Part shown: one piece after another, positions 1 to 64,000 of the stretch
How positions within the stretch are numbered: the first letter of the stretch is position 1
Layout: every line of letters starts with the position of its first letter
Origin: Trypanosoma brucei
Taxonomy: Eukaryota
Assembly: GCA_000002445.1 (NCBI GenBank)
Contig: CH464491.1
Coordinates: forward strand, 2,464,001 to 2,528,000
Direction of reading: 5' to 3'
Length of the DNA stretch: 64,000 nt
Notes under the pieces: model-generated
Databases searched by the model: none
What the model was told of the DNA's origin: nothing
What the model saw: the letters and a program-made list of their open reading frames with translations, nothing else
Position numbers and translations under genes: made by a program

Positions 1-732
1 GGAAAAGAGTGAGAAAAAAAAAAGGCAAGCAAACAAACAGAAGGGAAGTGTCATGGTTTTGTGCAGGAGTGGTGGTGGTAGGGCGTTATTTGCTTTTCGT
101 TTTTTTTGTTTTGTTTGTGCATTGAGTGAAAGGAACTGTGTGTACGTATTTCTTTTTATGTATGTGATTGTCGGTTTCCTGCCTGTGCGTGGCCGTGTCT
201 TCTCGCGTAGCCTTCAAGTTGTCGCTTTGCCCCTTAGTTATCCACATTCTTTTTTCTTTTTGTCAAGGCTCATATCTTAAATGTTAAGGTGTGCTTTCCT
301 TCTTTTTTTTTTTTCTCCCCGTTTGTTGTCACCCCCTTCCATCAGTCACACACCCCCTTCCTCCGCCAGGGAGAAAAAAAAAGGAGGGGAATAATGTTTT
401 TTTTTCGCTCTTGTTGTTTGATATGTTTTTTTGATAAACTTTTTGCAGCACTTTTTCTCGATATTTCTCGCGGCTTGGAGAACCTGTTAGTAAGTTAAGT
501 GAGGAAAGGCGAAAAGAGCAACGAAAGGTGTATGAATTAGACGAAGATGAAAGGGCATACATCCGTAAAAAAAACCGAAAGTTTGAAGGTTCATGAAGTT
601 AACAACAAAAGCTGCGGTTTTAATACCCCCTGTGGTGCCGCTGGCCGGTAACAAACACTGCTTTTGTAAAAGGTGGCACCTGTTTCTTACTTCCACAGGT
701 CAAAGCTTTTTTTTTCTTCAAATCCCTTTTTT

Positions 733-746
733 AAATAAATAAATAA

Positions 747-784
<38 letters not shown>
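733..784. repeat. compound microsatellite (AAAT)5(AT)~16 in spacer upstream of VPS15
   Basis: Direct reading: aaataaataaataaataaat followed by an uninterrupted AT run to about 784. Confidence 0.95.
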
Positions 785-788
<4 letters not shown>

Positions 789-908
789 TTTAGTTGCAGG
801 ACGTATCGAGCCCCGTAGGGAAATTGAACCGTCGGGTGAGACACGGTTTAGGAAAAACAATAAATACAGAGGAGAGAGAGAGAGAGGGAGTAAGAGGGTG
901 GAGCAGTT

Positions 909-3900
909 ATGGGAAATCAGCTCGCAGCAGCCACCGTCGTAAATGTCTCCGATGTGACGTCATCACTAGAACTTATCGCTCCACTAAGTTGTATGCACCG
1001 CAACTACTTTCGTTCCTTCCGCTGCTCCAAGGAAGCGAGTGCAGCTGTACCCTCCGATACCCTTCGCTCACTTTACTCATTTTCTCGTGGTGACAATCGG
1101 GACCAATCCGCCCTGCACCATCGTCCGTCCAACCGCGGTGGGAGCACGGAAGTTGTTTTGAAGGTTTTCGTTCGCACACTTTATAATGAAGAGGAGCAGA
1201 AAGTTGTAGAATTTTGCTATAATCATTTGTTGAGTATTGAAAGACGAATGGCGGGAGCGAAGCCAGCTAACATGCAAAATACGGGGTCGTGTGAAACCGC
1301 AGCCAGTAACGGTTCTTCCCATGATAGCAGCAACTGCGGGGTTGCGACAACCCCGCCCCCGTGCAATGTGCTTTTCTATTCGTGTATGGAAATACAAAAT
1401 GATAGGTTTTGCATGCTTCAGCGGCCCTACGTTGCTTTTTCACTCGCTGAGCGCCTTGCCACACGACCATATTGGAGCACCGCAAACCGTCTCTTCGCCA
1501 CCTACCAGTTGTTGCAGGGTACAGTTCAGCTGCACGAAGTATGGGGAACCGTTCATGGAGACCTCAAGGTTGACAACATTCTGGTCAACACCTCTGGCTG
1601 GCTTTACATTACAGATATTTGTCCCTTTAACCCCGCACTGCTCCCAGCGAACAATCCAGCACTCTTCAACTATTTCTACGATACAAACGAGTCCCATATT
1701 TGCTCATTGGCACCAGAGAAATTCGTGGATCATCCAACCAACGTTAACACATCGAACCTCAACGCGACTGTTCACACACCTGGTATGGATATTTTCTCGT
1801 TGGCGTGTGTCGTGGTGTATATATTCACCGAGGAACCCCTCTTTCGCCTGTCAGAGGTACTCGAACTGCGCTCTCTGCAAACACAACGAGAACGTGAAGA
1901 AATGATAAACAGTATTCTGCAGGAGCGGGGTCTTGCACCTAACCTTTGCCGCATGCTTTCGGATATGTTGTGCACCAATCCAAATTCTCGCCCAACGTCA
2001 CGGCAGCTTCTTGAGAGGTACACCCCAACTGTGTTTCCTCCTTATTTTGAATACCTCTACCGTGACATACTACCGGCTCTGCTGCCGCGACCACCAGAAC
2101 ATCAGGTACAACTGCTGTGGTCTCGGCTGGATGACATTTTTGCTGAAGTGGAGTGCCGTGGCAGTTTCAATAGCGGTGGTGGTAGTGGCCACAACGGTGA
2201 AGCTGATGACGGTGAATTTCCTCCACTGGTGCCGTCAAGTGACGCCAAAAAGGTTACTGTGCTAGTGCTTATTCCAATAATTCTTAATGCAGGTCTACAC
2301 CTCATGGCGTCAGAAACATGTTGTCGTGTTGTCTCCATCGTTCAGCGGATACTGCCGCATTGTACGTTGGAAGTTCAAGCGGACGTAATTCTTCCATACA
2401 TGCTGCGTTTTTTGAGGACAGAAACGTTGCCTGTTGTGGCCCGCGTTCTCGCACTTCGTACGCTGTCTACGATCTGTCATAACATTCCCTTCTCCACAGG
2501 CGAGGCAACTGTCTTCGATGACCTTATCCTTCCGTGCGTGGAGGACCTCGTGGCGAAAGCAGACACTCAGAACGTTACACTTTTATTGGAAGTGGCTGCT
2601 CAACTGCCATCGTTATTTTTGATGGCACGGTCTTTTATGGAGCAGCAGCAGGCTCTTGTTACATCAAATGAACGACAAAGCACGTATGGGGAGCAACTGA
2701 ACAGGTTGCTTGAGCGCGGCTGGGATGCTCTGCGGACACTTTACAAGCACAATCATTCGGCTGTTGTCATTGCCGCACTTCAGCGTAGTGTGGACGTGGT
2801 AAAGTTTCTGGGTGAAGAGAGGACACAGCATGATTTTATTCCGTTCCTCACTACAGCTATTGCCTCCACCATTGATGTCCAAAGGGAATTATATCCACAG
2901 GCTATATTGTGTCATACAAACCTACAACGACCTCCACTAAAGACGCTGCGTTTTTTTGTGGAGGAAGCGTTGAGACGGACTGATGCGATTATTCTTCGGC
3001 GTGCTATCGAAAGTGTATCTGTCGTGGCTTCGAGCAAATTAGTTGATGTGAGTGATGTCATGTCACTTGCGGAATGCGTGCTTCCTCATATATTGGACAA
3101 AGATAAGTGGGTGAGCCTTGCTGCGCGTCAGCTAGTGGAGGTGGTCGCTCAAACTTACCGCATGAGTGACGTGTGCACGAGACTGCCAAGCACCCTGATA
3201 CCGTTATTACGATATAAGGTACCCTTTTCAACTCTTACATCTCTTCCAGAGGAACTGGTGAATGAAATATCACAACGACCATCTTTTTCCTTGAGGCATC
3301 GGGACGAGCGACCGACGGTTCGGGTTGTCGGCGGCGATTCGAAACTGTCTCGGCGTTTCATGAACGGTTCACGCAGTAGCGACAATAGCATCACTGAAAG
3401 GAATGTGATCAACGGTGGTGCGGGTGGTTTTGTCCAGTGTCAGTCAAATTATATCCTACAACATGGGACAACGAAACGTTTCCCGCCAAACTTTCCCTTA
3501 CGTGCGGCGTTTTTTGATGTAACGTTTGACCCTAGTGTGAGGGCCGGCACCCCTTCGGCACTGGACGCAGCCGCAGTTCACGACAGCAGTGACGCCACGG
3601 CAGCCTACGCGTGGGGGTTGACTTTCAAACCAACTCATCGTGAGAAAAAGCGGCTTTTACTTCGTCAGCAAACGTACACGAATCGTGTTGACAGTAACGG
3701 TGATATCGTTGGCGGCGCACTCTTTACTTCCACTACTGAGAGCACAACTGGAAGAAGACCGTGGTTACTAGGTCCTCCGACTGGATCCCTGAGTGTCCAA
3801 CCGTCCCCTGCTTTGTACCCCGGTGTGACTTGGGCTGATAAGGAACTAAAACCTATCGCTGCTCCGTACTTCACGCGACGGGCCCATAGTGGCGCCATCT

Positions 3901-5021
3901 ATAGTTCCGCCACAGTAGGGAGTGGAACACTGGTGACCGCGGGTGGAAAAGGTGAGGCGTTGCTCTGGTCTGTTACTGCTACGGGCGTAAACCTCTCCTC
4001 ACGCCTTAATGTTGGTGACGCCTCTAGCAAAAATACGTTTCTTTTCGTACACTTTGCTCGAGGCGGTGTTAGCCCGTTGTTGTGCATCGGAGGCACAGAC
4101 GGCACGTGGCAGCTCTGTGACATAGCGAGCAATAAAGTCGTGCAAGAGCGCAAACTTGACGGCAGCCCTTTGACAGCAGCATGCGCACTTAGCGAAGACG
4201 TGATGCTCGTATCAAGTGCACTGGGAGGACTGTTTGCTATGGACTATAGAGCGGGTCGAGAGGTGTGGAAGAGTGGCAGCATATTACCGGTGGAGTTCGG
4301 TACAATAAGCGGAGTGTACCCACTTTGCAGTGAGTGCCGAGCCTACGGCGCCGCGGTTACGACCATGGGGGGAGGTGTTGCCTTGTTCGACCTCCGCTTT
4401 GAGTTGCTTCTGCAAAAACACTGGTTACACGGTGCACCTATACAAGGTAGTCGTTCGATTGATAATCCCTATGCTATTTTGTGTGTCAGCCCCGATGCCG
4501 CCTGTAAGCCCGTACATCAATTAAATGAACACCCTGGGCTTTTGCTGGGAACTCGCTCAGGAATGGTCTATCACATGGATCTTATATCCGGTAGGTCGTG
4601 TGTGAGCCTCCGCCCTGCCACGCCCAACAATCCAACACGAGCTATGCTCCTTCAGCCGAGACACCGTCTCCTTTTCACTGCTGGAGATGATATGCAGATT
4701 CGAAGGTGGTGCCTTTCCAACTCCGCGCTGTCGTCGACTGTTGTCTTCCCCCCATACAACTCGTATGCGTATGCAAGAAGGACTAGCGGGTCTACAATGG
4801 AAGTTAGGCCATCATCGAAGTCTTCTAACGGACAGTTAGCTCCAACTGCTGCTGGCGCAACCACTGCGGTTAGCGCACCGCTGGTCCGACCTGTTGTACC
4901 CCAACATCATAGTGACGCTATTCTTACACTCTGTGGAGTCAGTGTGAGTGGTGGGGACGAGACCTACTTGGTGTCGGGATCCCGGGACGGGCAGTTGACA
5001 CTGTGGTTCAACGCTGAGTAA
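909..5021 (+). CDS. VPS15: VPS15 / PIK3R4-like PI3-kinase regulatory (pseudo)kinase, 1370 aa
   Basis: ATG-initiated 4113-nt ORF. The N-terminus MGNQLA is a Gly2 myristoylation-type start, like yeast Vps15 MGAQLS. The kinase-like core is collinear with Vps15 (VLKVFV ... HGDLKVDNILVNTSGWLYITDICPF ... LAPEKF). A long helical HEAT-like middle region follows. C-terminal WD40-like blades end in LVSGSRDGQLTLW. Confidence 0.85.
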   Translation: MGNQLAAATVVNVSDVTSSLELIAPLSCMHRNYFRSFRCSKEASAAVPSDTLRSLYSFSRGDNRDQSALHHRPSNRGGSTEVVLKVFVRTLYNEEEQKVVEFCYNHLLSIERRMAGAKPANMQNTGSCETAASNGSSHDSSNCGVATTPPPCNVLFYSCMEIQNDRFCMLQRPYVAFSLAERLATRPYWSTANRLFATYQLLQGTVQLHEVWGTVHGDLKVDNILVNTSGWLYITDICPFNPALLPANNPALFNYFYDTNESHICSLAPEKFVDHPTNVNTSNLNATVHTPGMDIFSLACVVVYIFTEEPLFRLSEVLELRSLQTQREREEMINSILQERGLAPNLCRMLSDMLCTNPNSRPTSRQLLERYTPTVFPPYFEYLYRDILPALLPRPPEHQVQLLWSRLDDIFAEVECRGSFNSGGGSGHNGEADDGEFPPLVPSSDAKKVTVLVLIPIILNAGLHLMASETCCRVVSIVQRILPHCTLEVQADVILPYMLRFLRTETLPVVARVLALRTLSTICHNIPFSTGEATVFDDLILPCVEDLVAKADTQNVTLLLEVAAQLPSLFLMARSFMEQQQALVTSNERQSTYGEQLNRLLERGWDALRTLYKHNHSAVVIAALQRSVDVVKFLGEERTQHDFIPFLTTAIASTIDVQRELYPQAILCHTNLQRPPLKTLRFFVEEALRRTDAIILRRAIESVSVVASSKLVDVSDVMSLAECVLPHILDKDKWVSLAARQLVEVVAQTYRMSDVCTRLPSTLIPLLRYKVPFSTLTSLPEELVNEISQRPSFSLRHRDERPTVRVVGGDSKLSRRFMNGSRSSDNSITERNVINGGAGGFVQCQSNYILQHGTTKRFPPNFPLRAAFFDVTFDPSVRAGTPSALDAAAVHDSSDATAAYAWGLTFKPTHREKKRLLLRQQTYTNRVDSNGDIVGGALFTSTTESTTGRRPWLLGPPTGSLSVQPSPALYPGVTWADKELKPIAAPYFTRRAHSGAIYSSATVGSGTLVTAGGKGEALLWSVTATGVNLSSRLNVGDASSKNTFLFVHFARGGVSPLLCIGGTDGTWQLCDIASNKVVQERKLDGSPLTAACALSEDVMLVSSALGGLFAMDYRAGREVWKSGSILPVEFGTISGVYPLCSECRAYGAAVTTMGGGVALFDLRFELLLQKHWLHGAPIQGSRSIDNPYAILCVSPDAACKPVHQLNEHPGLLLGTRSGMVYHMDLISGRSCVSLRPATPNNPTRAMLLQPRHRLLFTAGDDMQIRRWCLSNSALSSTVVFPPYNSYAYARRTSGSTMEVRPSSKSSNGQLAPTAAGATTAVSAPLVRPVVPQHHSDAILTLCGVSVSGGDETYLVSGSRDGQLTLWFNAE

Positions 5022-5269
5022 CCTCATACTGGAATACGCCAAACAAAAAAAAAGTCAGATACGAGCCTAATGAGATACAATGGAGTTTCCTCTGCCTGGT
5101 TTCGCGACGAGAGAGTTGCGTCTCGTTACACAGCCATTCGGTGGGCGGACAGATAGTTGGTAAGGGGGGGAAAGGTGGAGGGCAAATGATTTTTGCTGGG
5201 CGATACACAAACCTGTGCACACATGTAAGCTTGCGTTTTGAAGGGACCAAATTTGTCTTTGAAAGCAAG

Positions 5270-5320
5270 CTTCTCAATTTTTTTCTCTTTACGTTGCTGT
5301 TTTTCTTTGTAATCCATTAG
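5270..5320 (+). promoter_or_regulatory. polypyrimidine tract plus AG, a candidate trans-splice acceptor for the 5342 gene
   Basis: The sequence cttctcaatttttttctctttacgttgctgtttttctttgt is followed by the first AG at 5319-5320, 22 nt before the ATG. This is the kinetoplastid trans-splicing signal architecture. It has not been mapped experimentally. Confidence 0.45.
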
Positions 5321-5341
5321 ACCCCGCCTGCTGCTCGCATT

Positions 5342-7084
5342 ATGGTGAAGTTGAAGGATGTTTCCCGGAAGGGGGACACGCAGTCCCCAACAACCACTGT
5401 CATTGGTAAAAGTTTGGGTGGGCGGCATGAGGATGCACTCGTGCGCGCAGTGGAAAAATACGTCCCCGATGAAATAGCACGGCACCTCAGCAGCTTAACG
5501 GTGTACGCTCAGTTACGAGCCGGGCTCTGTCCTGGAGAATGCAACGGTGGTCACAATAACAATGCTAATGTTGGTGCTATATCCTGTAGCGGCAACTGCA
5601 AAAACGGTAATGCTGCTGTCTCGTGTGACATGCGTAGAAGAAACTGTGGAATAATGAGTGGTTGTAAAAGGGATGTTCATTTGGAGAGTTGTGTTTCCCG
5701 TGTACTTTCATGTCGAGTGTGTCATGTGTTGCGAGGCTACTGTGCGTTTTGGGTAGAATCAATGCTCACCATACGCACTGTTACTTCTGCATCGACAAAT
5801 TTTTCGAGACACAAACGCTTGCGTAGGAGTGATGACGTCGCCGTAGTTGCCGATTGTGTGGTGTCGAGCGGGCTTGATGGTGCGGGTGGAAACCGTCGGT
5901 ACAACGTCAAACTTCTCACACTTCATATTGTCGATAACGAAGCTTACAAGAATCCCGGAAATTATGTCTTTGTACTTCAGTCGGTTTGCCAGCCCGGTCG
6001 TGTGCTGCAACTGGAGTGCTACCCCAACCATATGATTCGATTTGGGCTGCTGATGCACTTCCTTTGGCAGTGTCCCTGTGAAGCTTTCGCTGCGTCACAA
6101 GCGAAAGGTGGCACCGGTAAGGAAAAGGATTTAAGGCGACTTCAAGTCAACTCAGCGTTTTCCTCAACTGATGTTGACATCCTCCCAGTCACTGATTTCA
6201 ATGAGTGCAACAGTTGTGGCATGTCGTTACATCTTTCCACATCACCAGCTGCAAAGGAAGTAGTTGTGGAGACTCAATCCGGAGCTGTGGGCCCCTCTGT
6301 GTTAGTGCTTGGGCTTGGTGCCAACGTAATTGGTAACTGGCTGGATGAGGCCCTCCCACCCAATGTTCGCATTGATGTCGTGGAAGTGGAGCCTACCGTC
6401 CTGCAGATTTGTCGGGATCACAAGCAGGTGCCGCCGTGCGACGAATTGGTGAACGAGGCGAACGAAGGCACAGGAGTGTGGTGCGTAACGCGTGGGCACA
6501 AGCGTTATCCAAATTATCGTTTCATTGTTGGAGATGCAAGGGAGGTCCTGAAGGAGAGTAACGACGATGGTCGATCCGAAGGGCGCAACAAGAAGTGCAT
6601 TAGCCTTTCCTATGATGTTGTGTTTCTCGATTGCTACGATCCCGCAAAGGAATGTATGATGCATGACGCCAATCTTGTCGATTTGTGCAGGGTGCGGCTG
6701 AGGCCAGGTGGTGCGCTCATCGTCAACGCTCATATTATCCCGGAAAAGGAAATGTTGCAGGAGCAATTTCTTGATCGCGGCTTCAGCTCTGTGCAGGTGC
6801 TGCGTGTGTCGTCCTGTAACCAGAGTATTGTGGTGTGTCTGGCCTCTCATAGCGGCTCTGCAGGCAAAACGGCTGAAGAGGTGGATGGTGAAAGACTGTC
6901 GGGTCGCTTTACCGTACTGTCCGCTGGTCGAGCAACAAGGTACATTCATAACATTATTGAAGCGGGCAATAGGGTGTATCTTCACAAACCGAACACTTGT
7001 TATTTTGGAGCAGGTTGGCTAAAATCATCAAAAGTGTTGGAGAATGATACGTGTTTTGTTAAATTATGGACTCATGTCGATTAA
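5342..7084 (+). CDS. putative SAM-dependent methyltransferase (spermidine-synthase-like fold), 580 aa
   Basis: ATG ORF. The C-terminal half carries Rossmann-type methyltransferase motifs (VLVLGLGANVIGNW; IDVVEVEP; VVFLDCYDP; LRPGGALIVN). The N-terminal ~300 aa is Cys/Asn-rich with no domain I recognise. Confidence 0.55.
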   Translation: MVKLKDVSRKGDTQSPTTTVIGKSLGGRHEDALVRAVEKYVPDEIARHLSSLTVYAQLRAGLCPGECNGGHNNNANVGAISCSGNCKNGNAAVSCDMRRRNCGIMSGCKRDVHLESCVSRVLSCRVCHVLRGYCAFWVESMLTIRTVTSASTNFSRHKRLRRSDDVAVVADCVVSSGLDGAGGNRRYNVKLLTLHIVDNEAYKNPGNYVFVLQSVCQPGRVLQLECYPNHMIRFGLLMHFLWQCPCEAFAASQAKGGTGKEKDLRRLQVNSAFSSTDVDILPVTDFNECNSCGMSLHLSTSPAAKEVVVETQSGAVGPSVLVLGLGANVIGNWLDEALPPNVRIDVVEVEPTVLQICRDHKQVPPCDELVNEANEGTGVWCVTRGHKRYPNYRFIVGDAREVLKESNDDGRSEGRNKKCISLSYDVVFLDCYDPAKECMMHDANLVDLCRVRLRPGGALIVNAHIIPEKEMLQEQFLDRGFSSVQVLRVSSCNQSIVVCLASHSGSAGKTAEEVDGERLSGRFTVLSAGRATRYIHNIIEAGNRVYLHKPNTCYFGAGWLKSSKVLENDTCFVKLWTHVD

Positions 7085-7413
7085 ACTGTTTCCGCTAATA
7101 CAGTTGCCGGGAAGGCAGGGGAGCGGGCACCGATCGTCTCGCTAATCCTCCCGGTTGCAAATTTAAAGTTGGGCTCCTATGTGGCAGCCCACTCGTCCAC
7201 TTGCGCTCTCTCAGCTGAGGCATCCCCTCGTCCGTCTTAAACCCCGTAGCAAACTCCCCTTATTATTATTAAGTTGTTTTGAGTTGATTCTCTCTGTCCC
7301 ATTTATATTCCTACTAATTTGCTTCTTATCGGATCAATCTATCTCGTTACGGATGTGGAGTGCCTCAGTTATTGGCGGGGGGCAGTGATCAAGCAAGAAG
7401 GAAACAATTGGCG

Positions 7414-9114
7414 ATGGATGTTTATCGACAAGCAAGTGAAATTGTGCGGGCTGTGCGTGAAGGAACCGGCACTGCCAAAGCGCTGTGTTTGCGTAAGGAA
7501 ATGCAGAAGAAGCGCCAAACGTACGCTGTTGTGTGCGAGACTCTGCGGCATTATGACCTTCTCCAGGATGTCCTCGAGCAAGCAGAATTCTTTCAATATT
7601 ACCCACGGGCCAATAGAGATTTTGCGATTTGCATGGCTTATGACGCTGTGCTTGGAAAGGGAGTCAACACCAACCGTGATACGACCGCGCAGGCTATTCA
7701 AAAGTCGGTGTCCTATCTTCAGGAGGCATACGAACGTGTGAAGAAGCACCATGTTATTCCCCCACGCGCCGGGGAGCTATTGACAGACGAGGAAGCTGGC
7801 CCCTGTGCACGCACCGGCGATCATAATAATGATGGGGGAAGGGTCAAACACAACGGTGTTGATGGCGGCTCGCTTGGGAAACATTTTGTTTCTGATGGTG
7901 AAGGTGCCGGTGACAACACCCAGGGACTGGGTTGTCTGATTCCGCGTTATGCGCGAGTGAACACGCTGAAGATTGATGTGGACAGCCTGGTGGAACGTCT
8001 TCGCCGTGCCTCCGCGAAACGCGAGCGTAACAATACGGAAAACTGTACAGGAAACGATCATAGTAGGCGCGATCATCGACATCGTGCAGCTGGAATTCGT
8101 GTACTGCCACCCTTTACCTTGGATCCTGTTGTACCGTCACTGCTAGTTTTCCCACCAGGTACCGATCTACACGCCCATCCGGCCGTTCGAAGTGGACAAC
8201 TTGTGCTACAGGACCGTGCATCGTGTCTTCCTGTTTGTGTGCTCCTTAATGCCGTGGAGGTTATCACGTCCTTCTCTGCTTCTGGAGAAGGTGAAGGTGA
8301 TAGCAAACCGGCTGAACCATTGGAATATGTTGTTGACGCCTGTGCGGCTCCTGGGAATAAGACAACTCAGCTGGCAGCCCTGGGTGCGCCTCATGTGAAG
8401 ATAATGGCGATTGAACGTGACGACAAGCGAGCTGAGTTGTTGAGGCATCGCGTGCAGAGCTTGGGGGCCGCTGATTACACAAACGTGGTTAATATGGACT
8501 TTCTGAAGATGGCACAAGACGATCGTGAGGTGACGGAAGGAATTTTGCTGGACCCAAGTTGCAGTGCCAGTGGCGTGCTGACAAGAGTGGATGTGGCCCT
8601 TTTGCGGAAGCAATGCGTTGCTGTGGATGGCAGCGGTATCTACACTAACGATGTTGTTCGTCAAGAAACTGCTGAGGAAGGGGTGAGCGAGACCGCTGTT
8701 GGTGGGGAAGTGGGCACCATAACTGCAGAGGCTCAAGGAGTCGGGTTTGCAAGCAACATGGAGCGCGTGATGGGCCTTGCCCGGCTTCAGCGCAAATTAC
8801 TTGCCCACTCACTTCTTTCCTTTGACAATTGTCGCACGGTTGTGTACTCCACATGCTCAGTGCATGAGGCAGAAAACGAGGAGGTAGTGCGGCAGGTTCT
8901 ACAGGACGAGCGGGTACAGGCTCGTGGGTGGGCACTTAGCAACATCATGCCGACGACGTGGCGGACGCGTGGGTGGAGGAACGACAGTGATACGTTTCCA
9001 CTTGAGTACACCATTCGGTGTGACCCCGAAGTGGACGCAACCAATGGTTTTTTTGTCGCTCGTTTCGACCGTGTTGTGGCGACGCCGCAGAAGAGGTCGA
9101 AGAAGAAGCGGTGA
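7414..9114 (+). CDS. NSUN5: NOL1/NOP2/Sun-family RNA cytosine-C5 methyltransferase, NSUN5/Rcm1-like, 566 aa
   Basis: The ORF-track start at 7360 is GTG; the first in-frame ATG is 7414 (MDVYRQASEIV). N-terminal TYAVVCETLRHYDLLQDVL resembles human NSUN5 YALVCETQRYSAVLDAVI (recalled). SAM-binding motif VVDACAAPGNKTTQLAAL. Catalytic Cys motifs LLDPSCSASG and VVYSTCSVHEAENEEVV. Confidence 0.8.
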   Translation: MDVYRQASEIVRAVREGTGTAKALCLRKEMQKKRQTYAVVCETLRHYDLLQDVLEQAEFFQYYPRANRDFAICMAYDAVLGKGVNTNRDTTAQAIQKSVSYLQEAYERVKKHHVIPPRAGELLTDEEAGPCARTGDHNNDGGRVKHNGVDGGSLGKHFVSDGEGAGDNTQGLGCLIPRYARVNTLKIDVDSLVERLRRASAKRERNNTENCTGNDHSRRDHRHRAAGIRVLPPFTLDPVVPSLLVFPPGTDLHAHPAVRSGQLVLQDRASCLPVCVLLNAVEVITSFSASGEGEGDSKPAEPLEYVVDACAAPGNKTTQLAALGAPHVKIMAIERDDKRAELLRHRVQSLGAADYTNVVNMDFLKMAQDDREVTEGILLDPSCSASGVLTRVDVALLRKQCVAVDGSGIYTNDVVRQETAEEGVSETAVGGEVGTITAEAQGVGFASNMERVMGLARLQRKLLAHSLLSFDNCRTVVYSTCSVHEAENEEVVRQVLQDERVQARGWALSNIMPTTWRTRGWRNDSDTFPLEYTIRCDPEVDATNGFFVARFDRVVATPQKRSKKKR

Positions 9115-9660
9115 GGTCCATAAAAACGTTAACTAGCGATTAAACACACCGCTGAAAGGGCAAATGAACAGGTGTTTTATTTTATTTTTATTTTTTCCCC
9201 TCCCCTCACTCTACAGGCAGTACGTGCGTCCCCCTTGCCTGCATACTGCCGTGCTATCACCACTTCAAGTTAGGGTACCATGGACATACAAACGTTCTTT
9301 TTCATCTATGTGTCCTGTTCTCTTCATCGTTCTTTTGCAAATCTGCATCACGATTCAACCCGTGCACTTGCTTTTGGGGGGCGAACCGACGCATTTATTT
9401 TTTTTCAACGTTTTACCGCTATCGGAAGAAATTGATTGACACGAGAAGACGAGAGAAGACAGGTACGCAGGAGGGAAAGTTTCTCTGCCACAAGCGTAAC
9501 AACAACAAGGGGTATCGCTTTGCACGGAGATTAAGGCACCGAAGTTAAGAAAGAAGAGGGAAGGCACGTATTTATATTTACTGTGTTGCGGAGAAGGGAT
9601 ACCCTCAAAAAGTAATATAAATTGAAGAGATAATTTTTTGAAAAAAAAAAAAAGGACCCA

Positions 9661-12594
9661 ATGGCCGTCGGACTCTCATCGTCCAAAGGTGTTTTGGCAC
9701 TACTACGAGAATCAGACTCGGATGTGCTGCAGTTTGCGTTGAAGCGCCTGCGACCCTTGGTGGACACGTATTGGTGTGAGATAAGTGATGACCTTCCTTT
9801 AATTGAGAGTCTGAGTGAATCGAGTGATTTGGCAGAAGAAACGCGGGCCCTCGCTGCTCTTATTGCTTCGCATGTTTACTTTCACCTTGGTGCGTATAAT
9901 GACTCTGTGCATTGCGCCCTCGCTGCCGGGCCCGCGTTCAGCTATGTCGAGCGCTCACTCTTCACTGACACCATTCTCAGTTGCTGCATTGACAAATTTG
10001 TGGAGTACCAACAGAAGCCAGAAGGCGCGCGTGAAGAACTCGACCCTCGCCTTGAGTCGCTTTTCACAGCCCTCACCAGCAAATGGATTGGCCAAGAAGG
10101 CATGCCAGTGAAGGAACTTGTTGGATTTACCATTCGTGCACGACGCCTGGACTTTCTTGAAAAGGTTCTGCGTCAGCACATCAAATCTACCAAGTCTGCG
10201 GCGATCTTGAATTTCACATTCGAGGTGGCGAGTGTTCTTCTACGTGATATCGCTTTCCGACGGGAAATTTTAAAACTTCTTTCCGTTTTGTACGCACAAG
10301 GTGGTTTAACCACCGTCGACTACTTTTCTCAGGCACAGTGTCTTCTCTTCCTGGGAGACTCGACCGGAACTGCTGACCTTATTGAGGACCTAATCCGGTC
10401 GGGTGATAAGGCAACTGCATACCAACTCGCCTTCGATTTGCACGAGTACGGCAATCAAGAGTTTCTTTCCGCTGTTGCGGGTCTCATAGAAAAGAGGGCA
10501 ACTCTTTCTATACCCGCGCCGTCACAAGTGCAGCGGGTGGAAACGGCTACCGAAGACAAGTCCGGCAGTGGGGCCGATCATTCGACTTCGTCACAGGCAG
10601 CTGCAGGCCAGACAACGCAGGAGGGCGACAAAAAGGACATATCTGAAGTGCATCAGAAGCTTCTTTCCGCTCTTACTGGTGAGTTAACAGCGTCACTTTA
10701 CCTCCAGTTCTTGTCCGGTCAATGCAAAGCGGATAGCAATGTTCTCAACCGTATCAAGCAGACTACCGACCAGCGCAAGGCCGTGCCCCATAATGCTCTC
10801 ACAATAGCCCATGCACTGATGTACTGCGGAACTACGATTCACACATTTTTGCGCAACGATATGGAATGGTTTGGTGGTGCCACTTACTGGGGTAAGTTCA
10901 TCGCTACAGCCTCTATCGGGGCACTCCACTACGGACATGTTAATGAGGCACTCAAAATAATGGATTCATATCTCCCTAAGGACAACATCGGGGTGCTCCC
11001 ACACTCGGAGGCGGGTTCGCTTTATGCTCTTGGACTCATTCATGCCCCCGTTGGCGTGGGCCGCAATCAGGAAATAATTCTTTACTTGAAGGAAATGCTT
11101 CGCAAGTTCAGCGCAAGTGAGCACATTATTCACGGCGCATCGCTGGGCATCGGCCTTGCAGCCATGGGGTTGAAGGACGAGAAGTTGCACGATTCCCTCT
11201 TCACCTGTGTGGGCGGATGTGATGCCGTGGCCAGTGAAGGAGCGGCGCTTGGTATCGGTTTGCTCATGATGGGAAGCGGCAACTTGGGCGCCATTGGAAA
11301 CCTCAGGGCCCTCGCTTCTGAGGATAACCAAAAAGAAAAAACTATCCGTGGCATATCCATGGCTATGGCGCTGATGATGTTGGGTCGTGAGGATGAGTGC
11401 TGGTCTACGGCGAACGAGCTCCTCGAAGACTCCGATCCATGGGTACGGTTGGGTGGTTGTTTCATGCTCGGCTTAGGTTACGCAGGGGCTGAAAACACAA
11501 AAGTGTTGGAACGCCTTCTTAGTGTAACGGTGAAGGACACCTCCGATGACGTCCGCCGAAACGCTGCTACGATGATCGGATTTCTCACAATAAAGGATCC
11601 CGCATTGTGCGTGGAGCTGACCCGCGTGCTTGTGGACAGCTATAACCCACACATAAGATATGGTGTAGGAATGGCGCTTGCCGTCGCCGCTGCGGGAACT
11701 GGAATGCCAGAAGTTATTGATATACTGTGGGGACTGAAAGATGACATTGTAGATTTTGTTCGTCAGGGAGCGTACATTGCCCTTGCTCTGGTTATGGTCC
11801 AAGTAACGGAAGTGGAGAATCCAAAGGTGAAGGAGCTACGCGATATTTTTACTAAAATAATCGCGGGCCGCAAGGAAGATATGTGCTCCAAGTTCGGTTG
11901 CATTATAGCCACAGGTCTCTTAGACGCAGGGGGGCGCAACTGCACCTTTGCTCTTCATCGGCAGCGGCATCGTCTCGATAAGGCTGTTGTGGGCATGTTT
12001 GTATTCCTGCAGCACTGGTACTGGTTCCCGTATCTCCTGATGATCACACTAGCCATGCGTCCAACCTGTTTCATTGGCCTTAACAGCGACCTTGAGGTGC
12101 CAGAGTATGTCTTCAAATCCAATGCACCCGCAAGTCGCTTCGCCCTCCCTAAGAGTGTTTTGGCTGAGAAGAAAGAAGCAAAGGCCGCTGCTGTCAAGGC
12201 GGTGATCCTGTCTACAACAAAGAAAGAAGAGGAGTTTGTACGCTTAAAGCGCTCGGCGGTGGCTGGAAAGAATCAAGGAACGGGAGGGACTGGTGGTGCC
12301 GCTAATGCCGCAGCATCGCAATCCGGCGCCACCAAGGAGCAGGAAACGGAAAAGAAGAGGGAGCCGGAAGCTAATTTCGTGATACTATCGAACCCGGCCC
12401 GTATAACCGCACGCCAGTTTGCTGTCATTACTCACGACGTTGACAAGCGGTTCGTACCACTGAAGGAAAATCCTTCGTCTATATGCCTTCTGCGGGACAC
12501 AAACCCTGCGGAAGGAAAACCCAAGGTCATAACGGACTTGGGATGGAACAGCAGTGATGACGCGCCACCGCCAGAACCGTTTACATGGCCCTAG
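9661..12594 (+). CDS. RPN2: 26S proteasome regulatory subunit RPN2 (PSMD1), 977 aa
   Basis: ATG ORF collinear with yeast Rpn2 over its full length. N-terminal VLALLRESDSDVLQFALKRLRPLVDTYWCEISDDLPLIESL. PC repeats (HGASLGIGLAAMG, GAALGIGLLMMGSG, GGCFMLGLGYAG, YGVGMALAVAAAGTG). Further matches at DFVRQGAYIALALVMVQ, FLQHWYWFPYLLM, and C-terminal RFVPLKENPSSICLLRD. Confidence 0.9.
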   Translation: MAVGLSSSKGVLALLRESDSDVLQFALKRLRPLVDTYWCEISDDLPLIESLSESSDLAEETRALAALIASHVYFHLGAYNDSVHCALAAGPAFSYVERSLFTDTILSCCIDKFVEYQQKPEGAREELDPRLESLFTALTSKWIGQEGMPVKELVGFTIRARRLDFLEKVLRQHIKSTKSAAILNFTFEVASVLLRDIAFRREILKLLSVLYAQGGLTTVDYFSQAQCLLFLGDSTGTADLIEDLIRSGDKATAYQLAFDLHEYGNQEFLSAVAGLIEKRATLSIPAPSQVQRVETATEDKSGSGADHSTSSQAAAGQTTQEGDKKDISEVHQKLLSALTGELTASLYLQFLSGQCKADSNVLNRIKQTTDQRKAVPHNALTIAHALMYCGTTIHTFLRNDMEWFGGATYWGKFIATASIGALHYGHVNEALKIMDSYLPKDNIGVLPHSEAGSLYALGLIHAPVGVGRNQEIILYLKEMLRKFSASEHIIHGASLGIGLAAMGLKDEKLHDSLFTCVGGCDAVASEGAALGIGLLMMGSGNLGAIGNLRALASEDNQKEKTIRGISMAMALMMLGREDECWSTANELLEDSDPWVRLGGCFMLGLGYAGAENTKVLERLLSVTVKDTSDDVRRNAATMIGFLTIKDPALCVELTRVLVDSYNPHIRYGVGMALAVAAAGTGMPEVIDILWGLKDDIVDFVRQGAYIALALVMVQVTEVENPKVKELRDIFTKIIAGRKEDMCSKFGCIIATGLLDAGGRNCTFALHRQRHRLDKAVVGMFVFLQHWYWFPYLLMITLAMRPTCFIGLNSDLEVPEYVFKSNAPASRFALPKSVLAEKKEAKAAAVKAVILSTTKKEEEFVRLKRSAVAGKNQGTGGTGGAANAAASQSGATKEQETEKKREPEANFVILSNPARITARQFAVITHDVDKRFVPLKENPSSICLLRDTNPAEGKPKVITDLGWNSSDDAPPPEPFTWP

Positions 12595-13245
12595 CTTCAG
12601 TGGCATACCTTGTTAGGCTGAGGGATGGTAAGATTAAGGGGAAAGGGTGAAGAAGTATATATGTATGATTAGGCGCAGGGACGGTAAGGGTGTTATCGGC
12701 TCTCTCAGTCTTCCGTAGTTCTCTCCACTTTAATTATTGTTTTCAATGAAGTCAAAGACTCTTCTGTGCTTGTTTGTCTTTGTATTGGTGAGGGCGTGTA
12801 CGATTTGCGAGCAAACGAGTAGTTGACAAAGACCCTACCAGATTTGTGCGCTGCCCTCTGTCACGGAAGTTTTTTGAGCTACAGGTAGTGCGACAGAAGA
12901 GAGGAAAAAGAATAGAAGAAGGATGACATGAGAAACAAAGTGAACGAGGAAGGAACACGTTTGTTTGCTTCAAGAAGTTTCGCGAAATCAGCAGAAGTTT
13001 AGAGAACCTCCCATATTTTTTTGTTATTCGCCATCCGAGCCCGGTGACAGAGGGGCTACGTGAGGGGCAAAAGCGACGCCGTCTTGCCAAATCTGGTACT
13101 CTCTTTGTCAACCTGTCTGCACACTGCCCTCAGGTTGTTGATTCGTGGATATTGTCAAGCTTTCTCGTTACTGTTTTGCTCTATGTTTCTTTGTTGGTCG
13201 CCGAAGGAATTGTAGTGCAGTGAGGAAGACGAGCTGTTTTGTAGT

Positions 13246-14307
13246 ATGCTTCTGCAATTCAACTGGGACCGTCTTGACGTGACGGCCGCAGAGGCGATAT
13301 GCGCCCTTCTTAATGCAAAGCTTGAGGAGGAGCTTCTGCTGCGGCGCGCTGCGAACCAATCTGTCAATGCAAGCGGAGGTCAAGAGACTGCGAGTGCTGA
13401 CGCCGCTTGTGGCGTCGAATCACTACGAGTTACAAACATCGAGTGGGGAAATGTTCCTCCCTTCATTGAAGTAGTTGAGTTGGACGACGCTGTGGAGTTT
13501 GCCAGTAGCACCCCTCTATCTTTTGAGGCCCCACTAGGGCAACAGGACTTTGGGGGAACCATCTCAAGCGGTACATGCGGCGGTGGAGCCACGACACCTT
13601 TCTTTCTTCGTCCCTCACCTGCATCATCTGTCACTATGATGGATGGGATTAGCGAAACGGACTCAGGCATTGTGGGCAACCATGGTGGGATGCCGACTCC
13701 GTCAGTGCCGCCGGCGTCCGGGATACGCCCGGGAAACGGCCAGTCTCCGATCAATAGCTCAAGCGCACCGGTGAAGGACGCCTTCGCCGCGTATTTTGGT
13801 CCAAAGGGGTTGTACGTTTGTTTACATGTAACATACGGTGGACCCATGCGGGTTTCCGTGGCCTCCGTGCTGCGACACGATGTTCCACTGGGGCCCATCG
13901 CCATCCCCGTGCGGATGCCACTGCAGTTACACTTTTCGAAAATGGATATGGACTTCCACTTGTGCATTAACTTACATCGCAACACGTGCCGCGTATGGAT
14001 GGAACCGGGAAAGCTATTCACATCACCACTTAATAGAATGAATGTCATGGCGGTGTTCGGGGAGCGGCGACCGAGTTCTCAGCACATGGCAGAATTTCCC
14101 ACCAGCGGTCAGAACGCCGGTGACGACTTAGATACATCGGATGCATGGACGCATGTAGGGAGCAGCCGCATAGGCTCGGATGATGCAGAAGACATGGTGT
14201 TCATAGATGAGAGCATCATATCTCAGTTCGTTTTGAAGGAAGTACGGGCGATTCTGCAAGAGAAGATAATATACCCCCACTCTGTTGTGGTGCCACTGTC
14301 CCTTTAG
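13246..14307 (+). CDS. hypothetical protein with Mdm12-like (ERMES-type SMP/TULIP) layout, 353 aa
   Basis: ATG ORF. The extreme N-terminus [10 protein letters not shown] compares with yeast Mdm12 [32 protein letters not shown] compares with [38 protein letters not shown] compares with EVEYKGDLLVTIGADL. The C-terminal [28 protein letters not shown] compares with [25 protein letters not shown]. Yeast sequences are recalled from memory. A Gly/Ser/Pro-rich insert separates the blocks, as in fungal Mdm12. Confidence 0.55.
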   Translation: [353 protein letters not shown]

Positions 14308-14662
14308 CTCCTTAACGCACTTAGCGTCTGCCTGCGAGTCAACTCCGTCGGTGGGTGTTGTAAAGTACGCATCGGCTAAAAAAAGAAAGCCGGCAACGGT
14401 TAAGTATAAAAAACAGAAGGTGGACCGGATTCACAGAGCGCTAACCCAAGAGTCATTATCGCTACAAAGCAGAGGAAGCGGGTGAATTGCGGTTAGGGAA
14501 GTAAAGAGGAACAGTACTATTTTTATTCTTTCTGCAAGGTGTGGGTAGAATATTATCTGAACTGTCCAGTTCAGTTCGTGTGTCTTCGAATTCGCTGTGG
14601 CTTTGGGCGGTGCGTTTGGCCGTCGTACTCTCCTCCTCCTCTTACATAGCGGGCACCAGTAA

Positions 14663-14705
14663 TTTTTTTTTTGCTTCTTCTTTGTTTTGCTACTTTATGC
14701 AATAG
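14663..14705 (+). promoter_or_regulatory. polypyrimidine tract plus AG, a candidate trans-splice acceptor for the 14882 gene
   Basis: A T10 run and the pyrimidine-rich ttgcttcttctttgttttgctactttatgc are followed by the first AG at 14704-14705. Confidence 0.45.
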
Positions 14706-14881
14706 TAGTAATAAGGAAGGGGGTGCTAAAGTTGAAAAGTTTCTTAATCGTGATTCAACAACCAAGCGGAAGCAGAAACACCGCTCAGAGTTGCGAACAA
14801 ACGTGTGCATTCCTAGTGACGAAAGAAAACAAAAGGTTTACATTGGAGAGGCAGCATTGCATATACTTAGAGCAAGAACTC

Positions 14882-17800
14882 ATGCTAGAGTTTAGGCCCC
14901 AGCATACACCGGATTCAGCGGCTCACAAAATCAACCAGGTAGCATGTGCAACTCCAGACTCGGTGCCTACGAGCGTCTCCTGGCGCAAGGAAGAGGAGAC
15001 ATCCGGAGAGGTGACTAGGGCAACAATGATTTCATCAGATGCGCGAGAGGTGTCGCACATTGCGCGCATGGCGTCAGAACGGGGGCGAGTCGACATTTCT
15101 CAGGCACGCAATAGTTCACCTAGAGGAACAGCTACCGCGGTTAACGCCGTTGAGGTTGAACTTCAGCGGCGGCTTGATGTAGTGAAGGCGGCTGTTGAAA
15201 AGGCTGACAAGGTGGTCGACGTTGCACGCGGAAGATGTGCAGAGGTGATATCCCGAGAGGAACGTCGACGCGCCATGGTTAAGCTGGAAATTTCGAAGTT
15301 GATTCTTTTCGTTGGACGGAACTACAACATACTTGACGAGTTAGAGCTTACATTGGGTAGTGTGCTCGAAGTATCCGAACTTCCTGTTTACCACAGCGAC
15401 AAATATTCTGAAGTTCCCTTTTCCGCGCGGGAGATACCTCCATATTTGTCTCTGGAAGATCTGGAGCGGGCTAACAGAGAAATGATGGCCCGGTTGATGA
15501 AAGAGCGAACCAAGCGGGCAAACGATCCGCCTCATGCCTCGTTGCTGGGGAAACGGGTCAACTCTAATTTGGATGAAGTGATGTGGCTCATAGACTCCCT
15601 TGAGGAACCTCCCTGTTCTGAAGAGCAGTTCGGGGAAACTGTCGGGACAGGTGAAGAAGAAGAATGTGAGAAGTCACCTGTGGCTGTGTCACAGCGAAGG
15701 AGTCAGGCTATAACTTCTACCAGTGCTGCGAGAGAGACTAGGACGAGCGGAGTACGCGGGGCATCCTCGTCAGGGAACGCAACTCTTTGCTCGTCACGCG
15801 TGGAGATGGACAGCAGCATTGTTAACTTCTCCTTAAGTAGTGAGTCGTTTCCCATTGCCACGGGGGAAACCAGGGATCTGAAGCTGCTGAAATTCATGTA
15901 TGATGCTGCTAAGGCTACTGTGGAGGAAGCTGCGGCGGCGGAAGCGTTTGGTGCGTTCAGTGGCGCGCAACTCGGAACGACCTTTCGAAGCACGTCCAAT
16001 AGGTTGCAGCCCGCGAGAGACTCTTTCTGCACGCAACAATTATCCGGTGCGCTGTCGGGCACGATTGGTCTTAACTCACCCAGTAAGATTGACAGCGGGT
16101 GCAAAGAGCTGTCGTTTACTTCTAGTCGGCCGCCATCGGGGATGTTTGAAGACCGGGAATCATTTAGTTTGGAGCAGCATATTTCAGATAGGGCGCTACC
16201 GACGGCGGCAGCACCGTGGCGAGGTTCACATAATCCAAGTACAGTCGTTATAGATCATCTTGATCCCGAAGTGTTCACCGTTCTGGGGGAGCTGTACAAA
16301 GCCTATGACTACAGGCAATTTTTCCGCGATATCCAAAACAAGCACCTAATGAGGGGTAAGACGGATGACGAGTACGAGGCGGAAATAGAAAATCTGCTTA
16401 CACAGCACATGGATGACAAGCGCAAACGAGCTGCTAACAGTGTTAAGGACGAGTTGATCATCAAAAAATGGGGAGGGGTGGCCAGCGAAGCATCTCGGGC
16501 ACCGACACCAAGACAAGAGGTTGAGTTTGTTTTACCAGCTCGTCGGGAGGAAGAGGAGGAAACAGAGGAAGCAGAGAAAAAGTCCTGGTTGCAGTCAGTG
16601 GTAGAAAGTATGTCGCCACTTTCCTCCGCGCCGACCCCAGTGGAGGAAGTGCCGTCCCCATCTTTTCTCTCACAAATCCCTGTCGATGCGTTGGTGTTTG
16701 CGAGAGACATGAACAACGGTGTTGTTTTCTTCATTAGAGGTCGAAACGAGGAAGCTTCGAACGATGAAAAGACTCTGGAAGGTAAACGAAAGGGGAAGAA
16801 AGGTAAGGCGAAAAAGGATGGTGATCAAGAGGATCGCAATGCAGCAGGAGGTCCTCCAGTATATGACAGTTACACCCTGTATGTGACCAATCAGTCAGAT
16901 ACGAATCTGACGGTGGTGGTGGACATTGAGAAGACTAAGGCCCGCAAATTGAGAATGAGTGCACACGTGAATTATGCAATCCCGCAGGAGTGCATCGTTA
17001 TAGCTCCACCACCCGGGAGTCTCAAATCACTACTTACATTCTGTCCCAAAAAAAGGCAACAAATTGATTTTGGTGAAATACTTAGCTTTCGTGAGGGGAC
17101 GGCCAGGGGTGAGGTAGGCGGTACAGTAGGCGAGGAAGAAAAGCTTCAACTAAAAGCTTCATCTGGTGTATCCGCTCGAACTAAGGTTTCGGGTACTACC
17201 AAGGACTCCACAGTGAAAGAAGCTGGCGAGCCGGTAGCCGCCACCGAAGTTAGTAGCGAACGAGAGACCGCCGGCACCAGAGCTGAAGTCAGCGATGCGG
17301 CACCCACTACTCAGCCTTCAGTGACTGCCACCACAAAGGAGGAGGTGTCCCATAAGGAAGCGGACGCAGGTGAAGTGGTGAAGATCCTCGATGAGGAAGC
17401 TGACAGCTATGTAGCAGTTGGAGGTGGTAGGCGTACTAAAAAGAGGGCCGGTTGTGCGGCGATCTTATCAAAGTACCCTTCTACACGGGGTGCGGAGTGG
17501 GAGGCCAATGCACCTGAGAGCACCACCGCTGAGAGCGCTGGCTTTACTGAAGAAGGAGAGGCTTCGATACCCCCTGGTCCACCGCGTGGAGAAAGGGAAC
17601 CGAAGGGTGAAGAGGCCTCATCGCGTTCAAGAGCACGAGCGCGCGAAGCGAGTGGAGCAGCGAATAGGGCCTCTTTCCAGCAAGCAGTTGGTCGTACCCG
17701 TGAAACAGTTGAAAAGGTTTGGCCCACAGGCACTGCGCCTGTTGATCACTGGGGTGTGCCCCTCTCTAACGAAGAGGATGAGGCATTTGAAAAGAATTGC

Positions 17801-20590
17801 GTTGCGTTGACCATACTGCAGGGTGGCATGTGGTCAGAAGTGGACCCTTCGCATGGGATGGTTGGTGAAGAACCATTTGGTGGGTCGGGTGAAATTCCGA
17901 AGGAAGAAGCTGACAAACTCCTTGATACAAGTAATGCGGATGAAGAGGAACTGGTTAGCAAAATTCTTAACGCTCCCACCTCTGGTGACATGCACACACT
18001 GTCTGGTGGGCAACTGACTGAAATGGATAGCGCCGAGGGGATGGCAGCGGCCTTTCTCGGGCGCATCGCAGCCGAAGAGCATTTGGATGCGAGTAATTTT
18101 GAGCGCGGAGGAGTTTCGCCCCGTCGGTTGCCCTCTGACAGTTCGGGGGTGCCACAAACGACTTCGCACGCTGAGCAAGTCGGCGACGAGGCTGCTGTTT
18201 CTTTAGCTAGAAAAGGCAAACGTGTGAAGAATGCTACTTCCTCTGCTGATGGCGAACATACACCCAGATCGCCTACCAGGGCGCGAAGAGGAAGTGGAGA
18301 GAGAGAAGGTGTATCCCGTTCTAGCGCTGTAGGGTCACAAAGACTCAGTCCTGGTGCTAAAGGGGGAAAGGGTCGAAAGGAAGGGGTTGAAGGCAGCGCA
18401 GCTCAAGGTGGTGAAAGTTCTATTTCAACCAATGAGACCTCTGAAGCCAGGACGGGCGTTGGTTCCGGGAGAAGAGCTGATGGCAAGGTGGGAGCTGATG
18501 CCGGAAGAAGAGCTGATGGCAAGGCAAGGGCTGATGCCGGAAGAGGAGCTGATGGCAAGGCAAGGGCTGATGCCGGAAGAGGAGCTGATGGCAAGGCAAG
18601 AGCTGATGCCGGAGGAAGAGCTGATGCCAAGGCGGGTGCTGGTGCCGGAGGAAGAGCTGATGCCAAGGCGGGTGCTGGTGCCAGGGCGAGGACAAGTTCT
18701 GATGCTCGCGCAAGCGCTGATACCGGGGAAACCTCTGATACTGAGGCAAGCATTGGTGCCGGTACCTCTTCAAGAGAGGTTGAACACGGTGGAGTGAGGA
18801 AGAGCAAACTTCGGAGCTTGTCGAAGACGTCAGTCTACGGGAGTGCGAAAATGAAGAGGTACAGCCTAAGGACTCCACCCACCAGCGGCCGTTTCCAAGC
18901 AAGTTCAGGCACAGTGACAGATGGTGAACAACACGGTGATACCACTGCAACCGAAAGTTGTAGAGGAAGCGACAGCACTTCCCACACCCCACGCGGCCAA
19001 CCGTCCCATAGGGGGGTCCTCAGCGCCACGAGAAGCTCCTTTATTGCATCAGTCGATGATAAGTCATCGTGGAGGTCGTCAGTAACGCCTCGTGCCGATA
19101 GTAAGAGCGTTTCAGCATCAGCGCTGAAACATCTATTGGACCAGGTTAGGGTGAGTGAAAAGAAGGACGCAGAGGCACCAACGGGCTTCATTATGGAAAA
19201 GGGGGTTACAGAATATAGTTCACTGTTGCGCAAAGGTGTGCAGGGCGTACAACGCCACCTCTTTCCGGATCGTCAAAAAGTATGCACCAAGTCAAACACC
19301 CACGGCCGTGTGGCTGTGTACGTTCCCGACGACATGGTTGCAGGCACGCTAGTATCGACCGCTGCCAGGGACAATTACTATGGGAAGATGTCGAGACTGT
19401 CCGGCGCATTAACCTCCAATGGTCAAGCCGAAAACATTGTAGAATCACTTCGTGATGATCTTCACGACGTGGCGAAGACGTGCTTCGTCCGCAACAGGAG
19501 GGGGAACCAGAGAGCAGTATTCGGACAGCAAGGAGGTACTGGAGTCTCTGGAGGTAGCAAACGTGCCTCCAGTTATGCGGATAAGGCAGGTATCACATCC
19601 CTCCCCTTACTTTGTGCTCCTGATGTTGTGGAAGAGGTAAGAGACCTCAAAGTTGCGGGGGAAGAGGCACGGGACCTCTTCATTCGAGACCCCACTCGCT
19701 ACGACTGTGTCATCGACGACATCGTTCAACGTGCCATTCAGAGGGTGAACGGGGACGATACCAACTTCACGGCTCTAACAGGAGGCAGAAACGAATTCAG
19801 CATCAAAGGAACTGGGTTAGGGGGGGCACGTGAGACATTTGTATCCTCCAACTCCACCACTGGCGGTTCCCTCTCGGGTCACGGTGTCGGTGCAGTGCGA
19901 GGTTTCAGAGATAACAGAGGGAGGGATGTTGCGCACTCAAACGGCTTGGGTGCTTCTCCCCGTGGGGGCCCGAAACGTGGCGGCGGGTTGGAAGCTCAGT
20001 TGGCAGGAAGTTTCCAGCGGCTCCTCGACGAGCAAAACCGAGCGAAAAGGATTATCGCGTACGTGCTTATGGAAATGAGGCGCATGTGGAGGTTGAGGAG
20101 GCTGGAGGGTGACATCGCCCTCCGCGCGGCTGTGGATCGCTTTGTGTTCCGCTCACTTTCCTTCACCTGGCGCATCGAGCGCCGCCGAGTCCTCAACCTC
20201 AACAAACTAATCAATCTGCTGGACCGTCGCACAGGTCGCGTGAAGGGCTGGGTGCCGTTCTATACCAAAGACAATGTTTTAGTTGACCATTACCTTTGGG
20301 AACCCGTGCCACCGGAGCTCTCACACCAGATGAAGGTTGTCCATCATGCCATGTGTTTAGCACGGCGGCAGGAACTGCTTCCTCTGCGAACGGTGCGACA
20401 TCTTTCTACGTCGGATCAAAGCTCGCACCATCTGATGTTCGGTTACTCAAGGAGGTTGCTAGACCCCTTTAGAAACACAGCAGTGCAACTGAGGAATGAG
20501 AGGCGTGCACGTCATGCTGCATACTTCCAAAGGTCTTTGAGGCGCTTTTCTCCACAAACTGAATATCTGGTGGGGACGCCAAAGAACTAA
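14882..20590 (+). CDS. large hypothetical protein (about 1902 aa from the first ATG) with an internal 12-aa tandem repeat
   Basis: Uninterrupted 5.9-kb ORF. The track start at 14687 is TTG inside the pyrimidine tract. The first in-frame ATG is 14882, and 15026 (MISSDAREV) is an alternative. The sequence is low-complexity, Ser/Glu/Ala-rich, with a basic C-terminal region (RRMWRLRRLEGDIALRAAVDRF). I recognise no catalytic domain. Confidence 0.75.
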   Translation: MLEFRPQHTPDSAAHKINQVACATPDSVPTSVSWRKEEETSGEVTRATMISSDAREVSHIARMASERGRVDISQARNSSPRGTATAVNAVEVELQRRLDVVKAAVEKADKVVDVARGRCAEVISREERRRAMVKLEISKLILFVGRNYNILDELELTLGSVLEVSELPVYHSDKYSEVPFSAREIPPYLSLEDLERANREMMARLMKERTKRANDPPHASLLGKRVNSNLDEVMWLIDSLEEPPCSEEQFGETVGTGEEEECEKSPVAVSQRRSQAITSTSAARETRTSGVRGASSSGNATLCSSRVEMDSSIVNFSLSSESFPIATGETRDLKLLKFMYDAAKATVEEAAAAEAFGAFSGAQLGTTFRSTSNRLQPARDSFCTQQLSGALSGTIGLNSPSKIDSGCKELSFTSSRPPSGMFEDRESFSLEQHISDRALPTAAAPWRGSHNPSTVVIDHLDPEVFTVLGELYKAYDYRQFFRDIQNKHLMRGKTDDEYEAEIENLLTQHMDDKRKRAANSVKDELIIKKWGGVASEASRAPTPRQEVEFVLPARREEEEETEEAEKKSWLQSVVESMSPLSSAPTPVEEVPSPSFLSQIPVDALVFARDMNNGVVFFIRGRNEEASNDEKTLEGKRKGKKGKAKKDGDQEDRNAAGGPPVYDSYTLYVTNQSDTNLTVVVDIEKTKARKLRMSAHVNYAIPQECIVIAPPPGSLKSLLTFCPKKRQQIDFGEILSFREGTARGEVGGTVGEEEKLQLKASSGVSARTKVSGTTKDSTVKEAGEPVAATEVSSERETAGTRAEVSDAAPTTQPSVTATTKEEVSHKEADAGEVVKILDEEADSYVAVGGGRRTKKRAGCAAILSKYPSTRGAEWEANAPESTTAESAGFTEEGEASIPPGPPRGEREPKGEEASSRSRARAREASGAANRASFQQAVGRTRETVEKVWPTGTAPVDHWGVPLSNEEDEAFEKNCVALTILQGGMWSEVDPSHGMVGEEPFGGSGEIPKEEADKLLDTSNADEEELVSKILNAPTSGDMHTLSGGQLTEMDSAEGMAAAFLGRIAAEEHLDASNFERGGVSPRRLPSDSSGVPQTTSHAEQVGDEAAVSLARKGKRVKNATSSADGEHTPRSPTRARRGSGEREGVSRSSAVGSQRLSPGAKGGKGRKEGVEGSAAQGGESSISTNETSEARTGVGSGRRADGKVGADAGRRADGKARADAGRGADGKARADAGRGADGKARADAGGRADAKAGAGAGGRADAKAGAGARARTSSDARASADTGETSDTEASIGAGTSSREVEHGGVRKSKLRSLSKTSVYGSAKMKRYSLRTPPTSGRFQASSGTVTDGEQHGDTTATESCRGSDSTSHTPRGQPSHRGVLSATRSSFIASVDDKSSWRSSVTPRADSKSVSASALKHLLDQVRVSEKKDAEAPTGFIMEKGVTEYSSLLRKGVQGVQRHLFPDRQKVCTKSNTHGRVAVYVPDDMVAGTLVSTAARDNYYGKMSRLSGALTSNGQAENIVESLRDDLHDVAKTCFVRNRRGNQRAVFGQQGGTGVSGGSKRASSYADKAGITSLPLLCAPDVVEEVRDLKVAGEEARDLFIRDPTRYDCVIDDIVQRAIQRVNGDDTNFTALTGGRNEFSIKGTGLGGARETFVSSNSTTGGSLSGHGVGAVRGFRDNRGRDVAHSNGLGASPRGGPKRGGGLEAQLAGSFQRLLDEQNRAKRIIAYVLMEMRRMWRLRRLEGDIALRAAVDRFVFRSLSFTWRIERRRVLNLNKLINLLDRRTGRVKGWVPFYTKDNVLVDHYLWEPVPPELSHQMKVVHHAMCLARRQELLPLRTVRHLSTSDQSSHHLMFGYSRRLLDPFRNTAVQLRNERRARHAAYFQRSLRRFSPQTEYLVGTPKN
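18467..18682 (+). repeat. coding tandem repeat, 6 x 36 bp (GRRADGKARADA / GGRADAKAGAGA units)
   Basis: Units read at 18467, 18503, 18539, 18575, 18611 and 18647. Units 2-4 are near-identical. Units 5 and 6 are identical to each other and form a second subtype. Confidence 0.95.
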
Positions 20591-21165
20591 ATGTAAATAT
20601 GGGGGACGGATGAGGGGGCGCATGTCTGAAGCTTGTGATCTGCGAGTGATGCCCATGTGTATACAACTCAATGGAGGTGGGTTGTATTTATTTCTGTCAA
20701 GAGGAAAATTGTGTCTAGATTGTGCAGCTCACATGTAGTTATGTAAGTTTTTCAACGAAAAGAAAAAATCTTTTTCTTTTTTGCTTGTTTCCTTTTTTTA
20801 TCGTGCTTTTCACATCTGGTGACTCGCATTGTTTTGGTATGCGCCTGCGAAGTACTCACTGGAAAAGGAGTAACAAAAAGTAGTGTACTGGAATTTTTAA
20901 AAGCATGAACTTCTCTCTCCTCATCCTTTCCCTTAATATGAGTGATTGCAACTACGCAGGTAAACAGCCCCCTTGCCTATGTTTTGGTTTTCCTCCTTCT
21001 TTCTGTTGTCGTGAAAGTTTCACAACTGCTCCTATTACATTTAACGTGCGGCATACCACCTGACCGCAGCAACAGACGAAGTCAGTAACCGACCTTCTGT
21101 TCTCTGGTCGAATCACACGAAAGCAGAAGGTTAGAGAGGGGGAAAAAAAATACAAGTCTTCCCAT

Positions 21166-22590
21166 ATGCTGCCTCGCACAGCATGTTTCATGCTTCTGTT
21201 AGCCCTGGGCAGCGAAAAATTCCGTTTAGTGAGTGGTAGTGCTGACGATCATGAAGAACCGAATGGACTGCCTGAATATCACGATGAAGAACTGTTGGAT
21301 GATGTTGGTGAAGGACTGGACCCGGGGGACGACCCCTCACTGTCACCCGATGGCCTTCCACCGGATGGTTTGGACGATGATGACGATCTTCCACCGCCAT
21401 CGGACACAAACACGAGTACAGTTTTTCCCCCAACCTCATTGGGACGGGAGCTCGTTCCGGACGTATCGTACACGCAGGCGGAGAAGTGCGGATTTGAACA
21501 GGTGGGCACGTGCGCAGAAAACTTCTGTAAGTGTCTCTCAGGGAATTTAAGCAGTAAGGGAGTTGAACCCCTAAATGGTATGACGGGTGGCGCGTGTGGC
21601 AGTGGTCATGTATCAAACTGCTACCTGCTGCACCACTGCGCAAGGGAGAGGACGATGTGCATTTGGGCCGCATCGAGGAGTTATGAAGATGCTGCCAAAG
21701 ATGCGATGTGGGACATGTCACGGATGCCGGAGAAGTGGAGGACAAACAGTGGTACAAACAGCAGTTTTTGTCGCGGGCTGCTCAGTATTAGCAGAAATCT
21801 CACCAAGGCTTCCGCGGATGTTAACTTCTACGACACGCCCTTTTACACGGATTGTGCCGAGTATATGTCTTTCCTCTTCAAGAGAAGTGGTGGATACATG
21901 TGTCTCGCTGGCTCTGTGCCCATGTATGTCTGCGGCCCGCTTCTCTTTCCAACGCCCGCACCTCGGCAGATTGGTTATGCTCCCGTAACAAACGGATCGC
22001 GGCGGTTGCTGGTTACTGTAGCGGCCTATTTTGTTGGGAACTTCGCTGTGCTTTTCAATGACCGGACACGAGGTGAAAACTTGCAAATCGGTAGTGGTTT
22101 CAACAAAGAGTTTGGCAACGAGTTGCACAAGTGTTTCCGTGAGTATGTGGGAATTGATGGTGAGTTTACCATGGTTCATGGTGGCCCTAATCTTATTGTG
22201 AAGTATGTTATCGGCCTCGGTGAAGCAGATACATGGGTCGGTGATTTAATTAAGGCAAATGCACTTAATCTTATGGTTCGACCCCCAGGATGGATGGCAA
22301 CAGCTCAGGACATCCTTAGGACTATCGACAGTAACGCTGAGCTTGTGGCTCCTATTGTGAAGTACACAGTCAACTTTGACCCAGGCAAAGGCCCCGTCTT
22401 CACGGAGCTGTGTGATGTCGGTTGTGCAGCGGCCCTTTCTGTTTCTGGCGCGCTTAGCGCCGCCGTTTATTTATTAGCGGGAATTTTTTGCTGTCAGCGA
22501 AATAAACGGACGCTCGCCAGCGTTGATTCCAGCAGCGACGTGGATAATGAAACAATGGAAACTGCTAATGGAGCTCTATCAAAACCGTAG
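21166..22590 (+). CDS. predicted type I membrane (surface/endomembrane) glycoprotein, 474 aa
   Basis: ATG ORF. Signal-peptide-like N-terminus MLPRTACFMLLLALGSEKFRLVSGSA. An acidic Pro/Asp-rich stretch follows. The ectodomain is Cys-rich with several NxS/T sites. A single C-terminal TM segment (AAALSVSGALSAAVYLLAGIFCC) is followed by a short tail. Confidence 0.7.
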   Translation: MLPRTACFMLLLALGSEKFRLVSGSADDHEEPNGLPEYHDEELLDDVGEGLDPGDDPSLSPDGLPPDGLDDDDDLPPPSDTNTSTVFPPTSLGRELVPDVSYTQAEKCGFEQVGTCAENFCKCLSGNLSSKGVEPLNGMTGGACGSGHVSNCYLLHHCARERTMCIWAASRSYEDAAKDAMWDMSRMPEKWRTNSGTNSSFCRGLLSISRNLTKASADVNFYDTPFYTDCAEYMSFLFKRSGGYMCLAGSVPMYVCGPLLFPTPAPRQIGYAPVTNGSRRLLVTVAAYFVGNFAVLFNDRTRGENLQIGSGFNKEFGNELHKCFREYVGIDGEFTMVHGGPNLIVKYVIGLGEADTWVGDLIKANALNLMVRPPGWMATAQDILRTIDSNAELVAPIVKYTVNFDPGKGPVFTELCDVGCAAALSVSGALSAAVYLLAGIFCCQRNKRTLASVDSSSDVDNETMETANGALSKP

Positions 22591-22779
22591 TGGCGGCTTG
22601 CTAATTTTCCTTCAGCAAACTTCCACTTTTTCCCCTTCTACGCGGTGCTTACGGCCTGGGTAGAAAATTAACAAATCTGTGCAATCGTTAATTTATGCAT
22701 TAACGCATCATTTATGGAATAGTTACTACGTGGGGAAAACGGTGAATATGCTTTTTGGGTTGTTACTATTAGCTTTTTT

Positions 22780-22790
22780 GGGGGGGGGGG
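22780..22790. repeat. G11 homopolymer in spacer
   Basis: Direct count. Confidence 0.95.
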
Positions 22791-24039
22791 TGATCGCTTT
22801 AACGTAGGTAGAGTCGAGGCGAATGAATGGGTTGGTTTGGAAGAGGAGGAGAAGGAGAAGGAGAAAAGAAAAGAAAAAAAGAAATGCAAAGGGAAGTAGA
22901 AAAGGGAACCCCTTTGAGTTTGTTACTGAAGGGAAAATACATAAGAAAAAAAAAGAACAAGGAATGAAACGGTGCGATCGAGGAGGTAGAGAAGGAGTGA
23001 AGAGGAAAAGGAAAGAGGCTCTGAATGGATTTGTGCGGCTTTCGCGTAATTTCACGCGTGGTGCATAGAATAGAGTAGGATAGCGTTGCCGGTTGATCAC
23101 GTTATTTTTGTTTTTGGTCACAGGAAGTAACATACGCATGCGTGTATATGTGTAGGTGAGACGGTACAAGGTTAAAGTGGCGTTAGAAAGGTAACTCAAC
23201 GCCAAGTTTTATACATAATAATATAATCATGATGAGTGACGGAAAAAAAAAAGACGAGACGAAAACATGTTACACACCATTGCAATTGAGGAGGAGAGTT
23301 ACGTGTGGGAGGCGACATATAATGATGTGCAAAGCGCAGGCGAACATCCGTTTTTTCTTTTGTTCCAACGTCCCTTGACCCTTCCTTTCTTTTTTGAACT
23401 TCTCTCCCTACTACCATTACTATTATTTAAGTTTGTTCGCTAAGTCACGCTCTCACACGATTACCTGCCTCCCCCTGCCGCCGCAACAGCCTTTGGGTGG
23501 CAAGGCACATATATTTATTTTTAGAATTATTGTTGTAACGATTGTTATCACTATTTATTTTTTCTCCTAGCACTTTTTTAGCTTACTTTTTTTTCGTGTG
23601 TGTGTGTGTTTCTGAAGGTTTTCCTTGCTTTTTTCTTTTATTATCCTTCTTTTGTGCCCTTCTTTGGTTCATTTGTTTTTGTGTGTCTAAGTAACCCTTC
23701 ACAGGGGTTGGACAAAACGCTGCCAAACCCAGAGCAGAACTAAGAGAAATGAAATGTAAGTCAGAACGTTAATTATTAGGAAACCAATAAGCAACGCGTC
23801 GGTTACGGACGTACAATCATGTAGATATTTTTATGGCAAACTTCCTGTGAAACTTTGTGCGCTGATGTGTCATTTCCTTTATGCTTTCTTTTTTCCTATA
23901 GCATTGCCATGTTGCTCACTTCCATTCATCCAACCCCATTCGTCTTTTTTTTTAAAAAAAAGTGGTTTTTGTGAAAGCGCTGGTGTGCCTCCCCTTTGCT
24001 CGTATGTTTGTCTTTTACTTCTTTCGCCATCGAAAGGTT

Positions 24040-24071
24040 AAATAAATAAATAAATATATATATATATATAT
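24040..24071. repeat. compound microsatellite (AAAT)4(AT)n
   Basis: Direct reading. It has the same architecture as 733-784. Confidence 0.95.
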
Positions 24072-24451
24072 AACACATCAGATTGTTAATACTACTTGTG
24101 CACGTGCAATTACTTGGCAGAGCGCAAGCCGACGATGATAAATAAATCAACTACCTTTCATTTAGTCGGTTTCTAACGGCTGCGGTTACACTGCTAACTC
24201 TTGTGTATTGCAGTTTCCTTTGTTTTTGGTGCCGTGAACCTTTCTCTACTGCTTTCTTTTTCCCCCCTTCATTCCCCATGTTATCATGTCTTTATTGTGT
24301 ATTTGTTGCATACATTTGTGGTTTCTCTCAAACACCCACAAACCCTCACCTTGTTCCACCTTTTACTCCAGCTGCATACCCGTGCGCTCCCGCACTTCCA
24401 TCGGCACGTGCATCTCATCGATTATCCACAGGTGATGCGTTTGATGCACTA

Positions 24452-24867
24452 ACAGACCTTAGCGCAATCGAGGTATTGGTGTAAAGTCGGTCAATTGTAG
24501 GCGAGTATGCATCAGTGCAAGGGCTGACAAATATTTCCCTGCAGCTGCCATGTTCGGCTGCCCTTTTGATCATCCAAACGGGTCAGTTAAACCATAGAGC
24601 GTGAGACATGCGAATAAACGTAAAGCTTTGGAGGTATATCTCCGTTACACGCTGCCCATGTGATAGGATGGCGCCTGAATGGATAAGGAAAGCGAGCTGA
24701 TGGCAGGAAGAAATGTGAATCCCATTATTTGTTGTGTGGAAATTATATGTGGATGTGAGAGTGAGAGTGAGGTTGGTAAGTTGATAACTGTACGTGTGGC
24801 GGTGATACGACACCCCACTGAATAAGATGCTTCATCAGTATCTCCTTCCTCTTCATGCCAATTCAAA
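24452..24867. repeat. inverted-repeat arm A (416 bp), reverse complement of 52818-53233
   Basis: A line-by-line reverse-complement comparison gives 415/416 identity. The single mismatch is at 24556 (partner 53129). The identical 76-aa spurious ORFs at 24583-24813(-) and 52872-53102(+) in the ORF track confirm it. Homology breaks sharply at both ends. Confidence 0.97.
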
Positions 24868-24871
24868 CCAG
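24841..24871 (+). promoter_or_regulatory. polypyrimidine tract plus AG at the right end of IR arm A, a candidate trans-splice acceptor for the 24931 gene
   Basis: tctccttcctcttc (24841-24854) is followed by AG at 24870-24871, about 60 nt before the ATG at 24931. Confidence 0.4.
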
Positions 24872-24930
24872 CTGCATATATACGCCCGTCTGCGGAGTAG
24901 GAAACGCAAGAAAGAGAGACAAGAGACAAG

Positions 24931-26175
24931 ATGGGATGTCAACAAAGTGGAGTGCGAATGTCTCCTCAGGACCTTAGTGATCGCACTCCCAGTGGTCAAC
25001 ACGGGTTTACAGGGGATGCCAGCAACACGGCACTTCCCACTGTTCCAACAGACTCATGGTATGGTAAAAACTTTAGTGAAACATCACGTATGGCATTTAC
25101 CGAGTTTCACTTAAAGCAGCGGGGAAACATCGTTTTCGCCGGGACCCCCGTTCCTGTTGGCGCCTCGGAATTGGGTGAGTTCCCTGGCAACTCCCCACCG
25201 CTGCTCACAAGGGCAGTTATTGGCAAGGACAATGTGTACGGCATGGCGTACCTCTATAGCACTCCACTTTCCATTGAGCATCAGTGGAGACTGCGTGTAT
25301 GCCACTACCAAATAGCGTGTTCACCCTCTGGACAAACGCTAGGGGAAGTGCCGGGGGCGCTTTCTACACTTCCTGAGACCCCAACGACAGATGAGCAGAA
25401 AATCAGACTGTGGAACTTCGCTAAACAAGTCTACGACCGGCCGCTTTGCGACACTTTTGTTGGGATCAAAGTGTATGTTGACGGAGAGCTTGTGCCCGAC
25501 CGTTATCCGAGAGCCAAAAGTCTCCCAAACTGCACAGCTACACTCGAATCTAGTGAAGTGTTTAATAACTGGACCTGTGTTCCTTTTGTACTTGTTGGTT
25601 ACGTGAACAGTCCGATGATAAGTACTGTTACGATGTACAGGCACCTGTCCCTTAGCTTCGTTGAGTACTTGTTGGGCAAAACCATCACGGGTGGAGAAAC
25701 CGACAGAACAAAAGATGAAGAGGTGGCGGAATGTAAAGACGAGAATACCGTTGGGGATGGACGTAGTGTGGACGCGCCCGATAAGCCGAAGGAGGAGGTC
25801 ACCCAGTCTTTCAATGTTTCTGTAGAGGTTGTGTACGGTTGTGAGGCGGAGATGAATTTCTGCACAGCCCACATTGCGAAGGGGAACATAGAACTTGTTA
25901 TGGGAGAGCACTCAGACGCAGCTTTACGAAAATATAAGGCTTCACTTGAGGAGTTTCTTAGGAAAAGCGGCAACGAGCGTCATCAGGTAGTTGCGGTGGA
26001 TCCTTTGACACTCAAAGGGCGGAACTCGGCATTATGGACTTGTTTGTTTTGCGGGTCTCCCCTGCAGTTCACGTGTACGATTTGCGGCGCCGAGCTGTGT
26101 GGAATGTCTTCGTGTGTGTGGAAGCCCTTCACGGGGTATCCGCTTGGCTGCTCGTCTCATAAGGCGCAGGCGTGA
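24931..26175 (+). CDS. hypothetical protein with a dual-acylation-type N-terminus and a C-terminal Cys cluster, 414 aa
   Basis: ATG ORF. MGCQQSG has Gly2, Cys3 and Ser6. The C-terminus has a zinc-finger-like spacing, CLFCGSPLQFTCTICGAELCGMSSCVWKP...GCSSH. Confidence 0.7.
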   Translation: MGCQQSGVRMSPQDLSDRTPSGQHGFTGDASNTALPTVPTDSWYGKNFSETSRMAFTEFHLKQRGNIVFAGTPVPVGASELGEFPGNSPPLLTRAVIGKDNVYGMAYLYSTPLSIEHQWRLRVCHYQIACSPSGQTLGEVPGALSTLPETPTTDEQKIRLWNFAKQVYDRPLCDTFVGIKVYVDGELVPDRYPRAKSLPNCTATLESSEVFNNWTCVPFVLVGYVNSPMISTVTMYRHLSLSFVEYLLGKTITGGETDRTKDEEVAECKDENTVGDGRSVDAPDKPKEEVTQSFNVSVEVVYGCEAEMNFCTAHIAKGNIELVMGEHSDAALRKYKASLEEFLRKSGNERHQVVAVDPLTLKGRNSALWTCLFCGSPLQFTCTICGAELCGMSSCVWKPFTGYPLGCSSHKAQA

Positions 26176-27009
26176 GGGTGACTCCCCAAGTTTTTGAGAT
26201 TCAGTTTCTGTATACGTTTCGTTTCGGTGTTATCATTCACCATTACTACTGTTTTCTCAACATCAACCCACTGAGCACGGATGTGCATGTGGGGTATTGT
26301 ATGTCTCTGGGCACTGGCAACGACGCAGGGGGAACAAATGTCCGAACTGGCCGGCTGCATATTTGGCAGATTCGGCTCTACTAAAAATGACGCGAAATGC
26401 AAAAAGGGATATACGTTATCTCCGTACTAATCTTTGCGCCTCCTTACGTGGTGTCAGTTATGAAGCTAATCTGCCTACCGCCCCCCCCCTCTTCCATTGA
26501 AACCCCGGTGTATACTTTTCGTTTTCTTTGTACTTTTCCTTTACTTCTTTTGTTTGTATATTTTATAATAAGGAAGTGGCTAACCTGTTGCTTATGGAAG
26601 TCAGTCGCGTTTTGTGCATGCAACATTGTGCTTAAACTTCAAAAACATTAAAGATAAAATAACGCATTGCACATCCTTCTTTTGCTTTTAATATGGTGTT
26701 GCATCTTGCCGACTGTCCGCCAACCTCGTTTTGCGCCACCAGCCTGTTTTCATTCTTCTTTTCTTTTATGTGTGTGTTATACTTCTCATGCGTTGTTAAC
26801 ACCACTGTAGTTTTCCACCTGTAGGAAACGCCAGGTGCGCCACGGCATCCAAAGGGTTACTCAGCAGAAACCTTACAAGGAAGCCAATTGTCTAACACGC
26901 TGCTGTGGAGGTTTCTATCTGCACCATTTTCCATTCATACATATACGTATACCGATTTCTTTACCCGAATATTTATTTTAAAAAAAACCGTACTCGGGCG
27001 GTTCTTGAA

Positions 27010-29586
27010 ATGCTATCCAAGTTATTCCGGTATGACACGAAACTTCAGGGGAAGCAGGAACTCAGTACCGCTGATCACAGGTCGTTACTTGAGCTTAGTA
27101 TGACAGACAACATTACATCCGTAGAGATTCCGCAGTACAGGGTGCGGGGGACGTTTGTTGAGTATGTGATTGAGTGCACAAAACGAAACATGACGTGGCA
27201 GGTGTTTCGGCGTTACCAGCAATTTAAGGCACTTGACCAGAGTCTGAAACAACTATGCTCACGCGGATCCTCAAGGCACTGTGACTACGGGGTCATTCCT
27301 GTCCTCTGCGGTAGCCACTGGACGGAAGTAACTAACCAGTCAATCGACCTCGTAGAAAAACGGCGGAGGCACTTGGAAATTTACCTCCGCCAGTTGCTCG
27401 TCCCGGGGAATGTATTTTATGTTGCTAAAACCGTGATTTACGATTTTCTTCACGATGGCGCGGTTCCTGCGCAGCACCAAAGGAGGGCCATACGACCGCT
27501 AATTGGCTTTGCAACGCCAGACTCGTTGGCAGACCTCCACTTGGAAAACAGGAACGGCGAAGGGAGTGCGAGCCGGTTAGGGGCGGCCTCAACTCTCAAC
27601 GATAAATCGATTTCTATGCTTGGGCCATCTGCTGTTGGTGAAAGTGATCGAGTGGATGATGGTGTCGGGGACGAAGAAGAGGAGCCCTGCAAATCACCTC
27701 CAGGAGAGACCGTAGAGAGCGGTGAGGAATGTGAAGATTTACCATCAGCTGACAACAGTGAAGCTGAGGACGTGCGTGTGCCGCCACCAGGCTCCTTGTG
27801 CAGGCAATGTAACGCTGAGTTTTCTTCTGTGCTGTATCCGCATCGTTGTTTCTTCTGTAGGCAACAGTTTTGTCGCGACTGTTTGCACCCAGTCGAACTT
27901 GAAGAAGGAGAGGTCGCTAGATCATGTGTTCAATGTTATGAAAACTTTGCTCGAAAGACCTGTAAACCCCAATATCCCCCAACTCCCATGGCTTCAACAC
28001 CAATACTTCAGTGCGCACCTGCTGGTGGTGCGTTGGACCCGTTGAACTTACTCGGTAGTACGTCCCACGTGCGAACAGATGTAACACTTTCTGACTTTAA
28101 GTTAGTTACAACTGTGGGACGTGGCACGTTTGGCAAAGTGATGAAAGTTATCTTTCGTGAAGATGGCAAGGTTTATGCTATGAAAGTGCTCAACAAGTGT
28201 GTTATTCACAAGCGGCGAATGATCGAGTACATCAGGGAGGAGAAGAATATCATGTCCTCTTTACCCTCGCATCCGTACATTGTAACATGTCACTTCGCAT
28301 TTCAGACTGACTACCATCTTTTCTTCGTACTGGACTACCTCCCTGGTGGAGACATGCACTCGCGTGTTTACCCTAAACTCAAACTAACTGAATCGGATGT
28401 CCGTTTGTATATTGCTGAACTTGTACTCGCACTCCAACATCTGCACCGTCACGACATTGCCCATCGTGACGTCAAGCTCGAAAACATTGTCTTGGGAGAA
28501 GACGGACATCTTAAACTGACAGATTTTGGGCTGGCACGCATGAATTTCTCACGGCAACGCCGTCGCAGTTTTGTGGGGAGTCCGGAGTACCTTCCGCCAG
28601 AAACGATTCAGGGGAAGTACCAAACGAAGGCTGTGGATTGGTGGAGTGCGGGGGTCATGCTGTACGAAATGCTGAGTGGGAAGACGCCGTTTTACTCGGC
28701 GTACAATTGTGAAATCTACAACAATGTGTTGAAGGCGGAGTTGGACCTCACAGCCCCGTGTTTCACGCCAGAGGCCGCCTCACTCATTGAACAACTGCTT
28801 CAAAGCCATCCAAAAGCAAGGTTGCAAGACGCAGGGGCAATAAAGGCTCATCCTTACTTTGCATCAATCGATTGGGCTGCTCTCGAAGGTAAAAAAATAT
28901 CTGCCCCCATACAGCTTGATCTTATGGGAAATGATATGAAATACATCAAATGGAAGTTCACGGCGGAGTGGGCTGTTATATACAAACCTCCTGGAGTGAC
29001 ACGTGCTACAATTGACCTTTTGATTAATCGCTTTAGTAACTTTGCTCATGTGAGCGAGGGGACGCCGCCCACGCCGCATCTGCCGATAGGGCAGCAGCAG
29101 GAAGAGGTATCTGACGGAGTGACAAACCCACCGGATATAACCGGCGTTTGGAATGTTGTCAAGGTAGAGATGCAAACGGAGGATGGAAAGATCACGCATC
29201 CTTGGGGAAGTGCAGTGTGTGGAGTGCTAGCGTACTTCCCAGAGGGTCAGTTCAGCATGCAGCTTACATCATATATGCGTCCACATTTGCGGCAACAGTT
29301 CGTGGATCGTGCCGTGAGAGAGGATCTGGTAGAAATGTGCAACTCGTACGCGGGCAGTTTCGGAAAGTATCAGATCAAGCCAGGGAGCAATATCATTACT
29401 CACAGGCTTCACGGCTGCCTCTGTCCGAATCTTACAGGAAGTACACAAAAGTATTTTTTTGAGGTTCGTGAGAGGAAAGAAAATGGGGCTAAAGTGTTGA
29501 AACTTTTTACCGCGTGTAACGCGCTCCCAGGTGAAGACATCTCCGCACAAACCGTCCTCACATGGGAACGGACGGGTTCCTGCTAA
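27010..29586 (+). CDS. AGC-family Ser/Thr protein kinase with N-terminal PX and FYVE-like domains and a C-terminal lipocalin-like domain (about 858 aa)
   Basis: The track start at 26905 is GTG; the first ATG is 27010. PX domain: YRVRGTFVEYVIEC...WQVFRRYQQFKALDQSL...RRRHLEIYLRQLL. FYVE-like Cys pattern: CRQCNAEF...HRCFFCRQQFCRDC...CVQCYENF. Kinase motifs are intact: GRGTFGKV, YAMKVL, HRDVKLENIVL, DFGLAR, GSPEYLPPE. C-terminal domain: GVWNVVKVEMQTEDGKITHPWGSAVCGVLAYFPEGQFSMQL...YAGSFGKYQIKPGSNIITHRLHGCLCPNLTGSTQKYFFEV. Confidence 0.85.
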   Translation: MLSKLFRYDTKLQGKQELSTADHRSLLELSMTDNITSVEIPQYRVRGTFVEYVIECTKRNMTWQVFRRYQQFKALDQSLKQLCSRGSSRHCDYGVIPVLCGSHWTEVTNQSIDLVEKRRRHLEIYLRQLLVPGNVFYVAKTVIYDFLHDGAVPAQHQRRAIRPLIGFATPDSLADLHLENRNGEGSASRLGAASTLNDKSISMLGPSAVGESDRVDDGVGDEEEEPCKSPPGETVESGEECEDLPSADNSEAEDVRVPPPGSLCRQCNAEFSSVLYPHRCFFCRQQFCRDCLHPVELEEGEVARSCVQCYENFARKTCKPQYPPTPMASTPILQCAPAGGALDPLNLLGSTSHVRTDVTLSDFKLVTTVGRGTFGKVMKVIFREDGKVYAMKVLNKCVIHKRRMIEYIREEKNIMSSLPSHPYIVTCHFAFQTDYHLFFVLDYLPGGDMHSRVYPKLKLTESDVRLYIAELVLALQHLHRHDIAHRDVKLENIVLGEDGHLKLTDFGLARMNFSRQRRRSFVGSPEYLPPETIQGKYQTKAVDWWSAGVMLYEMLSGKTPFYSAYNCEIYNNVLKAELDLTAPCFTPEAASLIEQLLQSHPKARLQDAGAIKAHPYFASIDWAALEGKKISAPIQLDLMGNDMKYIKWKFTAEWAVIYKPPGVTRATIDLLINRFSNFAHVSEGTPPTPHLPIGQQQEEVSDGVTNPPDITGVWNVVKVEMQTEDGKITHPWGSAVCGVLAYFPEGQFSMQLTSYMRPHLRQQFVDRAVREDLVEMCNSYAGSFGKYQIKPGSNIITHRLHGCLCPNLTGSTQKYFFEVRERKENGAKVLKLFTACNALPGEDISAQTVLTWERTGSC

Positions 29587-30015
29587 TCTCTTGCCTATAC
29601 GCTTCCCTGCCCCGTTAAATAATGGGCTGTTGCTGGGCCTCTCCCGTTGCTACTCTTCCCTGTTGCCTCCAATGTACCCAAACACGCTCATCTCACTGTT
29701 GGAGCCGTACAATGTGCTTCCATCTGCTGCTAGTGACTGATAAGGTGGGACAGTCTGGCGGCACCTTTTTTCTATCTCTCTGCCGTGGCACGGCTGCTGT
29801 ACAGTTCGGGGTATCGATTTCTCATAGCGCATCTTTTTCTTTTTTTCAGAAACACCCCTCTGTTATTGCCATTTGTCGAACGAACTCTTACCTTCATATG
29901 CTATTAATCATTCTCTGGTCACAAGTTGACGAATTTCTAGGACAAGAGAACGACAGAAGTAGAGGTAAAAAGAAAAAGGTGACCGCGGCACTCTTCTCTT
30001 TGTGCATCGTGTAGC

Positions 30016-32022
30016 ATGCTCTCCAGTGCGCTGAGGTTTGTAAAACCCGTCAAGCGGATGACGGCAACTGCTGGAAGGATCGTTTTTTCTAGCATCACAA
30101 ACACCCAGAAACGCGTAAGCACATCATCACAAGCCACAACCAAGTCGACTTTGGTTCTCTCTGATGAGGACCGCAAGCTAATGCCTCAGGGGATCGCACA
30201 ACCTACCATAGCGGAGCCCGGTGGAGTTAATGCACAGCAAGAACCAAGGAACGCTTCAGATACCATGGATGCAAGTACCGCTGTAGGGATCGGGAACCTT
30301 CGCAGAGGAAATAGCGGTGCATCCACACATGCTGGTGGTTATGCACCGTGGGAAATCCGCGCGCTCCTTGTTCCACTGTTGCCTGTAGGCAACACCTTTG
30401 TTCACATAAGTAGCGTCATCCACCTTCTTCCTTCGGCAGCACGGAAGGAAATGGAGCGTGAGGGGACACCCCTTCAGTACATAGAGAAATATCTATCGGA
30501 CAGTGTTATTGTCAGGGGGAGCCTGCTCTCGCGCATCACAACAGGTGCAAGCAGTTGTGACAAGGGGAATGGATGTAACAAAGCTTCTGTTGCGCCGCCA
30601 CCGCCTCCCATTTCCGTTGGTCGTGCAAGCGGTCCAGCTTCACAGCAGCAGCAGCAGCAGCAGGGCTTGCCTCCGCGAGGTGGTGCGGGTGCGAAAACAA
30701 CTCTTGAAGTGTTGGATATGTTAATTGAATTCATTCCAACCTTCTTTGTACAACACCAGATGGTAGCCGACCAGTTGCCGTCTGAAATTACAAAGCAGTT
30801 TGCTGACAGTAGTTTTCTTTATTATCTCAAGCGGTTCCGTCACTACATTGACATACGTGCCAGCCACGGGAACACTGAAATCCGGCTCCGCCCCGATTTT
30901 TCACACCCTAAGCGGGGTGCAGCTGATTCTCTCTACACCACTGGACTGAGCAGCAATGACATATTGAGCCAACTCGCCCGCGGTCGAAGGCCACCACGAC
31001 ACTCAGAGGCCAACTTAATTCAATTCATAGTGCCACGAATGCCCATCGAATACACTCCAATAGCTACCGTCCTGCAGGATGTGTCAGATATCGTCTCCCG
31101 CCATCCCTCCTTTGATCCTCGTCTCGGGGTAACGGGTCTCTTCGAGAAATACCCAGAATATTTTCAGATCACTGACTCCAAACTGCGAGTTCGGCCGTTT
31201 CGCAGTGCGCCAAATTCATTGGATGATTTGAACGCTACTACCTCACCCCTACCTGCTATATACGAGAAGGTTAAGCAACTGGTGGATGCACAGGCCGAGG
31301 GAAAGGACTACAGTAAAGAGTCAGAGAAGGCAGCTGCCATTGTGCCGACTGGTAAACTATACGCGCTACTTACTAACGTAGAAAAAACGGAGGTAAAAGC
31401 AAAATGTCGCTCCTTCCCGCGTTTCTTGCGGCTGCACGGCGAGGAGATTGTGGTATCTGTGGACAGCATGAAGGTGTACAAGTTCCGGCCAACGTATGAA
31501 CCCTGCGCAGAAACTCTTATGGATCAGCGGCTTATGATGAGTTCACTCTCCCCTAGTGACCCCGTACTAAAGATACCAGCCACAATGGAGGAAAGCAGTT
31601 CTGCTGACTGGGCCGTACGGGAGCTGTACGACGCGTTGCCGCTTATGCAGTGTGCTGAACTTAGTGAAGTGATGTCGCTCGTTCCGCCCTCCATAAGGGA
31701 TGCACTGCCAAAGGAGCTGGAGAAGCTTGTGGAACATTTGGCATTGTATCCCGACTACTTCGCCACCTGGCCCTACCCCGACGATCCCACTGTGATGGTG
31801 GTTCAGCGAGCAAAGCTGGAGCCGTTGCACTTAAAGAACGAAGACATTGTGAGGATGGTTCTTTCGTTTATTCCCCAGGGCGGTATTGAAGCGCACAAGC
31901 TGATGCGTCGCGTCCCGCTTCCTCTTCAAAGACACTTCTACCGCCACGGGTTGAAGAGGGTGCTTGGCGAACTTAAGGACTACTTTTTGATTGTTGGTGA
32001 TAAGGTTATGCGCGTAGGTTGA
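30016..32022 (+). CDS. hypothetical protein, probable mitochondrial presequence, poly-Q tract, six copies of a Y-x-x-YF...VRxRP-type motif, 668 aa
   Basis: ATG ORF. The N-terminus MLSSALRFVKPVKRMTATAGRIVF is basic and amphipathic. Q7 run at about 30643-30663. The repeated motif is described in findings. Confidence 0.7.
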   Translation: MLSSALRFVKPVKRMTATAGRIVFSSITNTQKRVSTSSQATTKSTLVLSDEDRKLMPQGIAQPTIAEPGGVNAQQEPRNASDTMDASTAVGIGNLRRGNSGASTHAGGYAPWEIRALLVPLLPVGNTFVHISSVIHLLPSAARKEMEREGTPLQYIEKYLSDSVIVRGSLLSRITTGASSCDKGNGCNKASVAPPPPPISVGRASGPASQQQQQQQGLPPRGGAGAKTTLEVLDMLIEFIPTFFVQHQMVADQLPSEITKQFADSSFLYYLKRFRHYIDIRASHGNTEIRLRPDFSHPKRGAADSLYTTGLSSNDILSQLARGRRPPRHSEANLIQFIVPRMPIEYTPIATVLQDVSDIVSRHPSFDPRLGVTGLFEKYPEYFQITDSKLRVRPFRSAPNSLDDLNATTSPLPAIYEKVKQLVDAQAEGKDYSKESEKAAAIVPTGKLYALLTNVEKTEVKAKCRSFPRFLRLHGEEIVVSVDSMKVYKFRPTYEPCAETLMDQRLMMSSLSPSDPVLKIPATMEESSSADWAVRELYDALPLMQCAELSEVMSLVPPSIRDALPKELEKLVEHLALYPDYFATWPYPDDPTVMVVQRAKLEPLHLKNEDIVRMVLSFIPQGGIEAHKLMRRVPLPLQRHFYRHGLKRVLGELKDYFLIVGDKVMRVG

Positions 32023-32729
32023 AGAACTCTAACATTACGTGAATCCACTGTTGTGATCACGCGAATAAAAACATTGATGATGGTGACACTTGAGCTACCG
32101 GTTAGCATACCGAGCGTGGAATTTCTTGGGTTGTGACTTCCGCATGCACGGAAGGATGGGCGCAGCATCATTGAGTCCAGAACGCGTGGGTTTGCGGCGA
32201 GTGGTTGACGCTAACAGAAATCATCACCGAGGTAACTTTTGAGAAGGATACAGAAGTTTGTTTGTGTGTGTGAAGCGTGGTGTCGCCACTGAGGATGTTT
32301 CTGGTGATACTTTCTGGCCACGAAAGGCTGATCCTTTTTATCGCCTAGTATTTCCATATTATTGATGACCGTTACTCTTCCCTTCACACAGGGTCACACA
32401 CGGCATATTCAATTCTTGAGTATAACAACTCTCACGCTTGCCTTCGTTTTCGTTATCATTCTTGATTATCCTGTGCATAGTACTAGGTAAGTAGAAGTCA
32501 GAATCAATTTCAGTGACTAGAATTGTTCCGTTTCCCACCTGTGGGAAAAGTTACCTATCCGTTAGGTTATATTCGCTTCGTTGTACATATACACAAGCAC
32601 TCGAACATTTTTATTTCGTTTTTGTTTTCAGGATAGTGTCGGTGTTTTGTTTTTACCTTTTCGAAGTTTAGTGGTATACTCTGTTGCTCACACTTTTGCT
32701 CGTGCGCACCTTTGAGTTCGCTTGGCTAA

Positions 32730-35021
32730 ATGCTACAAAAGGAGGTATTGGGCTCAAATGCGAATTCCTCCACGGTTCTTGTAAAGGACACAGAGGCTGG
32801 AGGGGAACTCCGCGTTGTTAAGCGAATCAACGTCACCTCGTGGGCGGAATCCGATGTGGACAAAACACTCGAGACGTACAACGCTATTGCTTCGGCAAAT
32901 ATACCGAATATGGTTAAGTTGTACGTGGCCATGCGGCAGAGCTCCTCCATAAGTGTCGTGAGCTCCTACTGCCTTGGCGAGGAACTGCAGGAGTACCTTG
33001 ACGAGAAAATCTCCTGTCCTTTAGATGAGGTTACTGCCTTGAGGTGGATGCGAAATATAGCGCGGGTCGTGCAACAGGTCCACAACCTTCCCCTCAACAA
33101 CAGGGTGGCATGTTTTCATGGACCTTTAATTGATCGTATTTTTGTTGTGGACGACGGTAAAGAGGTATGCGTAGGTTTGCCACTACCACGCGTCTTGTAC
33201 TTCAAATGGCTTGAGGAGCGTGAGACGTATGGTGTTAAATTGCACCACGAATACCCACCAGAAGTTCTGCGCGGCCGGTATTATTACACCCAAGCAAGCG
33301 ATATTTGGCAGTTAGGACTCGTAGGAATGAAGTTGTTAGCAGCTAACGCCTCATTTGATCGTCGATCAGCCGCCATTCGGACACTTATTGCGTCCATGAT
33401 GAACCCCATAATGAGGAAGCGACCTAACATTGAAGAGGTTAACAGAAAATTGGGGGAAATCACACGGGAACGCAGTATCTCATGCTTGTCGTCTGCGGAT
33501 GTGAATACTCCGACATCGTATGAACGATTTCTCACTCCGCGCTCCGCAGTTATGGAGGAGCCGATCGGAATGACATCGTTGGATGAGTATGACACCTTCA
33601 CCACCGACCTTAGTAAGACGAACTTCGATGAGGTGACCCAAAGCACGCATAAACATGCCTGGCGTAACAGGCTTCAACCAAGTTGGTACAACCAAGCGAT
33701 GAAGCAATTTGAGGAGCTGCAACGGATGAACTCAACCCCGTTAACGTCAAGGTCACGCCCGGCATCACCCACGCCAGCAACTGGTGGAGCTGTATCACCG
33801 CGAGCGAGGAGAGATGCAAAGGCAACAAACGCACGGGACAGGTCGGGTGGAGCTCGGCCATCTCCCCGTCGGCGCGCGTCCTCTTCAACGCTTACCGGAC
33901 CACAAAAAAATCGAACTCTTGAGCGCGTGCCGAGCTCGGCGCGCAGGGACCTTGCGATGCCCAGAATGTTGAATAACATTCCGTCTCAGCGGTCGCGTAA
34001 TGCCCATAGGTTGGAATTGGAAGAAAAAAAGCGAAGGCAACAGGCTCTGGAGCGAGAGGCCCATGCCATGCACCGAGTTCATGAAAATAGGATGCGGGAA
34101 ATCCGTAAGAACCAAGATGAGTCCATGAAACACGATATTCGGAAGTACATCAAGCAGTGGAGAGAGCAGAGCACCGCCGCAAAAGACGATAGCACTTCGT
34201 ATAGCGAACACAATGGTGTGGCAATATTTGTTCCAAAAAATCCACCACCACCGGGGCGGTCACCAAATGTAGACACGAAAGCAAAGCAACAACCACTTAA
34301 TAGTGAAGGGGATACACACAGGAGGGTTTTCTCGGATGAACTCACGCATGCAGCGGCAGGGCCGGTGGTGCATGGAAGCACACCAAGACCCTACAGTGCG
34401 ACACGACACCCGCGGACACCACCATCAGCTACACCGAAGCGCTCAGCATCTATATACCGCATCCGTGGCATTAGCCCCAAGGTGCCGCACTCACGTGCCA
34501 ATCCCTCCGACAGATACAAGGTCACAGAAAGTGCACCCACCACCACTGTGTCGTGTGCAAATCCTTCCAGTAGCAAAAATAGTGGCACGACGGCCTACCA
34601 AACTAGTGAAACCTCGTCCGGTACATATCCGTCAGGAACGAACAGGGCGGGGCAATCAAATTCACGGACAATCTCCGTTCTGGGAGAAGACGCGACTAAA
34701 CCAAGCTGCACAGCTGGTGTGCCAGGCACTAATCGTCTCGCTGCGGAAAGTCTCAGGTGTTCTGCGGGTAGATTGCGGGAAGCACTGGAGAAACTATTAC
34801 CAACCCGCGAGTTGTTCGTTGAGACAATGGAAGTTGTAGATGCCTTCGTGGTGCGCTCAGAGATTGAGCGGTGTAACCCTCGTTTCAACACAGTGTTCAT
34901 GCACACACTTAGGAAGTTAATGAATGATGATGAACTTCTTCTTTCCGCCGTTCCGATGTGTGCGCAGTTAGTTTCGTTGTTGAGTCTGTTGCAAGGAGGC
35001 GAACAGCCTGAGGGGACGTAA
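32730..35021 (+). CDS. protein-kinase-like protein, predicted pseudokinase, with a long disordered basic/Ser-rich C-terminus, 763 aa
   Basis: ATG ORF. Kinase-fold landmarks are present (LRVVKRI lysine, YPPEVL, DIWQLGLVGMKLL). The Gly loop is degenerate (LGSNANSSTV). The HRD region reads FHGPLIDRIFV and the DFG position reads VGLPLP. Confidence 0.75.
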   Translation: MLQKEVLGSNANSSTVLVKDTEAGGELRVVKRINVTSWAESDVDKTLETYNAIASANIPNMVKLYVAMRQSSSISVVSSYCLGEELQEYLDEKISCPLDEVTALRWMRNIARVVQQVHNLPLNNRVACFHGPLIDRIFVVDDGKEVCVGLPLPRVLYFKWLEERETYGVKLHHEYPPEVLRGRYYYTQASDIWQLGLVGMKLLAANASFDRRSAAIRTLIASMMNPIMRKRPNIEEVNRKLGEITRERSISCLSSADVNTPTSYERFLTPRSAVMEEPIGMTSLDEYDTFTTDLSKTNFDEVTQSTHKHAWRNRLQPSWYNQAMKQFEELQRMNSTPLTSRSRPASPTPATGGAVSPRARRDAKATNARDRSGGARPSPRRRASSSTLTGPQKNRTLERVPSSARRDLAMPRMLNNIPSQRSRNAHRLELEEKKRRQQALEREAHAMHRVHENRMREIRKNQDESMKHDIRKYIKQWREQSTAAKDDSTSYSEHNGVAIFVPKNPPPPGRSPNVDTKAKQQPLNSEGDTHRRVFSDELTHAAAGPVVHGSTPRPYSATRHPRTPPSATPKRSASIYRIRGISPKVPHSRANPSDRYKVTESAPTTTVSCANPSSSKNSGTTAYQTSETSSGTYPSGTNRAGQSNSRTISVLGEDATKPSCTAGVPGTNRLAAESLRCSAGRLREALEKLLPTRELFVETMEVVDAFVVRSEIERCNPRFNTVFMHTLRKLMNDDELLLSAVPMCAQLVSLLSLLQGGEQPEGT

Positions 35022-36096
35022 AATTTGAGGAAAGAAGGTGGGGAATAAAGAATGGAGGAAGGAAAGGGGGAGATAGGGACGATGTACGCAAGGTGGAGGT
35101 CGCTGCAGTAGTCACTGCGCTCGCTGTTACGAAGACAGCACGGGCAAGTGATTAACGGTCCAACTAACCGCACCCTTGAAGAGGGAAAACGATGGTAAGG
35201 GTTCCAACTTGTTTTGCTGCACTGCATGTACATATATACAAACTTAGAATTGTGCATGTATCTTGCATTCTTCGTATCTTTTTTGTGTACGTGCGCCTTC
35301 ACGTATCCCTCTCTTTTCCGTCTTCTTCTATCGCTCTGCATGTCCTCTCCTTTATTTTCGACGTGCCACGGGCGCTGTCAACCATTGGAAATGAATTCCA
35401 GCATATTATACGCAAACGCAAACATCCATTTCAGTTTGAATGGGCGGATTTTGGAGGGACGTGATCAGTCTTTTTATGTGTCTCGCAGTTCCGTACCCTT
35501 TCTCTCACACATTGCCGTGTTTTTTTTTGTGATTGCCTAACGTCTTTCAAAAAGGTGGAATTACGACACACGCAAAGGTGTGTCAAGGGTGGATATGAAG
35601 TTGAAGCAAGGGAAAGGAATGAGAATAAATGTAAAAGAGGTAACTGAAGCAGGTGGAGGTGTCTGTAGAAAGGGGGCGCACAACAAGTTGAACATGTGGA
35701 GTATCGTGAAGAATCCCAAAAGAAAACAAGAAAAAAAGAGGAAAACATTTCGCCCTTCTCTTCTTTTTATTTCCCCTCTCCTCCCTTGTTTCTCCTTCAT
35801 TTCAATAGGCTATCATAAAGAATCACTCCAGTTTATTTTTCCAGTGTTTCTGCTTCTTTTTCTGGCCCTTCTCTTCTCTTCTCTTCTCTTTTTTGCTTTT
35901 TTTCTTTTTTGTGTGAGCGATTGTTGTTATTATTGTTTTCATTACTTTCACTATCATCATCATTATTGACTCGTCCTTATTGGCGGTAAAGGACACCGTG
36001 AGAGAAGAGGGTGAATATTGTTAAAGTTGACGTAATTATGAGCCCTTCAGGAAGGATATTTCCCACCTTGTAGAATTTCATGGGAGTGTACTGTGC

Positions 36097-36114
36097 ATAT
36101 ATATATATATATAT
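36097..36114. repeat. (AT)9 microsatellite
   Basis: Direct reading. Confidence 0.9.
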
Positions 36115-37189
36115 GGATATGAATAAACATATTTATTACCTACGCAGTCCTGTTAGGCAATGTTTTGATTTGCTGCTGCTGTTGGCATTCCCCCTTCCAA
36201 CTCGATCGTGTGCCCGATTTCATCCCTCTAATTCACTTTCCCTTAAGGCTCATCTCACCTGTGACAGAGTGGGCGGCGCATGAAAATATTTTCCATTAAT
36301 TTTATATGGATGAGTTAAATTCTTTTGTTTCTGCATTTTGATTCTAGTTCGGGTGGGTTGGTGCGGTGCCACTTGTTGAAAGTGGGGTGAAGTATTTTTT
36401 TTTTAGGTTCGTAAACTGCGGCAACGACAGCAGTGACTTCATCATGAAAAGAATCCACTAGTGCGATTGTGACTGCGCGGCCCTTGTGACTTCGGGGCTG
36501 GCGGCACATAATTATCTCTACAGTTGTTTCATCGCATTGGTTTCCTTTTTTTTTCCTGGTTGCCATGGTGTTGGTGGTTCCCCGCACACACTTACCTTTT
36601 CGTTCGTTTTCACTTACTTCCTGCCATCGTGATATCGGTACTACATGAAAGAGGAGAGAGGAAATTTGGGGGGAAACTATGCGATTCTATTTTTGTGAAG
36701 AGCTGGCATTCTTCTTTTATATCGTCCCCTGTTCTGCATGCAGCTTTTCGCATATGCATAAGAGTTGAATGGTGCGGCGATGAGTCGAGAAAAGAAGGTT
36801 GGGGAAACAAAATAATCACGTGAAGGTTGGAAGGAAAAGGGAAAGGGCGGTGGAAGAAGAAACCTTAGAAGGAGAGAAGGCGATGGTAAGTGGCTTTCGA
36901 GAAGCGGAAAGCGACCTACCACGGGGGTAGGGAAATATTTTGTCCACTCTCACAGTTTTTTGTCTGCCTTGTGGTTTTTTTTAACTAGTTATTTTTTAAA
37001 AAGTAAATCACTTTTCAAAGTTGATTGCTTTTGCTCCTTCATTTGCATAATTTAGAACGTAAAGCCCCCACGACTGCTTAGAGAGAGTTCCTGTTGGAGC
37101 CACGAGACGGATGGGAAGGACAAGAAGGGTCGAAACCGTTCAGTGAATCGTACATCACACTTTCCATGATTGCATAGCCACGCACTCGT

Positions 37190-37213
37190 AAATATAAATA
37201 AATATATATATAT
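37190..37213. repeat. AAAT/AT compound microsatellite
   Basis: aaatataaataaatatatatatat read directly. Confidence 0.9.
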
Positions 37214-37453
37214 TTGCGCTTGCATATGCATATGCATAACCCCACTGAAAACACCTACTTGTGTAATTCACACCTCCAATACTTCCTACACCGCTTATAT
37301 TATTTTTTCCAATACTGCACACTTTGTGGCTTCTGTATTTATCACCTACCATTTGACTGTAGTAGTAAAGTACAGCACAGGGAAATAGTAAGGAGCGATA
37401 AGAGGAAAAACAGACGAGAGCACCGGTTTGTTGCAAGGTATAGCATCGATAGT

Positions 37454-37744
37454 ATGGGAGATTCTGAAGCCACTGCGGCTGCTGCTTTAGAGCAATCCAT
37501 GCGAAGTGGCCGGACCGTGGTTTATTATACTCACCCGCAGAAGCTTCCATCCACATCAAGGGGCCTAACCAATATCGTTTCTGGTGATCAGCAGGGCAGT
37601 GGGGCAGACAGTCGTCATTACAAACATGAAGAGGTTGTCGCGGCGGGTGATTTCTCTTTCCTCCCGTTCCCATCGTATTGTGGAAGGACAACCGCCAACA
37701 CGGTTCTCTACAAGCATTTTCTGTCTTTTGACGTCCACACATGA
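37454..37744 (+). CDS. tentative small ORF (96 aa) in an otherwise empty 3-kb spacer
   Basis: In-frame ATG (MGDSEATAAAALEQSMRSGRTVVYYTHPQKL...) inside track ORF 37214-37744, on the sense strand of the polycistron. It shows no recognisable homology, and an overlapping antisense ORF of similar length weakens the call. Confidence 0.25.
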   Translation: MGDSEATAAAALEQSMRSGRTVVYYTHPQKLPSTSRGLTNIVSGDQQGSGADSRHYKHEEVVAAGDFSFLPFPSYCGRTTANTVLYKHFLSFDVHT

Positions 37745-38086
37745 AGTGAATCTCTCAGATGCACGTTAAATCCTTCGCACGCACTTCCGCCGTTTCCACC
37801 TCACCAAATGACATCCCCCTTTGAGTTTGTCTTTCTGCTGTGTGCGCCCTTTTTTTTTTGTTGTCGCGGCAGCGGACACCTCCGAATGGTGGAAGATCCT
37901 CGGTTCCCGTGATGGTTACTAAACACCTTTCTTGCTCTCACCCTCCATTATTTGTCTTTAACTCTTTAGTATTTAGTGAAACTGCTGCAATTATTGTAAA
38001 TTACTGTCCCCCCCCCTTCGCTCACAACTGTTTGCTCGCTGAAATCGCTGCTGTCACTGCTACCCGGTTCGCACCGATAAAAGGGA

Positions 38087-39769
38087 ATGGGAAACAGGTT
38101 TGAAGGGAGTTCTACAATGGATGATGGCTGCGAGTCGCCCCGTGGTACGTGTGAGCGGCTGGTAGAGGTGAGCGTTTATGACAAGCAGTCGAACGAAATG
38201 CGTGTGTTCAGATGTGATTTGCATTTGCTCGAGTCGTCCATGACGTACTTCACACCTATCATCAAATGTTACCTCGACGAAGAAGAGCGCCAAAAGTCGC
38301 GGGAAGAAAAGTCGTTGGATAGGGCGTCATCGACCGGTGCACGCTCCGTGAAAAACAGCAAGACAAAGGCTCACGAGGCCACCAAGCCGTTGAAGCGAAA
38401 GGGTAAAGAAGAGAAGCCCCCCATACCACTCCATGTCAACTGTGACATGAGCACCTTTTCTTGGCTTATGGCCTACGTGGAGGGGAAGCAACGTTCATTT
38501 ACTCCAAAGAATGCCGTGTCGCTAGCGTTGTCGTCAAACTTTTTGCACATGACACAGTTAGTTGAAATGACCCTCCTTTACATCAAGGATCACCTAGTGG
38601 AGGTTATTCTCTCGGGAGTGAACATGGACTGCTTTACTGGGGAACTATTGGCGAGGCTTGCAAGCATGATGTCGGAGGGCGATGTCGCCAGGGCCTTTCT
38701 AAAACTATTTGACTGGCATGCGGAGGACTCACCAAACCGCCGCTTCCTGACAGCCTTAATCCGACACATGTTGTGCGACCGCTTCGGGGAGGGTCGTCCC
38801 AGTAGTCTTCGGTGGTGTGGTCTCTGTGGTGCTCTTTTTGATCAACAGGAACTACAACACATAGAGCGGCGGTATAAAAATGTTAGGCTCCCTGTGTGCC
38901 CCCGCGTGACTAAGAATTCAGTTGGTCACCGGGGTGAGCTTCTCAAAACCCATGTAGCGTCCAAGCAAGAGGCAAATATCAAGTTTCCCCCACTTTCGTG
39001 GCATGAAAAGGAAGTGGAAGCGTGGGCGTGGCGCGTCGTGGGATCGTTGTACTTGTTTGTCTGCCGCCGTTGCAATTGTTGCGTCTCGCTGACGAACACT
39101 ACCTGCCACTCTTGCCCCGGAGGCACCGCCAACTTTAGCCGCGCTGAAGGAGTGAGTAGTGAAGACGCTGACGCACTTCTTGCGTGGTTCGATTTAGCAA
39201 AGAACTTGTACCCAGGAGGACTACGGCCTATGTACTGCCCAAAAGAGGAGGCAGTGCGTGAACCTTTTCTACTTTTAACCCCCAAGGGTGGGTGGTTATA
39301 CGATGATGAGGGCGACTCAAGCGTGCCAGGTGTGTGGAGCACACATCCAGCTGCAGTGGAAGAGTCCGTTGATGCGAAGGGTTATGTGAATATAGGCGTG
39401 ATGAATGGGTTTGAGCGCTGGTTGATGGAAGAGCTCCAACAAATGATGGAGGACTTTGACCAGTCAGGACTCCACGCAAAGCCGTCCGCAAATCAACACG
39501 GCTCATCTCCTGCACAAGCAGGGCCATACTCACCTAACACTACGATGTCATCTCTTTCCCCAGGGCCGCGTAACATAGTCGGAGGAATCCACGGCGAAGG
39601 CGCCCCCGGCCGACCCGGGCTCCGCGGGGCTAAAGGCGTCGGTGATACGCGAATGAGACCTCTCAGTAATGGGACTGACCTGTCAAGGAAGGTGAAAGAG
39701 GGAGCACCACCAAGTGGGAGGCTGCAGAAGCGTGACAAGTTGGACAGCGGTGCGAGACTGCTTTCTTAG
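38087..39769 (+). CDS. BTB-domain protein resembling SANBR (KIAA1841), 560 aa
   Basis: ATG ORF starting MGNRFEG. VEVSVYDKQSNEMRVFRCDLHLLESSMTYFTPIIKCYL and LHVNCDMSTFSWLMAYVEGK...NAVSLALSSNFLHMTQLVEMTLLYIKDHLVEVI are collinear with the split BTB of human KIAA1841 as I recall it (DISVHCDVHIFNWLIKYVK...[21 protein letters not shown]). Confidence 0.65.
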   Translation: MGNRFEGSSTMDDGCESPRGTCERLVEVSVYDKQSNEMRVFRCDLHLLESSMTYFTPIIKCYLDEEERQKSREEKSLDRASSTGARSVKNSKTKAHEATKPLKRKGKEEKPPIPLHVNCDMSTFSWLMAYVEGKQRSFTPKNAVSLALSSNFLHMTQLVEMTLLYIKDHLVEVILSGVNMDCFTGELLARLASMMSEGDVARAFLKLFDWHAEDSPNRRFLTALIRHMLCDRFGEGRPSSLRWCGLCGALFDQQELQHIERRYKNVRLPVCPRVTKNSVGHRGELLKTHVASKQEANIKFPPLSWHEKEVEAWAWRVVGSLYLFVCRRCNCCVSLTNTTCHSCPGGTANFSRAEGVSSEDADALLAWFDLAKNLYPGGLRPMYCPKEEAVREPFLLLTPKGGWLYDDEGDSSVPGVWSTHPAAVEESVDAKGYVNIGVMNGFERWLMEELQQMMEDFDQSGLHAKPSANQHGSSPAQAGPYSPNTTMSSLSPGPRNIVGGIHGEGAPGRPGLRGAKGVGDTRMRPLSNGTDLSRKVKEGAPPSGRLQKRDKLDSGARLLS

Positions 39770-40311
39770 AGCGATCAGTGCGTAAAAACTTTGAGTATGA
39801 TGGTTGCACCAGGTATATCCTCTCAGTAACCTCCATAACCAACTTTGACCTCCGTGATCGCTGACCTGGTGAAGCTGACATCGCGCGATTTCGGTGGCCA
39901 GGAAAGAAGGAAGTGGGTAGATATATAACGGATAAGGGTGCGGCTTCAAGAGAAGAAAAGTATACCTGGTTGCACCCGGTGGGACTTTGTGCCTTCTTAG
40001 CTCCGGTGCGCTGACGGTTGTACGTTGGCTCTATACGTAGCGCATATGCTGCCGTACTCGGCGAGATTTCGAGCATGTAGTTTGATCATTTGTCTAGTAC
40101 GTTCACAGGTCTCCGGCAATGTTTTTGTTTTTCTTTTTACTTGCAAGTGGGTTGTGCTTGTGCTCAATACCCAGCGGGCAATAGTCTTCTGGGCTCACTC
40201 GGCTTACGCCACTGTGTTGGGTCGGCATGCACCTATGTCCCGATGTTGGTTGCATTTTTCTCTTATTCCCTTCCCCCACTGTCTTATTTTACACGTGTAT
40301 TTGTTGCAAAG

Positions 40312-43014
40312 ATGAGGGTGGGGTGGACAACTCGCTCCCCAGTGAAGTCAAAATGGATATGGGAACTTGAGCCGAGCAGGCTCCGCGCTATCGACTTTTT
40401 TACCTACCGTCTCGGGCTTTTCAGCGATCCCTCCACGAAGTGTACCAGGAAGGTCGCAGTCGACGGTAGCAACGGCAAAATAAGCAATAAAAAACGAAAT
40501 GCGAATCGATTAAACAAACTGTCTGAACCTTTGAGCCCTATTCCGTCACCCTATGGCGGGGAGCTTACGAAGGCGCACAATACCGCAGGCGATGGATGCA
40601 GTAGGATTTTCTCATTCTCTCCCTTGAAGCTGATGCAACGGATGATGCGCGAGTGGGAAGAAGAGCAGCGAGAGCTTTTGTCGCGAGATGAAGAAATCCT
40701 GGCAAGGGAAGAAGCGCAAATGGCTTCTATTATGAAGCATCCATCCGCATTGTTCGGGGATGAAGCAGCGGTCCTGTACAAATTTGGCATGGGTGCCTTC
40801 GTTTCACCGAACGCACCGGGCTTCTCGGGAATTTTTCGGCAGCATTGGAAGGACTTTTTGGTCACGGAAATGGTCTACGATAGTGAGGGAGAAGATGGCA
40901 AACCACTTTCCCGCGAGCTCGATTGGACTATTCCACCACTTCCTGATTGTTTTCGTTCAGTTGATGAATCAGATACCAAATATGTGCATGGTGGCAGCAC
41001 GGCTAGCGGTGAAAACCGCATCAACAGTTTCTTTACCGTCGATATAGGAGGGCAGTTAAAACAAATAATGAAGGAAGATAGCGGCGAGGGAGATAGCAAA
41101 AGAACGGGGGTGGAACCCCTAACGGGTAATCTGTCTGGCGCAGCCTCACGAAATAAATCTCGACTAGAGGGAAACGGCCAGGATGAGGATTCGAGCGAAT
41201 TTAGGACGGGGAAGTTTTACCTTCAGTGCTACCTCCGTAAGCAGCATATTGCACACAGCGTCGCGCTCTCCAACATCGCTCAAACTCTTCGAATGCACCC
41301 CTCCTGTATATCCGTAGCCGGTATTAAGGACTACATTGGGGACACGCTGCAAAGGGTCCGGTTGCAAAATGTCACTCCAGCATCAGCGCTAGAAGCAAAT
41401 CGTGTCTTCCGCAAGAAGAAGTGGGCAATGACCCTTTCCGACTTCTCATATCATACGGAACCACTATTTCCTGGGCGGCTGTTCGGTAATCACTTTAAAA
41501 TTGTCCTTCGAGATGTGACGGTGCCAAAGACATGCATTCAACAGGCGGTGTACGAGCTCCAGACGCATGGGTTCCCGAACTATTACGGATGCCAGCGGTT
41601 CTCGTGGTTTGGTGGGACTAATGATGCTGCTTTCGCTATACTAAATCAAAACTGGTTAGCTTTCGCGTTCCGCTTTCTCGGGTATACCAGTCGTGAGCTG
41701 ACACTCCGAGAACTGCTACAGCGTGAAAAAAAATATCCGAACCCAGTACAAGACGAGTATCGTCGCAATATCGTACGGCGTCTTCGATCCATCGCAATAG
41801 AACCCAGTGAATTGGATACGGCTCCATTTCTTGCATGTCCCTCCCTTGGTGCCCCGTTGACCGCTACCGATGGTGGGCCCGTGAGCAAGAAGCAAGAGTT
41901 GATACTTCTGCAGTTACAAGGTGCGTATCTTGATTTGAGCGTGATGAGTCGGCGTCTCACAGCACAGCGTCTCTGTAGCTACTTGTGGAACCAAGTGCTA
42001 ACACTTCGGCTTCACCACTTCGGTGGTAAAGAGGTTTTGGAAGGTGATATGGTTCTACCCGAGGTGCTGCGGCGTGTGCAAACCTCACCAGAAGAACGGA
42101 CTGACTGGTACCGACAGGGTATTCATCTCGTTGAAACTGAGGAAGAAAGAGAGAGAACGTCCATTATGAATGTTATTCATCCTGGTTTCTCCTTCAATTC
42201 CATGCGGTTGCCGCAGAACGCGGTAGGGGAGTATTTTCTTCAGGTGTGTCAAAAGTACCACCTGGAATGGCACAGCCGCCACTCGAGGTTGGGGATTCAC
42301 GACTTCTTTGAGCCACCGCGCCCTATTATTCGTAAACCAATGAACCTGCGGTATGACTACGACACTGAGTCATGCAAGTTGACGCTTGAATTTTCTCTTG
42401 AGCGTGGCAGCTACGCTAATGTTGTTCTTACAGAGCTCATGAAACAAGCTCGTTGTGTTGGTTCCTCTGATATTCTTACCCTTCCCGCTCCCGATGCAAT
42501 GTGGGAGTTTGGAAACCGCGATCCTGGATACGTCACATCCCTGCAAGACATATACGAAGGATTTCAAGACGGTGTTGGGTTTGTGAATGAGGAGCACGTC
42601 CTACCTTTTGTTGGGGATGTCAAGCCGTGGGACTATAATACCGGGCCGCTCTTTCTACCGGAGAGTGCAGATCCTGTGCGCAAAGCACATCGTTGGGGAT
42701 CACGGCACCTGATTCGGAATATGGCCCGCCGGGAACAAGATGAGGAGGAAATGAGGTTGCGACTATTTGAGAAACCACTCGCCAAAACACTTAAAGATGG
42801 CGAAGTGAGCTGTTACGCCGGGCACACAGTTCCCCTTCCACCCAATGCTAAGGCGAAGAAAATATTCTTTAAAGTCCTCCGCCGGCAGCGTCGCTACCCC
42901 GGGGCACCCAAAACCACGCCACGTATCAAACGCGGTGCAGAGGTTCAAAGGAGGGAAACGGCTCGTGTGCCGTTTAAAACCATTAACAAGAATACGTGGA
43001 ACGTGACGTGGTGA
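40312..43014 (+). CDS. PUS7: tRNA pseudouridine synthase, TruD/PUS7 family (about 900 aa)
   Basis: The track start at 40090 is TTG. In-frame ATGs lie at 40243 and 40312, and a pyrimidine tract at 40255-40290 favours 40312. TruD motifs: FSGIFRQHWKDFLVTEM, VAGIKDYIGDTLQRVRL (GxKD catalytic Asp), FPNYYGCQRF, SYANVVLTELMK. Confidence 0.85.
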   Translation: MRVGWTTRSPVKSKWIWELEPSRLRAIDFFTYRLGLFSDPSTKCTRKVAVDGSNGKISNKKRNANRLNKLSEPLSPIPSPYGGELTKAHNTAGDGCSRIFSFSPLKLMQRMMREWEEEQRELLSRDEEILAREEAQMASIMKHPSALFGDEAAVLYKFGMGAFVSPNAPGFSGIFRQHWKDFLVTEMVYDSEGEDGKPLSRELDWTIPPLPDCFRSVDESDTKYVHGGSTASGENRINSFFTVDIGGQLKQIMKEDSGEGDSKRTGVEPLTGNLSGAASRNKSRLEGNGQDEDSSEFRTGKFYLQCYLRKQHIAHSVALSNIAQTLRMHPSCISVAGIKDYIGDTLQRVRLQNVTPASALEANRVFRKKKWAMTLSDFSYHTEPLFPGRLFGNHFKIVLRDVTVPKTCIQQAVYELQTHGFPNYYGCQRFSWFGGTNDAAFAILNQNWLAFAFRFLGYTSRELTLRELLQREKKYPNPVQDEYRRNIVRRLRSIAIEPSELDTAPFLACPSLGAPLTATDGGPVSKKQELILLQLQGAYLDLSVMSRRLTAQRLCSYLWNQVLTLRLHHFGGKEVLEGDMVLPEVLRRVQTSPEERTDWYRQGIHLVETEEERERTSIMNVIHPGFSFNSMRLPQNAVGEYFLQVCQKYHLEWHSRHSRLGIHDFFEPPRPIIRKPMNLRYDYDTESCKLTLEFSLERGSYANVVLTELMKQARCVGSSDILTLPAPDAMWEFGNRDPGYVTSLQDIYEGFQDGVGFVNEEHVLPFVGDVKPWDYNTGPLFLPESADPVRKAHRWGSRHLIRNMARREQDEEEMRLRLFEKPLAKTLKDGEVSCYAGHTVPLPPNAKAKKIFFKVLRRQRRYPGAPKTTPRIKRGAEVQRRETARVPFKTINKNTWNVTW

Positions 43015-43377
43015 TGTGACTTGTTTTAAGAGTTCTGAACAGAACAAATGATCAGTAAAATGGACTTTCTTCCCTGCATTTCCCTTGTATGTGCTCGTGG
43101 GAAAGCAGGCGTGTATATTGCACACTCTGGTCGGTTCCCTTTGCTGTTCAACCTCTCTTTTTTTGTATCAATAATGCCCGTCGTTTGGTTTTGTACTTTT
43201 TTGGGAAGGGGTCAGGCCTTATAAAGGTTGGCGGCTCATTTTTCTCGCCCGTGTGCATCTAGTAATAGGCAAGCAGCAGGTTTAAATAGCTGCCCAGTAG
43301 GGTTTGAGTTGGTTCTCCCCTTTCCTCACTCGTATATAAGTTTAATTTCGTCTCTACGCATTAGTGTTTACGCACGC

Positions 43378-44013
43378 ATGTATCGCTCAGTGGGAGAAGC
43401 AGTCGGACGGACCCCTAAGCAGGACGCACCGCCATACGACCCCTCTCTTTGGGAAGGAAAGGATTGTGCATTCATCACAGTTCTGAAAGAGGCTCATGAA
43501 AGGCAACAACGGCAGGAGCGCCACCGCGACGCACAGCACGGCGGAGTCGACGAGGCTGGCTTGGCGGCTCCCCACACCTCCCATATTCAGCTGACATACA
43601 CACCAACAAGTTGGTGGGAAAGGCTTATGTTGAAATTGTTCCCTCGGTATTATGCCTTACGGGTCATGGCAAATAGTGATATTTCCCGACTGAGCAATGA
43701 AGAACTTGTAATGCGGATGCATCTCGCCCTTCAGGCGGGAGACGGTGATTTCTCTGCCCTCATAGCGCAGGAGTTGGCTCGGAGACGTGTGTATCTGTAC
43801 CGAGAGGAGGTTACCACTGTGAATACAACCCCTGGGGGTGCGGCAGTTAGGCGAAACAACTATAGAGGGATGGGAAGTTCTGACGAAGGGGTTGGTATTA
43901 TGCGTGCGAGGTATTCGGACAGTGCAGTAAAGCAAGGTGCCGTCAGCCATGTTGCAGATTCGTCATTTACGGTGCCAGAGTTTCTGCTGAGGCGTCCCTC
44001 ATACGGTGGATGA
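43378..44013 (+). CDS. hypothetical protein, 211 aa
   Basis: The track start at 43228 is TTG; the first ATG is 43378 (MYRSVGEAVGR). It lies on the sense strand of the polycistron. I recognise no domain. Confidence 0.55.
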   Translation: MYRSVGEAVGRTPKQDAPPYDPSLWEGKDCAFITVLKEAHERQQRQERHRDAQHGGVDEAGLAAPHTSHIQLTYTPTSWWERLMLKLFPRYYALRVMANSDISRLSNEELVMRMHLALQAGDGDFSALIAQELARRRVYLYREEVTTVNTTPGGAAVRRNNYRGMGSSDEGVGIMRARYSDSAVKQGAVSHVADSSFTVPEFLLRRPSYGG

Positions 44014-44423
44014 GGTTTCCGCTGCTTTCGGCTGCCCGTACACGTGGACACAACCGCAGCATGGCAGGCAAAGGGCTGGGAAAGGAGAAGCTGGGACACT
44101 GAAGTAAGTAAATGCTGGAAAAGAGGTAAATCGCGGTGGTGTTACATTACTACAAAACTCAGGTTGCACTGGCAGCTGAATTTTTTCACTCCTCTGTGCA
44201 TGGTGTCTTGTTTGAGGGAGATGATGTAGCTTCAAACTCGTTAATTCCTGTTGTTTTGATTCCTTGGAAAGGATTTGGTGAGCACGCTCACATGGTTCTC
44301 TTTTGTGTTTGTTTGTTTTCCCTTCGCACACGCCTACAACGTAAGACACACCAATTCACCACGAGGCGGCACGCCCTCAGCTCCGCACGGTCCTCCCGTG
44401 TTGGTGTGCACGCAGGCCTGACG

Positions 44424-47321
44424 ATGACAGAGGACGAGGAACCATATGTTATGGCCTTCGAGCCCTACACAGTGCAGAGGGAAATGATGCGAACTGTTCA
44501 TTTGGCTCTTAATTCCTGGCCTCGGCACACCCCCATTGCGGCGATTGAGGTTCCCACCGGGTGTGGAAAGACGCTGGCATTGCTTTCAAGCGTGTTGCGC
44601 TACCAGGCAGGGTTGGAGAAACACACACCACAGGAGCTGGAGCAGCACTTTCGCCTGCGGAGGTGTAGGGGTCCCCCAGTGTTGCCCTCATTGTCAAGAA
44701 CGGAAATGTCGTCACGTAAATGGTGCCACTGCAAGGAAGACAGTAAACACAGTGAAGAGTCGAATGGTTTGAAAGCAAATACAGCGGACGGTGAAGAAGC
44801 TTGGCGTGTGTCGTCGTTATTTCTGAGGCAGTTCAGGCCACCGAACGGCAAACGTCTGCGTGTTGAGCTAGTAACTGAAGGATCGTTGGAACTCCGCAAG
44901 CAGCATCAATCGCCGCCATGTACGATTTTTTACGTGACGCGTACGCACGCGCAGCTTCGACAGTGTGTGGGGGAACTGCGTAAACTCAAAGGTCTGGAGA
45001 GACTGAAAATGAATATCCTGGGAAGCCGCAAGCAATACTGCATAAACCAACATGTGCTGAAGGCGTGTGCAAACAAGACGCTTCCTATAGAGGGAAACAA
45101 CCTTGGTGAAGTCTGTGACAAGCTTGTGTCTCTCGGTCAGTGCGAAGCCGTTCATGGCTACGGTGTCCTTGGTAGTAAGGCTATAACTCACCCCCTGAGC
45201 CAAGGACGGAGTGACAAAGTGTGGGATATTGAAGATTTGGTAACCGAAGGTGTAGGAATGGAGTGTTGTCCGTATTATGCCGCGAGAGACCTTGTCTTCT
45301 TCGCCCACATCAACTTTGCCACGTATCAGTATCTTCTGGACCCGCTCATTCGTCATGAGTGCAAGATGGAGGCTGCCCTAAAAAATCACTCCATCATTAT
45401 CTTTGATGAGGCACACAACGTCCCGCAAGTGTGTCAAGATGCATTATCCGTAGAGACGTCAGTGGACACGCTCCGTCTCATCCTAAATGAGATCGAGCCT
45501 CTAATACAACCCACTGTGGCGGTGGCGACGCTCAGCTACCCGCGCGAGTTCAAACTAACCAAATGGACACTTGTGGAGCTACTTTCCCTACTGTATGACG
45601 TATTCAAAGCCGTCACAGAGTTCGTGTCACCTGCGCAACCGTCGGTAAAAACGCAGCGTGGGGTACACTCCCGGCCGGTGGGGGGACAAGATGTCGAGGA
45701 AAGTGAAAGTAACCATGACGTTGAGAACAACGCAATCTTTCCAGGCGAAACCCTCGCAGAAGTGTTACGCCGCTGCATTACGGATTACATACCGATCGCT
45801 TCTAGCTGCAGCCGTCGAGGGTATGGGACCGCAGAGAGTTCAGCATCGAAAGACGGTGTAGCGATGTTTCGGCAAGTTTACGGGATTATAATGTCTCTGG
45901 GGGTCACCTTTAATCCATTCCAGTTCTCCATTTTTTGTCTTTCACTTATGAAGCGTTGGATCCTCATCATGCGCTTTATCATCCAGAAACCGAGCGCCTT
46001 TGTCCTCAGCATCAGTGACCCATTGCCAGAAAAAAACCGTAACGGTCAAGACAGCGTCCCAAGCAGTGAGGCTGGCGGCAACACCGAGGGGGTTGAGTCA
46101 GCTGTGCCATCACGAAGAATTGTTGGTATCCGATGTTTGGATGGTAGTTTGGCATTTCAGCACATCTTGAGTACCGCTCACCGTGTTGTGTTGGCCTCCG
46201 GGACACTTGCGCCGTTTCATCAGTTGGGACGAGACTTGGGAATACCACCTTCCAGTATGGCAACTTATGAAGGATTGCATGTGGCACAGAAGCATCAGTA
46301 TCGATTGGGGGTTCTCACACATACTGTGGATGCCACTCCGTTGCACTGTACCTACGGGAGTTTGAAGGATCCTTCTTTCATTAGTCAGCTTGTGGAGACA
46401 CTCGCTATGCTTGTTGAAAAAGTGGAACTTGGAGGTGTTCTCGTCTTCATGCCCAACTACACCGTAATGAAAACCATCGGGTTGCAGCTCATTTCTCGTT
46501 ACCGTGACGCAGCCCGTCAGATGGAAGGAACACCAAAGTCTTCTAGGTTCCCGCAGGTTTTCCTCGAGAGTCAGTCAGCAGCTGATTTCCCTTCAGTGCT
46601 AGATAGCTTCCGAAAGGCTACAGTTCGTGGCCCAGCCGTTTTCGCCTCTGTTTTTCGAGCGAAAGTGAGTGAAGGGATTGACTTCGCGGATTGCATGGCC
46701 CGTCTTGTCGTGTGTGTGGGAGTCCCTTTACAGCCGTTGAAATCGTGGACGGTGCAAGCACAGAGGAGATACAGTGGGGAGGAGTGGTACGTAAATGATG
46801 CGGTCCGCGCTGTTAATCAAGCCCTTGGACGCTGCATACGTCACTCACGAGATTTCGGTGCGATGGTCCTGTTGGACGACCGTTTTGAACAAATGAACCT
46901 TCAGCAATCCCTGTCAAGATGGTGCCGCGAGGAGTTGAGGGTCCACCACTCACACGCGTCGTTAGCGGATGATCTTCATGAGTTCTTTCGCACTTGCAGG
47001 GGGGGAAATGCAATAGCGAAGGATTCTCATCTCAGAGAAAACGTAAGCGGTGGAAATACCAGCCAAGGAGAAGAACTGTATTGCCGGTCACTGGAAAAAG
47101 AAAACGTCCCTCCCCCCATTAAGGAAGAACGAGTGACCAGCATCTTGGATGCACCCTTTCTCATGGGGCCTGTACTGAAGCCGAAGGTTCCAACTTACAC
47201 ACGACAGTTGAGTTGCACCGCATTAAAACTCATGTACGAAGCCCATGATGATGTCTCCCAAGTTACAGCCGAAGAGCTTCGTGAGGCACTGCGACTCTTG
47301 GAGGACGGGTTTCCGCAGTGA
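44424..47321 (+). CDS. Rad3/XPD-superfamily Fe-S DNA helicase, RTEL1/FANCJ-like (about 965 aa)
   Basis: The track start at 44136 is GTG. ATGs lie at 44292 (inside a pyrimidine tract) and 44424 (MTEDEEPYVMAFEPYTVQREMM, matching the family N-terminus). Walker A EVPTGCGKTLALL. Four Cys for a 4Fe-4S cluster (QYC, EVC, GQC, CCPYYAAR). Also VWDIEDLV, the DEAH box IIFDEAHNV, VVLASGTLAP, and GRCIRHSRDFGAMVLLDDRF. Confidence 0.85.
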   Translation: MTEDEEPYVMAFEPYTVQREMMRTVHLALNSWPRHTPIAAIEVPTGCGKTLALLSSVLRYQAGLEKHTPQELEQHFRLRRCRGPPVLPSLSRTEMSSRKWCHCKEDSKHSEESNGLKANTADGEEAWRVSSLFLRQFRPPNGKRLRVELVTEGSLELRKQHQSPPCTIFYVTRTHAQLRQCVGELRKLKGLERLKMNILGSRKQYCINQHVLKACANKTLPIEGNNLGEVCDKLVSLGQCEAVHGYGVLGSKAITHPLSQGRSDKVWDIEDLVTEGVGMECCPYYAARDLVFFAHINFATYQYLLDPLIRHECKMEAALKNHSIIIFDEAHNVPQVCQDALSVETSVDTLRLILNEIEPLIQPTVAVATLSYPREFKLTKWTLVELLSLLYDVFKAVTEFVSPAQPSVKTQRGVHSRPVGGQDVEESESNHDVENNAIFPGETLAEVLRRCITDYIPIASSCSRRGYGTAESSASKDGVAMFRQVYGIIMSLGVTFNPFQFSIFCLSLMKRWILIMRFIIQKPSAFVLSISDPLPEKNRNGQDSVPSSEAGGNTEGVESAVPSRRIVGIRCLDGSLAFQHILSTAHRVVLASGTLAPFHQLGRDLGIPPSSMATYEGLHVAQKHQYRLGVLTHTVDATPLHCTYGSLKDPSFISQLVETLAMLVEKVELGGVLVFMPNYTVMKTIGLQLISRYRDAARQMEGTPKSSRFPQVFLESQSAADFPSVLDSFRKATVRGPAVFASVFRAKVSEGIDFADCMARLVVCVGVPLQPLKSWTVQAQRRYSGEEWYVNDAVRAVNQALGRCIRHSRDFGAMVLLDDRFEQMNLQQSLSRWCREELRVHHSHASLADDLHEFFRTCRGGNAIAKDSHLRENVSGGNTSQGEELYCRSLEKENVPPPIKEERVTSILDAPFLMGPVLKPKVPTYTRQLSCTALKLMYEAHDDVSQVTAEELREALRLLEDGFPQ

Positions 47322-48155
47322 CACAGTAGGCAGTTGTTATTTTGATATTAAGCTTTTTTCCTTGGTGGGCATCCCGCACACCGTCTACACCTTGTGTTTC
47401 CTTGGTAAGTGAACCATCGCTTAATAATTCGTGGGTTCGCTAGAACCTCAAGTTCGATGGCGGAGGTCAATGCCTGCCCCTGAGCACCCTGATGCGGAAA
47501 ATAGACCCGCTAACAATGTTGCGTGTTGATTCCGGTTCTACAGAAAGTTGAAAAGGCACCCATCTGGGGGATGCAGCGAGGGGCGAGTAAACTCATGCAA
47601 AATGGGTCGAAGAACATCGCAAAACGAAGGTAGACACCGGCTTTTCTGCCGGTTCACTGCCGACCTCCATATCACTACTCTTATCTGGAGGCATAGAATA
47701 CAGGAAAACTGGTGAGACTGCGCGGTTACGGTAAGATTATTAAACTCTGATGCGTGGTTTCTGGTGCCAGGATTTGTTTCAGATGGCAGTTTAGGCGTCA
47801 ACATTTGTCTCATAGAAAGGCTTTGCGCGCATGAGTCACCACTTTTCCCGAAACACCAACAAGAGAGTATTCCCTTGGTGTTTCCAGTTGACCCCTATGT
47901 GTACCTTGTTGTTGTACATTTACTTTTGACACGGTCAACACCTTCCCACCGAGTTGTATGGTGGGTGGGCTAAAAAGTTGCGTGGATTTTTGTATTCCAC
48001 GTTTTGTTGTTGCTATTCGCGGGTGCGAAGCTCTTTGATATGCGTTGCTCTCCTCCCCTCTTCCTCGGCCCACGCTATGTTTTACTTCTTTGCAAACCCT
48101 CTTTACGCGTTGACTACGCTGGCAACAAGGCTGAGAGATCGCCGGAATCCTTAAA

Positions 48156-49202
48156 ATGGAGTGGGTTCCGTGCACCGAGCAGACGGGGTCGGTGGGCTGC
48201 CGCGAGGGGCACTGCGCAACCTCTCTTCAAGAAAAAAGTACTGGAGAAGAATGGGTTTTGGTTGTTGGGGGATATTGCGAAGGGGAGCGCGACGGCGCGG
48301 TTATGGCAGCGCGAGCAGATGGACTGCCGATGCTACGATGGGTTCGGCTGGATAAGCCCAACATGACGTGGTTCGAATGTGATGGGGCTTCGCTAACGCA
48401 CGTAACTGGCGACACCGCCTACTTCTTTGGTGGATTAAACGAGCACATGAATCACAGTAATCAGTTACTCTGTCTTTCCCTGCATCAGGGGCAACAGGGT
48501 GATCTTTCCCTCGATGTGGTGAAGGTAGAGACAACAGGAGACGTCCCTCTTCCGCGCGCGAGGCATTCAGCTGGTAGTGCCGGGCGGTATTTCGTTGTGT
48601 TCGGTGGTGAAACGGAAGATGCTGAACAAAATAATGACGGATACATCCTGGACACCGACACAATGGTATGGACACGAATTCCAACAGGGCACCAGGTGCC
48701 CAATCCACGACTTCTCGCCGGCCCTCTTGTGTTCTACTCACCCCACGGGTGCATACTTTACGGTGGGGCACACTTTGTGAACGGCGATATAAGGAGTATG
48801 TCTGACGTGTGGAACCTGCACATCCCGCTGGGAGGCACATGGTTTAACGTTTCCTATGGGGACGGCGCCCCCGCCTGTCGCTTCCCGAGGTCGAATGGTC
48901 ACGCCGGTGGCGTTCTGGGGCGGGTTGGGGGAGAAACTGTAGTGTTGTTTGTTGGAGGAAAGGATGCCGCTGAGGGGTGTGACAGAGTAAAACAGGTGCA
49001 GCCTCCGAAATCTGCTGAAGACAAATTCCATCTTCGTCTGGTAGACCCCGTGTTGGCTGGTGGTGAGGGCCCGCACTGGCGGTACACACCAGCAGCGGTA
49101 GATACACGACGTGGCGTATTGCTTTTGGGTGGTCAGTGCCGTCATCCACAGGAGGTTGCTGCCTTCCTACTAAAGCAGACGGGTGTTACTTTGCAACGGT
49201 AA
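48156..49202 (+). CDS. kelch-repeat (galactose-oxidase-type beta-propeller) protein, 348 aa
   Basis: ATG ORF. It has repeated blades with GG doublets and conserved Trp/Tyr: WVLVVGGYCEG, AYFFGGLNEH, YFVVFGGETED...MVWTRIP, CILYGGAHF, VVLFVGGKD, VLLLGGQC. Confidence 0.8.
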   Translation: MEWVPCTEQTGSVGCREGHCATSLQEKSTGEEWVLVVGGYCEGERDGAVMAARADGLPMLRWVRLDKPNMTWFECDGASLTHVTGDTAYFFGGLNEHMNHSNQLLCLSLHQGQQGDLSLDVVKVETTGDVPLPRARHSAGSAGRYFVVFGGETEDAEQNNDGYILDTDTMVWTRIPTGHQVPNPRLLAGPLVFYSPHGCILYGGAHFVNGDIRSMSDVWNLHIPLGGTWFNVSYGDGAPACRFPRSNGHAGGVLGRVGGETVVLFVGGKDAAEGCDRVKQVQPPKSAEDKFHLRLVDPVLAGGEGPHWRYTPAAVDTRRGVLLLGGQCRHPQEVAAFLLKQTGVTLQR

Positions 49203-49537
49203 CAAATAATCAACAAGGTGGAATCAGTGGAGACAATTTGGAGAGATAGTGCAGTACTGCGCCCTACTGAATTCGGGGTTGTTTCGTTATTATCGTTTAC
49301 GTTTCGTACGCATTTCTTGTTTGTCTTCGCTTTTTTTGGATATGCGTGATGTGGCGCGTCGTTTTCACACAGCCTTTTTCCCTAATGTTAGCCCTCCAAA
49401 CCCTCACCCCCTCAATCTGAAGAAAAAGAGAGGGGCTTTCGTATCCTCAGGACTCGACCGCAAGTATGTCTTTAATTTTTTTTTGTATCATCCCTCATCC
49501 GTTCACCCGCACAAAGTGTTCCAAGGTGTCGATCATC

Positions 49538-50731
49538 ATGCAGATGTTGGCCCCTGGTGCTTTCTTCAACGCATTAAAGGTCCGGGGGGTTACACACTTT
49601 TTTGGAGTTCCTGACCCCATTCTAAAATATTTCTGTGCCTTCGTGGCAAGTCACACGACACCGAAGGAACACATCATCACAGCAAACGAAGGGAATGCAG
49701 TGGCCATGGCTGCAGGTTACCATCTTGCAACTGGGGGACTCCCTTTGGTGTACATGAAAAACAGTGGCTTAGGCGATGCACTCAATCCCCTGATCTCTCT
49801 CACACACGCTGAGGCGTGCAGCATTCCCATGTTTATAGTCGTTGGTTGGCGAGGAGCTCCTGATGCTGGAAATGAGCTACCGTGTGCCGCAGAAGGGCGC
49901 TTGACCGAAGGAATCCTACGTGCTGCTGAGGTCCCGTATATCATTTTATCTTCTGCTTGTGGAAACGGGGAGCAGTCGATGGAAACAGCTCTGGATATGG
50001 CACTGAAGCACGTGCATAATTCAAGGACGCCCTATGCCTTTTTGGTACCACCAAACTTTTTTGAGGAATGCGCTTACGAAGGGGTTGGAGAAGGTATTGC
50101 TGAGCTTCCCATGACTCGCAGGGAGGCGGTTGAACAAGCACTGCGCCAAATAGACCGGGGAGATATAGTTGTGGGCGCCGCAAGCTTCCTTGCTCGTGAA
50201 ATCTTTGAAGTTCAGGAGTGTGCCGGGATGCGACACGGCCCACAATTCTTCCCAGTCGGCAGCATGGGTCATTGTTCTTCCGTAGCAGCGGGTATAGCAT
50301 TGGCCAAACCAGAAAGGCAAGTGTTTTGCTTTGATGGAGATGGCGCATTCCTTATGCACATGGGTTCATCAGCAACCATCGGCGGTGTAGCCGCCATACA
50401 TTTAATAGGTACGGGCGAAACTTCCCTCATGCGCAACTACAAACATGTCGTTTTCAACAACGGATCCCACGATTCGGCAGGTGGTCAACCCACTGTGTCT
50501 TTTGATGTATCCCTCACGCAAGTGGCGAGTGCGTGTGGTTTTAGGACTGTCCGCGAAGAACCCGTAATGGACCTTGGCGAAACTGTGCGGGCCCTTCAGG
50601 AATTAAAGAAGGCGGAAGGGCCCGCGTTCTTGGAAGTATTTGTGCGAAGGGGCGGCCATTCAAACCCACAATGTGAACTTCCCTCTTTAGATGAGAGCAA
50701 ACAAGCTCTCACTAACTGCTTGAGGGGCTAG
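49538..50731 (+). CDS. thiamine-diphosphate enzyme, phosphonopyruvate decarboxylase-like (about 397 aa)
   Basis: The first ATG at 49466 lies in pyrimidine-rich sequence, and homology begins at ATG 49538 (MQMLAPGAFFNALKVRGVTHFFGVPDPILKYF). ANEGNAVAMAAGYHLATGGLPLVYMKNSGLGDALNPLISL is collinear with bacterial Ppd/AepY as recalled. The C-terminal ThDP motif is GDGAFLMHMGS...NNGSHDSAGGQP. Confidence 0.8.
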   Translation: MQMLAPGAFFNALKVRGVTHFFGVPDPILKYFCAFVASHTTPKEHIITANEGNAVAMAAGYHLATGGLPLVYMKNSGLGDALNPLISLTHAEACSIPMFIVVGWRGAPDAGNELPCAAEGRLTEGILRAAEVPYIILSSACGNGEQSMETALDMALKHVHNSRTPYAFLVPPNFFEECAYEGVGEGIAELPMTRREAVEQALRQIDRGDIVVGAASFLAREIFEVQECAGMRHGPQFFPVGSMGHCSSVAAGIALAKPERQVFCFDGDGAFLMHMGSSATIGGVAAIHLIGTGETSLMRNYKHVVFNNGSHDSAGGQPTVSFDVSLTQVASACGFRTVREEPVMDLGETVRALQELKKAEGPAFLEVFVRRGGHSNPQCELPSLDESKQALTNCLRG

Positions 50732-50810
50732 TAATATCAGAGTACGCGGAGGGTGAGAAACGGCATATATGTGGATCAACACCTCGTTTGAGCGCTATTA
50801 AACGGGTATC

Positions 50811-50821
50811 GGGGGGGGGGG
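50811..50821. repeat. G11 homopolymer in the Ppd-COQ2 spacer
   Basis: Direct count. Confidence 0.95.
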
Positions 50822-51132
50822 ACCTGTGGGGAAACAAAAGAGGAAGTCGCTTTATTTTCTCACAATCAAACCCAAACAATTTGGTAGTACCAATGGAAAG
50901 GGAGGAGGAGCGAGTGAACGCAAGTAGTGAAGTAGAAGGGATGAACCCAACCAACAAGTCAAATGTTATCTTCCACTGTTACCCCTCATCTCTCTAGTAA
51001 GTGACGCTCCGACGTGGCTGGGGTGAAGACAGAAGTTCTGCTCCGTACCGGCTGAAGTGCGTAGGAAAGGCAAAACTAACAAGCATTTCTCAAGCGGCCC
51101 GCAATAGAAACATCGCTGAAAAGAAAGGGGGA

Positions 51133-52605
51133 ATGTTAAGGCGTACAATTTTCCTGGGAAGGGTAACCCGCTCTTGGACCAAAGGATCTATAGTTAAGGC
51201 ATCGGCCCATTTCCCAGATTCTGTGAGGGCTGATCCCGCAGAAAGACGTAATGAAGACTCGTCTCCGAAGGAAAGCCGCACATGGTCTCTTCATGACGGC
51301 CCGTGCAGCGAACCTCTTCACGTTCCCAAACATATTCAATGGGCAACACAGAAGGTGAGAGTTTGGGGGCAACTAATGCGAGTGGATAAGGCTGCTGCAA
51401 TAAACCTCCTGCTTCAACCTTGTTACTGGGGAGCCAGTCTAGCAGTAACTCGGGCCATCGTCTGGGAGGGGGCGGATCCTGTCGTTTTGTTCGCTCCTTT
51501 CATTCCCGTACATTTGATCGTCCTGTTCGGCGCTGGTGCCTTTTTGGCTCGGGGTGCGGGTTGTATTATTAACGACATGTGTGACAGAAAGTTCGACCGA
51601 ATGGTAGAACGCACCAAAACACGGCCGCTTGCTAGCGGTGTTGTCAGCATGAAGGAGGCATCAGGCCTTCTCATAACAGTAGCTGGTTTTGCGCTTGTTA
51701 TTGCACTAAACCTGTCGCCCATGGCACTTGCTTCGGCGGTAGCGTTAGCTCCCATCGCGGCAGTTTATCCGCTCATGAAGCGTATAACCTACATGCCTCA
51801 GCTCGTTCTGGGACTTTGCTTCAACGGCGGCATTTTTGTTGGGTATGCTGCCGTGCTAAACCGCATTGATTTGGCCGTTACGCTTCCTATCTACTGCTCA
51901 GCCGTCGTGTGGACAGTTTTGTATGATACCATCTATGCGTACCAAGACAGGGCGGACGACCTGAAATGCGGTGTGAAGAGCTCGGCTATTCTTATTGGTG
52001 ACAGGAAGCATATTCTCACTTTCATGATACTCCCCATCGGCATGGGTATTCTTATTTCGGGATTGATGGTCTCACAGTCGCTTCCGTTTTACATCGGTGT
52101 CCTCTGTTGCGTTTGGTACCTTCAGGGTGTCGTTGATAACGTCAACATATACGATGCGTGGTCATGTGGTATGGGATTCCGCAGGAACGTACGATTTGCC
52201 ATCCTGGTTACTTTTTCTCTCTGCCTTGGAAACGTGTTGTGGGCACTCGCATCTGAGCACCAACCGGAAAAGGACGCCGCGAGCAACGCCATATCGGAAA
52301 AGTCGGCCTTGATGAAATTCCTTCTTTTGAATAAGGAAGCGGAACCCATGTCGTACAGCGTGCAAGATATTCGTTGGGTAGACCGTTTTGCGCATCCGGC
52401 ATTCGTGGCAGCGCAGAAGGCTCAACACGAGGGAGAGGAAAAAACGGTGGTGGTGCCGGCGTGGATGCGGCGTGAGTACCTGGGTGAGAATGTAGGGACT
52501 ATCATGCGCTTTTTTGGCGTTGACGAGGAAGCAATCCAAACTTGGCAAAAGTGGTGGTACGCGCAACTTGACCACTACAACATGTTCTCCAGCATCGCCG
52601 TTTAG
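51133..52605 (+). CDS. COQ2: 4-hydroxybenzoate polyprenyltransferase (COQ2, UbiA family) with a C-terminal extension (about 490 aa)
   Basis: The track start at 51001 is GTG; the first ATG is 51133 (MLRRTIFLGRVTRSW, presequence-like). UbiA Asp-rich motifs NDMCDRKFDRMVERTKTRPLASG and YAYQDRADD. There are multiple hydrophobic helices, followed by about 120 aa of soluble Trp-rich tail. Confidence 0.88.
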   Translation: MLRRTIFLGRVTRSWTKGSIVKASAHFPDSVRADPAERRNEDSSPKESRTWSLHDGPCSEPLHVPKHIQWATQKVRVWGQLMRVDKAAAINLLLQPCYWGASLAVTRAIVWEGADPVVLFAPFIPVHLIVLFGAGAFLARGAGCIINDMCDRKFDRMVERTKTRPLASGVVSMKEASGLLITVAGFALVIALNLSPMALASAVALAPIAAVYPLMKRITYMPQLVLGLCFNGGIFVGYAAVLNRIDLAVTLPIYCSAVVWTVLYDTIYAYQDRADDLKCGVKSSAILIGDRKHILTFMILPIGMGILISGLMVSQSLPFYIGVLCCVWYLQGVVDNVNIYDAWSCGMGFRRNVRFAILVTFSLCLGNVLWALASEHQPEKDAASNAISEKSALMKFLLLNKEAEPMSYSVQDIRWVDRFAHPAFVAAQKAQHEGEEKTVVVPAWMRREYLGENVGTIMRFFGVDEEAIQTWQKWWYAQLDHYNMFSSIAV

Positions 52606-52817
52606 TGTCAAGACATGCTGCTAGCAGAGGGGAACATGGAAAAGCAACTGCGACTTGTGGGATTTGTCTTCATTGGACGGTCTGGGATTTGTTACTGAAA
52701 GAAGGTAAGAGATGGTTCAACAGCAGTCAAATAAACAAAATATATATATGTACATCGTTACCCCCCGCTCCCTCTCTACCCCCATTTTTCAGCACGGTCA
52801 GAAATACATGTGTCTGT

Positions 52818-53233
52818 TTTGAATTGGCATGAAGAGGAAGGAGATACTGATGAAGCATCTTATTCAGTGGGGTGTCGTATCACCGCCACACGTACAGTTA
52901 TCAACTTACCAACCTCACTCTCACTCTCACATCCACATATAATTTCCACACAACAAATAATGGGATTCACATTTCTTCCTGCCATCAGCTCGCTTTCCTT
53001 ATCCATTCAGGCGCCATCCTATCACATGGGCAGCGTGTAACGGAGATATACCTCCAAAGCTTTACGTTTATTCGCATGTCTCACGCTCTATGGTTTAACT
53101 GACCCGTTTGGATGATCAAAAGGGCAGCAGAACATGGCAGCTGCAGGGAAATATTTGTCAGCCCTTGCACTGATGCATACTCGCCTACAATTGACCGACT
53201 TTACACCAATACCTCGATTGCGCTAAGGTCTGT
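52818..53233. repeat. inverted-repeat arm B (416 bp), reverse complement of 24452-24867
   Basis: See arm A. It lies in the spacer between the COQ2 stop (52605) and the next ATG (53432). Confidence 0.97.
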
Positions 53234-53431
53234 ATGTGCTTGCAAGAATACTTTTTTTAGTAAACTACTCCGCTTCTCTTTTCATCTTTTTTTTTTGTGT
53301 CTCATTTTACCAGGTTACGGAGTAGGAGACTGATTGGGCCCACCATTGCGGAGATTATACATATCCTCGCTTCGCTGTGAGTCTGAAAGGGGACTCGGGT
53401 AACTTGTGAACACACAAGCCTCCTTTTTGAC

Positions 53432-55294
53432 ATGGAGAATGTGGTTATGGAAGCGGGGGAGGGAGGTTCTAAGTCGAATGCCCCGCAGAATGATGATGCA
53501 AGTGTCATGAATGCCTTGTACGAGCCGCCCCCTCCATTAGCTTCTGACGGTGTGGATGATGCCTTCATTGGCATGGCGTTAGAGGAATGTAGTTTACGGG
53601 ATGTTTATTCGTACAGCTGCCACAGATTTGGGGTCCGACCCAACGAAAACATCCTGCGGCAACTCCCTCCTGTTGCTGGTGATGAATGGGTTAGAAAAAT
53701 AAAGGTACTCGACTTTTCCGCGGTGTACCTTGGTGGTAAAGGGTGCCTTTCGCTCGTACCAATAATTGAACGTTGCACGGAGGCAACACATTTGATGATG
53801 CCCAACGTTGGCTTAACACACGAAGCGGCCGCGCCTCTTTTTGAAGTCATGCGGTACCACCCCAGTGTGTCGTGGATGGACGTATCGAAAAATCGCCTGA
53901 ACGATGATGTGGGTCGCTGGATTCTCAACGCCGTGATCGAAAACCCGAGGATAAGGTTCGTTCTTCTCCGAGATGCGGGTATTAGTCCACCGCTTCTGCA
54001 AAAAATCGAAAACCGTTTGCACGAACGAATGTATGGAACGGTGGAGGCTATAACTCCATCCATTCGCGTAACTTACGCCGAAGGATTTTCTCAACTGTTT
54101 GAATCCTCCCTTGGAACTGGTGCGAATGACACCGCAAGGGTTCCGGTGCATTACGTTCCCCCATCCGTGGCTGCAGGTCTTGTGGAATTACGACACCAAC
54201 TGTATCGCAATGCCGAATCCATGCGGTGCGTTTACAACTGTTTTACCCACAACCTCACACCGGAGTCGGGAGGGTGCGCAAGCGACGCAGGGACAGACGC
54301 AGAAGAATTACCGGAAACAAACAGTGAGGCCGGATTCGGCGCCCCTCACCCTGATCGCTGCTCGTGGCGGTCGTTTTTCTGTGGGCTACGCCTGCTTGGT
54401 GTCCGCGCCGTCTGCAAGTCCCTTGAAGATAGCGTGGCCTTCGCCAACTTATGCGGCATATGTAATGTTGAGACCGTACTTTTTGGAAAACTTATCCAGC
54501 TTTTGAGGCCGCATGTGGCGATTAAAGATGAGATGACGCCGGAATCACCGCCTGTGCGCGGGAACACTATTCCAAATCAGTTTGCCGACGTCTCGCCTCC
54601 GTTGGATGTGCAGCAGGGGGCATCGATGGATGCAGAAGAGATTCCATCAAGGGATCTAAGCGGCAACATGCGCGCAGCTACGCCTGAAATGGGGAAACCA
54701 CAAGCAGATACACCGTCTGTTCCTACCCAAGAGGCTGCCCGTATGGCCTCCGAAGCGAGATGCTCGCCACTCACCCTGAGGCCGCTGCATTGCACACTTC
54801 ACGAAAAAAGGTCGTCTTTAGGCCCATCCCTTTTGGACACATTCGTGACGACCCCGAGCATTGCTGGAGTGCATGCCAGTGGGCCCTTGGAGGCGCGGCT
54901 TCGGCTGGATCGTACGTTTGATTCACGGAACAAGCAGACTGTTGTGGACCAACTGTATGATGAACGTGTCACTCTTAGCGAAGTCTTCAAAAAAACAGGT
55001 GGCGAAGACCCTGATGCAAGTGCCCCATCTTACCTAGTGGATATAGATGAGGTGATTAAGCACGCCGTCTCTCGCGTAGGTGAGTCGAATCGGGAAATTG
55101 TGAAATCTTTGGTGGAGCCATGGGCTGTTGGCGTTGAGGATCGAGTGCTCGTGAATACTGAAGGTTGGTTAAGCTCCATGTACGTTCCCCAATTAGAGGC
55201 GTCAACGCTAATGCCGTTCTCGTTTTCTGAAGAAAAGCTTATCTGGGCCGGTGTCACGGTGGAGGAATTACGAGAGTCAGTTGACTTATGGTGA
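53432..55294 (+). CDS. leucine-rich-repeat (RNI-type) protein, 620 aa; last gene of the + strand cluster
   Basis: ATG ORF. The N-terminal third has RNI-like LRRs (KVLDFSAVYLGGKGCLSLVPIIERCTEATHLMMPNVGLTHEAAAPLFEVMRYHPSVSWMDVSKNRLNDDVGRWILNAV). The remainder is unassigned. Confidence 0.7.
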   Translation: MENVVMEAGEGGSKSNAPQNDDASVMNALYEPPPPLASDGVDDAFIGMALEECSLRDVYSYSCHRFGVRPNENILRQLPPVAGDEWVRKIKVLDFSAVYLGGKGCLSLVPIIERCTEATHLMMPNVGLTHEAAAPLFEVMRYHPSVSWMDVSKNRLNDDVGRWILNAVIENPRIRFVLLRDAGISPPLLQKIENRLHERMYGTVEAITPSIRVTYAEGFSQLFESSLGTGANDTARVPVHYVPPSVAAGLVELRHQLYRNAESMRCVYNCFTHNLTPESGGCASDAGTDAEELPETNSEAGFGAPHPDRCSWRSFFCGLRLLGVRAVCKSLEDSVAFANLCGICNVETVLFGKLIQLLRPHVAIKDEMTPESPPVRGNTIPNQFADVSPPLDVQQGASMDAEEIPSRDLSGNMRAATPEMGKPQADTPSVPTQEAARMASEARCSPLTLRPLHCTLHEKRSSLGPSLLDTFVTTPSIAGVHASGPLEARLRLDRTFDSRNKQTVVDQLYDERVTLSEVFKKTGGEDPDASAPSYLVDIDEVIKHAVSRVGESNREIVKSLVEPWAVGVEDRVLVNTEGWLSSMYVPQLEASTLMPFSFSEEKLIWAGVTVEELRESVDLW

Positions 55295-56293
55295 GGTTTA
55301 CTCTCTTTTGTTATTCACTAGAAGGATATGTGTAGTATATATTTCCCTATGTGAGTCGCTTATTTGCATACCGGTGAAGCGGTTCCTTATGGTGTCAGCG
55401 CCGATGCAGCAACACACGCCAAGACGACACCGCTCTGGTCGCTGGTGCTTTTTTTTTTTTTACTTCTATTTTTCTTTGCCCTCTGCGGCTACCAAAGGAG
55501 CCATCACAATTAGCAAAGGTAGAACTTAGTTGGCCGTACGGCGGGAAAGGTTGTGTGGTAGAATTGGTGTTGAATGTCCGGTGTTTTTCCAATATGTACG
55601 ATGCCGCGCAGAGGCGCAGTGAACCAGCAAAACTGTGGGGGACAAAAAGGAATATACTGATCTGCAAAAGGTCTCGGCTGACGTTTTACCACTTTTTGTG
55701 TACGGATGCGCCGAGACCGAGGTTGCAGTAAAACGTGGCACATAGGGAAAACGACAAAGAGCAATGCGAGCAGCCCCAATTGCAGGTCGCAGGCGCTCTA
55801 AGAAATAAAAGGAAGAGAATAGTGAGCAAGGCAATTCGGAAGCGTGGACCGGCGGGAAGTGCTCCGCGAGGAAAAAAAAATAAAGGCACGACTCAACAAA
55901 TCCACCTAAAAGTGCGGAGGAGAGCAGGATGGAATACATCAACTGCAACATTTATGGAACACAACACCAAGTCCAATTGCTTCCTGAAACAATTTTTTGG
56001 CGCTTGTGTAGAAAAGTGGAGCTGGAGCGGTGGAAACTCGCATGTGACTACATACTGCGATAAGTCATTAGTGAAAGGGAATTTGGGGTGGAGAGTGCAT
56101 ATGGGCAAAAATAGGTTTCCACAACAATTAAACACAAGATTGTTGATTGTTAGCAGTCGTCGCACTACCCGCTTGTGTGCAACAACTTGGCTGTGATATG
56201 GAAATGCTGTGAGCCGACGAGGTCGGGGGAGCGGATGCCAGTTTGGGGGGGCGAATCCCTTTCTTGATTTCCTCTGCCTGGCGCAAGAATGCA

Positions 56294-56313
56294 CCCCCCC
56301 CCCAAAAAAAAAA
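56294..56313. repeat. C10A10 homopolymer pair
   Basis: Direct count: C at 56294-56303 and A at 56304-56313. Confidence 0.95.
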
Positions 56314-56459
56314 GAAAACAGCTGGGGAAGCCGAGAAACACCACTGCCCAGGAGAGTATCAACGAGAAAGACAATCTCGCAAGGTTTAAATCCGACTAAT
56401 AACATTGTTGACAGCAACCCCTTTCTGATGTTCAGCAATTGTAATGTGTCTCTCGGCCC

Positions 56460-56474
56460 GGGGGGGGGGGGGGG
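56460..56474. repeat. G15 homopolymer at the skew switch point of the strand-switch region
   Basis: Direct count. Confidence 0.95.
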
Positions 56475-58008
56475 AATCCTCTCCGGCACAATTGCACCAT
56501 GCCTTTTCCAACTCGAGCTCACGCTTCATCGGTAATATGGGAATGGGAAGAGGGTAGTTTGTCAGTAACCTTTCGTGCGACTTTGCTAGCATGTACTCCA
56601 CTTTCCCCTCCACACGTGTGGATATTTTCCCCCAGTTTGAGAACCCTTTCAACGGGCTTTTCCCCTAAGTCCCGGGCGTTACACCCCCACTCCCATGATG
56701 AGCCGTTTTGAGACTTCGCCACGAGACCGCCGGTATAACTCTGCGGTGAGGAGTTCATTATTTTCTTTTGTCCTGCGTCGCCGACGCAACCTCCACGATA
56801 AGAAGAAACCCCCGCTTTCCGCGAATGGGCCACTCACGTCAGTTGTCCACCCTCGCGCGAGGAACCACTTACCAGACGAAGTGAACTTAACAACCACCCT
56901 CGTACGATCTTGTTTTTGTATAAATATTGCCCCTCTTCCCGCACGCAGCTGCGCCAGCTACAGTCCGCGGTGCTCGGAACAAACCGTTTCTCGCTTTTTC
57001 CCGCATCCCTTTACTTTCCGCGCAAGCGCGATCCGAGGACACAATGCACGACTCCAGCTCCGACGATGCACCCACCATTTCCTAGAAACCCCTCCGACAA
57101 TGAATTCCTCACGAAACGCGTCATCTTAGTTCACGAGTCCAAAAACGAGAGATAAGGACAAAAATAATCTTGCAAAAGAGTGAGATGTTACTCAGGTTTG
57201 CACCAACATAAATTGCAGCCACACAGATGGGAAGGGAAGATAAGGGCGTGCGCACGCACGCATTAGTTGGATTCGAACAAACGAACATCCCGTTGATCAA
57301 GCACAATGCACTGACGAAATGGGCTGGCGAGACCGGGCTACTCATCCGCCCACTGCGAGCCGAAGGCAGTTGTCGATAATAGCAGGCACCATTTCGCACG
57401 TAAATTCATTACACAAACACGCAAGCAGTTCCTTCATTTGTTTTGGGTTCCAAGACAGCGCAACCCCGCCGCATTTTGCCCAATTCCCATACCCGCACGC
57501 ACGCACGTGCCACTCCCCGGGAAAAAGTTGGGTCAAGATAACTTTTGCCGAGCGCCTGACGTGTGAACTCGAATCTCCAACATGGTACCTGGAACACTGC
57601 AGTGAGCCGCTAGCGCCACAGTTATTTTCGTTGGGTACATCCCAACTGCTGTGGGAAACACTGCAACCCCGTCCTGTCCCGCGAACTGTCGCCCTAAACA
57701 TGTAGAACCCGTGGCATTTCCACTCCAATGCCGCACCCAATCGGTGATATCTTTCCCGCATTCCATGCGGATGTCAAGTTCATTCGCAAGAGATGCGCCT
57801 TCAAGCCAGCACGCCAACCCCTAGCCCACCATACGACCAAAGACACGGCATTCGCGTGGCTGCATTCAGTGGCGCGTACTCGCAAAACTGCAATGTGTTC
57901 GTAGATTTGTCAACAAAGTGAAAAAAAAATAATAATAATACACTCAATCCCATCATTTGAGTGAACGTGTGCAGTCACTAATTGCCGGTGCGACATACAA
58001 AACAAACC

Positions 58009-58806
58009 TTATTCAAGTTCGCAAAGGATGCTTCGCTCCCAGCTTCCATCGATCGACAAGTCAACAAGCTCCGTGTTAACAACACTCTCCTGCTGCTGCA
58101 TACTCAAAAGAAAATGATGGAGCAAGCGAGGTGCGATAACGTGGGGAGTCGGCTCTGCCCCGCTCAATCCTCGTAGCCGGAGTTCCTCCACTAAAGACGT
58201 CGCTGCTTCGTTCGGCATCTCGCACATAACGATATCGTTGAAGTAAAGCAGATTATTACTCACATTCAGTCCCGCACCATGCATAGAGACCCAATTCCCC
58301 AGTTGAAGCCCGACGAACCCCATCTTTCGTGGTGCCACATCTCCCCAACTGTCGGACCAAACCCCAACCCTCCCTCGATGGGCGGGGATGTTGTATTCGC
58401 CCGCTACGTTAATCATAGCCTGTTCCAACACGGAACTAAACCACTCAATTGGGGAACGTGGTTTGTCAGAAGCCGTGCATTGCTTCCACAGAACCTGCAC
58501 GTTAACAATGGGGTACATAGTTACCTGCCCTGGTCCATGGAATGTGACGCCCCCTCCCCTCCTCGTCTTGACCACCTCGGCGGCACAACCCGCTTTGATG
58601 CCATTGGAAGTGTCTCGCCTGCCAATCGTGTAAACAGGAGACGAATGTTCCACAAGCAAAACAACGTTGGGGATGAGGCGAGCAGATTTGTCTCCACGAA
58701 TGTAGCGCATCTGCCTATCGATTTTCTTTCGAAAAATTGCCTCTTGCAGCCGCAGAACATCGTGGTAACGACGGCTTCCAAGGTTATACGCCCGCATTCC
58801 ATTCAT
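58009..58806 (-). CDS. LIPB: lipoyl(octanoyl) transferase LipB, 265 aa
   Basis: ATG ORF on the - strand. It carries the LipB signature RRGGGVTFHGPGQVTMYPIV, a downstream RKMGFVGLQL (lysine region), and the overall LipB length. Confidence 0.85.
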   Translation of the reverse strand: MNGMRAYNLGSRRYHDVLRLQEAIFRKKIDRQMRYIRGDKSARLIPNVVLLVEHSSPVYTIGRRDTSNGIKAGCAAEVVKTRRGGGVTFHGPGQVTMYPIVNVQVLWKQCTASDKPRSPIEWFSSVLEQAMINVAGEYNIPAHRGRVGVWSDSWGDVAPRKMGFVGLQLGNWVSMHGAGLNVSNNLLYFNDIVMCEMPNEAATSLVEELRLRGLSGAEPTPHVIAPRLLHHFLLSMQQQESVVNTELVDLSIDGSWERSILCELE

Positions 58807-59142
58807 AAGAGGGGGGGACTACATTATTCAAAAAATAAAACATGAAAGTGCGAATGAAAGAGAGAAATGAAGCGCAAGAATCAAAGGTTGGTAATGCAGC
58901 ACACCCCTCAACCCCGGAATGTAAGGAGAATTTTAGCGGTTGTTGGTGTCTTCTTCAATTTACATCGTAATATATGCACATCTATCCTCGTTTTTAGAGA
59001 ACCAAAGGCCACGCCATAATCACCCTCCTTATGTGTTTCTATCATCTTCCTCCTTCATAATTCTCTCTAGAACATAGACAAGTTCCGACATCCAAGGCTG
59101 ACGCGACGACACTCAACATCTAATTGATCATTACCACTTGCC

Positions 59143-61806
59143 TCAATCCCTGCTTCCTTCACTGCCTCGCCCACTGATATCCTCAGTTCCTGACCTTTTC
59201 ATCGCTTCACTGGCTTGGTCACTGCCAATCTCCTCAGCATCTACTTTTGCTGCTTCACTGGTTTGCTTACTCTCCGTGTCCTCGGTGTCTGGATCTTTTG
59301 CTGCTTCGCTTGTTCTCTCACTCGCACCTTCTGTACCAGACCTTTTCATCGCTTCACTGGCTTGGTCACTGCCAATCTCCTCAGCATCTACTTTTGCTGC
59401 TTCACTGGTTTGTTTACTCTCCGTGTCATCGTTGTCTGGATCTTTTGCTGCTTCGCTCGTTTTCTCATTCGCATCCTCTGTATCAGATGGCTTCCGCGCT
59501 TCACTTGTCCATTCACTGTCAATCTCCTCAGTGTCCGCCTCTTTTGCTGTTTCGCTTATCTGTTTACTGCCAATCTCCTCAGTCTCCGCCTCTTTTGCCG
59601 CACCACTCGCCTCGTTGCCTTCAATATCCCCGGTATCTGGATCTTTTGCTGCTTCACTGGCTTGTTTACTGCCAATCTCCTCAGCATCTTCTTCTTTTGC
59701 TGCTTCGCTCGTTTTCTCATTCGCATCCTCCGTATCAGATGGTTTCCCCGCCTCACATGACTGCTCGTCCCCAAACTGTTCATCGGCATATTCTTCATTG
59801 GCAACCTCCTGTGCGGCGCCTTCCTCATCCGCATTGGCACCTCCATCGGCAACAGCGTCCTCAGCAGCGACAGTGTCTTGCGCAATAGGAGGTTCTGTGA
59901 CTTGCCCCTCCTCAACCTCAACGTCACCTTCTCCACCAGCCCCATTCTCAACTGCAGAACGGGAGTGTTGGCTTGTGGAACCCTCGTGCAAACGCGAGGC
60001 GCTACCACCGGGGGCGCCCTCAGCGTGTTCACCCTTTGGAGCCTCAACACCACTGGTACTTCTCATACGCCCAACTGAAGAGGCGGAAGGAGGTGCCCCT
60101 GAGCCACCAAAGTTGTTTTGAGTTGCAACGGATGGCAGGGACAGCTCATGTCCCAGTCCGAGGGAACGTTCGTAGAGGGCAATTATGTCGGCTGAGGCGG
60201 ACAGTTTATCTTCATCTTCGCAGATTCGTTTAGCGTATGGTTCGAGTACTTGCCTGAATTGTTCATCCCCAACATTCTCAACAAACTCCAGCACAAGATG
60301 ATTATCTGACGCCTCTTTCACGTTGAATTTCGTGAACCACGGGGTTAAAACAGTGAACACTCCATTTTCGCCCGTTTCTTCAAGTTGGATCACGTTGGGA
60401 ATCCCACAAATCTCCACCTTAAAGGCAGCCTCCGTTTCTCCACTCGAAGAGAGTCGGCTGAGAGGCGGTAAAACAACTTGGCCTCCTTCCTTGGCGTTCT
60501 CGATCTGGTTCACTTGGCCGGCCTCATCACAACAATAATAAAACGGTTTAGCGTCAGTCACTTCTGACGTGCAGTGGCAGATGACTGTATATGCGAGTGT
60601 GGGGTAGTTTTTGAGTAGCGTACCCCCTGCCAACTCATCCGCCAATTCCTGCCGCACTCCAGTAAGTTCCTCAAGTTTGTCACCGTTGCATGATATCAGG
60701 AGTTGAGCCAGTTTAGCGTAAGCAATGCTTCCAGACGGATATTTCTCTGCCGCAGCGTGACACATAATGTGAATATTTTCCGCAGCGACGTTGCAACCGC
60801 TCAGATAAGCTTCCACAGTGGGTAAATCGGCGACAAGAGCCAGAGCGTCCTCCGCATCCTTCTCCGCCTCCTCACATGACATGAGAACGAACCGGCTGTT
60901 ACCCGAGCCATCCGGCTGTATTGCCAAGACTCGATGCCATATCTCCGGTTTCCATTCTGTACGGGCATCGCAGTGGGAACTGAGCACATTGACGAAGCTC
61001 CCAGTTAGTGCGGTGTCGTCTGCGGGCTGGTCCCCAGACGCCTTGCGTTTGCCGCTATCAGCGGGTGTTTCTTCGCTCTTGCTCAAGAAAGGGAAGACGT
61101 TGATAAAAGCCGTCTCTATCGCCTGACCGGCAGTCCACTTGTCGAGTGCACTGACGCTTACTTTATCACCATCAACACCGATAACCTCCGCAAGAGTACT
61201 CTCCTCTTTAGCAGAGAGAGGCCTGGCCGTCCCGACGTGCTCAAGTATGGCACGCATAAAGGACTCCCAGAAGACTTCAGACTCCCCTTCACCAAAGTAA
61301 CGCCCCCAAAAGTCAAGCAATGGCTTGCTTTCCGTGCACTCCTTGGCGGGTTTTTGGGAGCGGCACAGCTCAATAACGTAATTGATTATCTTGGGTGTGT
61401 TAATGCCCTCTATAGAGGTACGTTTCCTGCCTTCTTTAAAAAATACAAAGTAAGACTTCGATTTTCCGCGCCGGCTCTCAAGGATATCCTTCCAGAACGG
61501 TGCCAAGGATTCTCGAAACTTTACCTTGTCATCTGTTTTCATGTGCTGATGGTGCTCCTCTGTCTGGTCAATGCTCTCGAGAATGGAGTTGCACTCCACG
61601 GAGAGAAAACGAAGATACGCCTGATCAGAAGCGTCCATTTGCAAGCGCCTAAAGGTCTCAGACAGCGCCTTGCTAAGTCCCCACTCGGAACTGTACACAT
61701 CTAGTACCGCCACCCCATGTTGCTCATGTATAAGCCGAAGCTCCTGCTCCAGTTTCACGGCATTTGTGATGTCCTGTACAATTTCTGTGCGGTTTTGCTG
61801 TTGCAT
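59143..61806 (-). CDS. hypothetical protein with a thioredoxin-like N-terminal segment (no CxxC) and an acidic repetitive C-terminus (about 887 aa)
   Basis: The track start at 61824 is TTG; the first ATG is 61806 (MQQQNRTEIV). VAVLDVYSSEWGLSKALSETFRRL resembles a thioredoxin-fold strand-helix but lacks the redox Cys pair. The C-terminal 200 aa are SEAAK/DTE/EEIGS repeats. Confidence 0.7.
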   Translation of the reverse strand: MQQQNRTEIVQDITNAVKLEQELRLIHEQHGVAVLDVYSSEWGLSKALSETFRRLQMDASDQAYLRFLSVECNSILESIDQTEEHHQHMKTDDKVKFRESLAPFWKDILESRRGKSKSYFVFFKEGRKRTSIEGINTPKIINYVIELCRSQKPAKECTESKPLLDFWGRYFGEGESEVFWESFMRAILEHVGTARPLSAKEESTLAEVIGVDGDKVSVSALDKWTAGQAIETAFINVFPFLSKSEETPADSGKRKASGDQPADDTALTGSFVNVLSSHCDARTEWKPEIWHRVLAIQPDGSGNSRFVLMSCEEAEKDAEDALALVADLPTVEAYLSGCNVAAENIHIMCHAAAEKYPSGSIAYAKLAQLLISCNGDKLEELTGVRQELADELAGGTLLKNYPTLAYTVICHCTSEVTDAKPFYYCCDEAGQVNQIENAKEGGQVVLPPLSRLSSSGETEAAFKVEICGIPNVIQLEETGENGVFTVLTPWFTKFNVKEASDNHLVLEFVENVGDEQFRQVLEPYAKRICEDEDKLSASADIIALYERSLGLGHELSLPSVATQNNFGGSGAPPSASSVGRMRSTSGVEAPKGEHAEGAPGGSASRLHEGSTSQHSRSAVENGAGGEGDVEVEEGQVTEPPIAQDTVAAEDAVADGGANADEEGAAQEVANEEYADEQFGDEQSCEAGKPSDTEDANEKTSEAAKEEDAEEIGSKQASEAAKDPDTGDIEGNEASGAAKEAETEEIGSKQISETAKEADTEEIDSEWTSEARKPSDTEDANEKTSEAAKDPDNDDTESKQTSEAAKVDAEEIGSDQASEAMKRSGTEGASERTSEAAKDPDTEDTESKQTSEAAKVDAEEIGSDQASEAMKRSGTEDISGRGSEGSRD
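59192..59747 (-). repeat. coding tandem repeat: two 147-bp units (59192-59338, 59339-59485) plus degenerate related copies to about 59747
   Basis: Direct comparison of the two units shows only a handful of substitutions. The encoded 49-aa unit is SEAAKDPDxxDTESKQTSEAAKVDAEEIGSDQASEAMKRSGTE... Confidence 0.9.
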
Positions 61807-62184
61807 TACCACGCAGTAAAACAAGACACTTATAAGTCAACTGCAGTAAACCTTCTAAGCACTGCACCGTGGAGGGATGTGCGTCGAAGAATTGCGGGGG
61901 AAACGGTAGGAAAGAGATAGTCGAAAGGGGTTGCGGAACATGATAAGCACAGAAAGAATACTGAAATCGGCATTTTTTTGTCAGAGGGGAAAGGAAAAAG
62001 AAAAAGAAAATTTCCCTCCCAGACACATGGAAGATAACTAAATAATACTGATAACAACGAGACACACAACGCACAGTAATCACCAGCGTTTTTCTTCCTT
62101 CCCTTGGCATGGTTCGGTTCCACCCCACATAGATTTCGCATTCAATAAAAGAAAAAAAGAAAACATCATCAATCTTTCCCCCTC

Positions 62185-62194
62185 GGGGGGGGGG
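62185..62194. repeat. G10 homopolymer in spacer
   Basis: Direct count. Confidence 0.9.
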
Positions 62195-62298
62195 AGAGGG
62201 AATGATTGTTTCAAATTCCCCCGCTCCATCCTCACTACAGGGCTACATGCAAGCAAGGTCAACAGTTCACAAACAAACAGACAAAGGAAGGGATCTTT

Positions 62299-62835
62299 TC
62301 AGATGCGGGTCCCACAATTCCAACAGAACTGCGCCGTTGGCCGTCTCTGCTCTACTCCACAGTTTGAACATGCCTTCAGCAGTTCCTGCGCATGGGAGGC
62401 GTCCAGTGGGGGGAGCCGCGACGGCACGCAATTTCTAACGCCCCCGTCACGGCCGTGAGGACACGCGCCGACGGACGCGTTCGCAGGACTGTGAGGAGGC
62501 GAAACACTAACAATCCCTCCTAGCACAGCCCCTTCAGATGCAACGGGGTTTGTGCAACGTAACTTCCCCTTATTATTCGCATGCAGAAGGCGCAAGGATG
62601 GATGTTTACTTTGGGGAGAGGGGAGCTGCAAAGGTTCTTGCGTATTCGCTCCCTGCCGCTGAGCCGCTCCACTCGTGCTGCGCACCCGCGGGGGAGAAGC
62701 GACTGCGTCGCTGGAGTTGCGGCGCTTCGAGGAATGTGTCGCGGGACAAGTAGCTTGAACGTCTTCCCAAATCACTTGCAGCTCCTCCAGTTTCAGTTCC
62801 AACTGGGACAGCTCTACCTTCTCCTCCCCTTCCAT
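62299..62835 (-). CDS. hypothetical protein with an N-terminal coiled-coil-like segment and a C-terminal zinc-ribbon motif, 178 aa
   Basis: ATG ORF. N-terminal MEGEEKVELSQLELKLEELQVIWEDV. C-terminal CSNCGVEQRRPTAQFCWNCGTRI (CxxC-x12-CxxC). Confidence 0.55.
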   Translation of the reverse strand: MEGEEKVELSQLELKLEELQVIWEDVQATCPATHSSKRRNSSDAVASPPRVRSTSGAAQRQGANTQEPLQLPSPQSKHPSLRLLHANNKGKLRCTNPVASEGAVLGGIVSVSPPHSPANASVGACPHGRDGGVRNCVPSRLPPLDASHAQELLKACSNCGVEQRRPTAQFCWNCGTRI

Positions 62836-62940
62836 ACTGAAATTTTTCGATTAGTCAGTATACGCGCATATTCGTGTGACGAACGGCAAGGTGTTGAGAG
62901 AATGAAATAGGGGAGAGAGTACGTAGATGTATGCATTTAC

Positions 62941-62984
62941 AAATAAATAAATACATATATATGTATATATATATATATGTGTGT
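62941..62984. repeat. compound microsatellite (AAAT)3 / AT / GT
   Basis: Direct reading. Confidence 0.9.
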
Positions 62985-63501
62985 ATCAGTGTAAAGGTGA
63001 AAATGAACAAACAAAAAGTGTGGACACGAAAATCGGAGATGAACGACGCCCTCCATCCCGCCCTCGGGGTGCCTGTCCATCACTTGGTAACACGGCAAAA
63101 AGGGAAGAAGCAAATTTCTTTTATCTCCCATATCACATCCCCCACACCGTCAGTGTATGTGTTTCTCCTTCAAGCATTTCCGTTCCTTCCTATACGCATG
63201 TGTGCACACCCGCGCACGTGTGCCGTGACACATCTGGCCAACTTGTCTTATGCCCCTTGCGGTAAAATACGGAAGAAGGAGCTTCGCCCCCTCTTCGCCT
63301 CTTCACCTCCGCCCAGCCGTCAATGTTATACCCTCTGGAGGCAGCGACGCCGACACGGCACCACGGCCGCCACAGCATTACAGAACAACAGCAACAAAAC
63401 ATACAAACAGAAAGAAGAATGAGGGGGAAGAAAAAGAGAGAGAACAGTAATGTCCATTTAGAAAAAATGGCGTCGTTTTTTCTTGCTCTTTTTCATTTCC
63501 T

Positions 63502-64000
63502 TCAGATAGATGACTCTGGATTGAAGAGGTAGTATCGTATCGTGGGAAGCTGATCATTGACGCAGTTCCTCATTCTGCTGGACAGCGTCCAGTTGCACAC
63601 GATGTGGCCGTCGTGGGACTTAACGACGACGCCGCCCAGTGCCTCCTCTGCGTTAAGATATTCTTTACCCATACGGATGCTCACTCGTGTTCCCACTGTT
63701 TTGAGGTACCACTGCTCGAGTTCACTGAGCATGCCGGTAACAATTGGCTCATCATTCTTGCAAGTGTAAACGATGGCGTCCGTGCGCACGGCAGAGAGAG
63801 CTTCATGCAGGATGGAGACTAGGAGCTTTTTGTAGCTGTCAGTGTTCTTCACAAAAGCCATCAGCTTCGTCTTGATATTCTCCTTTAGTTGTTCCACAAT
63901 ATTAGACTGGGCCTCCATGATGCGCAGCCGTTGTGCCTTGGAGAAGTTCGCCCGCGCCACGCGCCGACCGACATCCACCTGTTTTAACTTTTGCTCATTA
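63502..64000 (-). CDS. V-type ATPase subunit E (Vma4/ATP6V1E-like), 5'-truncated by the window edge
   Basis: The reading frame stays open to position 64000 (NEQKLKQVDVGRRVARANFSKAQRLRIMEAQ...), and the track start is only an internal GTG. It is collinear with yeast Vma4 as recalled, including GGVVVKSHDGHIVCNWTLSSRM...LPTIRYYLF. About 55 N-terminal residues lie outside the window. Confidence 0.8.
   Translation of the reverse strand, partial: NEQKLKQVDVGRRVARANFSKAQRLRIMEAQSNIVEQLKENIKTKLMAFVKNTDSYKKLLVSILHEALSAVRTDAIVYTCKNDEPIVTGMLSELEQWYLKTVGTRVSIRMGKEYLNAEEALGGVVVKSHDGHIVCNWTLSSRMRNCVNDQLPTIRYYLFNPESSI

What the first reader, a model, noticed from the sequence alone, without database searches (positions are those of the whole stretch)
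27010..29586. Unusual four-module kinase: PX + FYVE-like + active AGC kinase + bacterial-type lipocalin-like domain
The catalytic motifs are all intact (GRGTFGKV, HRDVKLENIVL, DFGLAR, SPEYLPPE). Two phosphoinositide-binding-type modules precede the kinase, giving an SGK3-like PX logic plus a FYVE-like zinc finger that lacks the canonical RHHCR basic patch. The last ~170 aa (GVWNVVKVEMQTEDGKITHPWGSAVCGVLAYFPEGQFSMQL...YAGSFGKYQIKPGSNIITHRLHGCLCPNLTGSTQKYFFEV) follow the pattern of the mostly bacterial lipocalin-like domain family: GtW-l-v, dG-p-G, G-l-Y-dG, Y-G-Y-v, tH-v, PN-G-Q-r-f-e. I do not know of a small-molecule-binding barrel fused to an endosomal AGC kinase in model eukaryotes, and the fusion suggests ligand-regulated signalling.
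Basis: partly seen in the sequence, partly recalled or inferred. Interest (0 to 1): 0.55.

Follow-up and report, generated by a model that had tools for sequence, protein, structure and literature searches.

The report
Known trypanosome ZFK kinase with barrel
This gene is the already-studied Trypanosoma brucei kinase ZFK, which restrains parasite differentiation; its four-part build, including a bacterial-type lipocalin-like barrel at the end, is real and already published, but nobody knows what the barrel does.

Summary

It is not new. The protein is 100% identical to UniProt Q965D1, T. brucei ZFK (Tb927.11.9270), published in 2001 as a "PX and FYVE-related" kinase that slows slender-to-stumpy differentiation. 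A 2023 in-silico survey lists this same accession as "PX-Pkinase-Lipocalin_5".

What I add is incremental:
- The fusion also occurs in diplonemids, so it is older than Kinetoplastea.
- Diplonemid orthologues keep a canonical FYVE motif (RKHHCR), so the kinetoplastid finger is a degenerate FYVE.
- The hydrophobic motif (FSNF) has no phospho-acceptor.
- The barrel is conserved about as well as the finger and the AGC tail. All 39 orthologues lack a Tyr that is 97% conserved in stand-alone bacterial relatives.

Ligand-regulated signalling remains an untested inference. Interest is low to moderate.

The parts
27010..29586 (+). Complete ZFK coding sequence (858 aa plus stop), Trypanosoma brucei Tb927.11.9270
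   Evidence: The ORF is continuous. It is 100% identical over 100% of its length to UniProt Q965D1, 'Zinc finger protein kinase', T. brucei brucei. The gene ID comes from PMC3957582.
27097..27474 (+). PX domain (residues ~30-155; Pfam match 58-148 = 27181-27453), with R67-R68-Y69, P97-V-L-C and the invariant R118
   Evidence: Pfam PX scores 34.7 bits against a gathering score of 21.6. AlphaFold2 gives three strands plus helices at pLDDT 85-96. Mean identity to orthologues is 59%.
27523..27789 (+). Acidic, low-complexity disordered linker (residues 172-260)
   Evidence: pLDDT is below 50. Mean identity to orthologues is 14%.
27796..27948 (+). FYVE-related zinc finger (residues 263-313). It has four CxxC pairs, but the basic patch has degenerated to YPHRCF and there is no WxxD.
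   Evidence: Pfam FYVE scores 20.1 and 25.6 bits, below the gathering score of 27.8. The eight Cys are conserved, and diplonemid orthologues have the canonical W..D, R(K/R)HHCR and RVC motifs. pLDDT is 86-94 with two hairpins and a C-terminal helix.
27970..28068 (+). Disordered linker (residues 321-353)
   Evidence: pLDDT is below 50. Mean identity to orthologues is 11%.
28099..28860 (+). AGC-type Ser/Thr kinase domain (residues 364-617). The catalytic residues K392, E411, D487, N492 and D505 are invariant. The activation-loop residue is Ser520, in RRRS520FVGSPEY.
   Evidence: Pfam Pkinase scores 213 bits. The invariant residues come from the 39-sequence alignment. The nearest PDB sequences are RSK2 N-terminal domain, Akt2 and SGK1, at 6.6e-65 to 1.8e-64. 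Ser520 is kept in 38 of 39 orthologues.
28861..29058 (+). AGC C-terminal tail (residues 618-683). It contains the NDxKYF..(E/K)FT.EWA tether and the hydrophobic motif F675-S-N-F678-A679 (window 29032-29049), which has no phospho-acceptor.
   Evidence: The alignment of 18 orthologues shows the motifs. F675 is kept in 38 of 39 and F678 in 39 of 39. Residue 679 is P, A, V, R, H or K among the commonest residues, and no Ser or Thr appears among them. pLDDT is 86-96.
29059..29142 (+). Short variable linker between the hydrophobic motif and the barrel (residues 684-711)
   Evidence: Mean identity is 12%. pLDDT is below 50 for residues 690-703. The linker length varies from about 20 to more than 100 aa among orthologues. 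It contains no pyrimidine tract of 10 nt or more.
29143..29571 (+). Lipocalin_5 (PF13924) calycin-type 8-stranded beta-barrel (residues 712-854), with a GxW start at G712/W714 and conserved E720, P731-W732-G733, Y742, Q751, R757, H798, P806-N807, W852 and R854

Best explanation
This is the Trypanosoma brucei gene for ZFK (zinc finger kinase, Tb927.11.9270), a non-essential AGC kinase that acts as a 'slender retainer' in bloodstream-form differentiation.

Shown here:
- One ORF encodes four independently folded modules joined by disordered linkers: PX, a FYVE-derived zinc finger, an AGC kinase with its tail, and a Lipocalin_5 beta-barrel.
- This order is conserved in every kinetoplastid and diplonemid orthologue found.

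Inferred mechanism:
- The PX domain, and ancestrally the FYVE finger too, recruits the kinase to PI3P-bearing endo-lysosomal membranes.
- The kinase is switched on by phosphorylation of the activation-loop Ser520.
- Its hydrophobic motif (FSNF-A) docks constitutively, because it has no phospho-acceptor.
- The barrel is tethered about 30 residues after that motif. It most likely binds a small amphipathic or hydrophobic molecule, or a lipid head group, and so tunes the activity, localisation or substrate choice of the kinase in cis.

I put the identity and architecture at above 0.95. I put the ligand-sensing role of the barrel at about 0.35.
For: Identity:
- The protein is 100% identical to Q965D1.
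- The ZFK name, gene ID and knock-out phenotype come from PMC3894213, PMC3957582 and PMC4403954.

Architecture:
- Pfam finds the four domains.
- All 43 orthologues are colinear.
- The full-length AlphaFold2 model has four confident modules and three disordered linkers.
- Modules are 38-61% identical to orthologues; linkers are 11-14%.

Endo-lysosomal targeting:
- The PX domain has RRY and the invariant R118.
- L. mexicana ZFK localises to the lysosome or endomembrane (PMC7902614 supplement).

AGC regulation:
- The tail and the FxxF motif are conserved.
- PMC2716717 reports phospho-Ser520 on AGC kinase Tb11.01.1030 in bloodstream forms. That matches the activation-loop Ser520 here. The mapping of that old ID to ZFK is from my memory only.

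Barrel:
- It keeps most family-wide polar residues: E720, Y742, Q751, R757, H798, N807 and R854. That argues for a retained binding site.
Against: - No ligand, cavity or inter-domain contact could be examined. The tools return no coordinates or PAE, and pTM 0.66 is uninformative.
- No member of PF13924 has a solved structure detectable by sequence. None has a curated NCBIfam name.
- Bacterial gene neighbourhoods show no recurrent partner.
- All 39 ZFK barrels lack the Tyr at position 783 that is 97% conserved in stand-alone relatives. Only 19 of 39 keep the Arg at position 815 that is 99% conserved there. The ancestral site may therefore be altered or disabled.
- Leishmaniinae tolerate insertions of about 40-150 aa inside the barrel.
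- The knock-out phenotype was seen in vitro but not in vivo (PMC4403954).
Confidence: 0.85

Rival explanations
1. The barrel is a protein-protein interaction or substrate-docking module, not a small-molecule sensor. It would recruit substrates or a regulator to the membrane-bound kinase.
For: - The ZFK clade has its own invariant residues that the stand-alone family lacks: W732 in 39 of 39, and R847/T848.
- It has lost the family's Tyr783 and partly lost Arg815.
Against: - Most of the family-wide conserved polar residues are retained. By strand periodicity they lie on the same face as the GxW Trp and so probably point into the barrel. That placement is an inference without coordinates. Their retention is unexpected if only an outer surface mattered.
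- No partner is known.
Confidence: 0.25
2. The barrel is a third membrane- or lipid-binding module. It would provide coincidence detection with PX, compensating for the loss of canonical PI3P binding by the degenerate FYVE finger in kinetoplastids.
For: - The FYVE basic patch is lost in kinetoplastids but intact in diplonemids.
- Several unnamed metagenomic orthologues (P0035-37, P0039, P0042) lack the finger altogether yet keep the barrel.
- L. mexicana ZFK tagged at the C-terminus, next to the barrel, shifts from 'lysosome' to 'endomembrane'.
Against: - Diplonemids already have PX, a canonical FYVE and the barrel together, so the barrel predates the FYVE decay.
- Nothing in the sequence shows an amphipathic or basic membrane-insertion loop.
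Confidence: 0.2
3. The barrel is a remnant of an enzyme, either a pseudo-enzyme or an active small-molecule-modifying domain. It would have been inherited from a bacterial-type Lipocalin_5 protein and be retained mainly for structural reasons.
For: - Stand-alone relatives have a strongly conserved polar constellation (E, H, R, R, Y, Q) that looks more like an active site than a generic hydrophobic pocket.
- Two bacterial homologues sit directly after a type I PKS gene and an aromatic ammonia-lyase gene.
- ZFK has lost two of the most conserved residues.
Against: - The barrel is conserved at 38% mean identity from trypanosomes to diplonemids, against 11-14% for the linkers. It is therefore under selection and is not decaying.
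- Seven bacterial contexts share no common theme.
- No enzymatic activity is known for any family member.
Confidence: 0.15
4. The C-terminal barrel is a separate gene fused by an assembly or annotation artefact.
For: Nothing positive. The idea rests only on the general possibility of frameshift or mis-assembly artefacts, plus the presence of short database entries containing only the C-terminal part (P0121 at 244 aa, P0123 at 314 aa, P0124 at 291 aa).
Against: - The frame is continuous with no stop.
- The independent GenBank/UniProt entry Q965D1 has an identical 858-aa product.
- The same order is found in 43 orthologues from independent assemblies.
- Trinity transcript ORFs from Lacrimia, Namystynia and Papus carry kinase and barrel on one mRNA.
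- The short T. congolense entry P0123 shares a cluster with a full-length 877-aa protein.
- The linker has no pyrimidine tract that could act as a splice-acceptor signal.
Confidence: 0.01

Closest known systems
Trypanosoma brucei ZFK (zinc finger kinase; UniProt Q965D1; Tb927.11.9270; Vassella et al. 2001, Mol Microbiol 41:33)
   Same: It is the same protein: 100% identity over all 858 residues. [quoted passage not shown]
   Different: Nothing differs in sequence. No open-access paper in the library contains ZFK, lipocalin and trypanosom* together.
Kinetoplastid 'PX-Pkinase-Lipocalin_5' proteins, subfamily D of Kinetoplastea PX proteins (PMC10380299, IJMS 2023)
   Same: The architecture is the same, and accession Q965D1 is itself listed in that paper's supplementary table as subfamily D.
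   Different: - That paper does not mention the FYVE-related finger of these proteins, ZFK or diplonemids.
- It states that the architecture is restricted to Kinetoplastea.
- Here it is also found in Diplonema papillatum, Lacrimia lanifica and Namystynia karyoxenos.
Mammalian SGK3/CISK (PX plus AGC kinase on PI3P endosomes)
   Same: Both have an N-terminal PX domain followed by an AGC kinase with a C-terminal tail and an FxxF hydrophobic motif. SGK1 is among the closest solved kinase domains at 1.8e-64. The SGK3 architecture is from established knowledge.
   Different: - ZFK adds a FYVE-derived finger and a C-terminal barrel.
- Its hydrophobic motif has no Ser/Thr acceptor: residue 679 is A in T. 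brucei and mostly P, A, V or R in orthologues. mTORC2-type control therefore cannot apply.
- Orthology was not tested.
Stand-alone bacterial Lipocalin_5 (PF13924) proteins of about 145 aa
   Same: - Homology is full-length. A profile of ZFK barrels finds 3895 cluster representatives at E <= 1e-3.
- The T. brucei barrel is 32% identical to the metagenomic member P0129 (unnamed JGI contig).
- Shared residues include GxW, PxG, Y742, Q751, R757, H798, PN and W852.
- Named members come from Nitrospiraceae, Thermodesulfobacteriota, Chloroflexi, Blastocatellia and Bacteroidetes.
   Different: - These proteins have a single domain and no known function.
- ZFK barrels lack the family's Tyr783 (0 of 39 against 97%), often lack Arg815 (19 of 39 against 99%), and have an invariant Trp732.
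Classical (kernel) lipocalins such as RBP4 and L-PGDS, and sensor barrels VtrC/ToxS
   Different: The similarity is weak (Foldseek E about 3e-3, TM about 0.40, 9-16% identity). There was no Pfam Lipocalin (PF00061) hit at E <= 1. This is a resemblance of fold class, not family membership.

Membership tests
TbZFK (Q965D1 / Tb927.11.9270) | Sequence identity to the published protein | tested here: met
   100% identity and 100% coverage over 858 aa. The same accession appears in the PMC10380299 supplement.
Pfam Lipocalin_5 (PF13924), Calycin clan | Profile match above the gathering score over the whole profile | tested here: met
   156.3 bits against a cut-off of 25, covering profile positions 2-141 of 142, E 6.1e-46.
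Pfam Lipocalin_5 (PF13924), Calycin clan | Eight-stranded antiparallel beta-barrel fold | tested here: met
Pfam Lipocalin_5 (PF13924), Calycin clan | N-terminal GxW motif and the family-conserved residues | tested here: met
   G712 and W714 are invariant. E720, P731, G733, G738, Y742, Q751, R757, H798, P806, N807, W852 and R854 are shared with 111 stand-alone members. The exceptions are Tyr783 (absent) and Arg815 (Y in T. brucei).
Pfam Lipocalin_5 (PF13924), Calycin clan | Binding of a small ligand in the barrel cavity | not testable with these tools
   No coordinates are returned, and no family member has a solved structure or a known ligand.
Classical lipocalins (Pfam PF00061) | Sequence-profile membership | tested here: not met
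   There is no PF00061 hit at E <= 1. Foldseek similarity to RBP and L-PGDS is only E about 3e-3 with TM about 0.40.
FYVE zinc finger (PF01363) | Eight zinc-coordinating Cys in four CxxC pairs | tested here: met
   The pairs are C264/267, C280/283, C288/291 and C306/309. They are conserved in trypanosomes, bodonid-like orthologues and diplonemids.
FYVE zinc finger (PF01363) | PI3P-binding motifs WxxD, R(R/K)HHCR and RVC | tested here: not met
   T. brucei has no WxxD, reads YPHRCF instead of RRHHCR, and RSC instead of RVC. The Pfam score of 20.1 or 25.6 bits is below the gathering score of 27.8.
FYVE zinc finger (PF01363) | Descent from a canonical FYVE domain | tested here: met
   At the same position, the orthologues of Diplonema (P0038), Lacrimia (P0043), P0040 and P0041 carry W..(D/G), RKHHCR and RVC. 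Papus P0122 scores 31.1 bits, above the gathering score.
PX domain (PF00787) | Profile match above the gathering score, plus the RRY motif and the distal Arg | tested here: met
   The score is 34.7 bits against 21.6. R67, R68 and Y69 are at least 90% conserved and R118 is invariant. The model shows a three-stranded sheet plus a helical subdomain.
PX domain (PF00787) | PI3P binding | not testable with these tools
   The only indirect support is the lysosome/endomembrane localisation of L. mexicana ZFK. The Lys that usually follows PxxP appears to be replaced by G-S-H. The canonical motif is recalled from memory.
AGC protein kinases | Intact catalytic residues and closest similarity to AGC kinases | tested here: met
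   K392, E411, D487, N492 and D505 are invariant. The best PDB matches are RSK2 N-terminal domain, Akt2, SGK1, PKC iota and S6K1. ZFK is listed as AGC in the L. mexicana kinome.
AGC protein kinases | C-terminal tail with an FxxF hydrophobic motif | tested here: met
   PPFVP (APIQL in T. brucei), NDTKYF..EFT.EWA and RF(S/D/E)NF are conserved. F675 is kept in 38 of 39 and F678 in 39 of 39. The tail is modelled at pLDDT 86-96. Pfam Pkinase_C itself gives no hit.
AGC protein kinases (Akt/SGK/S6K type regulation) | Phosphorylatable Ser/Thr after the second Phe of the hydrophobic motif | tested here: not met
   Residue 679 is Ala in T. brucei. The six commonest residues there among 39 orthologues are P, A, V, R, H and K, covering 37 sequences, with no Ser or Thr among them.
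AGC protein kinases | Activation-loop Ser/Thr at the PDK1-type position | tested here: met
   Ser520 in RRRSFVGSPEY is kept in 38 of 39 orthologues. Phospho-Ser520 is reported for AGC kinase Tb11.01.1030 (PMC2716717). The mapping of that ID to ZFK is from memory.

The most novel reading that the evidence does not exclude
The Lipocalin_5 barrel of ZFK could be a direct intracellular receptor for a small endo-lysosomal metabolite or lipid, possibly one linked to the quorum-sensing or nutritional signal. Occupancy of the barrel would set the activity of this 'slender retainer' kinase. Trypanosome differentiation control would then contain a one-protein, ligand-gated AGC kinase with no counterpart in model eukaryotes, inherited from the common ancestor of kinetoplastids and diplonemids.
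Probability: 0.15. Interest if true: 0.7.

Novelty: already known. Interest (0 to 1): 0.25.

Why it matters
ZFK is one of the few known negative regulators of the slender-to-stumpy transition, which governs the virulence and transmission of African trypanosomes. Its Leishmania orthologue affects amastigote and in-host fitness.

Two literatures have not been joined. The functional work treats ZFK as a PX/FYVE kinase. The 2023 domain survey lists the barrel but does not name ZFK. No open-access paper in the library contains ZFK, lipocalin and trypanosom* together.

If the barrel binds a ligand, it would give a concrete, druggable, parasite-specific handle on differentiation signalling. As it stands, the finding re-identifies a published gene and architecture. 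The value here is in the incremental comparative points and in a clearly testable hypothesis.

Tried and rejected
- **Barrel-only search.** A word-index homology search with the barrel alone returned nothing. I replaced it with an exhaustive profile search.
- **Solved structures.** PDB sequence searches with the single barrel and with a 25-sequence profile found no solved relative.
- **NCBIfam.** It has no model for the barrel or its bacterial relatives.
- **Prokaryotic genome scan.** A single-protein scan gave only one Bacteroidetes locus.
- **Bacterial gene neighbourhoods as a clue to function.** I inspected the neighbourhoods of seven stand-alone family proteins (nine loci, mostly unnamed metagenome contigs). 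There was no recurrent neighbour. The PKS and ammonia-lyase adjacencies are single cases.
- **AFDB Foldseek library.** It was not available.
- **Separate-gene or artefact hypothesis.** Rejected.
- **Classical lipocalin membership.** Rejected.
- **Canonical FYVE membership of the T. brucei finger.** Rejected. Descent from a canonical FYVE is accepted.
- **Inter-domain docking of the barrel on the kinase.** The full-length model gives pTM 0.66 but no PAE or coordinates, so the result is inconclusive.
- **The 2001 ZFK paper.** It is not held in the library. Its content is cited through its title in the PMC3894213 reference list and through the review PMC4403954.
Full report
**1. Observation**

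Window 27010-29586 (+) is a single uninterrupted ORF of 858 codons plus a stop. The mechanical ORF list extends it upstream to a GTG at 26905. The ATG at 27010 gives the 858-aa product that matches the database protein exactly.

The residue positions are GRGTFGKV 370-377, HRDVKLEN 485-492, DFGLAR 505-510 and SPEYLPPE 524-531.

The Pfam scan gives these matches:

| Domain | Residues | Bits | Gathering score |
|---|---|---|---|
| PX | 58-148 | 34.7 | 21.6 |
| FYVE | 263-313 | 20.1 (25.6 scanned alone) | 27.8 |
| Pkinase | 364-617 | 213 | 31.7 |
| Lipocalin_5 (PF13924) | 712-854 | 156.3 (E 6.1e-46) | 25 |

The Lipocalin_5 match covers profile positions 2-141 of 142.

**2. What the gene is**

The protein is 100% identical over its full length to UniProt Q965D1, 'Zinc finger protein kinase', Trypanosoma brucei brucei.

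This is ZFK, Tb927.11.9270 (PMC3957582). It was first described by Vassella et al. [quoted passage not shown]

- Reviews summarise the phenotype. [quoted passage not shown] ZFK is therefore grouped with MAPK5 and TOR4 as a 'slender retainer' (PMC4403954).
- ZFK is non-essential in the kinome RNAi screen.
- In Leishmania mexicana the orthologue LmxM.28.1670 is classed as AGC and is dispensable in promastigotes. It loses fitness in amastigote and mouse arms. It localises to the lysosome with an N-terminal tag and to endomembrane with a C-terminal tag.

**3. Is the barrel already known?**

Yes. A 2023 in-silico survey of kinetoplastid PX proteins (PMC10380299) defines a subfamily D, 'PX-Pkinase-Lipocalin_5'. 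It is found in almost all Kinetoplastea and is said to be absent from other eukaryotes. Q965D1 itself is listed as subfamily D in that paper's supplementary table.

That paper never mentions ZFK, a zinc finger in these proteins, or diplonemids. Conversely, no open-access paper in the library contains ZFK, lipocalin and trypanosom* together. The architecture is therefore published, but the functional and domain literatures are not connected.

**4. Anatomy**

All 43 orthologues retrieved have the same module order: PX, finger where present, kinase, AGC tail, barrel.

A full-length AlphaFold2 model built on 39 orthologues has mean pLDDT 79.6 and pTM 0.66. It shows four confident modules:
- PX: three strands plus helices, pLDDT 85-96.
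- Finger, residues 261-320: pLDDT 86-94, two hairpins plus a C-terminal helix.
- Kinase plus tail, residues 355-689: mostly above 90.
- Barrel, residues 704-858: about 90.

Three segments are disordered: residues 172-260, 321-353 and 690-703.

Mean identity of T. brucei to its orthologues separates modules from linkers:

| Region | Mean identity |
|---|---|
| PX | 59% |
| Finger | 38% |
| Kinase | 61% |
| AGC tail | 41% |
| Barrel | 38% |
| Three linkers | 11-14% |

The barrel is thus under purifying selection comparable to the finger and the tail.

**5. The kinase**

- The catalytic residues K392, E411, D487, N492 and D505 are invariant.
- The closest solved sequences are all AGC kinases: RSK2 N-terminal domain, Akt2, SGK1, PKC iota and S6K1, at about 1e-64 to 1e-57.
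- The AGC tail is conserved. It reads PPFVP (APIQL in T. brucei), then NDTKYF..EFT.EWA, then a hydrophobic motif RF(S/D/E)NF.
- F675 is kept in 38 of 39 orthologues and F678 in 39 of 39. The residue after the motif is Ala in T. brucei. The six commonest residues there are P, A, V, R, H and K (37 of 39 sequences), with no Ser or Thr among them.
- ZFK therefore cannot be regulated by hydrophobic-motif phosphorylation as Akt, SGK and S6K are.
- The activation-loop residue Ser520 (RRRS520FVGSPEY) is conserved in 38 of 39 orthologues.
- A bloodstream-form phosphoproteome reports phospho-Ser520 on AGC kinase Tb11.01.1030 (PMC2716717). I recall that ID as ZFK's former name, and the residue number fits. 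I could not verify the mapping with the tools.

**6. The finger**

T. brucei has four CxxC pairs (C264/267, C280/283, C288/291 and C306/309). It reads YPHRCF where FYVE domains have R(R/K)HHCR, and it has no WxxD.

Aligning orthologues shows where the finger came from. Diplonema papillatum (P0038), Lacrimia lanifica (P0043) and two unnamed relatives (P0040, P0041) carry a canonical FYVE at the same position: W..(D/G), RKHHCR and RVC. The prokinetoplastid Papus orthologue passes the Pfam FYVE threshold at 31.1 bits.

The kinetoplastid finger is therefore a degenerate descendant of a true FYVE domain. Five unnamed metagenomic orthologues (P0035-37, P0039, P0042) lack the Cys pattern altogether but keep the barrel.

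**7. The barrel**

Structure:
- A model built on 25 orthologous barrels (pLDDT 82.8, pTM 0.77) has eight strands and one helix.
- The top Foldseek PDB hits are lipocalins (RBP, L-PGDS, the VDE lipocalin domain, biogenic-amine-binding proteins). They are weak, at E about 3e-3 and TM about 0.40.
- No solved structure is related by sequence, even when searched with a profile.

Family:
- An exhaustive profile search finds 3895 cluster representatives at E <= 1e-3. Beyond the ZFK orthologues, the best are single-domain proteins of about 145 aa at about 1e-29.
- These are PF13924 members.
- Those that carry names are bacterial: Nitrospiraceae, Thermodesulfobacteriota, Chloroflexi, Blastocatellia and Bacteroidetes.
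- T. brucei's barrel is 32% identical to the unnamed metagenomic member P0129.

Comparison of 25 ZFK barrels with 111 stand-alone proteins shows:
- ZFK keeps G712, W714, L716, E720, G726, P731, G733, G738, Y742, G746, Q751, R757, Y780, F784, G785, Y787, H798, P806, N807, L830, L832, W852 and R854.
- No ZFK orthologue has the Tyr at position 783 (0 of 39), which is 97% conserved in stand-alone proteins.
- Only 19 of 39 keep the Arg at position 815, which is 99% conserved there. T. brucei has Tyr.
- Trp732 is invariant only in ZFK.

By strand periodicity, the conserved polar residues fall on the same face as the GxW tryptophan, which suggests they line the barrel interior. This is an inference. 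No coordinates were available to check it.

**8. Distribution**

Named orthologues cover Trypanosoma, Leishmaniinae, Phytomonas, Bodo saltans, the prokinetoplastid Papus ankaliazontas, and the diplonemids Diplonema papillatum, Lacrimia lanifica and Namystynia karyoxenos.

The fusion therefore predates the split of Kinetoplastea and Diplonemea. That is wider than the 2023 paper's claim of restriction to Kinetoplastea. I found no euglenid example, but absence was not tested properly.

**9. Is the barrel a separate gene?**

No, for five reasons:
- The frame is continuous.
- An independently deposited sequence gives the same 858-aa product.
- 43 independent assemblies agree.
- Three orthologues are complete ORFs from transcript assemblies.
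- The linker before the barrel has no pyrimidine tract of 10 nt or more, whereas the flanking intergenic regions have tracts of 15-16 nt.

Short database entries that contain only the C-terminal part are fragments. One example is T. congolense P0123, which shares a cluster with the full-length 877-aa protein.

**10. How it most likely works**

Shown:
- The protein is membrane-associated in Leishmania (lysosome/endomembrane).
- It has a PX domain with the RRY and distal Arg signature.
- It is an AGC kinase with intact catalytic residues.

Inferred:
- PX, and ancestrally FYVE, places the kinase on PI3P-bearing endo-lysosomal membranes.
- Ser520 phosphorylation activates the kinase.
- The non-phosphorylatable FSNF motif docks constitutively.
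- The barrel, tethered just after that motif, binds a small molecule or lipid and modulates the kinase in cis.

I put the last step at about 0.35. The rivals are a protein-docking module (0.25), an extra membrane-binding module (0.20) and an enzyme-derived scaffold (0.15).

The function of the stand-alone family gave no help. Neighbourhoods of seven stand-alone family proteins share no neighbour. One gene lies 21 bp after a type I PKS gene and another 2 bp after an aromatic ammonia-lyase gene.

**11. Verdict**

The object is an already-named, already-studied gene, and its four-module architecture is in the literature.

- The fusion extends to diplonemids.
- The finger originates from a canonical FYVE.
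- The hydrophobic motif lacks a phospho-acceptor.
- The barrel carries clade-specific substitutions.

The function of the barrel remains open and is experimentally tractable. Novelty: already known. Interest: 0.25.

Noticed in passing
window 55300-58000: All ORFs of 250 aa or more are on the + strand up to 55294, apart from a 327-aa + strand ORF at 59138-60121 that overlaps the - strand gene. From 58009 onward the long ORFs are on the - strand. GC skew changes sign at 56-60 kb. This looks like a convergent strand-switch region between two polycistrons. ARAGORN finds no tRNA gene anywhere in the window.
   Followed up: partly
window 32730-35021 (+): A 763-aa ORF two genes downstream of ZFK matches only the N-lobe half of the Pkinase profile (50 bits, profile positions 4-116 of 263). 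It may be a pseudokinase or a divergent kinase.
   Followed up: no
window 14687-20590 (+), repeat at 18465-18669: A 1967-aa ORF contains a 36-bp tandem repeat of 5.7 copies at 91% match. It lies in a strongly purine-skewed stretch at 16-20 kb.
   Followed up: no
window 24931-26175 and 30016-32022 (+): The immediate neighbours of ZFK (414 aa and 668 aa) have no Pfam domain at E <= 1e-3.
   Followed up: no
orthologues P0015, P0016, P0018-P0033 (Leishmaniinae, Phytomonas and relatives): These ZFK orthologues carry a low-complexity insertion of about 40-150 aa inside the barrel, between strands 6 and 7. The barrel evidently tolerates a large loop there.
   Followed up: partly
P0008 (Bodo saltans orthologue), residues ~735-890: There is an apparent partial duplication of the kinase C-lobe between the kinase and the AGC tail. 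It is probably a gene-model or assembly artefact.
   Followed up: no
L003/L004 4001-4441; L005/L006 4001-4435: Two bacterial stand-alone Lipocalin_5 genes are tightly coupled to secondary-metabolism genes. In a Nitrospiraceae genome the gene lies 21 bp downstream of a 3108-aa type I polyketide synthase. In a Blastocatellia genome it starts 2 bp after an aromatic ammonia-lyase (PF00221). The five other family proteins checked showed no such link.
   Followed up: partly
P0235 (ENA metagenome, 522 aa): This protein is another fusion of the same barrel family: a Kelch-repeat propeller followed by Lipocalin_5 at residues 384-519. Several proteins of about 300-360 aa carry two tandem Lipocalin_5 domains.
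   Followed up: no
window 28567-28569 (Ser520 codon): PMC2716717 reports phospho-Ser520 on AGC kinase Tb11.01.1030 in bloodstream forms. Residue 520 of this ORF is the activation-loop Ser, preceded by RRR. That Tb11.01.1030 is ZFK's former ID is from memory and was not verified.
   Followed up: partly

What the first reader, a model, noticed from the sequence alone, without database searches (positions are those of the whole stretch)
49538..50731. Bacterial-type phosphonopyruvate decarboxylase-like ThDP enzyme without pathway partners in the window
The protein is collinear with bacterial Ppd/AepY (GVPDxxLK, ANEGNAVAMAAGYxLATG, NSGLGxxxNPLxSL, GDG...NN ThDP motif). Ppd normally acts immediately after PEP mutase in 2-aminoethylphosphonate (AEP) synthesis. 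AEP-containing glycoconjugates and a PEP mutase are known from T. cruzi, but to my knowledge not from African trypanosomes. No PEP mutase or AEP transaminase gene is present in these 64 kb. There is also an insert (IHLIGTGETSLMRN) inside the ThDP-binding motif. Depending on the species, this is either the dispersed second step of a phosphonate pathway, probably of horizontal origin, or an orphan enzyme with a different 2-oxoacid substrate.
Basis: partly seen in the sequence, partly recalled or inferred. Interest (0 to 1): 0.5.

Follow-up and report, generated by a model that had tools for sequence, protein, structure and literature searches.

The report
Orphaned, remodelled phosphonopyruvate decarboxylase gene
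This Trypanosoma brucei gene descends from the second enzyme of the aminoethylphosphonate pathway, but the parasite lacks the first enzyme, and the protein has kept its thiamine-cofactor core while losing about a quarter of the residues that all true family members share, so it probably no longer does its ancestral job.

Summary
Window 49538..50731 (+) is an intact 397-codon gene of Trypanosoma brucei brucei TREU927, already annotated as 'phosphonopyruvate decarboxylase-like protein, putative'. It just passes the NCBIfam Ppd equivalog model (329 bits, cut-off 312.5). It lies in the helicase-Kelch-Ppd gene order shared across kinetoplastids. No PEP mutase or aminotransferase lies in the 64 kb, and papers report that T. 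brucei has neither PEP mutase nor AEP.

It has replaced 26 of 94 family-invariant residues, against 1-2 in five other Trypanosoma species. It evolves 3-5 times faster than they do, while its flanking genes show little or no such acceleration. T. vivax has no copy at the syntenic site.

The changes spare the ThDP-binding core and concentrate in three segments. Trypanosomatid lineages reported or presumed to lack PEP mutase changed many of the same positions. The 'insert' in the ThDP motif is shared by all kinetoplastid homologues examined, T. cruzi included.

Best reading: an orphaned Ppd orthologue that still binds ThDP but no longer recognises phosphonopyruvate. It has either been recruited to another 2-oxoacid or is slowly decaying. 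The gene and its orphan status are on record; the remodelling pattern is, as far as I could find, new. Interest is moderate.

The parts
49538..50731 (+). Coding sequence of the Ppd-like ThDP protein (397 codons plus TAG stop).
   Evidence: ORF. 100% match to the T. b. brucei TREU927 'phosphonopyruvate decarboxylase-like protein, putative'. TIGR03297 scores 329 bits. AF2 model has pLDDT 89.9 and pTM 0.89. Its two halves match RhiE and RhiF of PDB 9iz4.
49466..49537 (+). 24-codon N-terminal extension used in the TREU927 annotation (421 aa). It is probably 5' flank: a polypyrimidine tract followed by AG, that is, a trans-splice acceptor region.
   Evidence: Sequence read. T. b. gambiense and T. 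equiperdum are annotated at 397 aa. Orthologues start at the position aligned with 49538. The splice-site reading is an inference and was not tested.
49682..49735 (+). PYR-domain motif ANEGNAVAMAAGYHLATG, with the cofactor-activating Glu51 (codon 49688..49690). Conserved.
   Evidence: None of the 15 genus-conserved columns in residues 41-60 is changed.
49868..49885 (+). Degenerate loop GNELPC, replacing the family motif K-D-E-P-Q-H (D112N, P114L, Q115P, H116C).
   Evidence: D and H of this motif are also kept in the split Ppd RhiE. pLDDT falls to 74 here.
50177..50215 (+). Start of the PP domain, AASFLAREIFEVQ, replacing T-T-G-x-x-S-R-E-x-x-E-x-R (T214A, T215A, G216S, S219A, R226Q).
   Evidence: RhiF keeps T-x-G-x-x-S-R and the last R. 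Sixteen of 29 genus-conserved columns in residues 201-240 are changed.
50255..50494 (+). ThDP diphosphate-binding core: VGSMGH, GDG(37)NN and HDSAGGQPT. Conserved. It includes the kinetoplastid-wide 12-residue insert (50396..50437).
   Evidence: Only 2 of 29 family-invariant columns in residues 240-319 are changed, against 24 of 65 elsewhere (Fisher p=0.0024). Insert distribution.
50657..50689 (+). Degenerate C-terminal segment HSNPQCELPSL, replacing R-x-x-L-G-R-P-x-x-x-P (R374H, L377P, G378Q, R379C, P380E, P384L).
   Evidence: pLDDT is 73.
48156..49202 (+). Upstream Kelch-repeat gene, used as a synteny anchor.
   Evidence: Pfam. Kelch lies immediately upstream of Ppd in L. braziliensis, Leptomonas, L. 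tarentolae and environmental kinetoplastid-like contigs.
51133..52605 (+). Downstream 4-hydroxybenzoate polyprenyltransferase (COQ2/UbiA) gene, used as a synteny anchor.
   Evidence: Pfam and homologues. In T. vivax, Kelch and COQ2 are only 541 bp apart with no Ppd between them.

Best explanation
This is the positional orthologue of the kinetoplastid phosphonopyruvate decarboxylase (Ppd), the second enzyme of 2-aminoethylphosphonate (AEP) synthesis. It was left behind after African trypanosomes lost the first enzyme, PEP mutase.

The protein keeps the two-domain PYR+PP fold and the parts that bind and activate thiamine diphosphate: Glu51, VGSMGH, GDG...NN and GGQPT. It has replaced the residues that every working Ppd shares in three segments: the DEPQH loop, the TTGxxSRExxExR segment and the C-terminal RxxLGRP segment. 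Three invariant Arg and one invariant His are among the losses. By analogy with other ThDP decarboxylases, these segments should line the substrate pocket.

I therefore think it no longer recognises the phosphonate substrate and takes no part in AEP synthesis. Most likely it still binds ThDP-Mg2+ and decarboxylates, or otherwise processes, a 2-oxoacid that has no phosphonate group, under weaker selection than before.

Shown here: identity, synteny, accelerated evolution, which residues are lost and kept, and loss from the syntenic site in T. vivax.
Taken from papers: absence of PEP mutase and AEP from T. brucei.
Inferred: that the lost residues bind the phosphonate, that ThDP is still bound, and that a new substrate exists.
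For: Family and fold:
- TIGR03297 scores 329 bits, just above the 312.5 cut-off.
- The AF2 model has pLDDT 89.9. Its halves match RhiE and RhiF of 9iz4 with TM 0.85 and 0.84.

Orthology by gene order:
- The Kelch, Ppd and COQ2 homologues lie on one contig in T. grayi. Two of the three are seen sharing a contig in T. theileri (Ppd, COQ2) and in T. melophagium (Ppd, Kelch) (contig sizes).
- In L. braziliensis, Leptomonas and L. tarentolae the order is helicase-Kelch-Ppd, with an inverted pair of genes between helicase and Kelch in Leptomonas.
- Two metagenome contigs show Kelch directly upstream of Ppd, one of them with the DEAD_2 helicase upstream of Kelch.

Derived state:
- 26 of 94 columns that are at least 95% conserved in 113 non-trypanosomatid homologues are changed in T. 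brucei. The figure is 1-2 in T. theileri, T. grayi, T. melophagium, T. cruzi and T. rangeli.
- TIGR03297 scores 444-452 bits in those species.
- Relative-rate test: 83-86 unique changes in T. brucei against 17-25 in the others (p from 2e-8 to 2e-11). Kelch shows no acceleration, and COQ2 only a mild and inconsistent one.

Residual constraint:
- The changes are strongly uneven. The ThDP core, residues 240-319, has 2 of 29 invariant columns changed, against 24 of 65 elsewhere (p=0.0024).
- The ORF is intact in the T. b. brucei and T. b. gambiense genomes, one T. equiperdum assembly and one Logan contig of unknown strain.
- In a neutral simulation without indels, only 4.6% of ORFs stay free of stops after 85 amino-acid changes.

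Convergence:
- The positions changed in T. brucei overlap those changed in Leishmaniinae (17 observed, 10.7 expected, p=0.004), in the unknown trypanosomatid P0012 (12 against 5.1, p=0.0002) and in Strigomonas (15 against 9.8, p=0.015).
- The Leishmaniinae copies are under purifying selection, with dN/dS 0.16, equal to the neighbouring Kelch gene.

Pathway context:
- No PEP mutase or aminotransferase in the window.
- Papers report that PEP mutase, AEP and phosphonolipids are absent from T. brucei (PMC5648825 and PMC2784872).
Against: - T. vivax has no copy at the syntenic site and no trace of one in 21 kb. The gene is therefore dispensable in at least one salivarian trypanosome.
- Family-invariant columns were replaced about as often as columns conserved only within the genus (25 of 93 against 60 of 172, p=0.22). 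General relaxation would give this result.
- T. b. brucei and T. b. gambiense differ by 5 non-synonymous and 2 synonymous changes. One T. b. equiperdum assembly carries a 1-bp deletion in the gene. Both fit weak constraint, though the counts are too small to test and the deletion may be an assembly error.
- No residue-level structure was available, so the link between the lost residues and the phosphonate pocket is an inference.
- I could not search the T. brucei genome for PEP mutase myself.
- I found no expression or phenotype data for this gene.
Confidence: 0.55

Rival explanations
1. Decaying relic. After PEP mutase was lost the gene lost all function and is drifting. It has not yet acquired a disabling mutation in most T. 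brucei strains.
For: - T. vivax has no copy at the syntenic site.
- Family-invariant sites are replaced as often as other conserved sites.
- There are 5 non-synonymous against 2 synonymous differences between T. b. brucei and T. b. gambiense.
- One T. b. equiperdum assembly has a 1-bp deletion.
- In the no-indel simulation, 4.6% of ORFs stay open, which is not negligible.
Against: - Changes avoid the cofactor-binding core (2 of 29 against 24 of 65, p=0.0024; none of the 15 genus-conserved columns in residues 41-60 is changed).
- There is only a one-residue length difference from other Trypanosoma (397 against 398 aa) and no frameshift in the T. b. brucei, T. b. gambiense, T. equiperdum and Logan copies.
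- The same positions change in the Leishmaniinae copies, which are clearly under selection (dN/dS 0.16).
- The AF2 model is confident.
Confidence: 0.3
2. Working Ppd in a dispersed AEP pathway. PEP mutase and the transaminase would lie elsewhere in the genome.
For: - The TIGR03297 equivalog score is above the cut-off.
- The catalytic Glu and the ThDP motif are intact.
- In T. cruzi the pathway works (PMC5648825).
Against: - Papers report that PEP mutase, AEP and phosphonolipids are absent from T. brucei, and AEP-ceramide appears only when AEP is fed.
- 26 of 94 invariant residues are lost, including H116, R226, R374 and R379.
- The score is about 120 bits below those of other Trypanosoma.
Confidence: 0.05
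3. Non-catalytic protein. The fold, and perhaps ThDP binding, are kept for a structural, sensing or regulatory role, as may be the case in Leishmaniinae.
For: - Leishmaniinae orthologues have replaced the cofactor-activating Glu with Cys or Ser, yet show dN/dS 0.16.
- GDG, N307, H303, Q317 and T319 are kept in all orphan lineages.
Against: - T. brucei keeps Glu51 and the whole ANEGNA motif.
- Loss of that Glu does not by itself prove inactivity. Glyoxylate carboligase works without it (my own knowledge, not tested here).
- No interaction or localisation data were found.
Confidence: 0.1

Closest known systems
Phosphonopyruvate decarboxylase (Ppd/AepY/Fom2/BcpC; EC 4.1.1.82; TIGR03297), for example the Bacteroides fragilis enzyme and the T. 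cruzi orthologue
   Same: - About 380-400 aa with a two-domain PYR+PP architecture and no middle domain.
- Catalytic Glu, VGSMGH, GDG...NN and GGQPT motifs present.
- HMM score above the curated cut-off.
- Same chromosomal position as the canonical genes of other Trypanosoma.
   Different: - 26 of 94 family-invariant residues are replaced, clustered in the DEPQH loop, the TTGxxSRExxExR segment and the C-terminal RxxLGRP segment.
- The HMM score is about 120 bits lower than in other Trypanosoma.
- The evolutionary rate is 3-5 times higher.
- Papers report no PEP mutase in this organism.
Split phosphonopyruvate decarboxylase RhiE/RhiF of Bacillus subtilis (PDB 9iz3, 9iz4)
   Same: Closest solved structure. 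The N half matches RhiE (TM 0.85) and the C half matches RhiF (TM 0.84).
   Different: - RhiEF has two chains; this protein is a fusion.
- RhiE keeps the D and H of the DEPQH loop. RhiF keeps T-x-G-x-x-S-R and the last R. T. brucei has lost these apart from R220.
- RhiF lacks the kinetoplastid insert.
Ppd-like proteins of trypanosomatids reported or presumed to lack PEP mutase (Leishmania LmjF.28.1580 and orthologues, Leptomonas, Strigomonas)
   Same: - Same gene neighbourhood in the Leishmaniinae, with Kelch immediately upstream. The Strigomonas contigs are too short to tell.
- Same kinetoplastid insert.
- Many of the same family-invariant positions are changed (S27, N80, V93, Q115, H116, T214, T215, S219, V314, R374, L377, R379, P380, P384).
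- GDG...N is kept.
   Different: - They are more derived: 35-43 invariant columns changed, and TIGR03297 scores of 233-268 bits, below the cut-off.
- Leishmaniinae have also lost the activating Glu, which T. brucei keeps.
- Several carry a short basic N-terminal extension that Trypanosoma copies lack.
Sulfopyruvate decarboxylase ComDE (TIGR03845/TIGR03846)
   Same: Same two-domain ThDP fold class, and next-best HMM hits.
   Different: Scores of 82 and 65 bits are far below the cut-offs of 221.5 and 148. ComDE is a two-subunit enzyme of coenzyme M synthesis.

Membership tests
Phosphonopyruvate decarboxylase (TIGR03297, EC 4.1.1.82) | Score at or above the curated equivalog cut-off of the family HMM | tested here: met
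   329 bits against a cut-off of 312.5, so the pass is marginal. Other Trypanosoma score 444-452, a Clostridium enzyme 521, Strigomonas 268 and Leishmaniinae 233-252.
Phosphonopyruvate decarboxylase (TIGR03297, EC 4.1.1.82) | Two-domain PYR+PP ThDP fold without a middle (TH3) domain | tested here: met
   Pfam TPP_enzyme_N covers residues 8-111 and TPP_enzyme_C residues 236-367. The AF2 model (pLDDT 89.9) matches RhiE and RhiF of 9iz4.
Phosphonopyruvate decarboxylase (TIGR03297, EC 4.1.1.82) | Cofactor machinery: activating Glu and the GDG-X-NN diphosphate/Mg2+ motif | tested here: met
   E51, G267-D268-G269 and N307-N308 are present. The spacing is 37 rather than 25, as in all kinetoplastid homologues examined.
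Phosphonopyruvate decarboxylase (TIGR03297, EC 4.1.1.82) | Residues invariant across the family (94 columns at least 95% conserved in 113 homologues) | tested here: not met
   26 of 94 are replaced, including residues 100% conserved in the reference set: N80D, H116C, G216S and R226Q. R374H and R379C (98-99% conserved) are also replaced. Other Trypanosoma replace 1-2. The median among the 113 reference sequences is 1 and the maximum is 16.
Phosphonopyruvate decarboxylase (TIGR03297, EC 4.1.1.82) | PEP mutase present in the same genome to supply the substrate | not testable with these tools
   None in the 64-kb window. Papers report PEP mutase and AEP absent from T. brucei (PMC5648825 and PMC2784872).
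Phosphonopyruvate decarboxylase (TIGR03297, EC 4.1.1.82) | Catalytic activity on phosphonopyruvate | not testable with these tools
   This needs a recombinant enzyme assay.
Kinetoplastid Ppd orthologue group (positional) | Location downstream of the Kelch gene, and the 35-43-residue GDG-NN spacing | tested here: met
   Kelch lies at 48156..49202 and COQ2 at 51133..52605 in the window. The same neighbours occur in T. b. gambiense, Leishmaniinae and metagenome contigs. Spacing.
Sulfopyruvate decarboxylase ComDE (TIGR03845/TIGR03846) | Score at or above the curated cut-offs | tested here: not met
   82 bits against 221.5 for the beta subunit, and 64.8 against 147.95 for the alpha subunit.
Acetolactate synthase / PDC-type three-domain ThDP enzymes | Three-domain architecture of about 550 aa, and family HMM cut-offs | tested here: not met
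   The protein is 397 aa with no middle domain. The best ALS model scores 51 bits against a cut-off of 538. Foldseek TM-scores to these structures, normalised to the target, are only 0.23-0.30.

The most novel reading that the evidence does not exclude
Trypanosomatids that lost PEP mutase did not discard Ppd. Instead they remodelled the same substrate-side positions convergently, producing a new ThDP enzyme subfamily. In T. brucei this could be the unidentified 2-oxoacid decarboxylase of an Ehrlich-type route from indolepyruvate (or phenylpyruvate) to the indoleacetate and tryptophol that the parasite is reported to produce (review PMC6027508, which names no decarboxylase for this step). Loss of three invariant Arg and one His would fit a switch from a dianionic phosphonate to an uncharged side chain.
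Probability: 0.08. Interest if true: 0.75.

Novelty: new variant of a known kind. Interest (0 to 1): 0.4.

Why it matters
The gene itself is not a discovery. It has been annotated as Ppd-like, and one paper credits the 2005 T. brucei genome paper with listing it as a bacterial transfer (PMC7954300). The absence of PEP mutase from T. brucei is also in the literature.

What may matter is the pattern found here:
- The enzyme outlived its pathway.
- It keeps its cofactor core.
- It changed many of the same family-invariant positions as Ppd-like proteins in other trypanosomatids reported or presumed to lack PEP mutase.
- T. vivax has no copy at the syntenic site.

This gives a natural experiment on what happens to an orphaned enzyme. 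It also marks out the residues most likely to recognise the phosphonate in true Ppds. And it warns that 'phosphonopyruvate decarboxylase' annotations in T. brucei and Leishmania, which have been proposed as parasite-specific drug targets, should not be read as evidence of phosphonate metabolism. If the protein has a new substrate, it would be an unassigned, parasite-specific ThDP enzyme.

Tried and rejected
1. The insert as a T. brucei peculiarity: rejected. All kinetoplastid homologues examined have it.

2. Kelch and Ppd as a functional gene pair or operon, suggested by their co-occurrence on metagenome contigs: rejected as evidence of a functional link. One such contig also carries the DEAD_2 helicase upstream, in the kinetoplastid gene order, so these contigs look like other kinetoplastids.

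3. The T. congolense locus, which would best separate selection from decay: not obtainable. Its Kelch protein is in nr only, with no contig on record. No T. congolense COQ2 or Ppd hit was listed, which may reflect an assembly gap. Its state remains unknown.

4. P0012 as a salivarian relative, because a neighbour-joining tree paired it with T. brucei: rejected. Its GC3 is 0.91 against 0.49 in T. brucei, so it comes from an unknown GC-rich trypanosomatid and the pairing is probably long-branch attraction.

5. dN/dS within T. brucei: 5 non-synonymous and 2 synonymous changes, against 6/7 for Kelch and 2/1 for COQ2. The counts are too few to interpret.

6. Midpoint rooting of the neighbour-joining tree put the root among the long orphan branches. 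I re-rooted on a bacterial sequence. No bootstrap or maximum-likelihood tree was made.

7. A direct search for PEP mutase in T. brucei was not possible. The primary paper (Sarkar et al. 2003) is not held.

8. Mapping changed residues onto 3-D coordinates was not possible, because model coordinates are not exposed.

9. Literature searches for the T. brucei gene by name or accession found nothing beyond PMC7954300.

10. The absence of T. vivax from the hit list is weak evidence on its own. Only the best 120 hits are shown, and the Leishmania copies were also missing from that list. The T. vivax claim rests on the syntenic locus.
Full report
**What is there**

The window comes from Trypanosoma brucei brucei TREU927. 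The translated ORF is 100% identical to the protein annotated as 'phosphonopyruvate decarboxylase-like protein, putative', carried on a 5.26-Mb record (accessions).

The ORF runs 49466..50731 on the + strand. Its N-terminus aligns with the orthologues' MGKLAPE, and T. b. gambiense and T. equiperdum are annotated at that length. A polypyrimidine tract at about 49468-49510 followed by AG suggests that the upstream ATG lies outside the mature mRNA. This is an inference from the usual trypanosome trans-splicing signal.

Pfam finds the N- and C-terminal ThDP domains. The NCBIfam equivalog model for phosphonopyruvate decarboxylase, TIGR03297, scores 329 bits against a cut-off of 312.5. Sulfopyruvate decarboxylase and acetolactate synthase models fall far below their cut-offs.

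An AlphaFold2 model built on 87 aligned sequences is confident, with pLDDT 89.9 and pTM 0.89. Its two halves match RhiE and RhiF, the split Ppd of B. subtilis (9iz4), with TM-scores of 0.85 and 0.84.

**Surroundings**

I scanned 20 of the 26 ORFs of at least 220 aa against Pfam. The Ppd gene itself had been scanned. The other five ORFs overlap larger scanned ORFs, four of them antisense, and were left out. The window holds kinases, methyltransferases, RPN2, TruD, a DEAD_2 helicase, a Kelch protein, COQ2 and a lipoyl ligase/transferase-family protein. It holds no PEP mutase/isocitrate-lyase fold and no aminotransferase.

The gene is flanked by the Kelch gene (48156..49202) and COQ2 (51133..52605). 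The evidence that this order is old is as follows.
- The Kelch, Ppd and COQ2 homologues share one contig in T. grayi. Two of the three are seen sharing a contig in T. theileri (Ppd, COQ2) and in T. melophagium (Ppd, Kelch) (contig sizes).
- T. b. gambiense has the same arrangement.
- In L. braziliensis, Leptomonas pyrrhocoris and L. tarentolae the Ppd-like gene lies immediately downstream of Kelch. This matches LmjF.28.1590 and LmjF.28.1580 in L. major (PMC7954300).
- Two environmental contigs carrying 46-47%-identical homologues have Kelch directly upstream of Ppd. One of them also has the DEAD_2 helicase upstream of Kelch, all on one strand. They are probably other kinetoplastids.

The gene has therefore been at this locus since before trypanosomatids diversified. 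Its GC content (0.52) matches the window. Whether it originally came from bacteria was not tested. PMC7954300 credits the 2005 genome paper with that view.

In a neighbour-joining tree, the 30 sequences with a lengthened ThDP motif form one clade apart from the prokaryotic sequences. These are kinetoplastids, EukProt transcriptomes and unnamed metagenome sequences. No bootstrap was done.

**The insert**

The GDG-to-NN spacing is 25 in 87 mostly prokaryotic homologues and 30-31 in several EukProt sequences. It is 35-43 in every kinetoplastid homologue examined, including T. cruzi, which makes AEP. The insert is a trait of the clade and is compatible with Ppd function. It says nothing about the T. 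brucei copy.

**Pathway partners**

I could not search the T. brucei genome for PEP mutase. Two papers bear on the question.
- PMC5648825 reports that AEP-ceramide occurs only in stercorarian trypanosomes, that PEP mutase and AEP are absent from T. brucei and Leishmania, and that T. brucei makes traces of AEP-ceramide only when fed AEP.
- PMC2784872 reports that no phosphonolipids were detected in T. brucei, that its AEP biosynthetic enzymes are absent, and that its ethanolamine-phosphate cytidylyltransferase rejects AEP.

Both cite Sarkar et al. 2003, which I could not read.

**How derived the T. brucei copy is**

I aligned 119 homologues. In the 113 that are not named trypanosomatids, 94 columns are at least 95% conserved.

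| Sequence | Invariant columns changed (of 94) | TIGR03297 bits |
|---|---|---|
| T. brucei | 26 | 329 |
| T. theileri, T. grayi, T. cruzi, T. rangeli | 1-2 | 444-452 |
| T. melophagium | 1 | not scored |
| Strigomonas | 34 | 268 |
| 113 reference sequences | median 1, maximum 16 | 521 (the one scored, Clostridium) |

Counts are and scores.

The T. brucei losses include residues 100% conserved in the reference set (N80D, H116C, G216S, R226Q) and also D112N, R374H and R379C.

A Tajima relative-rate test, with a kinetoplastid-like outgroup, gives 83-86 unique changes on the T. brucei side against 17-25 for each other Trypanosoma (p from 2e-8 to 2e-11). The flanking Kelch gene shows no acceleration. 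COQ2 shows only a mild, inconsistent one. The acceleration therefore belongs to this gene.

RhiE and RhiF are described in the literature as a working Ppd. They keep the D and H of the DEPQH loop and the T-x-G-x-x-S-R...R segment. T. brucei has lost these apart from R220.

**Decay or new constraint?**

Evidence for relaxation:
- Family-invariant columns changed about as often as columns conserved only within the genus (25 of 93 against 60 of 172, p=0.22).
- T. vivax has just 541 bp between Kelch and COQ2, and no tblastn trace of Ppd in 21 kb.
- T. b. brucei and T. b. gambiense differ by 5 non-synonymous and 2 synonymous changes. That is too few to test against the neighbours (6/7 and 2/1).
- One T. 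b. equiperdum assembly has a 1-bp deletion in a TTT run. This may be an assembly error.

Evidence for continuing constraint:
- The changes are very uneven. In residues 41-60 none of the 15 genus-conserved columns is changed. In residues 241-360 the figure is 9 of 72. By contrast it is 9 of 18 in residues 101-120, 16 of 29 in 201-240 and 16 of 26 in 361-397.
- Among family-invariant columns, 2 of 29 are changed in residues 240-319 against 24 of 65 elsewhere (Fisher p=0.0024).
- The reading frame is open in the T. b. brucei and T. b. gambiense genomes, one T. equiperdum assembly and one Logan contig, with only a one-residue length difference from other Trypanosoma.
- In a substitution-only neutral simulation, 4.6% of ORFs remain free of stops after 85 amino-acid changes. 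Indels would lower that figure further.

**Convergence**

I fetched the Ppd-like genes of L. braziliensis, L. tarentolae and Leptomonas. They are more derived than the T. brucei copy. They have 41-43 of 96 invariant columns changed, TIGR03297 scores of 233-252 bits, and the activating Glu replaced by Cys or Ser. Even so, their dN/dS is 0.16 at dS 0.64, the same as the neighbouring Kelch gene at 0.17. They are maintained by selection.

The set of columns changed in T. brucei overlaps the sets changed in other lineages more than chance predicts.

| Compared with T. brucei | Overlap observed | Expected | p |
|---|---|---|---|
| All three Leishmaniinae | 17 | 10.7 | 0.004 |
| Strigomonas | 15 | 9.8 | 0.015 |
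| P0012 (unknown GC-rich trypanosomatid) | 12 | 5.1 | 0.0002 |

Other Trypanosoma keep the canonical residues, so the T. brucei changes arose independently of these lineages.

Positions hit in at least three of the four orphan lineages are S27, L28, K30, N80, V93, Q115, H116, F175, T214, T215, S219, I249, D312, V314, R374, L377, R379, P380 and P384.

Kept in all of them are W104-R105-G106, GDG 267-269, N300, H303, N307, G315, Q317 and T319.

Two caveats apply. The absence of PEP mutase is documented only for T. brucei and Leishmania. For Strigomonas, Leptomonas and P0012 I assumed it. Strigomonas, P0012 and the Leishmaniinae may also share history, so they are not independent of each other.

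**Mechanism I commit to**

The protein still folds as a PYR+PP ThDP enzyme and keeps Glu51 and the diphosphate/Mg2+ motif, so it probably still binds and activates ThDP.

The changed segments are the residue after GVPD, the end of NSGLGN, the DEPQH loop, the start of the PP domain and the C-terminal segment. In PDC- and ALS-type enzymes the corresponding elements line the substrate pocket or close over it. This correspondence rests on my general knowledge of ThDP enzymes and was not tested here.

Losing three invariant Arg and one His fits loss of phosphonate binding. I therefore judge that the protein is no longer a phosphonopyruvate decarboxylase in any pathway sense (about 0.85). I put the alternatives as follows:
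- about 0.55 that it is still a ThDP enzyme working on another 2-oxoacid under weak constraint;
- about 0.3 that it is a functionless relic;
- about 0.1 that it has a non-catalytic role;
- about 0.05 that it is a true Ppd.

**Speculative lead**

T. brucei is reported to produce indolepyruvate, indoleacetate and tryptophol (review PMC6027508). Conversion of indolepyruvate to the other two needs a decarboxylation, and that review names no enzyme for the step. An orphan ThDP decarboxylase with an uncharged pocket is a candidate. I put this at under 10%.

**Novelty and score**

I found no report of the extent of remodelling, its gene-specific acceleration, the spared cofactor core, the convergence with other lineages, or the loss from the syntenic site in T. 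vivax. It is a derived variant of a known family. Interest is 0.4.

Noticed in passing
L001:9459-10001 (T. vivax, GCA_021307395.1): T. vivax keeps the order helicase-Kelch-COQ2, but only 541 bp separate Kelch and COQ2. tblastn finds no Ppd remnant anywhere in the 21-kb locus, so the gene looks cleanly lost there.
   Followed up: yes
L007:9362-10609, L009:6654-7943, L008:8743-9999: The Ppd-like genes of L. braziliensis, L. tarentolae and Leptomonas have replaced the cofactor-activating Glu (ANEGNA becomes TNCGNA or TNSGNA) and fall below the TIGR03297 cut-off. Yet dN/dS is 0.16, equal to the neighbouring Kelch gene. They also start with short basic extensions (MLRR..., MMRCCRR...) that could be mitochondrial presequences.
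   Followed up: partly
L005:2061-3253 (T. b. equiperdum, GCA_003543875.1): A 1-bp deletion in a TTT run at nt 295 of the CDS shifts the frame, and the protein is annotated as only 250 aa. The other T. equiperdum assembly is intact. This may be a real lesion or a long-read homopolymer error.
   Followed up: partly
L010:366-1625 (Logan SRR24540844): An unidentified, very GC-rich (GC3 0.91) trypanosomatid carries a partly derived Ppd-like gene. It has GVPDP as in T. brucei, and DEPQH has become PPPPH. (CA)n and (CT)n repeats flank it. A neighbour-joining tree pairs it with T. brucei, probably through long-branch attraction.
   Followed up: partly
window 49466-49537: The TREU927 annotation starts 24 codons upstream of the start used in T. 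b. gambiense and T. equiperdum. That stretch is largely a polypyrimidine tract followed by AG, which looks like a trans-splice acceptor rather than coding sequence.
   Followed up: partly
window 55300-58000: Genes run on the + strand up to about 55.3 kb and on the - strand from about 58 kb (a lipoyl ligase/transferase-family gene at 58009..58806 and an 893-aa ORF at 59143..61824). The GC skew changes sign there. This looks like a convergent strand-switch region. In L. major the Ppd-like gene also lies at a convergent strand-switch region (PMC7954300).
   Followed up: no
window 26905-29586: A protein with an unusual domain combination: PX, a weak FYVE match, a protein kinase domain and a C-terminal lipocalin-like domain (Lipocalin_5, E=6e-46).
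   Followed up: no
window 14687-20590: A 1967-aa ORF with no Pfam hit. It lies in the stretch with the strongest GC and AT skews of the window (16-20 kb, GC up to 0.557). It may be a repetitive or low-complexity protein.
   Followed up: no
L006:1624-4542 and the unnamed 8221-bp contig: Environmental metagenome contigs carry Kelch directly upstream of Ppd on one strand with short spacers, and one also has the DEAD_2 helicase upstream. They probably come from free-living kinetoplastids with a canonical Ppd. They show that this gene order is old.
   Followed up: partly

What the first reader, a model, noticed from the sequence alone, without database searches (positions are those of the whole stretch)
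55295..58008. G/C skew changes sign at a G15 tract in the middle of the convergent strand-switch region
I made hand counts on the + strand. Left of about 56480, G exceeds C: 55801-55860 has G22/C7, 55981-56040 has G19/C9, and 56041-56100 has G19/C7. Right of it, C exceeds G: 56761-56820 has C22/G10, 57001-57060 has C24/G12, and 57061-57120 has C23/G9. Each converging transcription unit would therefore produce G-rich RNA right up to a meeting point marked by G15 (56460-56474), with G7 (56245-56251) and C10A10 (56294-56313) close by. This mirror-image skew suggests that transcription from both sides runs about 1.2-1.5 kb past the last stop codons and collides or terminates near 56.47 kb. G-rich nascent RNA with homopolymeric G is the kind of sequence that favours R-loops and G-quadruplexes. 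In trypanosomes, convergent regions are known termination zones (base J, H3.V, H4.V).
Basis: partly seen in the sequence, partly recalled or inferred. Interest (0 to 1): 0.5.

Follow-up and report, generated by a model that had tools for sequence, protein, structure and literature searches.

The report
Strand-skew flip at trypanosome convergence site
The G-versus-C imbalance really does change sign in the gap where two Trypanosoma brucei gene arrays converge, but this is a known genome-wide signature of transcription direction, at a convergence site that published work already lists as producing small RNAs from both strands, and the G15 run is a strain-specific detail, not a conserved marker.

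Summary
The window is T. brucei brucei TREU927 chromosome 11. Region 55295-58008 is the convergent strand-switch region between Tb11.01.1140 (+) and the LipB gene (-).

The G/C skew flip is real: the cumulative G-C maximum of the whole 64 kb lies at 56251, with LLR 17.1 against at most 10.5 in 1000 shuffles. It sits at the G7/C10A10 pair near 56.25 kb, followed by a flat stretch to about 56.6 kb, not specifically at G15.

In T. b. gambiense and a second T. brucei-group assembly, "G15" is two shorter G runs separated by 106 bp. There the switch is sharp and excludes that site.

G>C on the coding strand is an established trypanosomatid property. This locus is CTU48 of Tschudi et al. 2012, which gives abundant DCL2-dependent siRNAs from both strands, so transcription overlaps rather than stopping at one point. 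Published DRIP-seq shows little R-loop signal at T. brucei convergent regions. G-quadruplex enrichment at termination sites was published in 2026.

Verdict: a real observation, a mostly known interpretation, and low novelty.

The parts
53432..55294 (+). Last gene of the + polycistronic unit (Tb11.01.1140, 620 aa, hypothetical conserved)
   Evidence: ORF. The protein is identical to T. brucei TREU927 EAN79889. Tschudi 2012 probe primers map at 53435-53457 and 54015-54039.
55295..56244 (+). Non-coding flank of the + unit with G>C on the + strand (skew about +0.16 to +0.18). It is purine-rich (60.8% purine at 55550-56149). A T13 polypyrimidine tract lies at 55449-55461.
56245..56313 (.). Skew change point: G7 (56245-56251), a 42-bp spacer, then C10A10 (56294-56313). 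The sense-strand G-rich domains of the two units end here in facing G runs (G7 on +, T10G10 on -).
   Evidence: The cumulative G-C maximum is at 56251. The same position is found in L006, L007 and L001, with support at offsets 949-999. Tract lengths vary between strains: G7/8/12, C9-10, A10-13.
56252..56600 (.). Plateau of near-zero G/C skew (cumulative G-C 62-71). This is the inferred zone where the influence of the two transcription directions balances.
   Evidence: That it marks the overlap zone is an inference.
56460..56474 (+). G15 tract. It is the only canonical G4 motif, (G3N1)3G3, in the region. It is allele- or assembly-specific: it is the junction of a 106-bp indel between two shorter G runs.
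   Evidence: In L006 and L007 the site reads GGTG7 + 106 bp + G9-10. In T. equiperdum OVI it reads 27 N + G16.
56475..58008 (-). Non-coding flank of the - unit with C>G on the + strand (sense skew +0.178). CCC+ runs occur at 21.5/kb against 9.6/kb in the + unit (the sense-strand comparator there, GGG+, is 12.0/kb). A loose G4 motif on the - strand at 57464-57494 is conserved in all four assemblies.
55893..56405 (-). Annotated ORF Tb11.01.1150 (170 aa) inside the gap. Most likely not a gene.
   Evidence: Exact match to EAN79890.1, a singleton cluster. Against 1.84 billion representatives it matched only itself plus one weak, short hit (P0133: E 1.1e-05, 41% identity over query residues 48-77). 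No Pfam match. Gambiense annotates a different ORF here, and T. equiperdum annotates none.
58009..58806 (-). Last gene of the - unit: lipoyl(octanoyl) transferase LipB (Tb11.01.1160)
   Evidence: Pfam PF21948, E = 1.2e-19. EAN79891.
59143..61824 (-). Tb11.01.1170, a repeat-containing 893-aa ORF. It is the second gene probed by Tschudi et al. for CTU48.
   Evidence: Primers map at 61199-61223 and 61779-61803. Tandem repeats.

Best explanation
This is an ordinary convergent strand-switch region (transcription termination region) of Trypanosoma brucei chromosome 11, between Tb11.01.1140 and LipB. In trypanosomatids the coding (non-template) strand carries an excess of G over C that follows the direction of constitutive polycistronic transcription. 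Both converging RNA polymerase II units keep transcribing far beyond their last stop codons, so each imprints its own G>C bias on the non-coding DNA it crosses, and the two opposite biases meet inside the gap. The meeting point is near 56.25 kb, at a facing G-run/C-run pair, and is followed by about 350 bp with no net skew. Transcription does not stop dead there. Some polymerases from each side run on into the other's territory, giving double-stranded RNA that Dicer-like 2 cuts into siRNAs. The G and C homopolymers are hypervariable low-complexity tracts of the kind also found in ordinary spacers. G15 itself is a TREU927-specific (or assembly-specific) junction.

Shown here: the skew, its position, its excess over background, the strain variation, and the identity of the locus. 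Taken from papers: the siRNAs at this locus, the generality of the skew, and the G4 and R-loop maps. Inferred: that the skew is a footprint of time-averaged transcription (mutational or selective), and that the plateau corresponds to the overlap zone.
For: Skew follows gene orientation across all 64 kb, with one global cumulative maximum at 56251. Codon position 3 (+0.061) and spacers (+0.035) carry the same sign as the CDS. The change point reproduces in four T. brucei-group assemblies. An independent T. cruzi convergent region downstream of the orthologous gene has its cumulative maximum inside the 623-bp gap and no homopolymers. Published statements say that skew tracks transcription direction in L. 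major and T. brucei. The locus is CTU48: primers match exactly, and 7394 small RNAs are split equally between the strands and depend on DCL2. Dual-strand transcription at T. brucei cSSRs is documented. There is no tRNA, Rfam family, repeat element, conserved ORF or cross-species conservation in the gap.
Against: The flank skew (0.16-0.18) is about three times the near-neutral baseline of the same unit (0.04-0.06). Simple equal-rate transcription-coupled bias does not predict this. Relaxed constraint, slow elongation in termination chromatin, or selection for G-rich elements must be invoked, and none was tested. The left half has A>T rather than the T>A typical of the sense strand. The homopolymer cluster sits exactly at the switch (P about 0.01-0.05), so a functional role is not excluded. 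I could not see where the siRNAs, H3.V, H4.V or base J actually peak within this locus.
Confidence: 0.75

Rival explanations
1. G-rich nascent RNA and homopolymeric G on the non-template strand form R-loops or G-quadruplexes that pause and terminate Pol II from each side at the centre of the gap. The + polymerases meet G7 and G15; the - polymerases meet T10G10.
For: G runs lie on both strands at the switch. G15 is a minimal canonical G4 motif. The - sense strand of the right flank is rich in G runs. G4 ChIP-seq peaks are about 5-fold enriched at T. brucei termination sites, and a G4 ligand lowers expression of TTS-associated genes. In L. major, G4 peaks occur on both strands at the centre of base-J sites. 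Base J entry sites in Leishmania cSSRs lie next to G-rich, G4-prone sequence.
Against: G15 is missing from gambiense and GCA_003543875.1, where no canonical + strand G4 motif remains in the gap. The T. cruzi convergent region flips skew without any G/C run of 6 or more. DRIP-seq shows little R-loop enrichment at T. brucei cSSRs, and GC skew is inversely correlated with DRIP signal around start codons (the ATGs) of Pol II genes. G runs of 10 or more also occur in ordinary intra-unit spacers at 22780 and 50811, where transcription continues. The siRNAs show that polymerases pass the centre.
Confidence: 0.15
2. The skew flip is replication-associated. A + to - change is what leading-strand G>C bias would give at a zone where two replication forks converge (a terminus).
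For: The sign order, + then -, fits fork convergence under the leading-strand G>C rule. Localised replication-linked skew has been reported at L. major origins. T. brucei origin centres have purine-rich sequence upstream and pyrimidine-rich sequence downstream, which resembles 55.5-56.9 kb.
Against: Skew follows gene orientation over the entire window, including codon position 3. The papers read attribute the dominant skew to transcription. SNS-seq origins are not enriched at T. brucei TSS, TTS or HT regions. The T. cruzi site flips within a 623-bp gap exactly between converging genes. Replication and transcription are largely co-directional, so the two are hard to separate from sequence alone.
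Confidence: 0.08
3. The central homopolymers act as a weak divergent GT-rich promoter. T10G10 on the - strand fires leftward and G15 on the + strand fires rightward. Antisense transcription across both terminal genes would then be the source of the dsRNA and siRNAs.
For: GGGGGGGGGG is the top coding-strand 10-mer at the 5' ends of T. brucei transcription start regions (132 against 17). CGGGGGGGGG and TTTTGGGGGG are also listed, and synthetic elements containing T-run/G-run junctions drive directional transcription. The C-run then G-run order (56294, 56460) is the order of a divergent start region. CTU48 is among the strongest siRNA loci, and its siRNAs overlap annotated genes. Tschudi et al. 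noted that the origin of the dsRNA was unresolved.
Against: The outward flanks are not GT-rich: G+T is 0.47-0.48 against a background sense value of 0.52, and they are C-rich. G15 is absent in other strains. Reynolds et al. detect nascent RNA spanning the last gene's poly(A) site into cSSRs, i.e. read-through. No H2A.Z or TSS data exist for this site, and single G runs were never tested alone.
Confidence: 0.07
4. The skewed flanks are decayed or unannotated protein-coding genes, for example Tb11.01.1150 or a remnant of a gene lost at this synteny break.
For: An ORF is annotated in TREU927, and a different one in gambiense. The purine-rich composition of 55.55-56.15 kb resembles the coding sense strand. 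The site is a synteny break, with lineage-specific insertions in other trypanosomes.
Against: The ORF is an orphan among 1.84 billion representatives. It has no Pfam hit. It lies on the strand opposite to the local skew. Annotations disagree. tblastx and blastn against the regions downstream of the orthologues in three species find nothing.
Confidence: 0.03

Closest known systems
Transcription-direction-linked strand asymmetry of trypanosomatid polycistronic units (G>C and T>A on the coding strand; McDonagh 2000, El-Sayed 2005 and Siegel 2009, as cited in PMC7511235 and PMC5579346)
   Same: G>C on the sense strand of both units, in CDS, codon position 3 and spacers. The sign reverses where the units converge.
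   Different: Here the bias is about three times stronger in the non-coding flanks than inside the unit. The left flank has A>T instead of T>A.
siRNA-producing convergent transcription units of T. brucei (Tschudi et al. 2012), also described as dual-strand transcribed cSSRs (Reynolds et al. 2016)
   Same: This is the same locus, CTU48: primers match exactly, the chromosome 11 interval is 2.515-2.525 Mb, and it yields DCL2-dependent small RNAs from both strands.
   Different: Those papers did not describe base composition or homopolymers. I could not see how their reads are distributed relative to 56.25 kb.
G-quadruplex enrichment at T. brucei transcription termination sites (PMC13316426, 2026), and G4 peaks on both strands at L. 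major base-J sites (PMC7511235)
   Same: G runs lie on both strands at the centre of a termination region, and G15 fits the canonical motif.
   Different: The canonical motif exists only in the TREU927 and T. equiperdum OVI alleles. The other alleles have G7-G12 runs that do not meet the canonical definition. Whether a G4 peak was called at this locus is unknown.
GC-skewed, R-loop-forming terminators of human genes (Ginno et al. 2013, as cited in PMC6294496)
   Same: Positive GC skew on the non-template strand downstream of the last gene.
   Different: In T. brucei, DRIP-seq shows little enrichment at convergent regions, and skew does not predict R-loops.
GT-rich dispersed promoters of T. brucei transcription start regions (Wedel et al. 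2017)
   Same: G10+ and T-run/G-run 10-mers identical to those enriched at the 5' ends of start regions.
   Different: The context is convergent, the surrounding sequence is not GT-rich in the outward direction, and there is no chromatin evidence.

Membership tests
Trypanosomatid convergent strand-switch region / Pol II termination region | Two polycistronic units on opposite strands converge, with conserved genes on each side | tested here: met
   All long ORFs from 909 to 55294 are on +, and those from 58009 onward are on -. Flanking proteins are TREU927 EAN79889 and EAN79891 (LipB).
Trypanosomatid convergent strand-switch region / Pol II termination region | Enrichment of H3.V, H4.V and base J | not testable with these tools
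   No ChIP tracks are available. Only the general statements in PMC4721609 and PMC6294496 could be read.
Trypanosomatid convergent strand-switch region / Pol II termination region | Optional Pol III genes (tRNA, snRNA) in the gap | tested here: not met
   ARAGORN found 0 genes. Rfam found nothing at gathering thresholds, and only chance-level hits at E <= 1.
siRNA-producing convergent transcription unit (Tschudi 2012) | Accumulation of DCL2-dependent small RNAs from both strands | tested here: met
   Locus identity was shown by exact primer matches. The published counts are 3646 top and 3748 bottom, with dcl2-/- at 0.006 of wild type. The small-RNA data themselves are from the paper, not recomputed here.
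Transcription-linked strand asymmetry | G>C on the sense strand of both units, reversing at the switch | tested here: met
   T. cruzi replicate.
Transcription-linked strand asymmetry | T>A on the sense strand | tested here: inconclusive
   Met in spacers (-0.10), codon position 3 (-0.12) and the right flank (sense -0.07). Not met in the left flank (+0.06 to +0.10, and +0.22 at 55550-56149).
Canonical G-quadruplex motif | Four G runs of 3 or more with loops of 1-7 nt | tested here: inconclusive
   Met by G15 in the window and G16 in T. equiperdum OVI. Not met on the + strand in gambiense or GCA_003543875.1. Folding in vivo is not testable here.
R-loop-forming GC-skewed terminator | RNA-DNA hybrid signal (DRIP) over the skewed region | not testable with these tools
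   The published genome-wide result argues against it as a class: enrichment at T. brucei cSSRs is limited.
GT-rich start-region promoter (Wedel 2017) | GT-rich 10-mers enriched on the strand that is transcribed outward, within an H2A.Z domain | tested here: not met
   The G10-type 10-mers are present, but the outward flanks have G+T of 0.47-0.48, below background. H2A.Z is not testable.
Replication origin skew switch | Skew changes from negative to positive across the site | tested here: not met
   The change here is from positive to negative. The origin polarity is as described in PMC7511235.

The most novel reading that the evidence does not exclude
The facing homopolymers at the centre of the gap (T10G10 on the - strand, G15 or G7+G10 on the + strand) are not passive. 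They form a weak divergent, start-region-like element that launches antisense transcription outward over both terminal genes. This would supply the double-stranded RNA for the unusually abundant DCL2-dependent siRNAs of CTU48, so siRNA output of convergent regions would be set by central G-run content, not by read-through alone.
Probability: 0.07. Interest if true: 0.55.

Novelty: already known. Interest (0 to 1): 0.2.

Why it matters
Where and how RNA polymerase II stops at the ends of trypanosome gene arrays is still not settled. A skew change point is a free, sequence-only estimate of where the dominant transcription direction has flipped over evolutionary time. If it proved to coincide with measured termination and siRNA zones across all convergent regions, it could be used to annotate termination zones in trypanosomatid genomes that have no functional data.

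For this particular finding the practical value is mainly corrective. The flip is the expected signature of a known siRNA-producing convergence site. The eye-catching G15 is a strain- or assembly-specific junction and should not be treated as a conserved termination signal.

Tried and rejected
1. tRNA and Rfam scans of the gap and of the whole window found nothing.

2. Direct, inverted and tandem repeats: only the C10/G15 complementarity and homopolymers were found. The C10...G15 hairpin folds no better than shuffles (z = -1.5 and -1.3).

3. Coding potential: no Pfam hit. The annotated ORF is an orphan, and annotations disagree.

4. Conservation: tblastx and blastn of the gap found nothing against the regions downstream of the orthologues in T. 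congolense, T. cruzi and T. conorhini, nor against the rest of the window.

5. I tried to obtain further convergent regions through orthologues of LipB. In T. cruzi, T. theileri and T. vivax the gene is followed by same-strand RHS, GP63 or retroelement genes. In Leishmania and Leptomonas it is internal to a unit. Only the T. cruzi region after the Tb11.01.1140 orthologue served as an independent replicate. Other convergent regions of the same T. brucei genome could not be fetched with these tools.

6. Homopolymer clustering: nominal Poisson P = 1.8e-4, but 0.014 after correcting for the number of windows, and 0.05 by Monte-Carlo, so it is not compelling.

7. The idea that skew is carried by G/C runs (isolated G and C are equal) turned out to be largely what a simple composition model predicts.

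8. The gene-ID link from Tb927.11.9380 to the gap ORF rests on gene order (Tb927.11.9420 is the V-ATPase stalk subunit) and could not be verified directly.
Full report
**Identity of the locus**

The 620-aa protein encoded at 53432-55294 (+) is identical to T. brucei brucei TREU927 EAN79889. It differs at 3 residues from T. equiperdum and at 15 from T. b. gambiense. The 265-aa ORF at 58009-58806 (-) is the LipB-type lipoyl(octanoyl) transferase EAN79891. Both lie on a 5.26-Mb record, which is chromosome 11.

All long ORFs from 909 to 55294 are on the + strand, and those from 58009 to the end of the window are on the - strand. Region 55295-58008 is therefore a 2714-bp convergent strand-switch region. 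It contains no tRNA, no Rfam family and no dispersed or tandem repeat apart from homopolymers.

The one ORF annotated inside it in TREU927 is Tb11.01.1150 (55893-56405, -, 170 aa). It is not credible as a gene:
- It is an orphan among 1.84 billion representative proteins.
- It has no Pfam match.
- It is replaced by a different ORF in the gambiense annotation and by none in T. equiperdum.

**Check of the observation**

Over the whole window the cumulative G-C count rises through the + unit and falls through the - unit, with a single global maximum at 56251. Within the gap, a two-segment model beats a one-segment model by a log-likelihood ratio of 17.1. The mean over 1000 shuffles was 2.5 and the maximum 10.5.

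The best change point is 56237-56251, which is the G7 tract. Cumulative G-C is then flat (62-71) until about 56.6 kb. The 2-lnL support interval, 56237-56598, merely includes G15.

| Region | Sense-strand G/C skew |
|---|---|
| CDS of the + unit | +0.071 |
| Spacers of the + unit | +0.035 |
| Codon position 3 | +0.061 |
| 1-kb windows of the + unit | 0.063 +/- 0.067 |
| Gap, left part (55295-56293) | +0.158 (94th percentile) |
| Gap, right part (56475-58008) | +0.178 (97th percentile) |

The flanks are clearly, though not extremely, more skewed than the background.

The mirror image holds only for G/C. The left flank is purine-rich (60.8% purine at 55550-56149, A>T). The right flank, read in its own sense, is G+T-rich.

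**The G15 tract is not a conserved feature**

In T. b. gambiense DAL972 (L006) and in assembly GCA_003543875.1 (L007), the sequence at that position reads GGTGGGGGGG, then a unique 106-bp C-rich segment, then G9-G10. T. equiperdum OVI has a 27-N assembly gap followed by G16.

The other tracts also vary in length between these assemblies: G7/G8/G12, C9-10, A10-13 and T10-13.

In the two assemblies that carry the 106-bp segment, the change point is sharp. Its support runs from offset 949 to 999 from the + stop, i.e. from the first G run to the C run. That excludes the G15 equivalent.

The real architecture at the switch is therefore G(7-12), 42 bp, C(9-10)A(10-13). The G-rich sense domain of each unit ends in a G run facing the other.

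G/C runs of 7 or more occur at 0.46 per kb in the other non-coding DNA of the window. Examples are T6G11 at 22774-22790 and G11 at 50811, both in ordinary intra-unit spacers. Three such runs within 230 bp is only marginally unusual (corrected P about 0.014; Monte-Carlo 0.05).

G15 is the only canonical G4 motif of the gap, and it is lost in the alleles with the insert. Pairing of C10 with G15 gives no fold better than shuffled sequence.

**What is known about the skew**

Damasceno et al. 2020 state that the major correlate of base skew in L. major is transcription direction, with positive G skew on the coding strand. They cite McDonagh 2000 and El-Sayed 2005. Wedel et al. 2017 refer to the known G-to-C and T-to-A skew in L. 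major and T. brucei. A sign reversal where two units converge is therefore expected.

An independent replicate supports this. In T. cruzi, the orthologue of Tb11.01.1140 is also followed by a convergent region, 623 bp long and facing a GP63 array. The cumulative G-C maximum of that 22-kb locus falls inside the gap, at L003 12261, with no G/C run of 6 or more nearby.

In Leishmania tarentolae and Leptomonas pyrrhocoris, LipB is internal to a unit. In T. cruzi, T. theileri and T. vivax it is followed by RHS, GP63 or retroelement genes. The site is thus a Trypanosoma-specific synteny break, and the gap interior is not conserved.

**What is known about this very locus**

The supplementary primer list of Tschudi et al. 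2012 gives Northern probes for Tb11.01.1140 and Tb11.01.1170. All four primers match the window exactly, at 53435-53457, 54015-54039, 61199-61223 and 61779-61803. These probes were used for convergent transcription unit CTU48 (Tb927_11_01_v4: 2,515,000-2,525,000).

The published results for CTU48 are:
- 3646 top-strand and 3748 bottom-strand small RNAs in wild type, 7th of the 48 units listed.
- 1.31-fold of wild type in dcl1-/- and 0.006-fold in dcl2-/-.
- The siRNAs overlap annotated genes.
- The two mRNAs were unchanged in the DCL2 knockout.

Reynolds et al. 2016 describe such sites as regions of dual-strand, overlapping transcription that is attenuated by H3.V. Their S2 table lists chromosome 11, 2,517,606-2,523,771, which is probably this site. 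I infer that equivalence from the coordinates alone. The values are 7.3 RPM in wild type and 14.3 RPM in the H3.V knockout, not significant.

They contradict a clean collision at one point, because equal siRNAs from both strands require overlap.

A tentative further link: Tb927.11.9380 is listed by Ouna et al. 2012 as "hypothetical", at 1.1 rpkm against a median of 30.6, 14-fold up after CTR9 RNAi, and the last ORF at a convergent stop. It is most likely the gap ORF Tb11.01.1150. That follows from gene order counted back from Tb927.11.9420, the V-ATPase stalk subunit. This ID mapping is my inference and is unverified.

**R-loops and G-quadruplexes**

Briggs et al. 2018 found DRIP-seq enrichment at start regions but only limited signal at convergent regions. 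The peaks there were due to tRNA genes in 2 of the 15 regions analysed. GC skew was inversely correlated with DRIP signal around the ATGs (start codons) of all Pol II genes. This weakens the R-loop part of the interpretation.

A 2026 G4 ChIP-seq study reports about 5-fold enrichment of G4 peaks at both TSS and TTS in T. brucei, and 2.6-2.9-fold at TTS in re-annotated G4-seq. A G4 ligand reduced expression of TTS-associated genes, and the authors suggest G4s may enhance termination. In Leishmania, base J entry sites in convergent regions lie next to G-rich, G4-prone sequence, and G4 peaks on both strands align at base-J sites.

The G4-at-terminators idea is therefore already in the literature. 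Whether it applies here is doubtful, given the strain variation.

**An alternative reading of the G runs**

In Wedel et al. 2017, G10 is the most coding-strand-biased 10-mer at the 5' ends of start regions (132 against 17). CGGGGGGGGG and TTTTGGGGGG are also listed.

Read outward, T10G10 on the - strand and G15 on the + strand have the order of a divergent start region. They could in principle seed antisense transcription. However, the outward flanks are not GT-rich (G+T 0.47-0.48 against a background of 0.52), and G15 is not conserved. I rate this at about 7%.

**Conclusion**

The best explanation is the known transcription-linked strand asymmetry, extended by read-through from both units into a known siRNA-producing convergent region.

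Two things remain unexplained. The first is why the flank skew is about three times the intra-unit baseline. The second is why the left flank is purine-rich rather than GT-rich. Neither is testable with the data at hand. Novelty is low.

Noticed in passing
window 56443-56474; L006 12342-12447; L007 12337-12442; L001 about 3602-3644: There is a 106-bp indel exactly at the G15 tract. Gambiense and GCA_003543875.1 carry a unique C-rich 106-bp segment between two G runs. TREU927 has a single G15. T. equiperdum OVI has an N gap plus G16. This is either a real deletion between G runs or an assembly collapse in the reference.
   Followed up: partly
window 59181-59706 (inside ORF 59143-61824, -): Tandem repeats of 147 bp and 48-51 bp inside Tb11.01.1170 give the most extreme composition of the window (GC skew -0.33 and AT skew -0.36 at 59-60 kb). 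The protein length differs between strains: 893 aa here, 887 aa in T. equiperdum, and 987 + 777 aa in gambiense.
   Followed up: no
L006 5797-9661, compared with window 57616-61824: T. b. gambiense has a segmental duplication of LipB (the second copy is 217 aa), about 390 bp of its gap-side flank, and the repeat protein. Part of the convergent-region flank is therefore duplicated inside the - unit.
   Followed up: no
window 22774-23030: T6G11 is followed by about 250 nt of GA-rich low complexity in a 2.3-kb intra-unit spacer (22591-24930). This stretch has the highest purine content (66%) and G/C skew (0.28) of the + unit. It resembles the left flank of the convergent region but lies inside a transcribed unit. 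There is no Rfam hit.
   Followed up: partly
window 35022-38086: A second long spacer (3.1 kb) in the + unit holds overlapping ORFs on both strands (37155-37742 on -, 37214-37744 on +) and a C9 tract at 38008. It was not examined.
   Followed up: no
window 62931-63422 (+): A 163-aa ORF lies on the + strand inside the - unit. It is annotated in T. equiperdum, and as 172 aa in gambiense. It is probably spurious, and an (AT)18 repeat lies at its start (62943-62978).
   Followed up: no
window 55295-58008 and 909-55294: Isolated G and C are equally frequent. The whole skew is carried by GG/GGG+ runs against CC/CCC+ runs (doublets +0.32 and -0.43, runs of 3 or more +0.38 and -0.40 in the two flanks). 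A simple composition model mostly predicts this, though doublets exceed it.
   Followed up: partly
window 55893-56405 (-): Tb927.11.9380 is listed in Ouna et al. 2012 as a 'hypothetical' last ORF at a convergent stop, at 1.1 rpkm and 14-fold up after CTR9 (PAF complex) RNAi. By gene order it is most likely this gap ORF. If so, poly(A)+ RNA over the centre of the gap is normally very low and depends on PAF. The ID mapping is inferred, not verified.
   Followed up: partly
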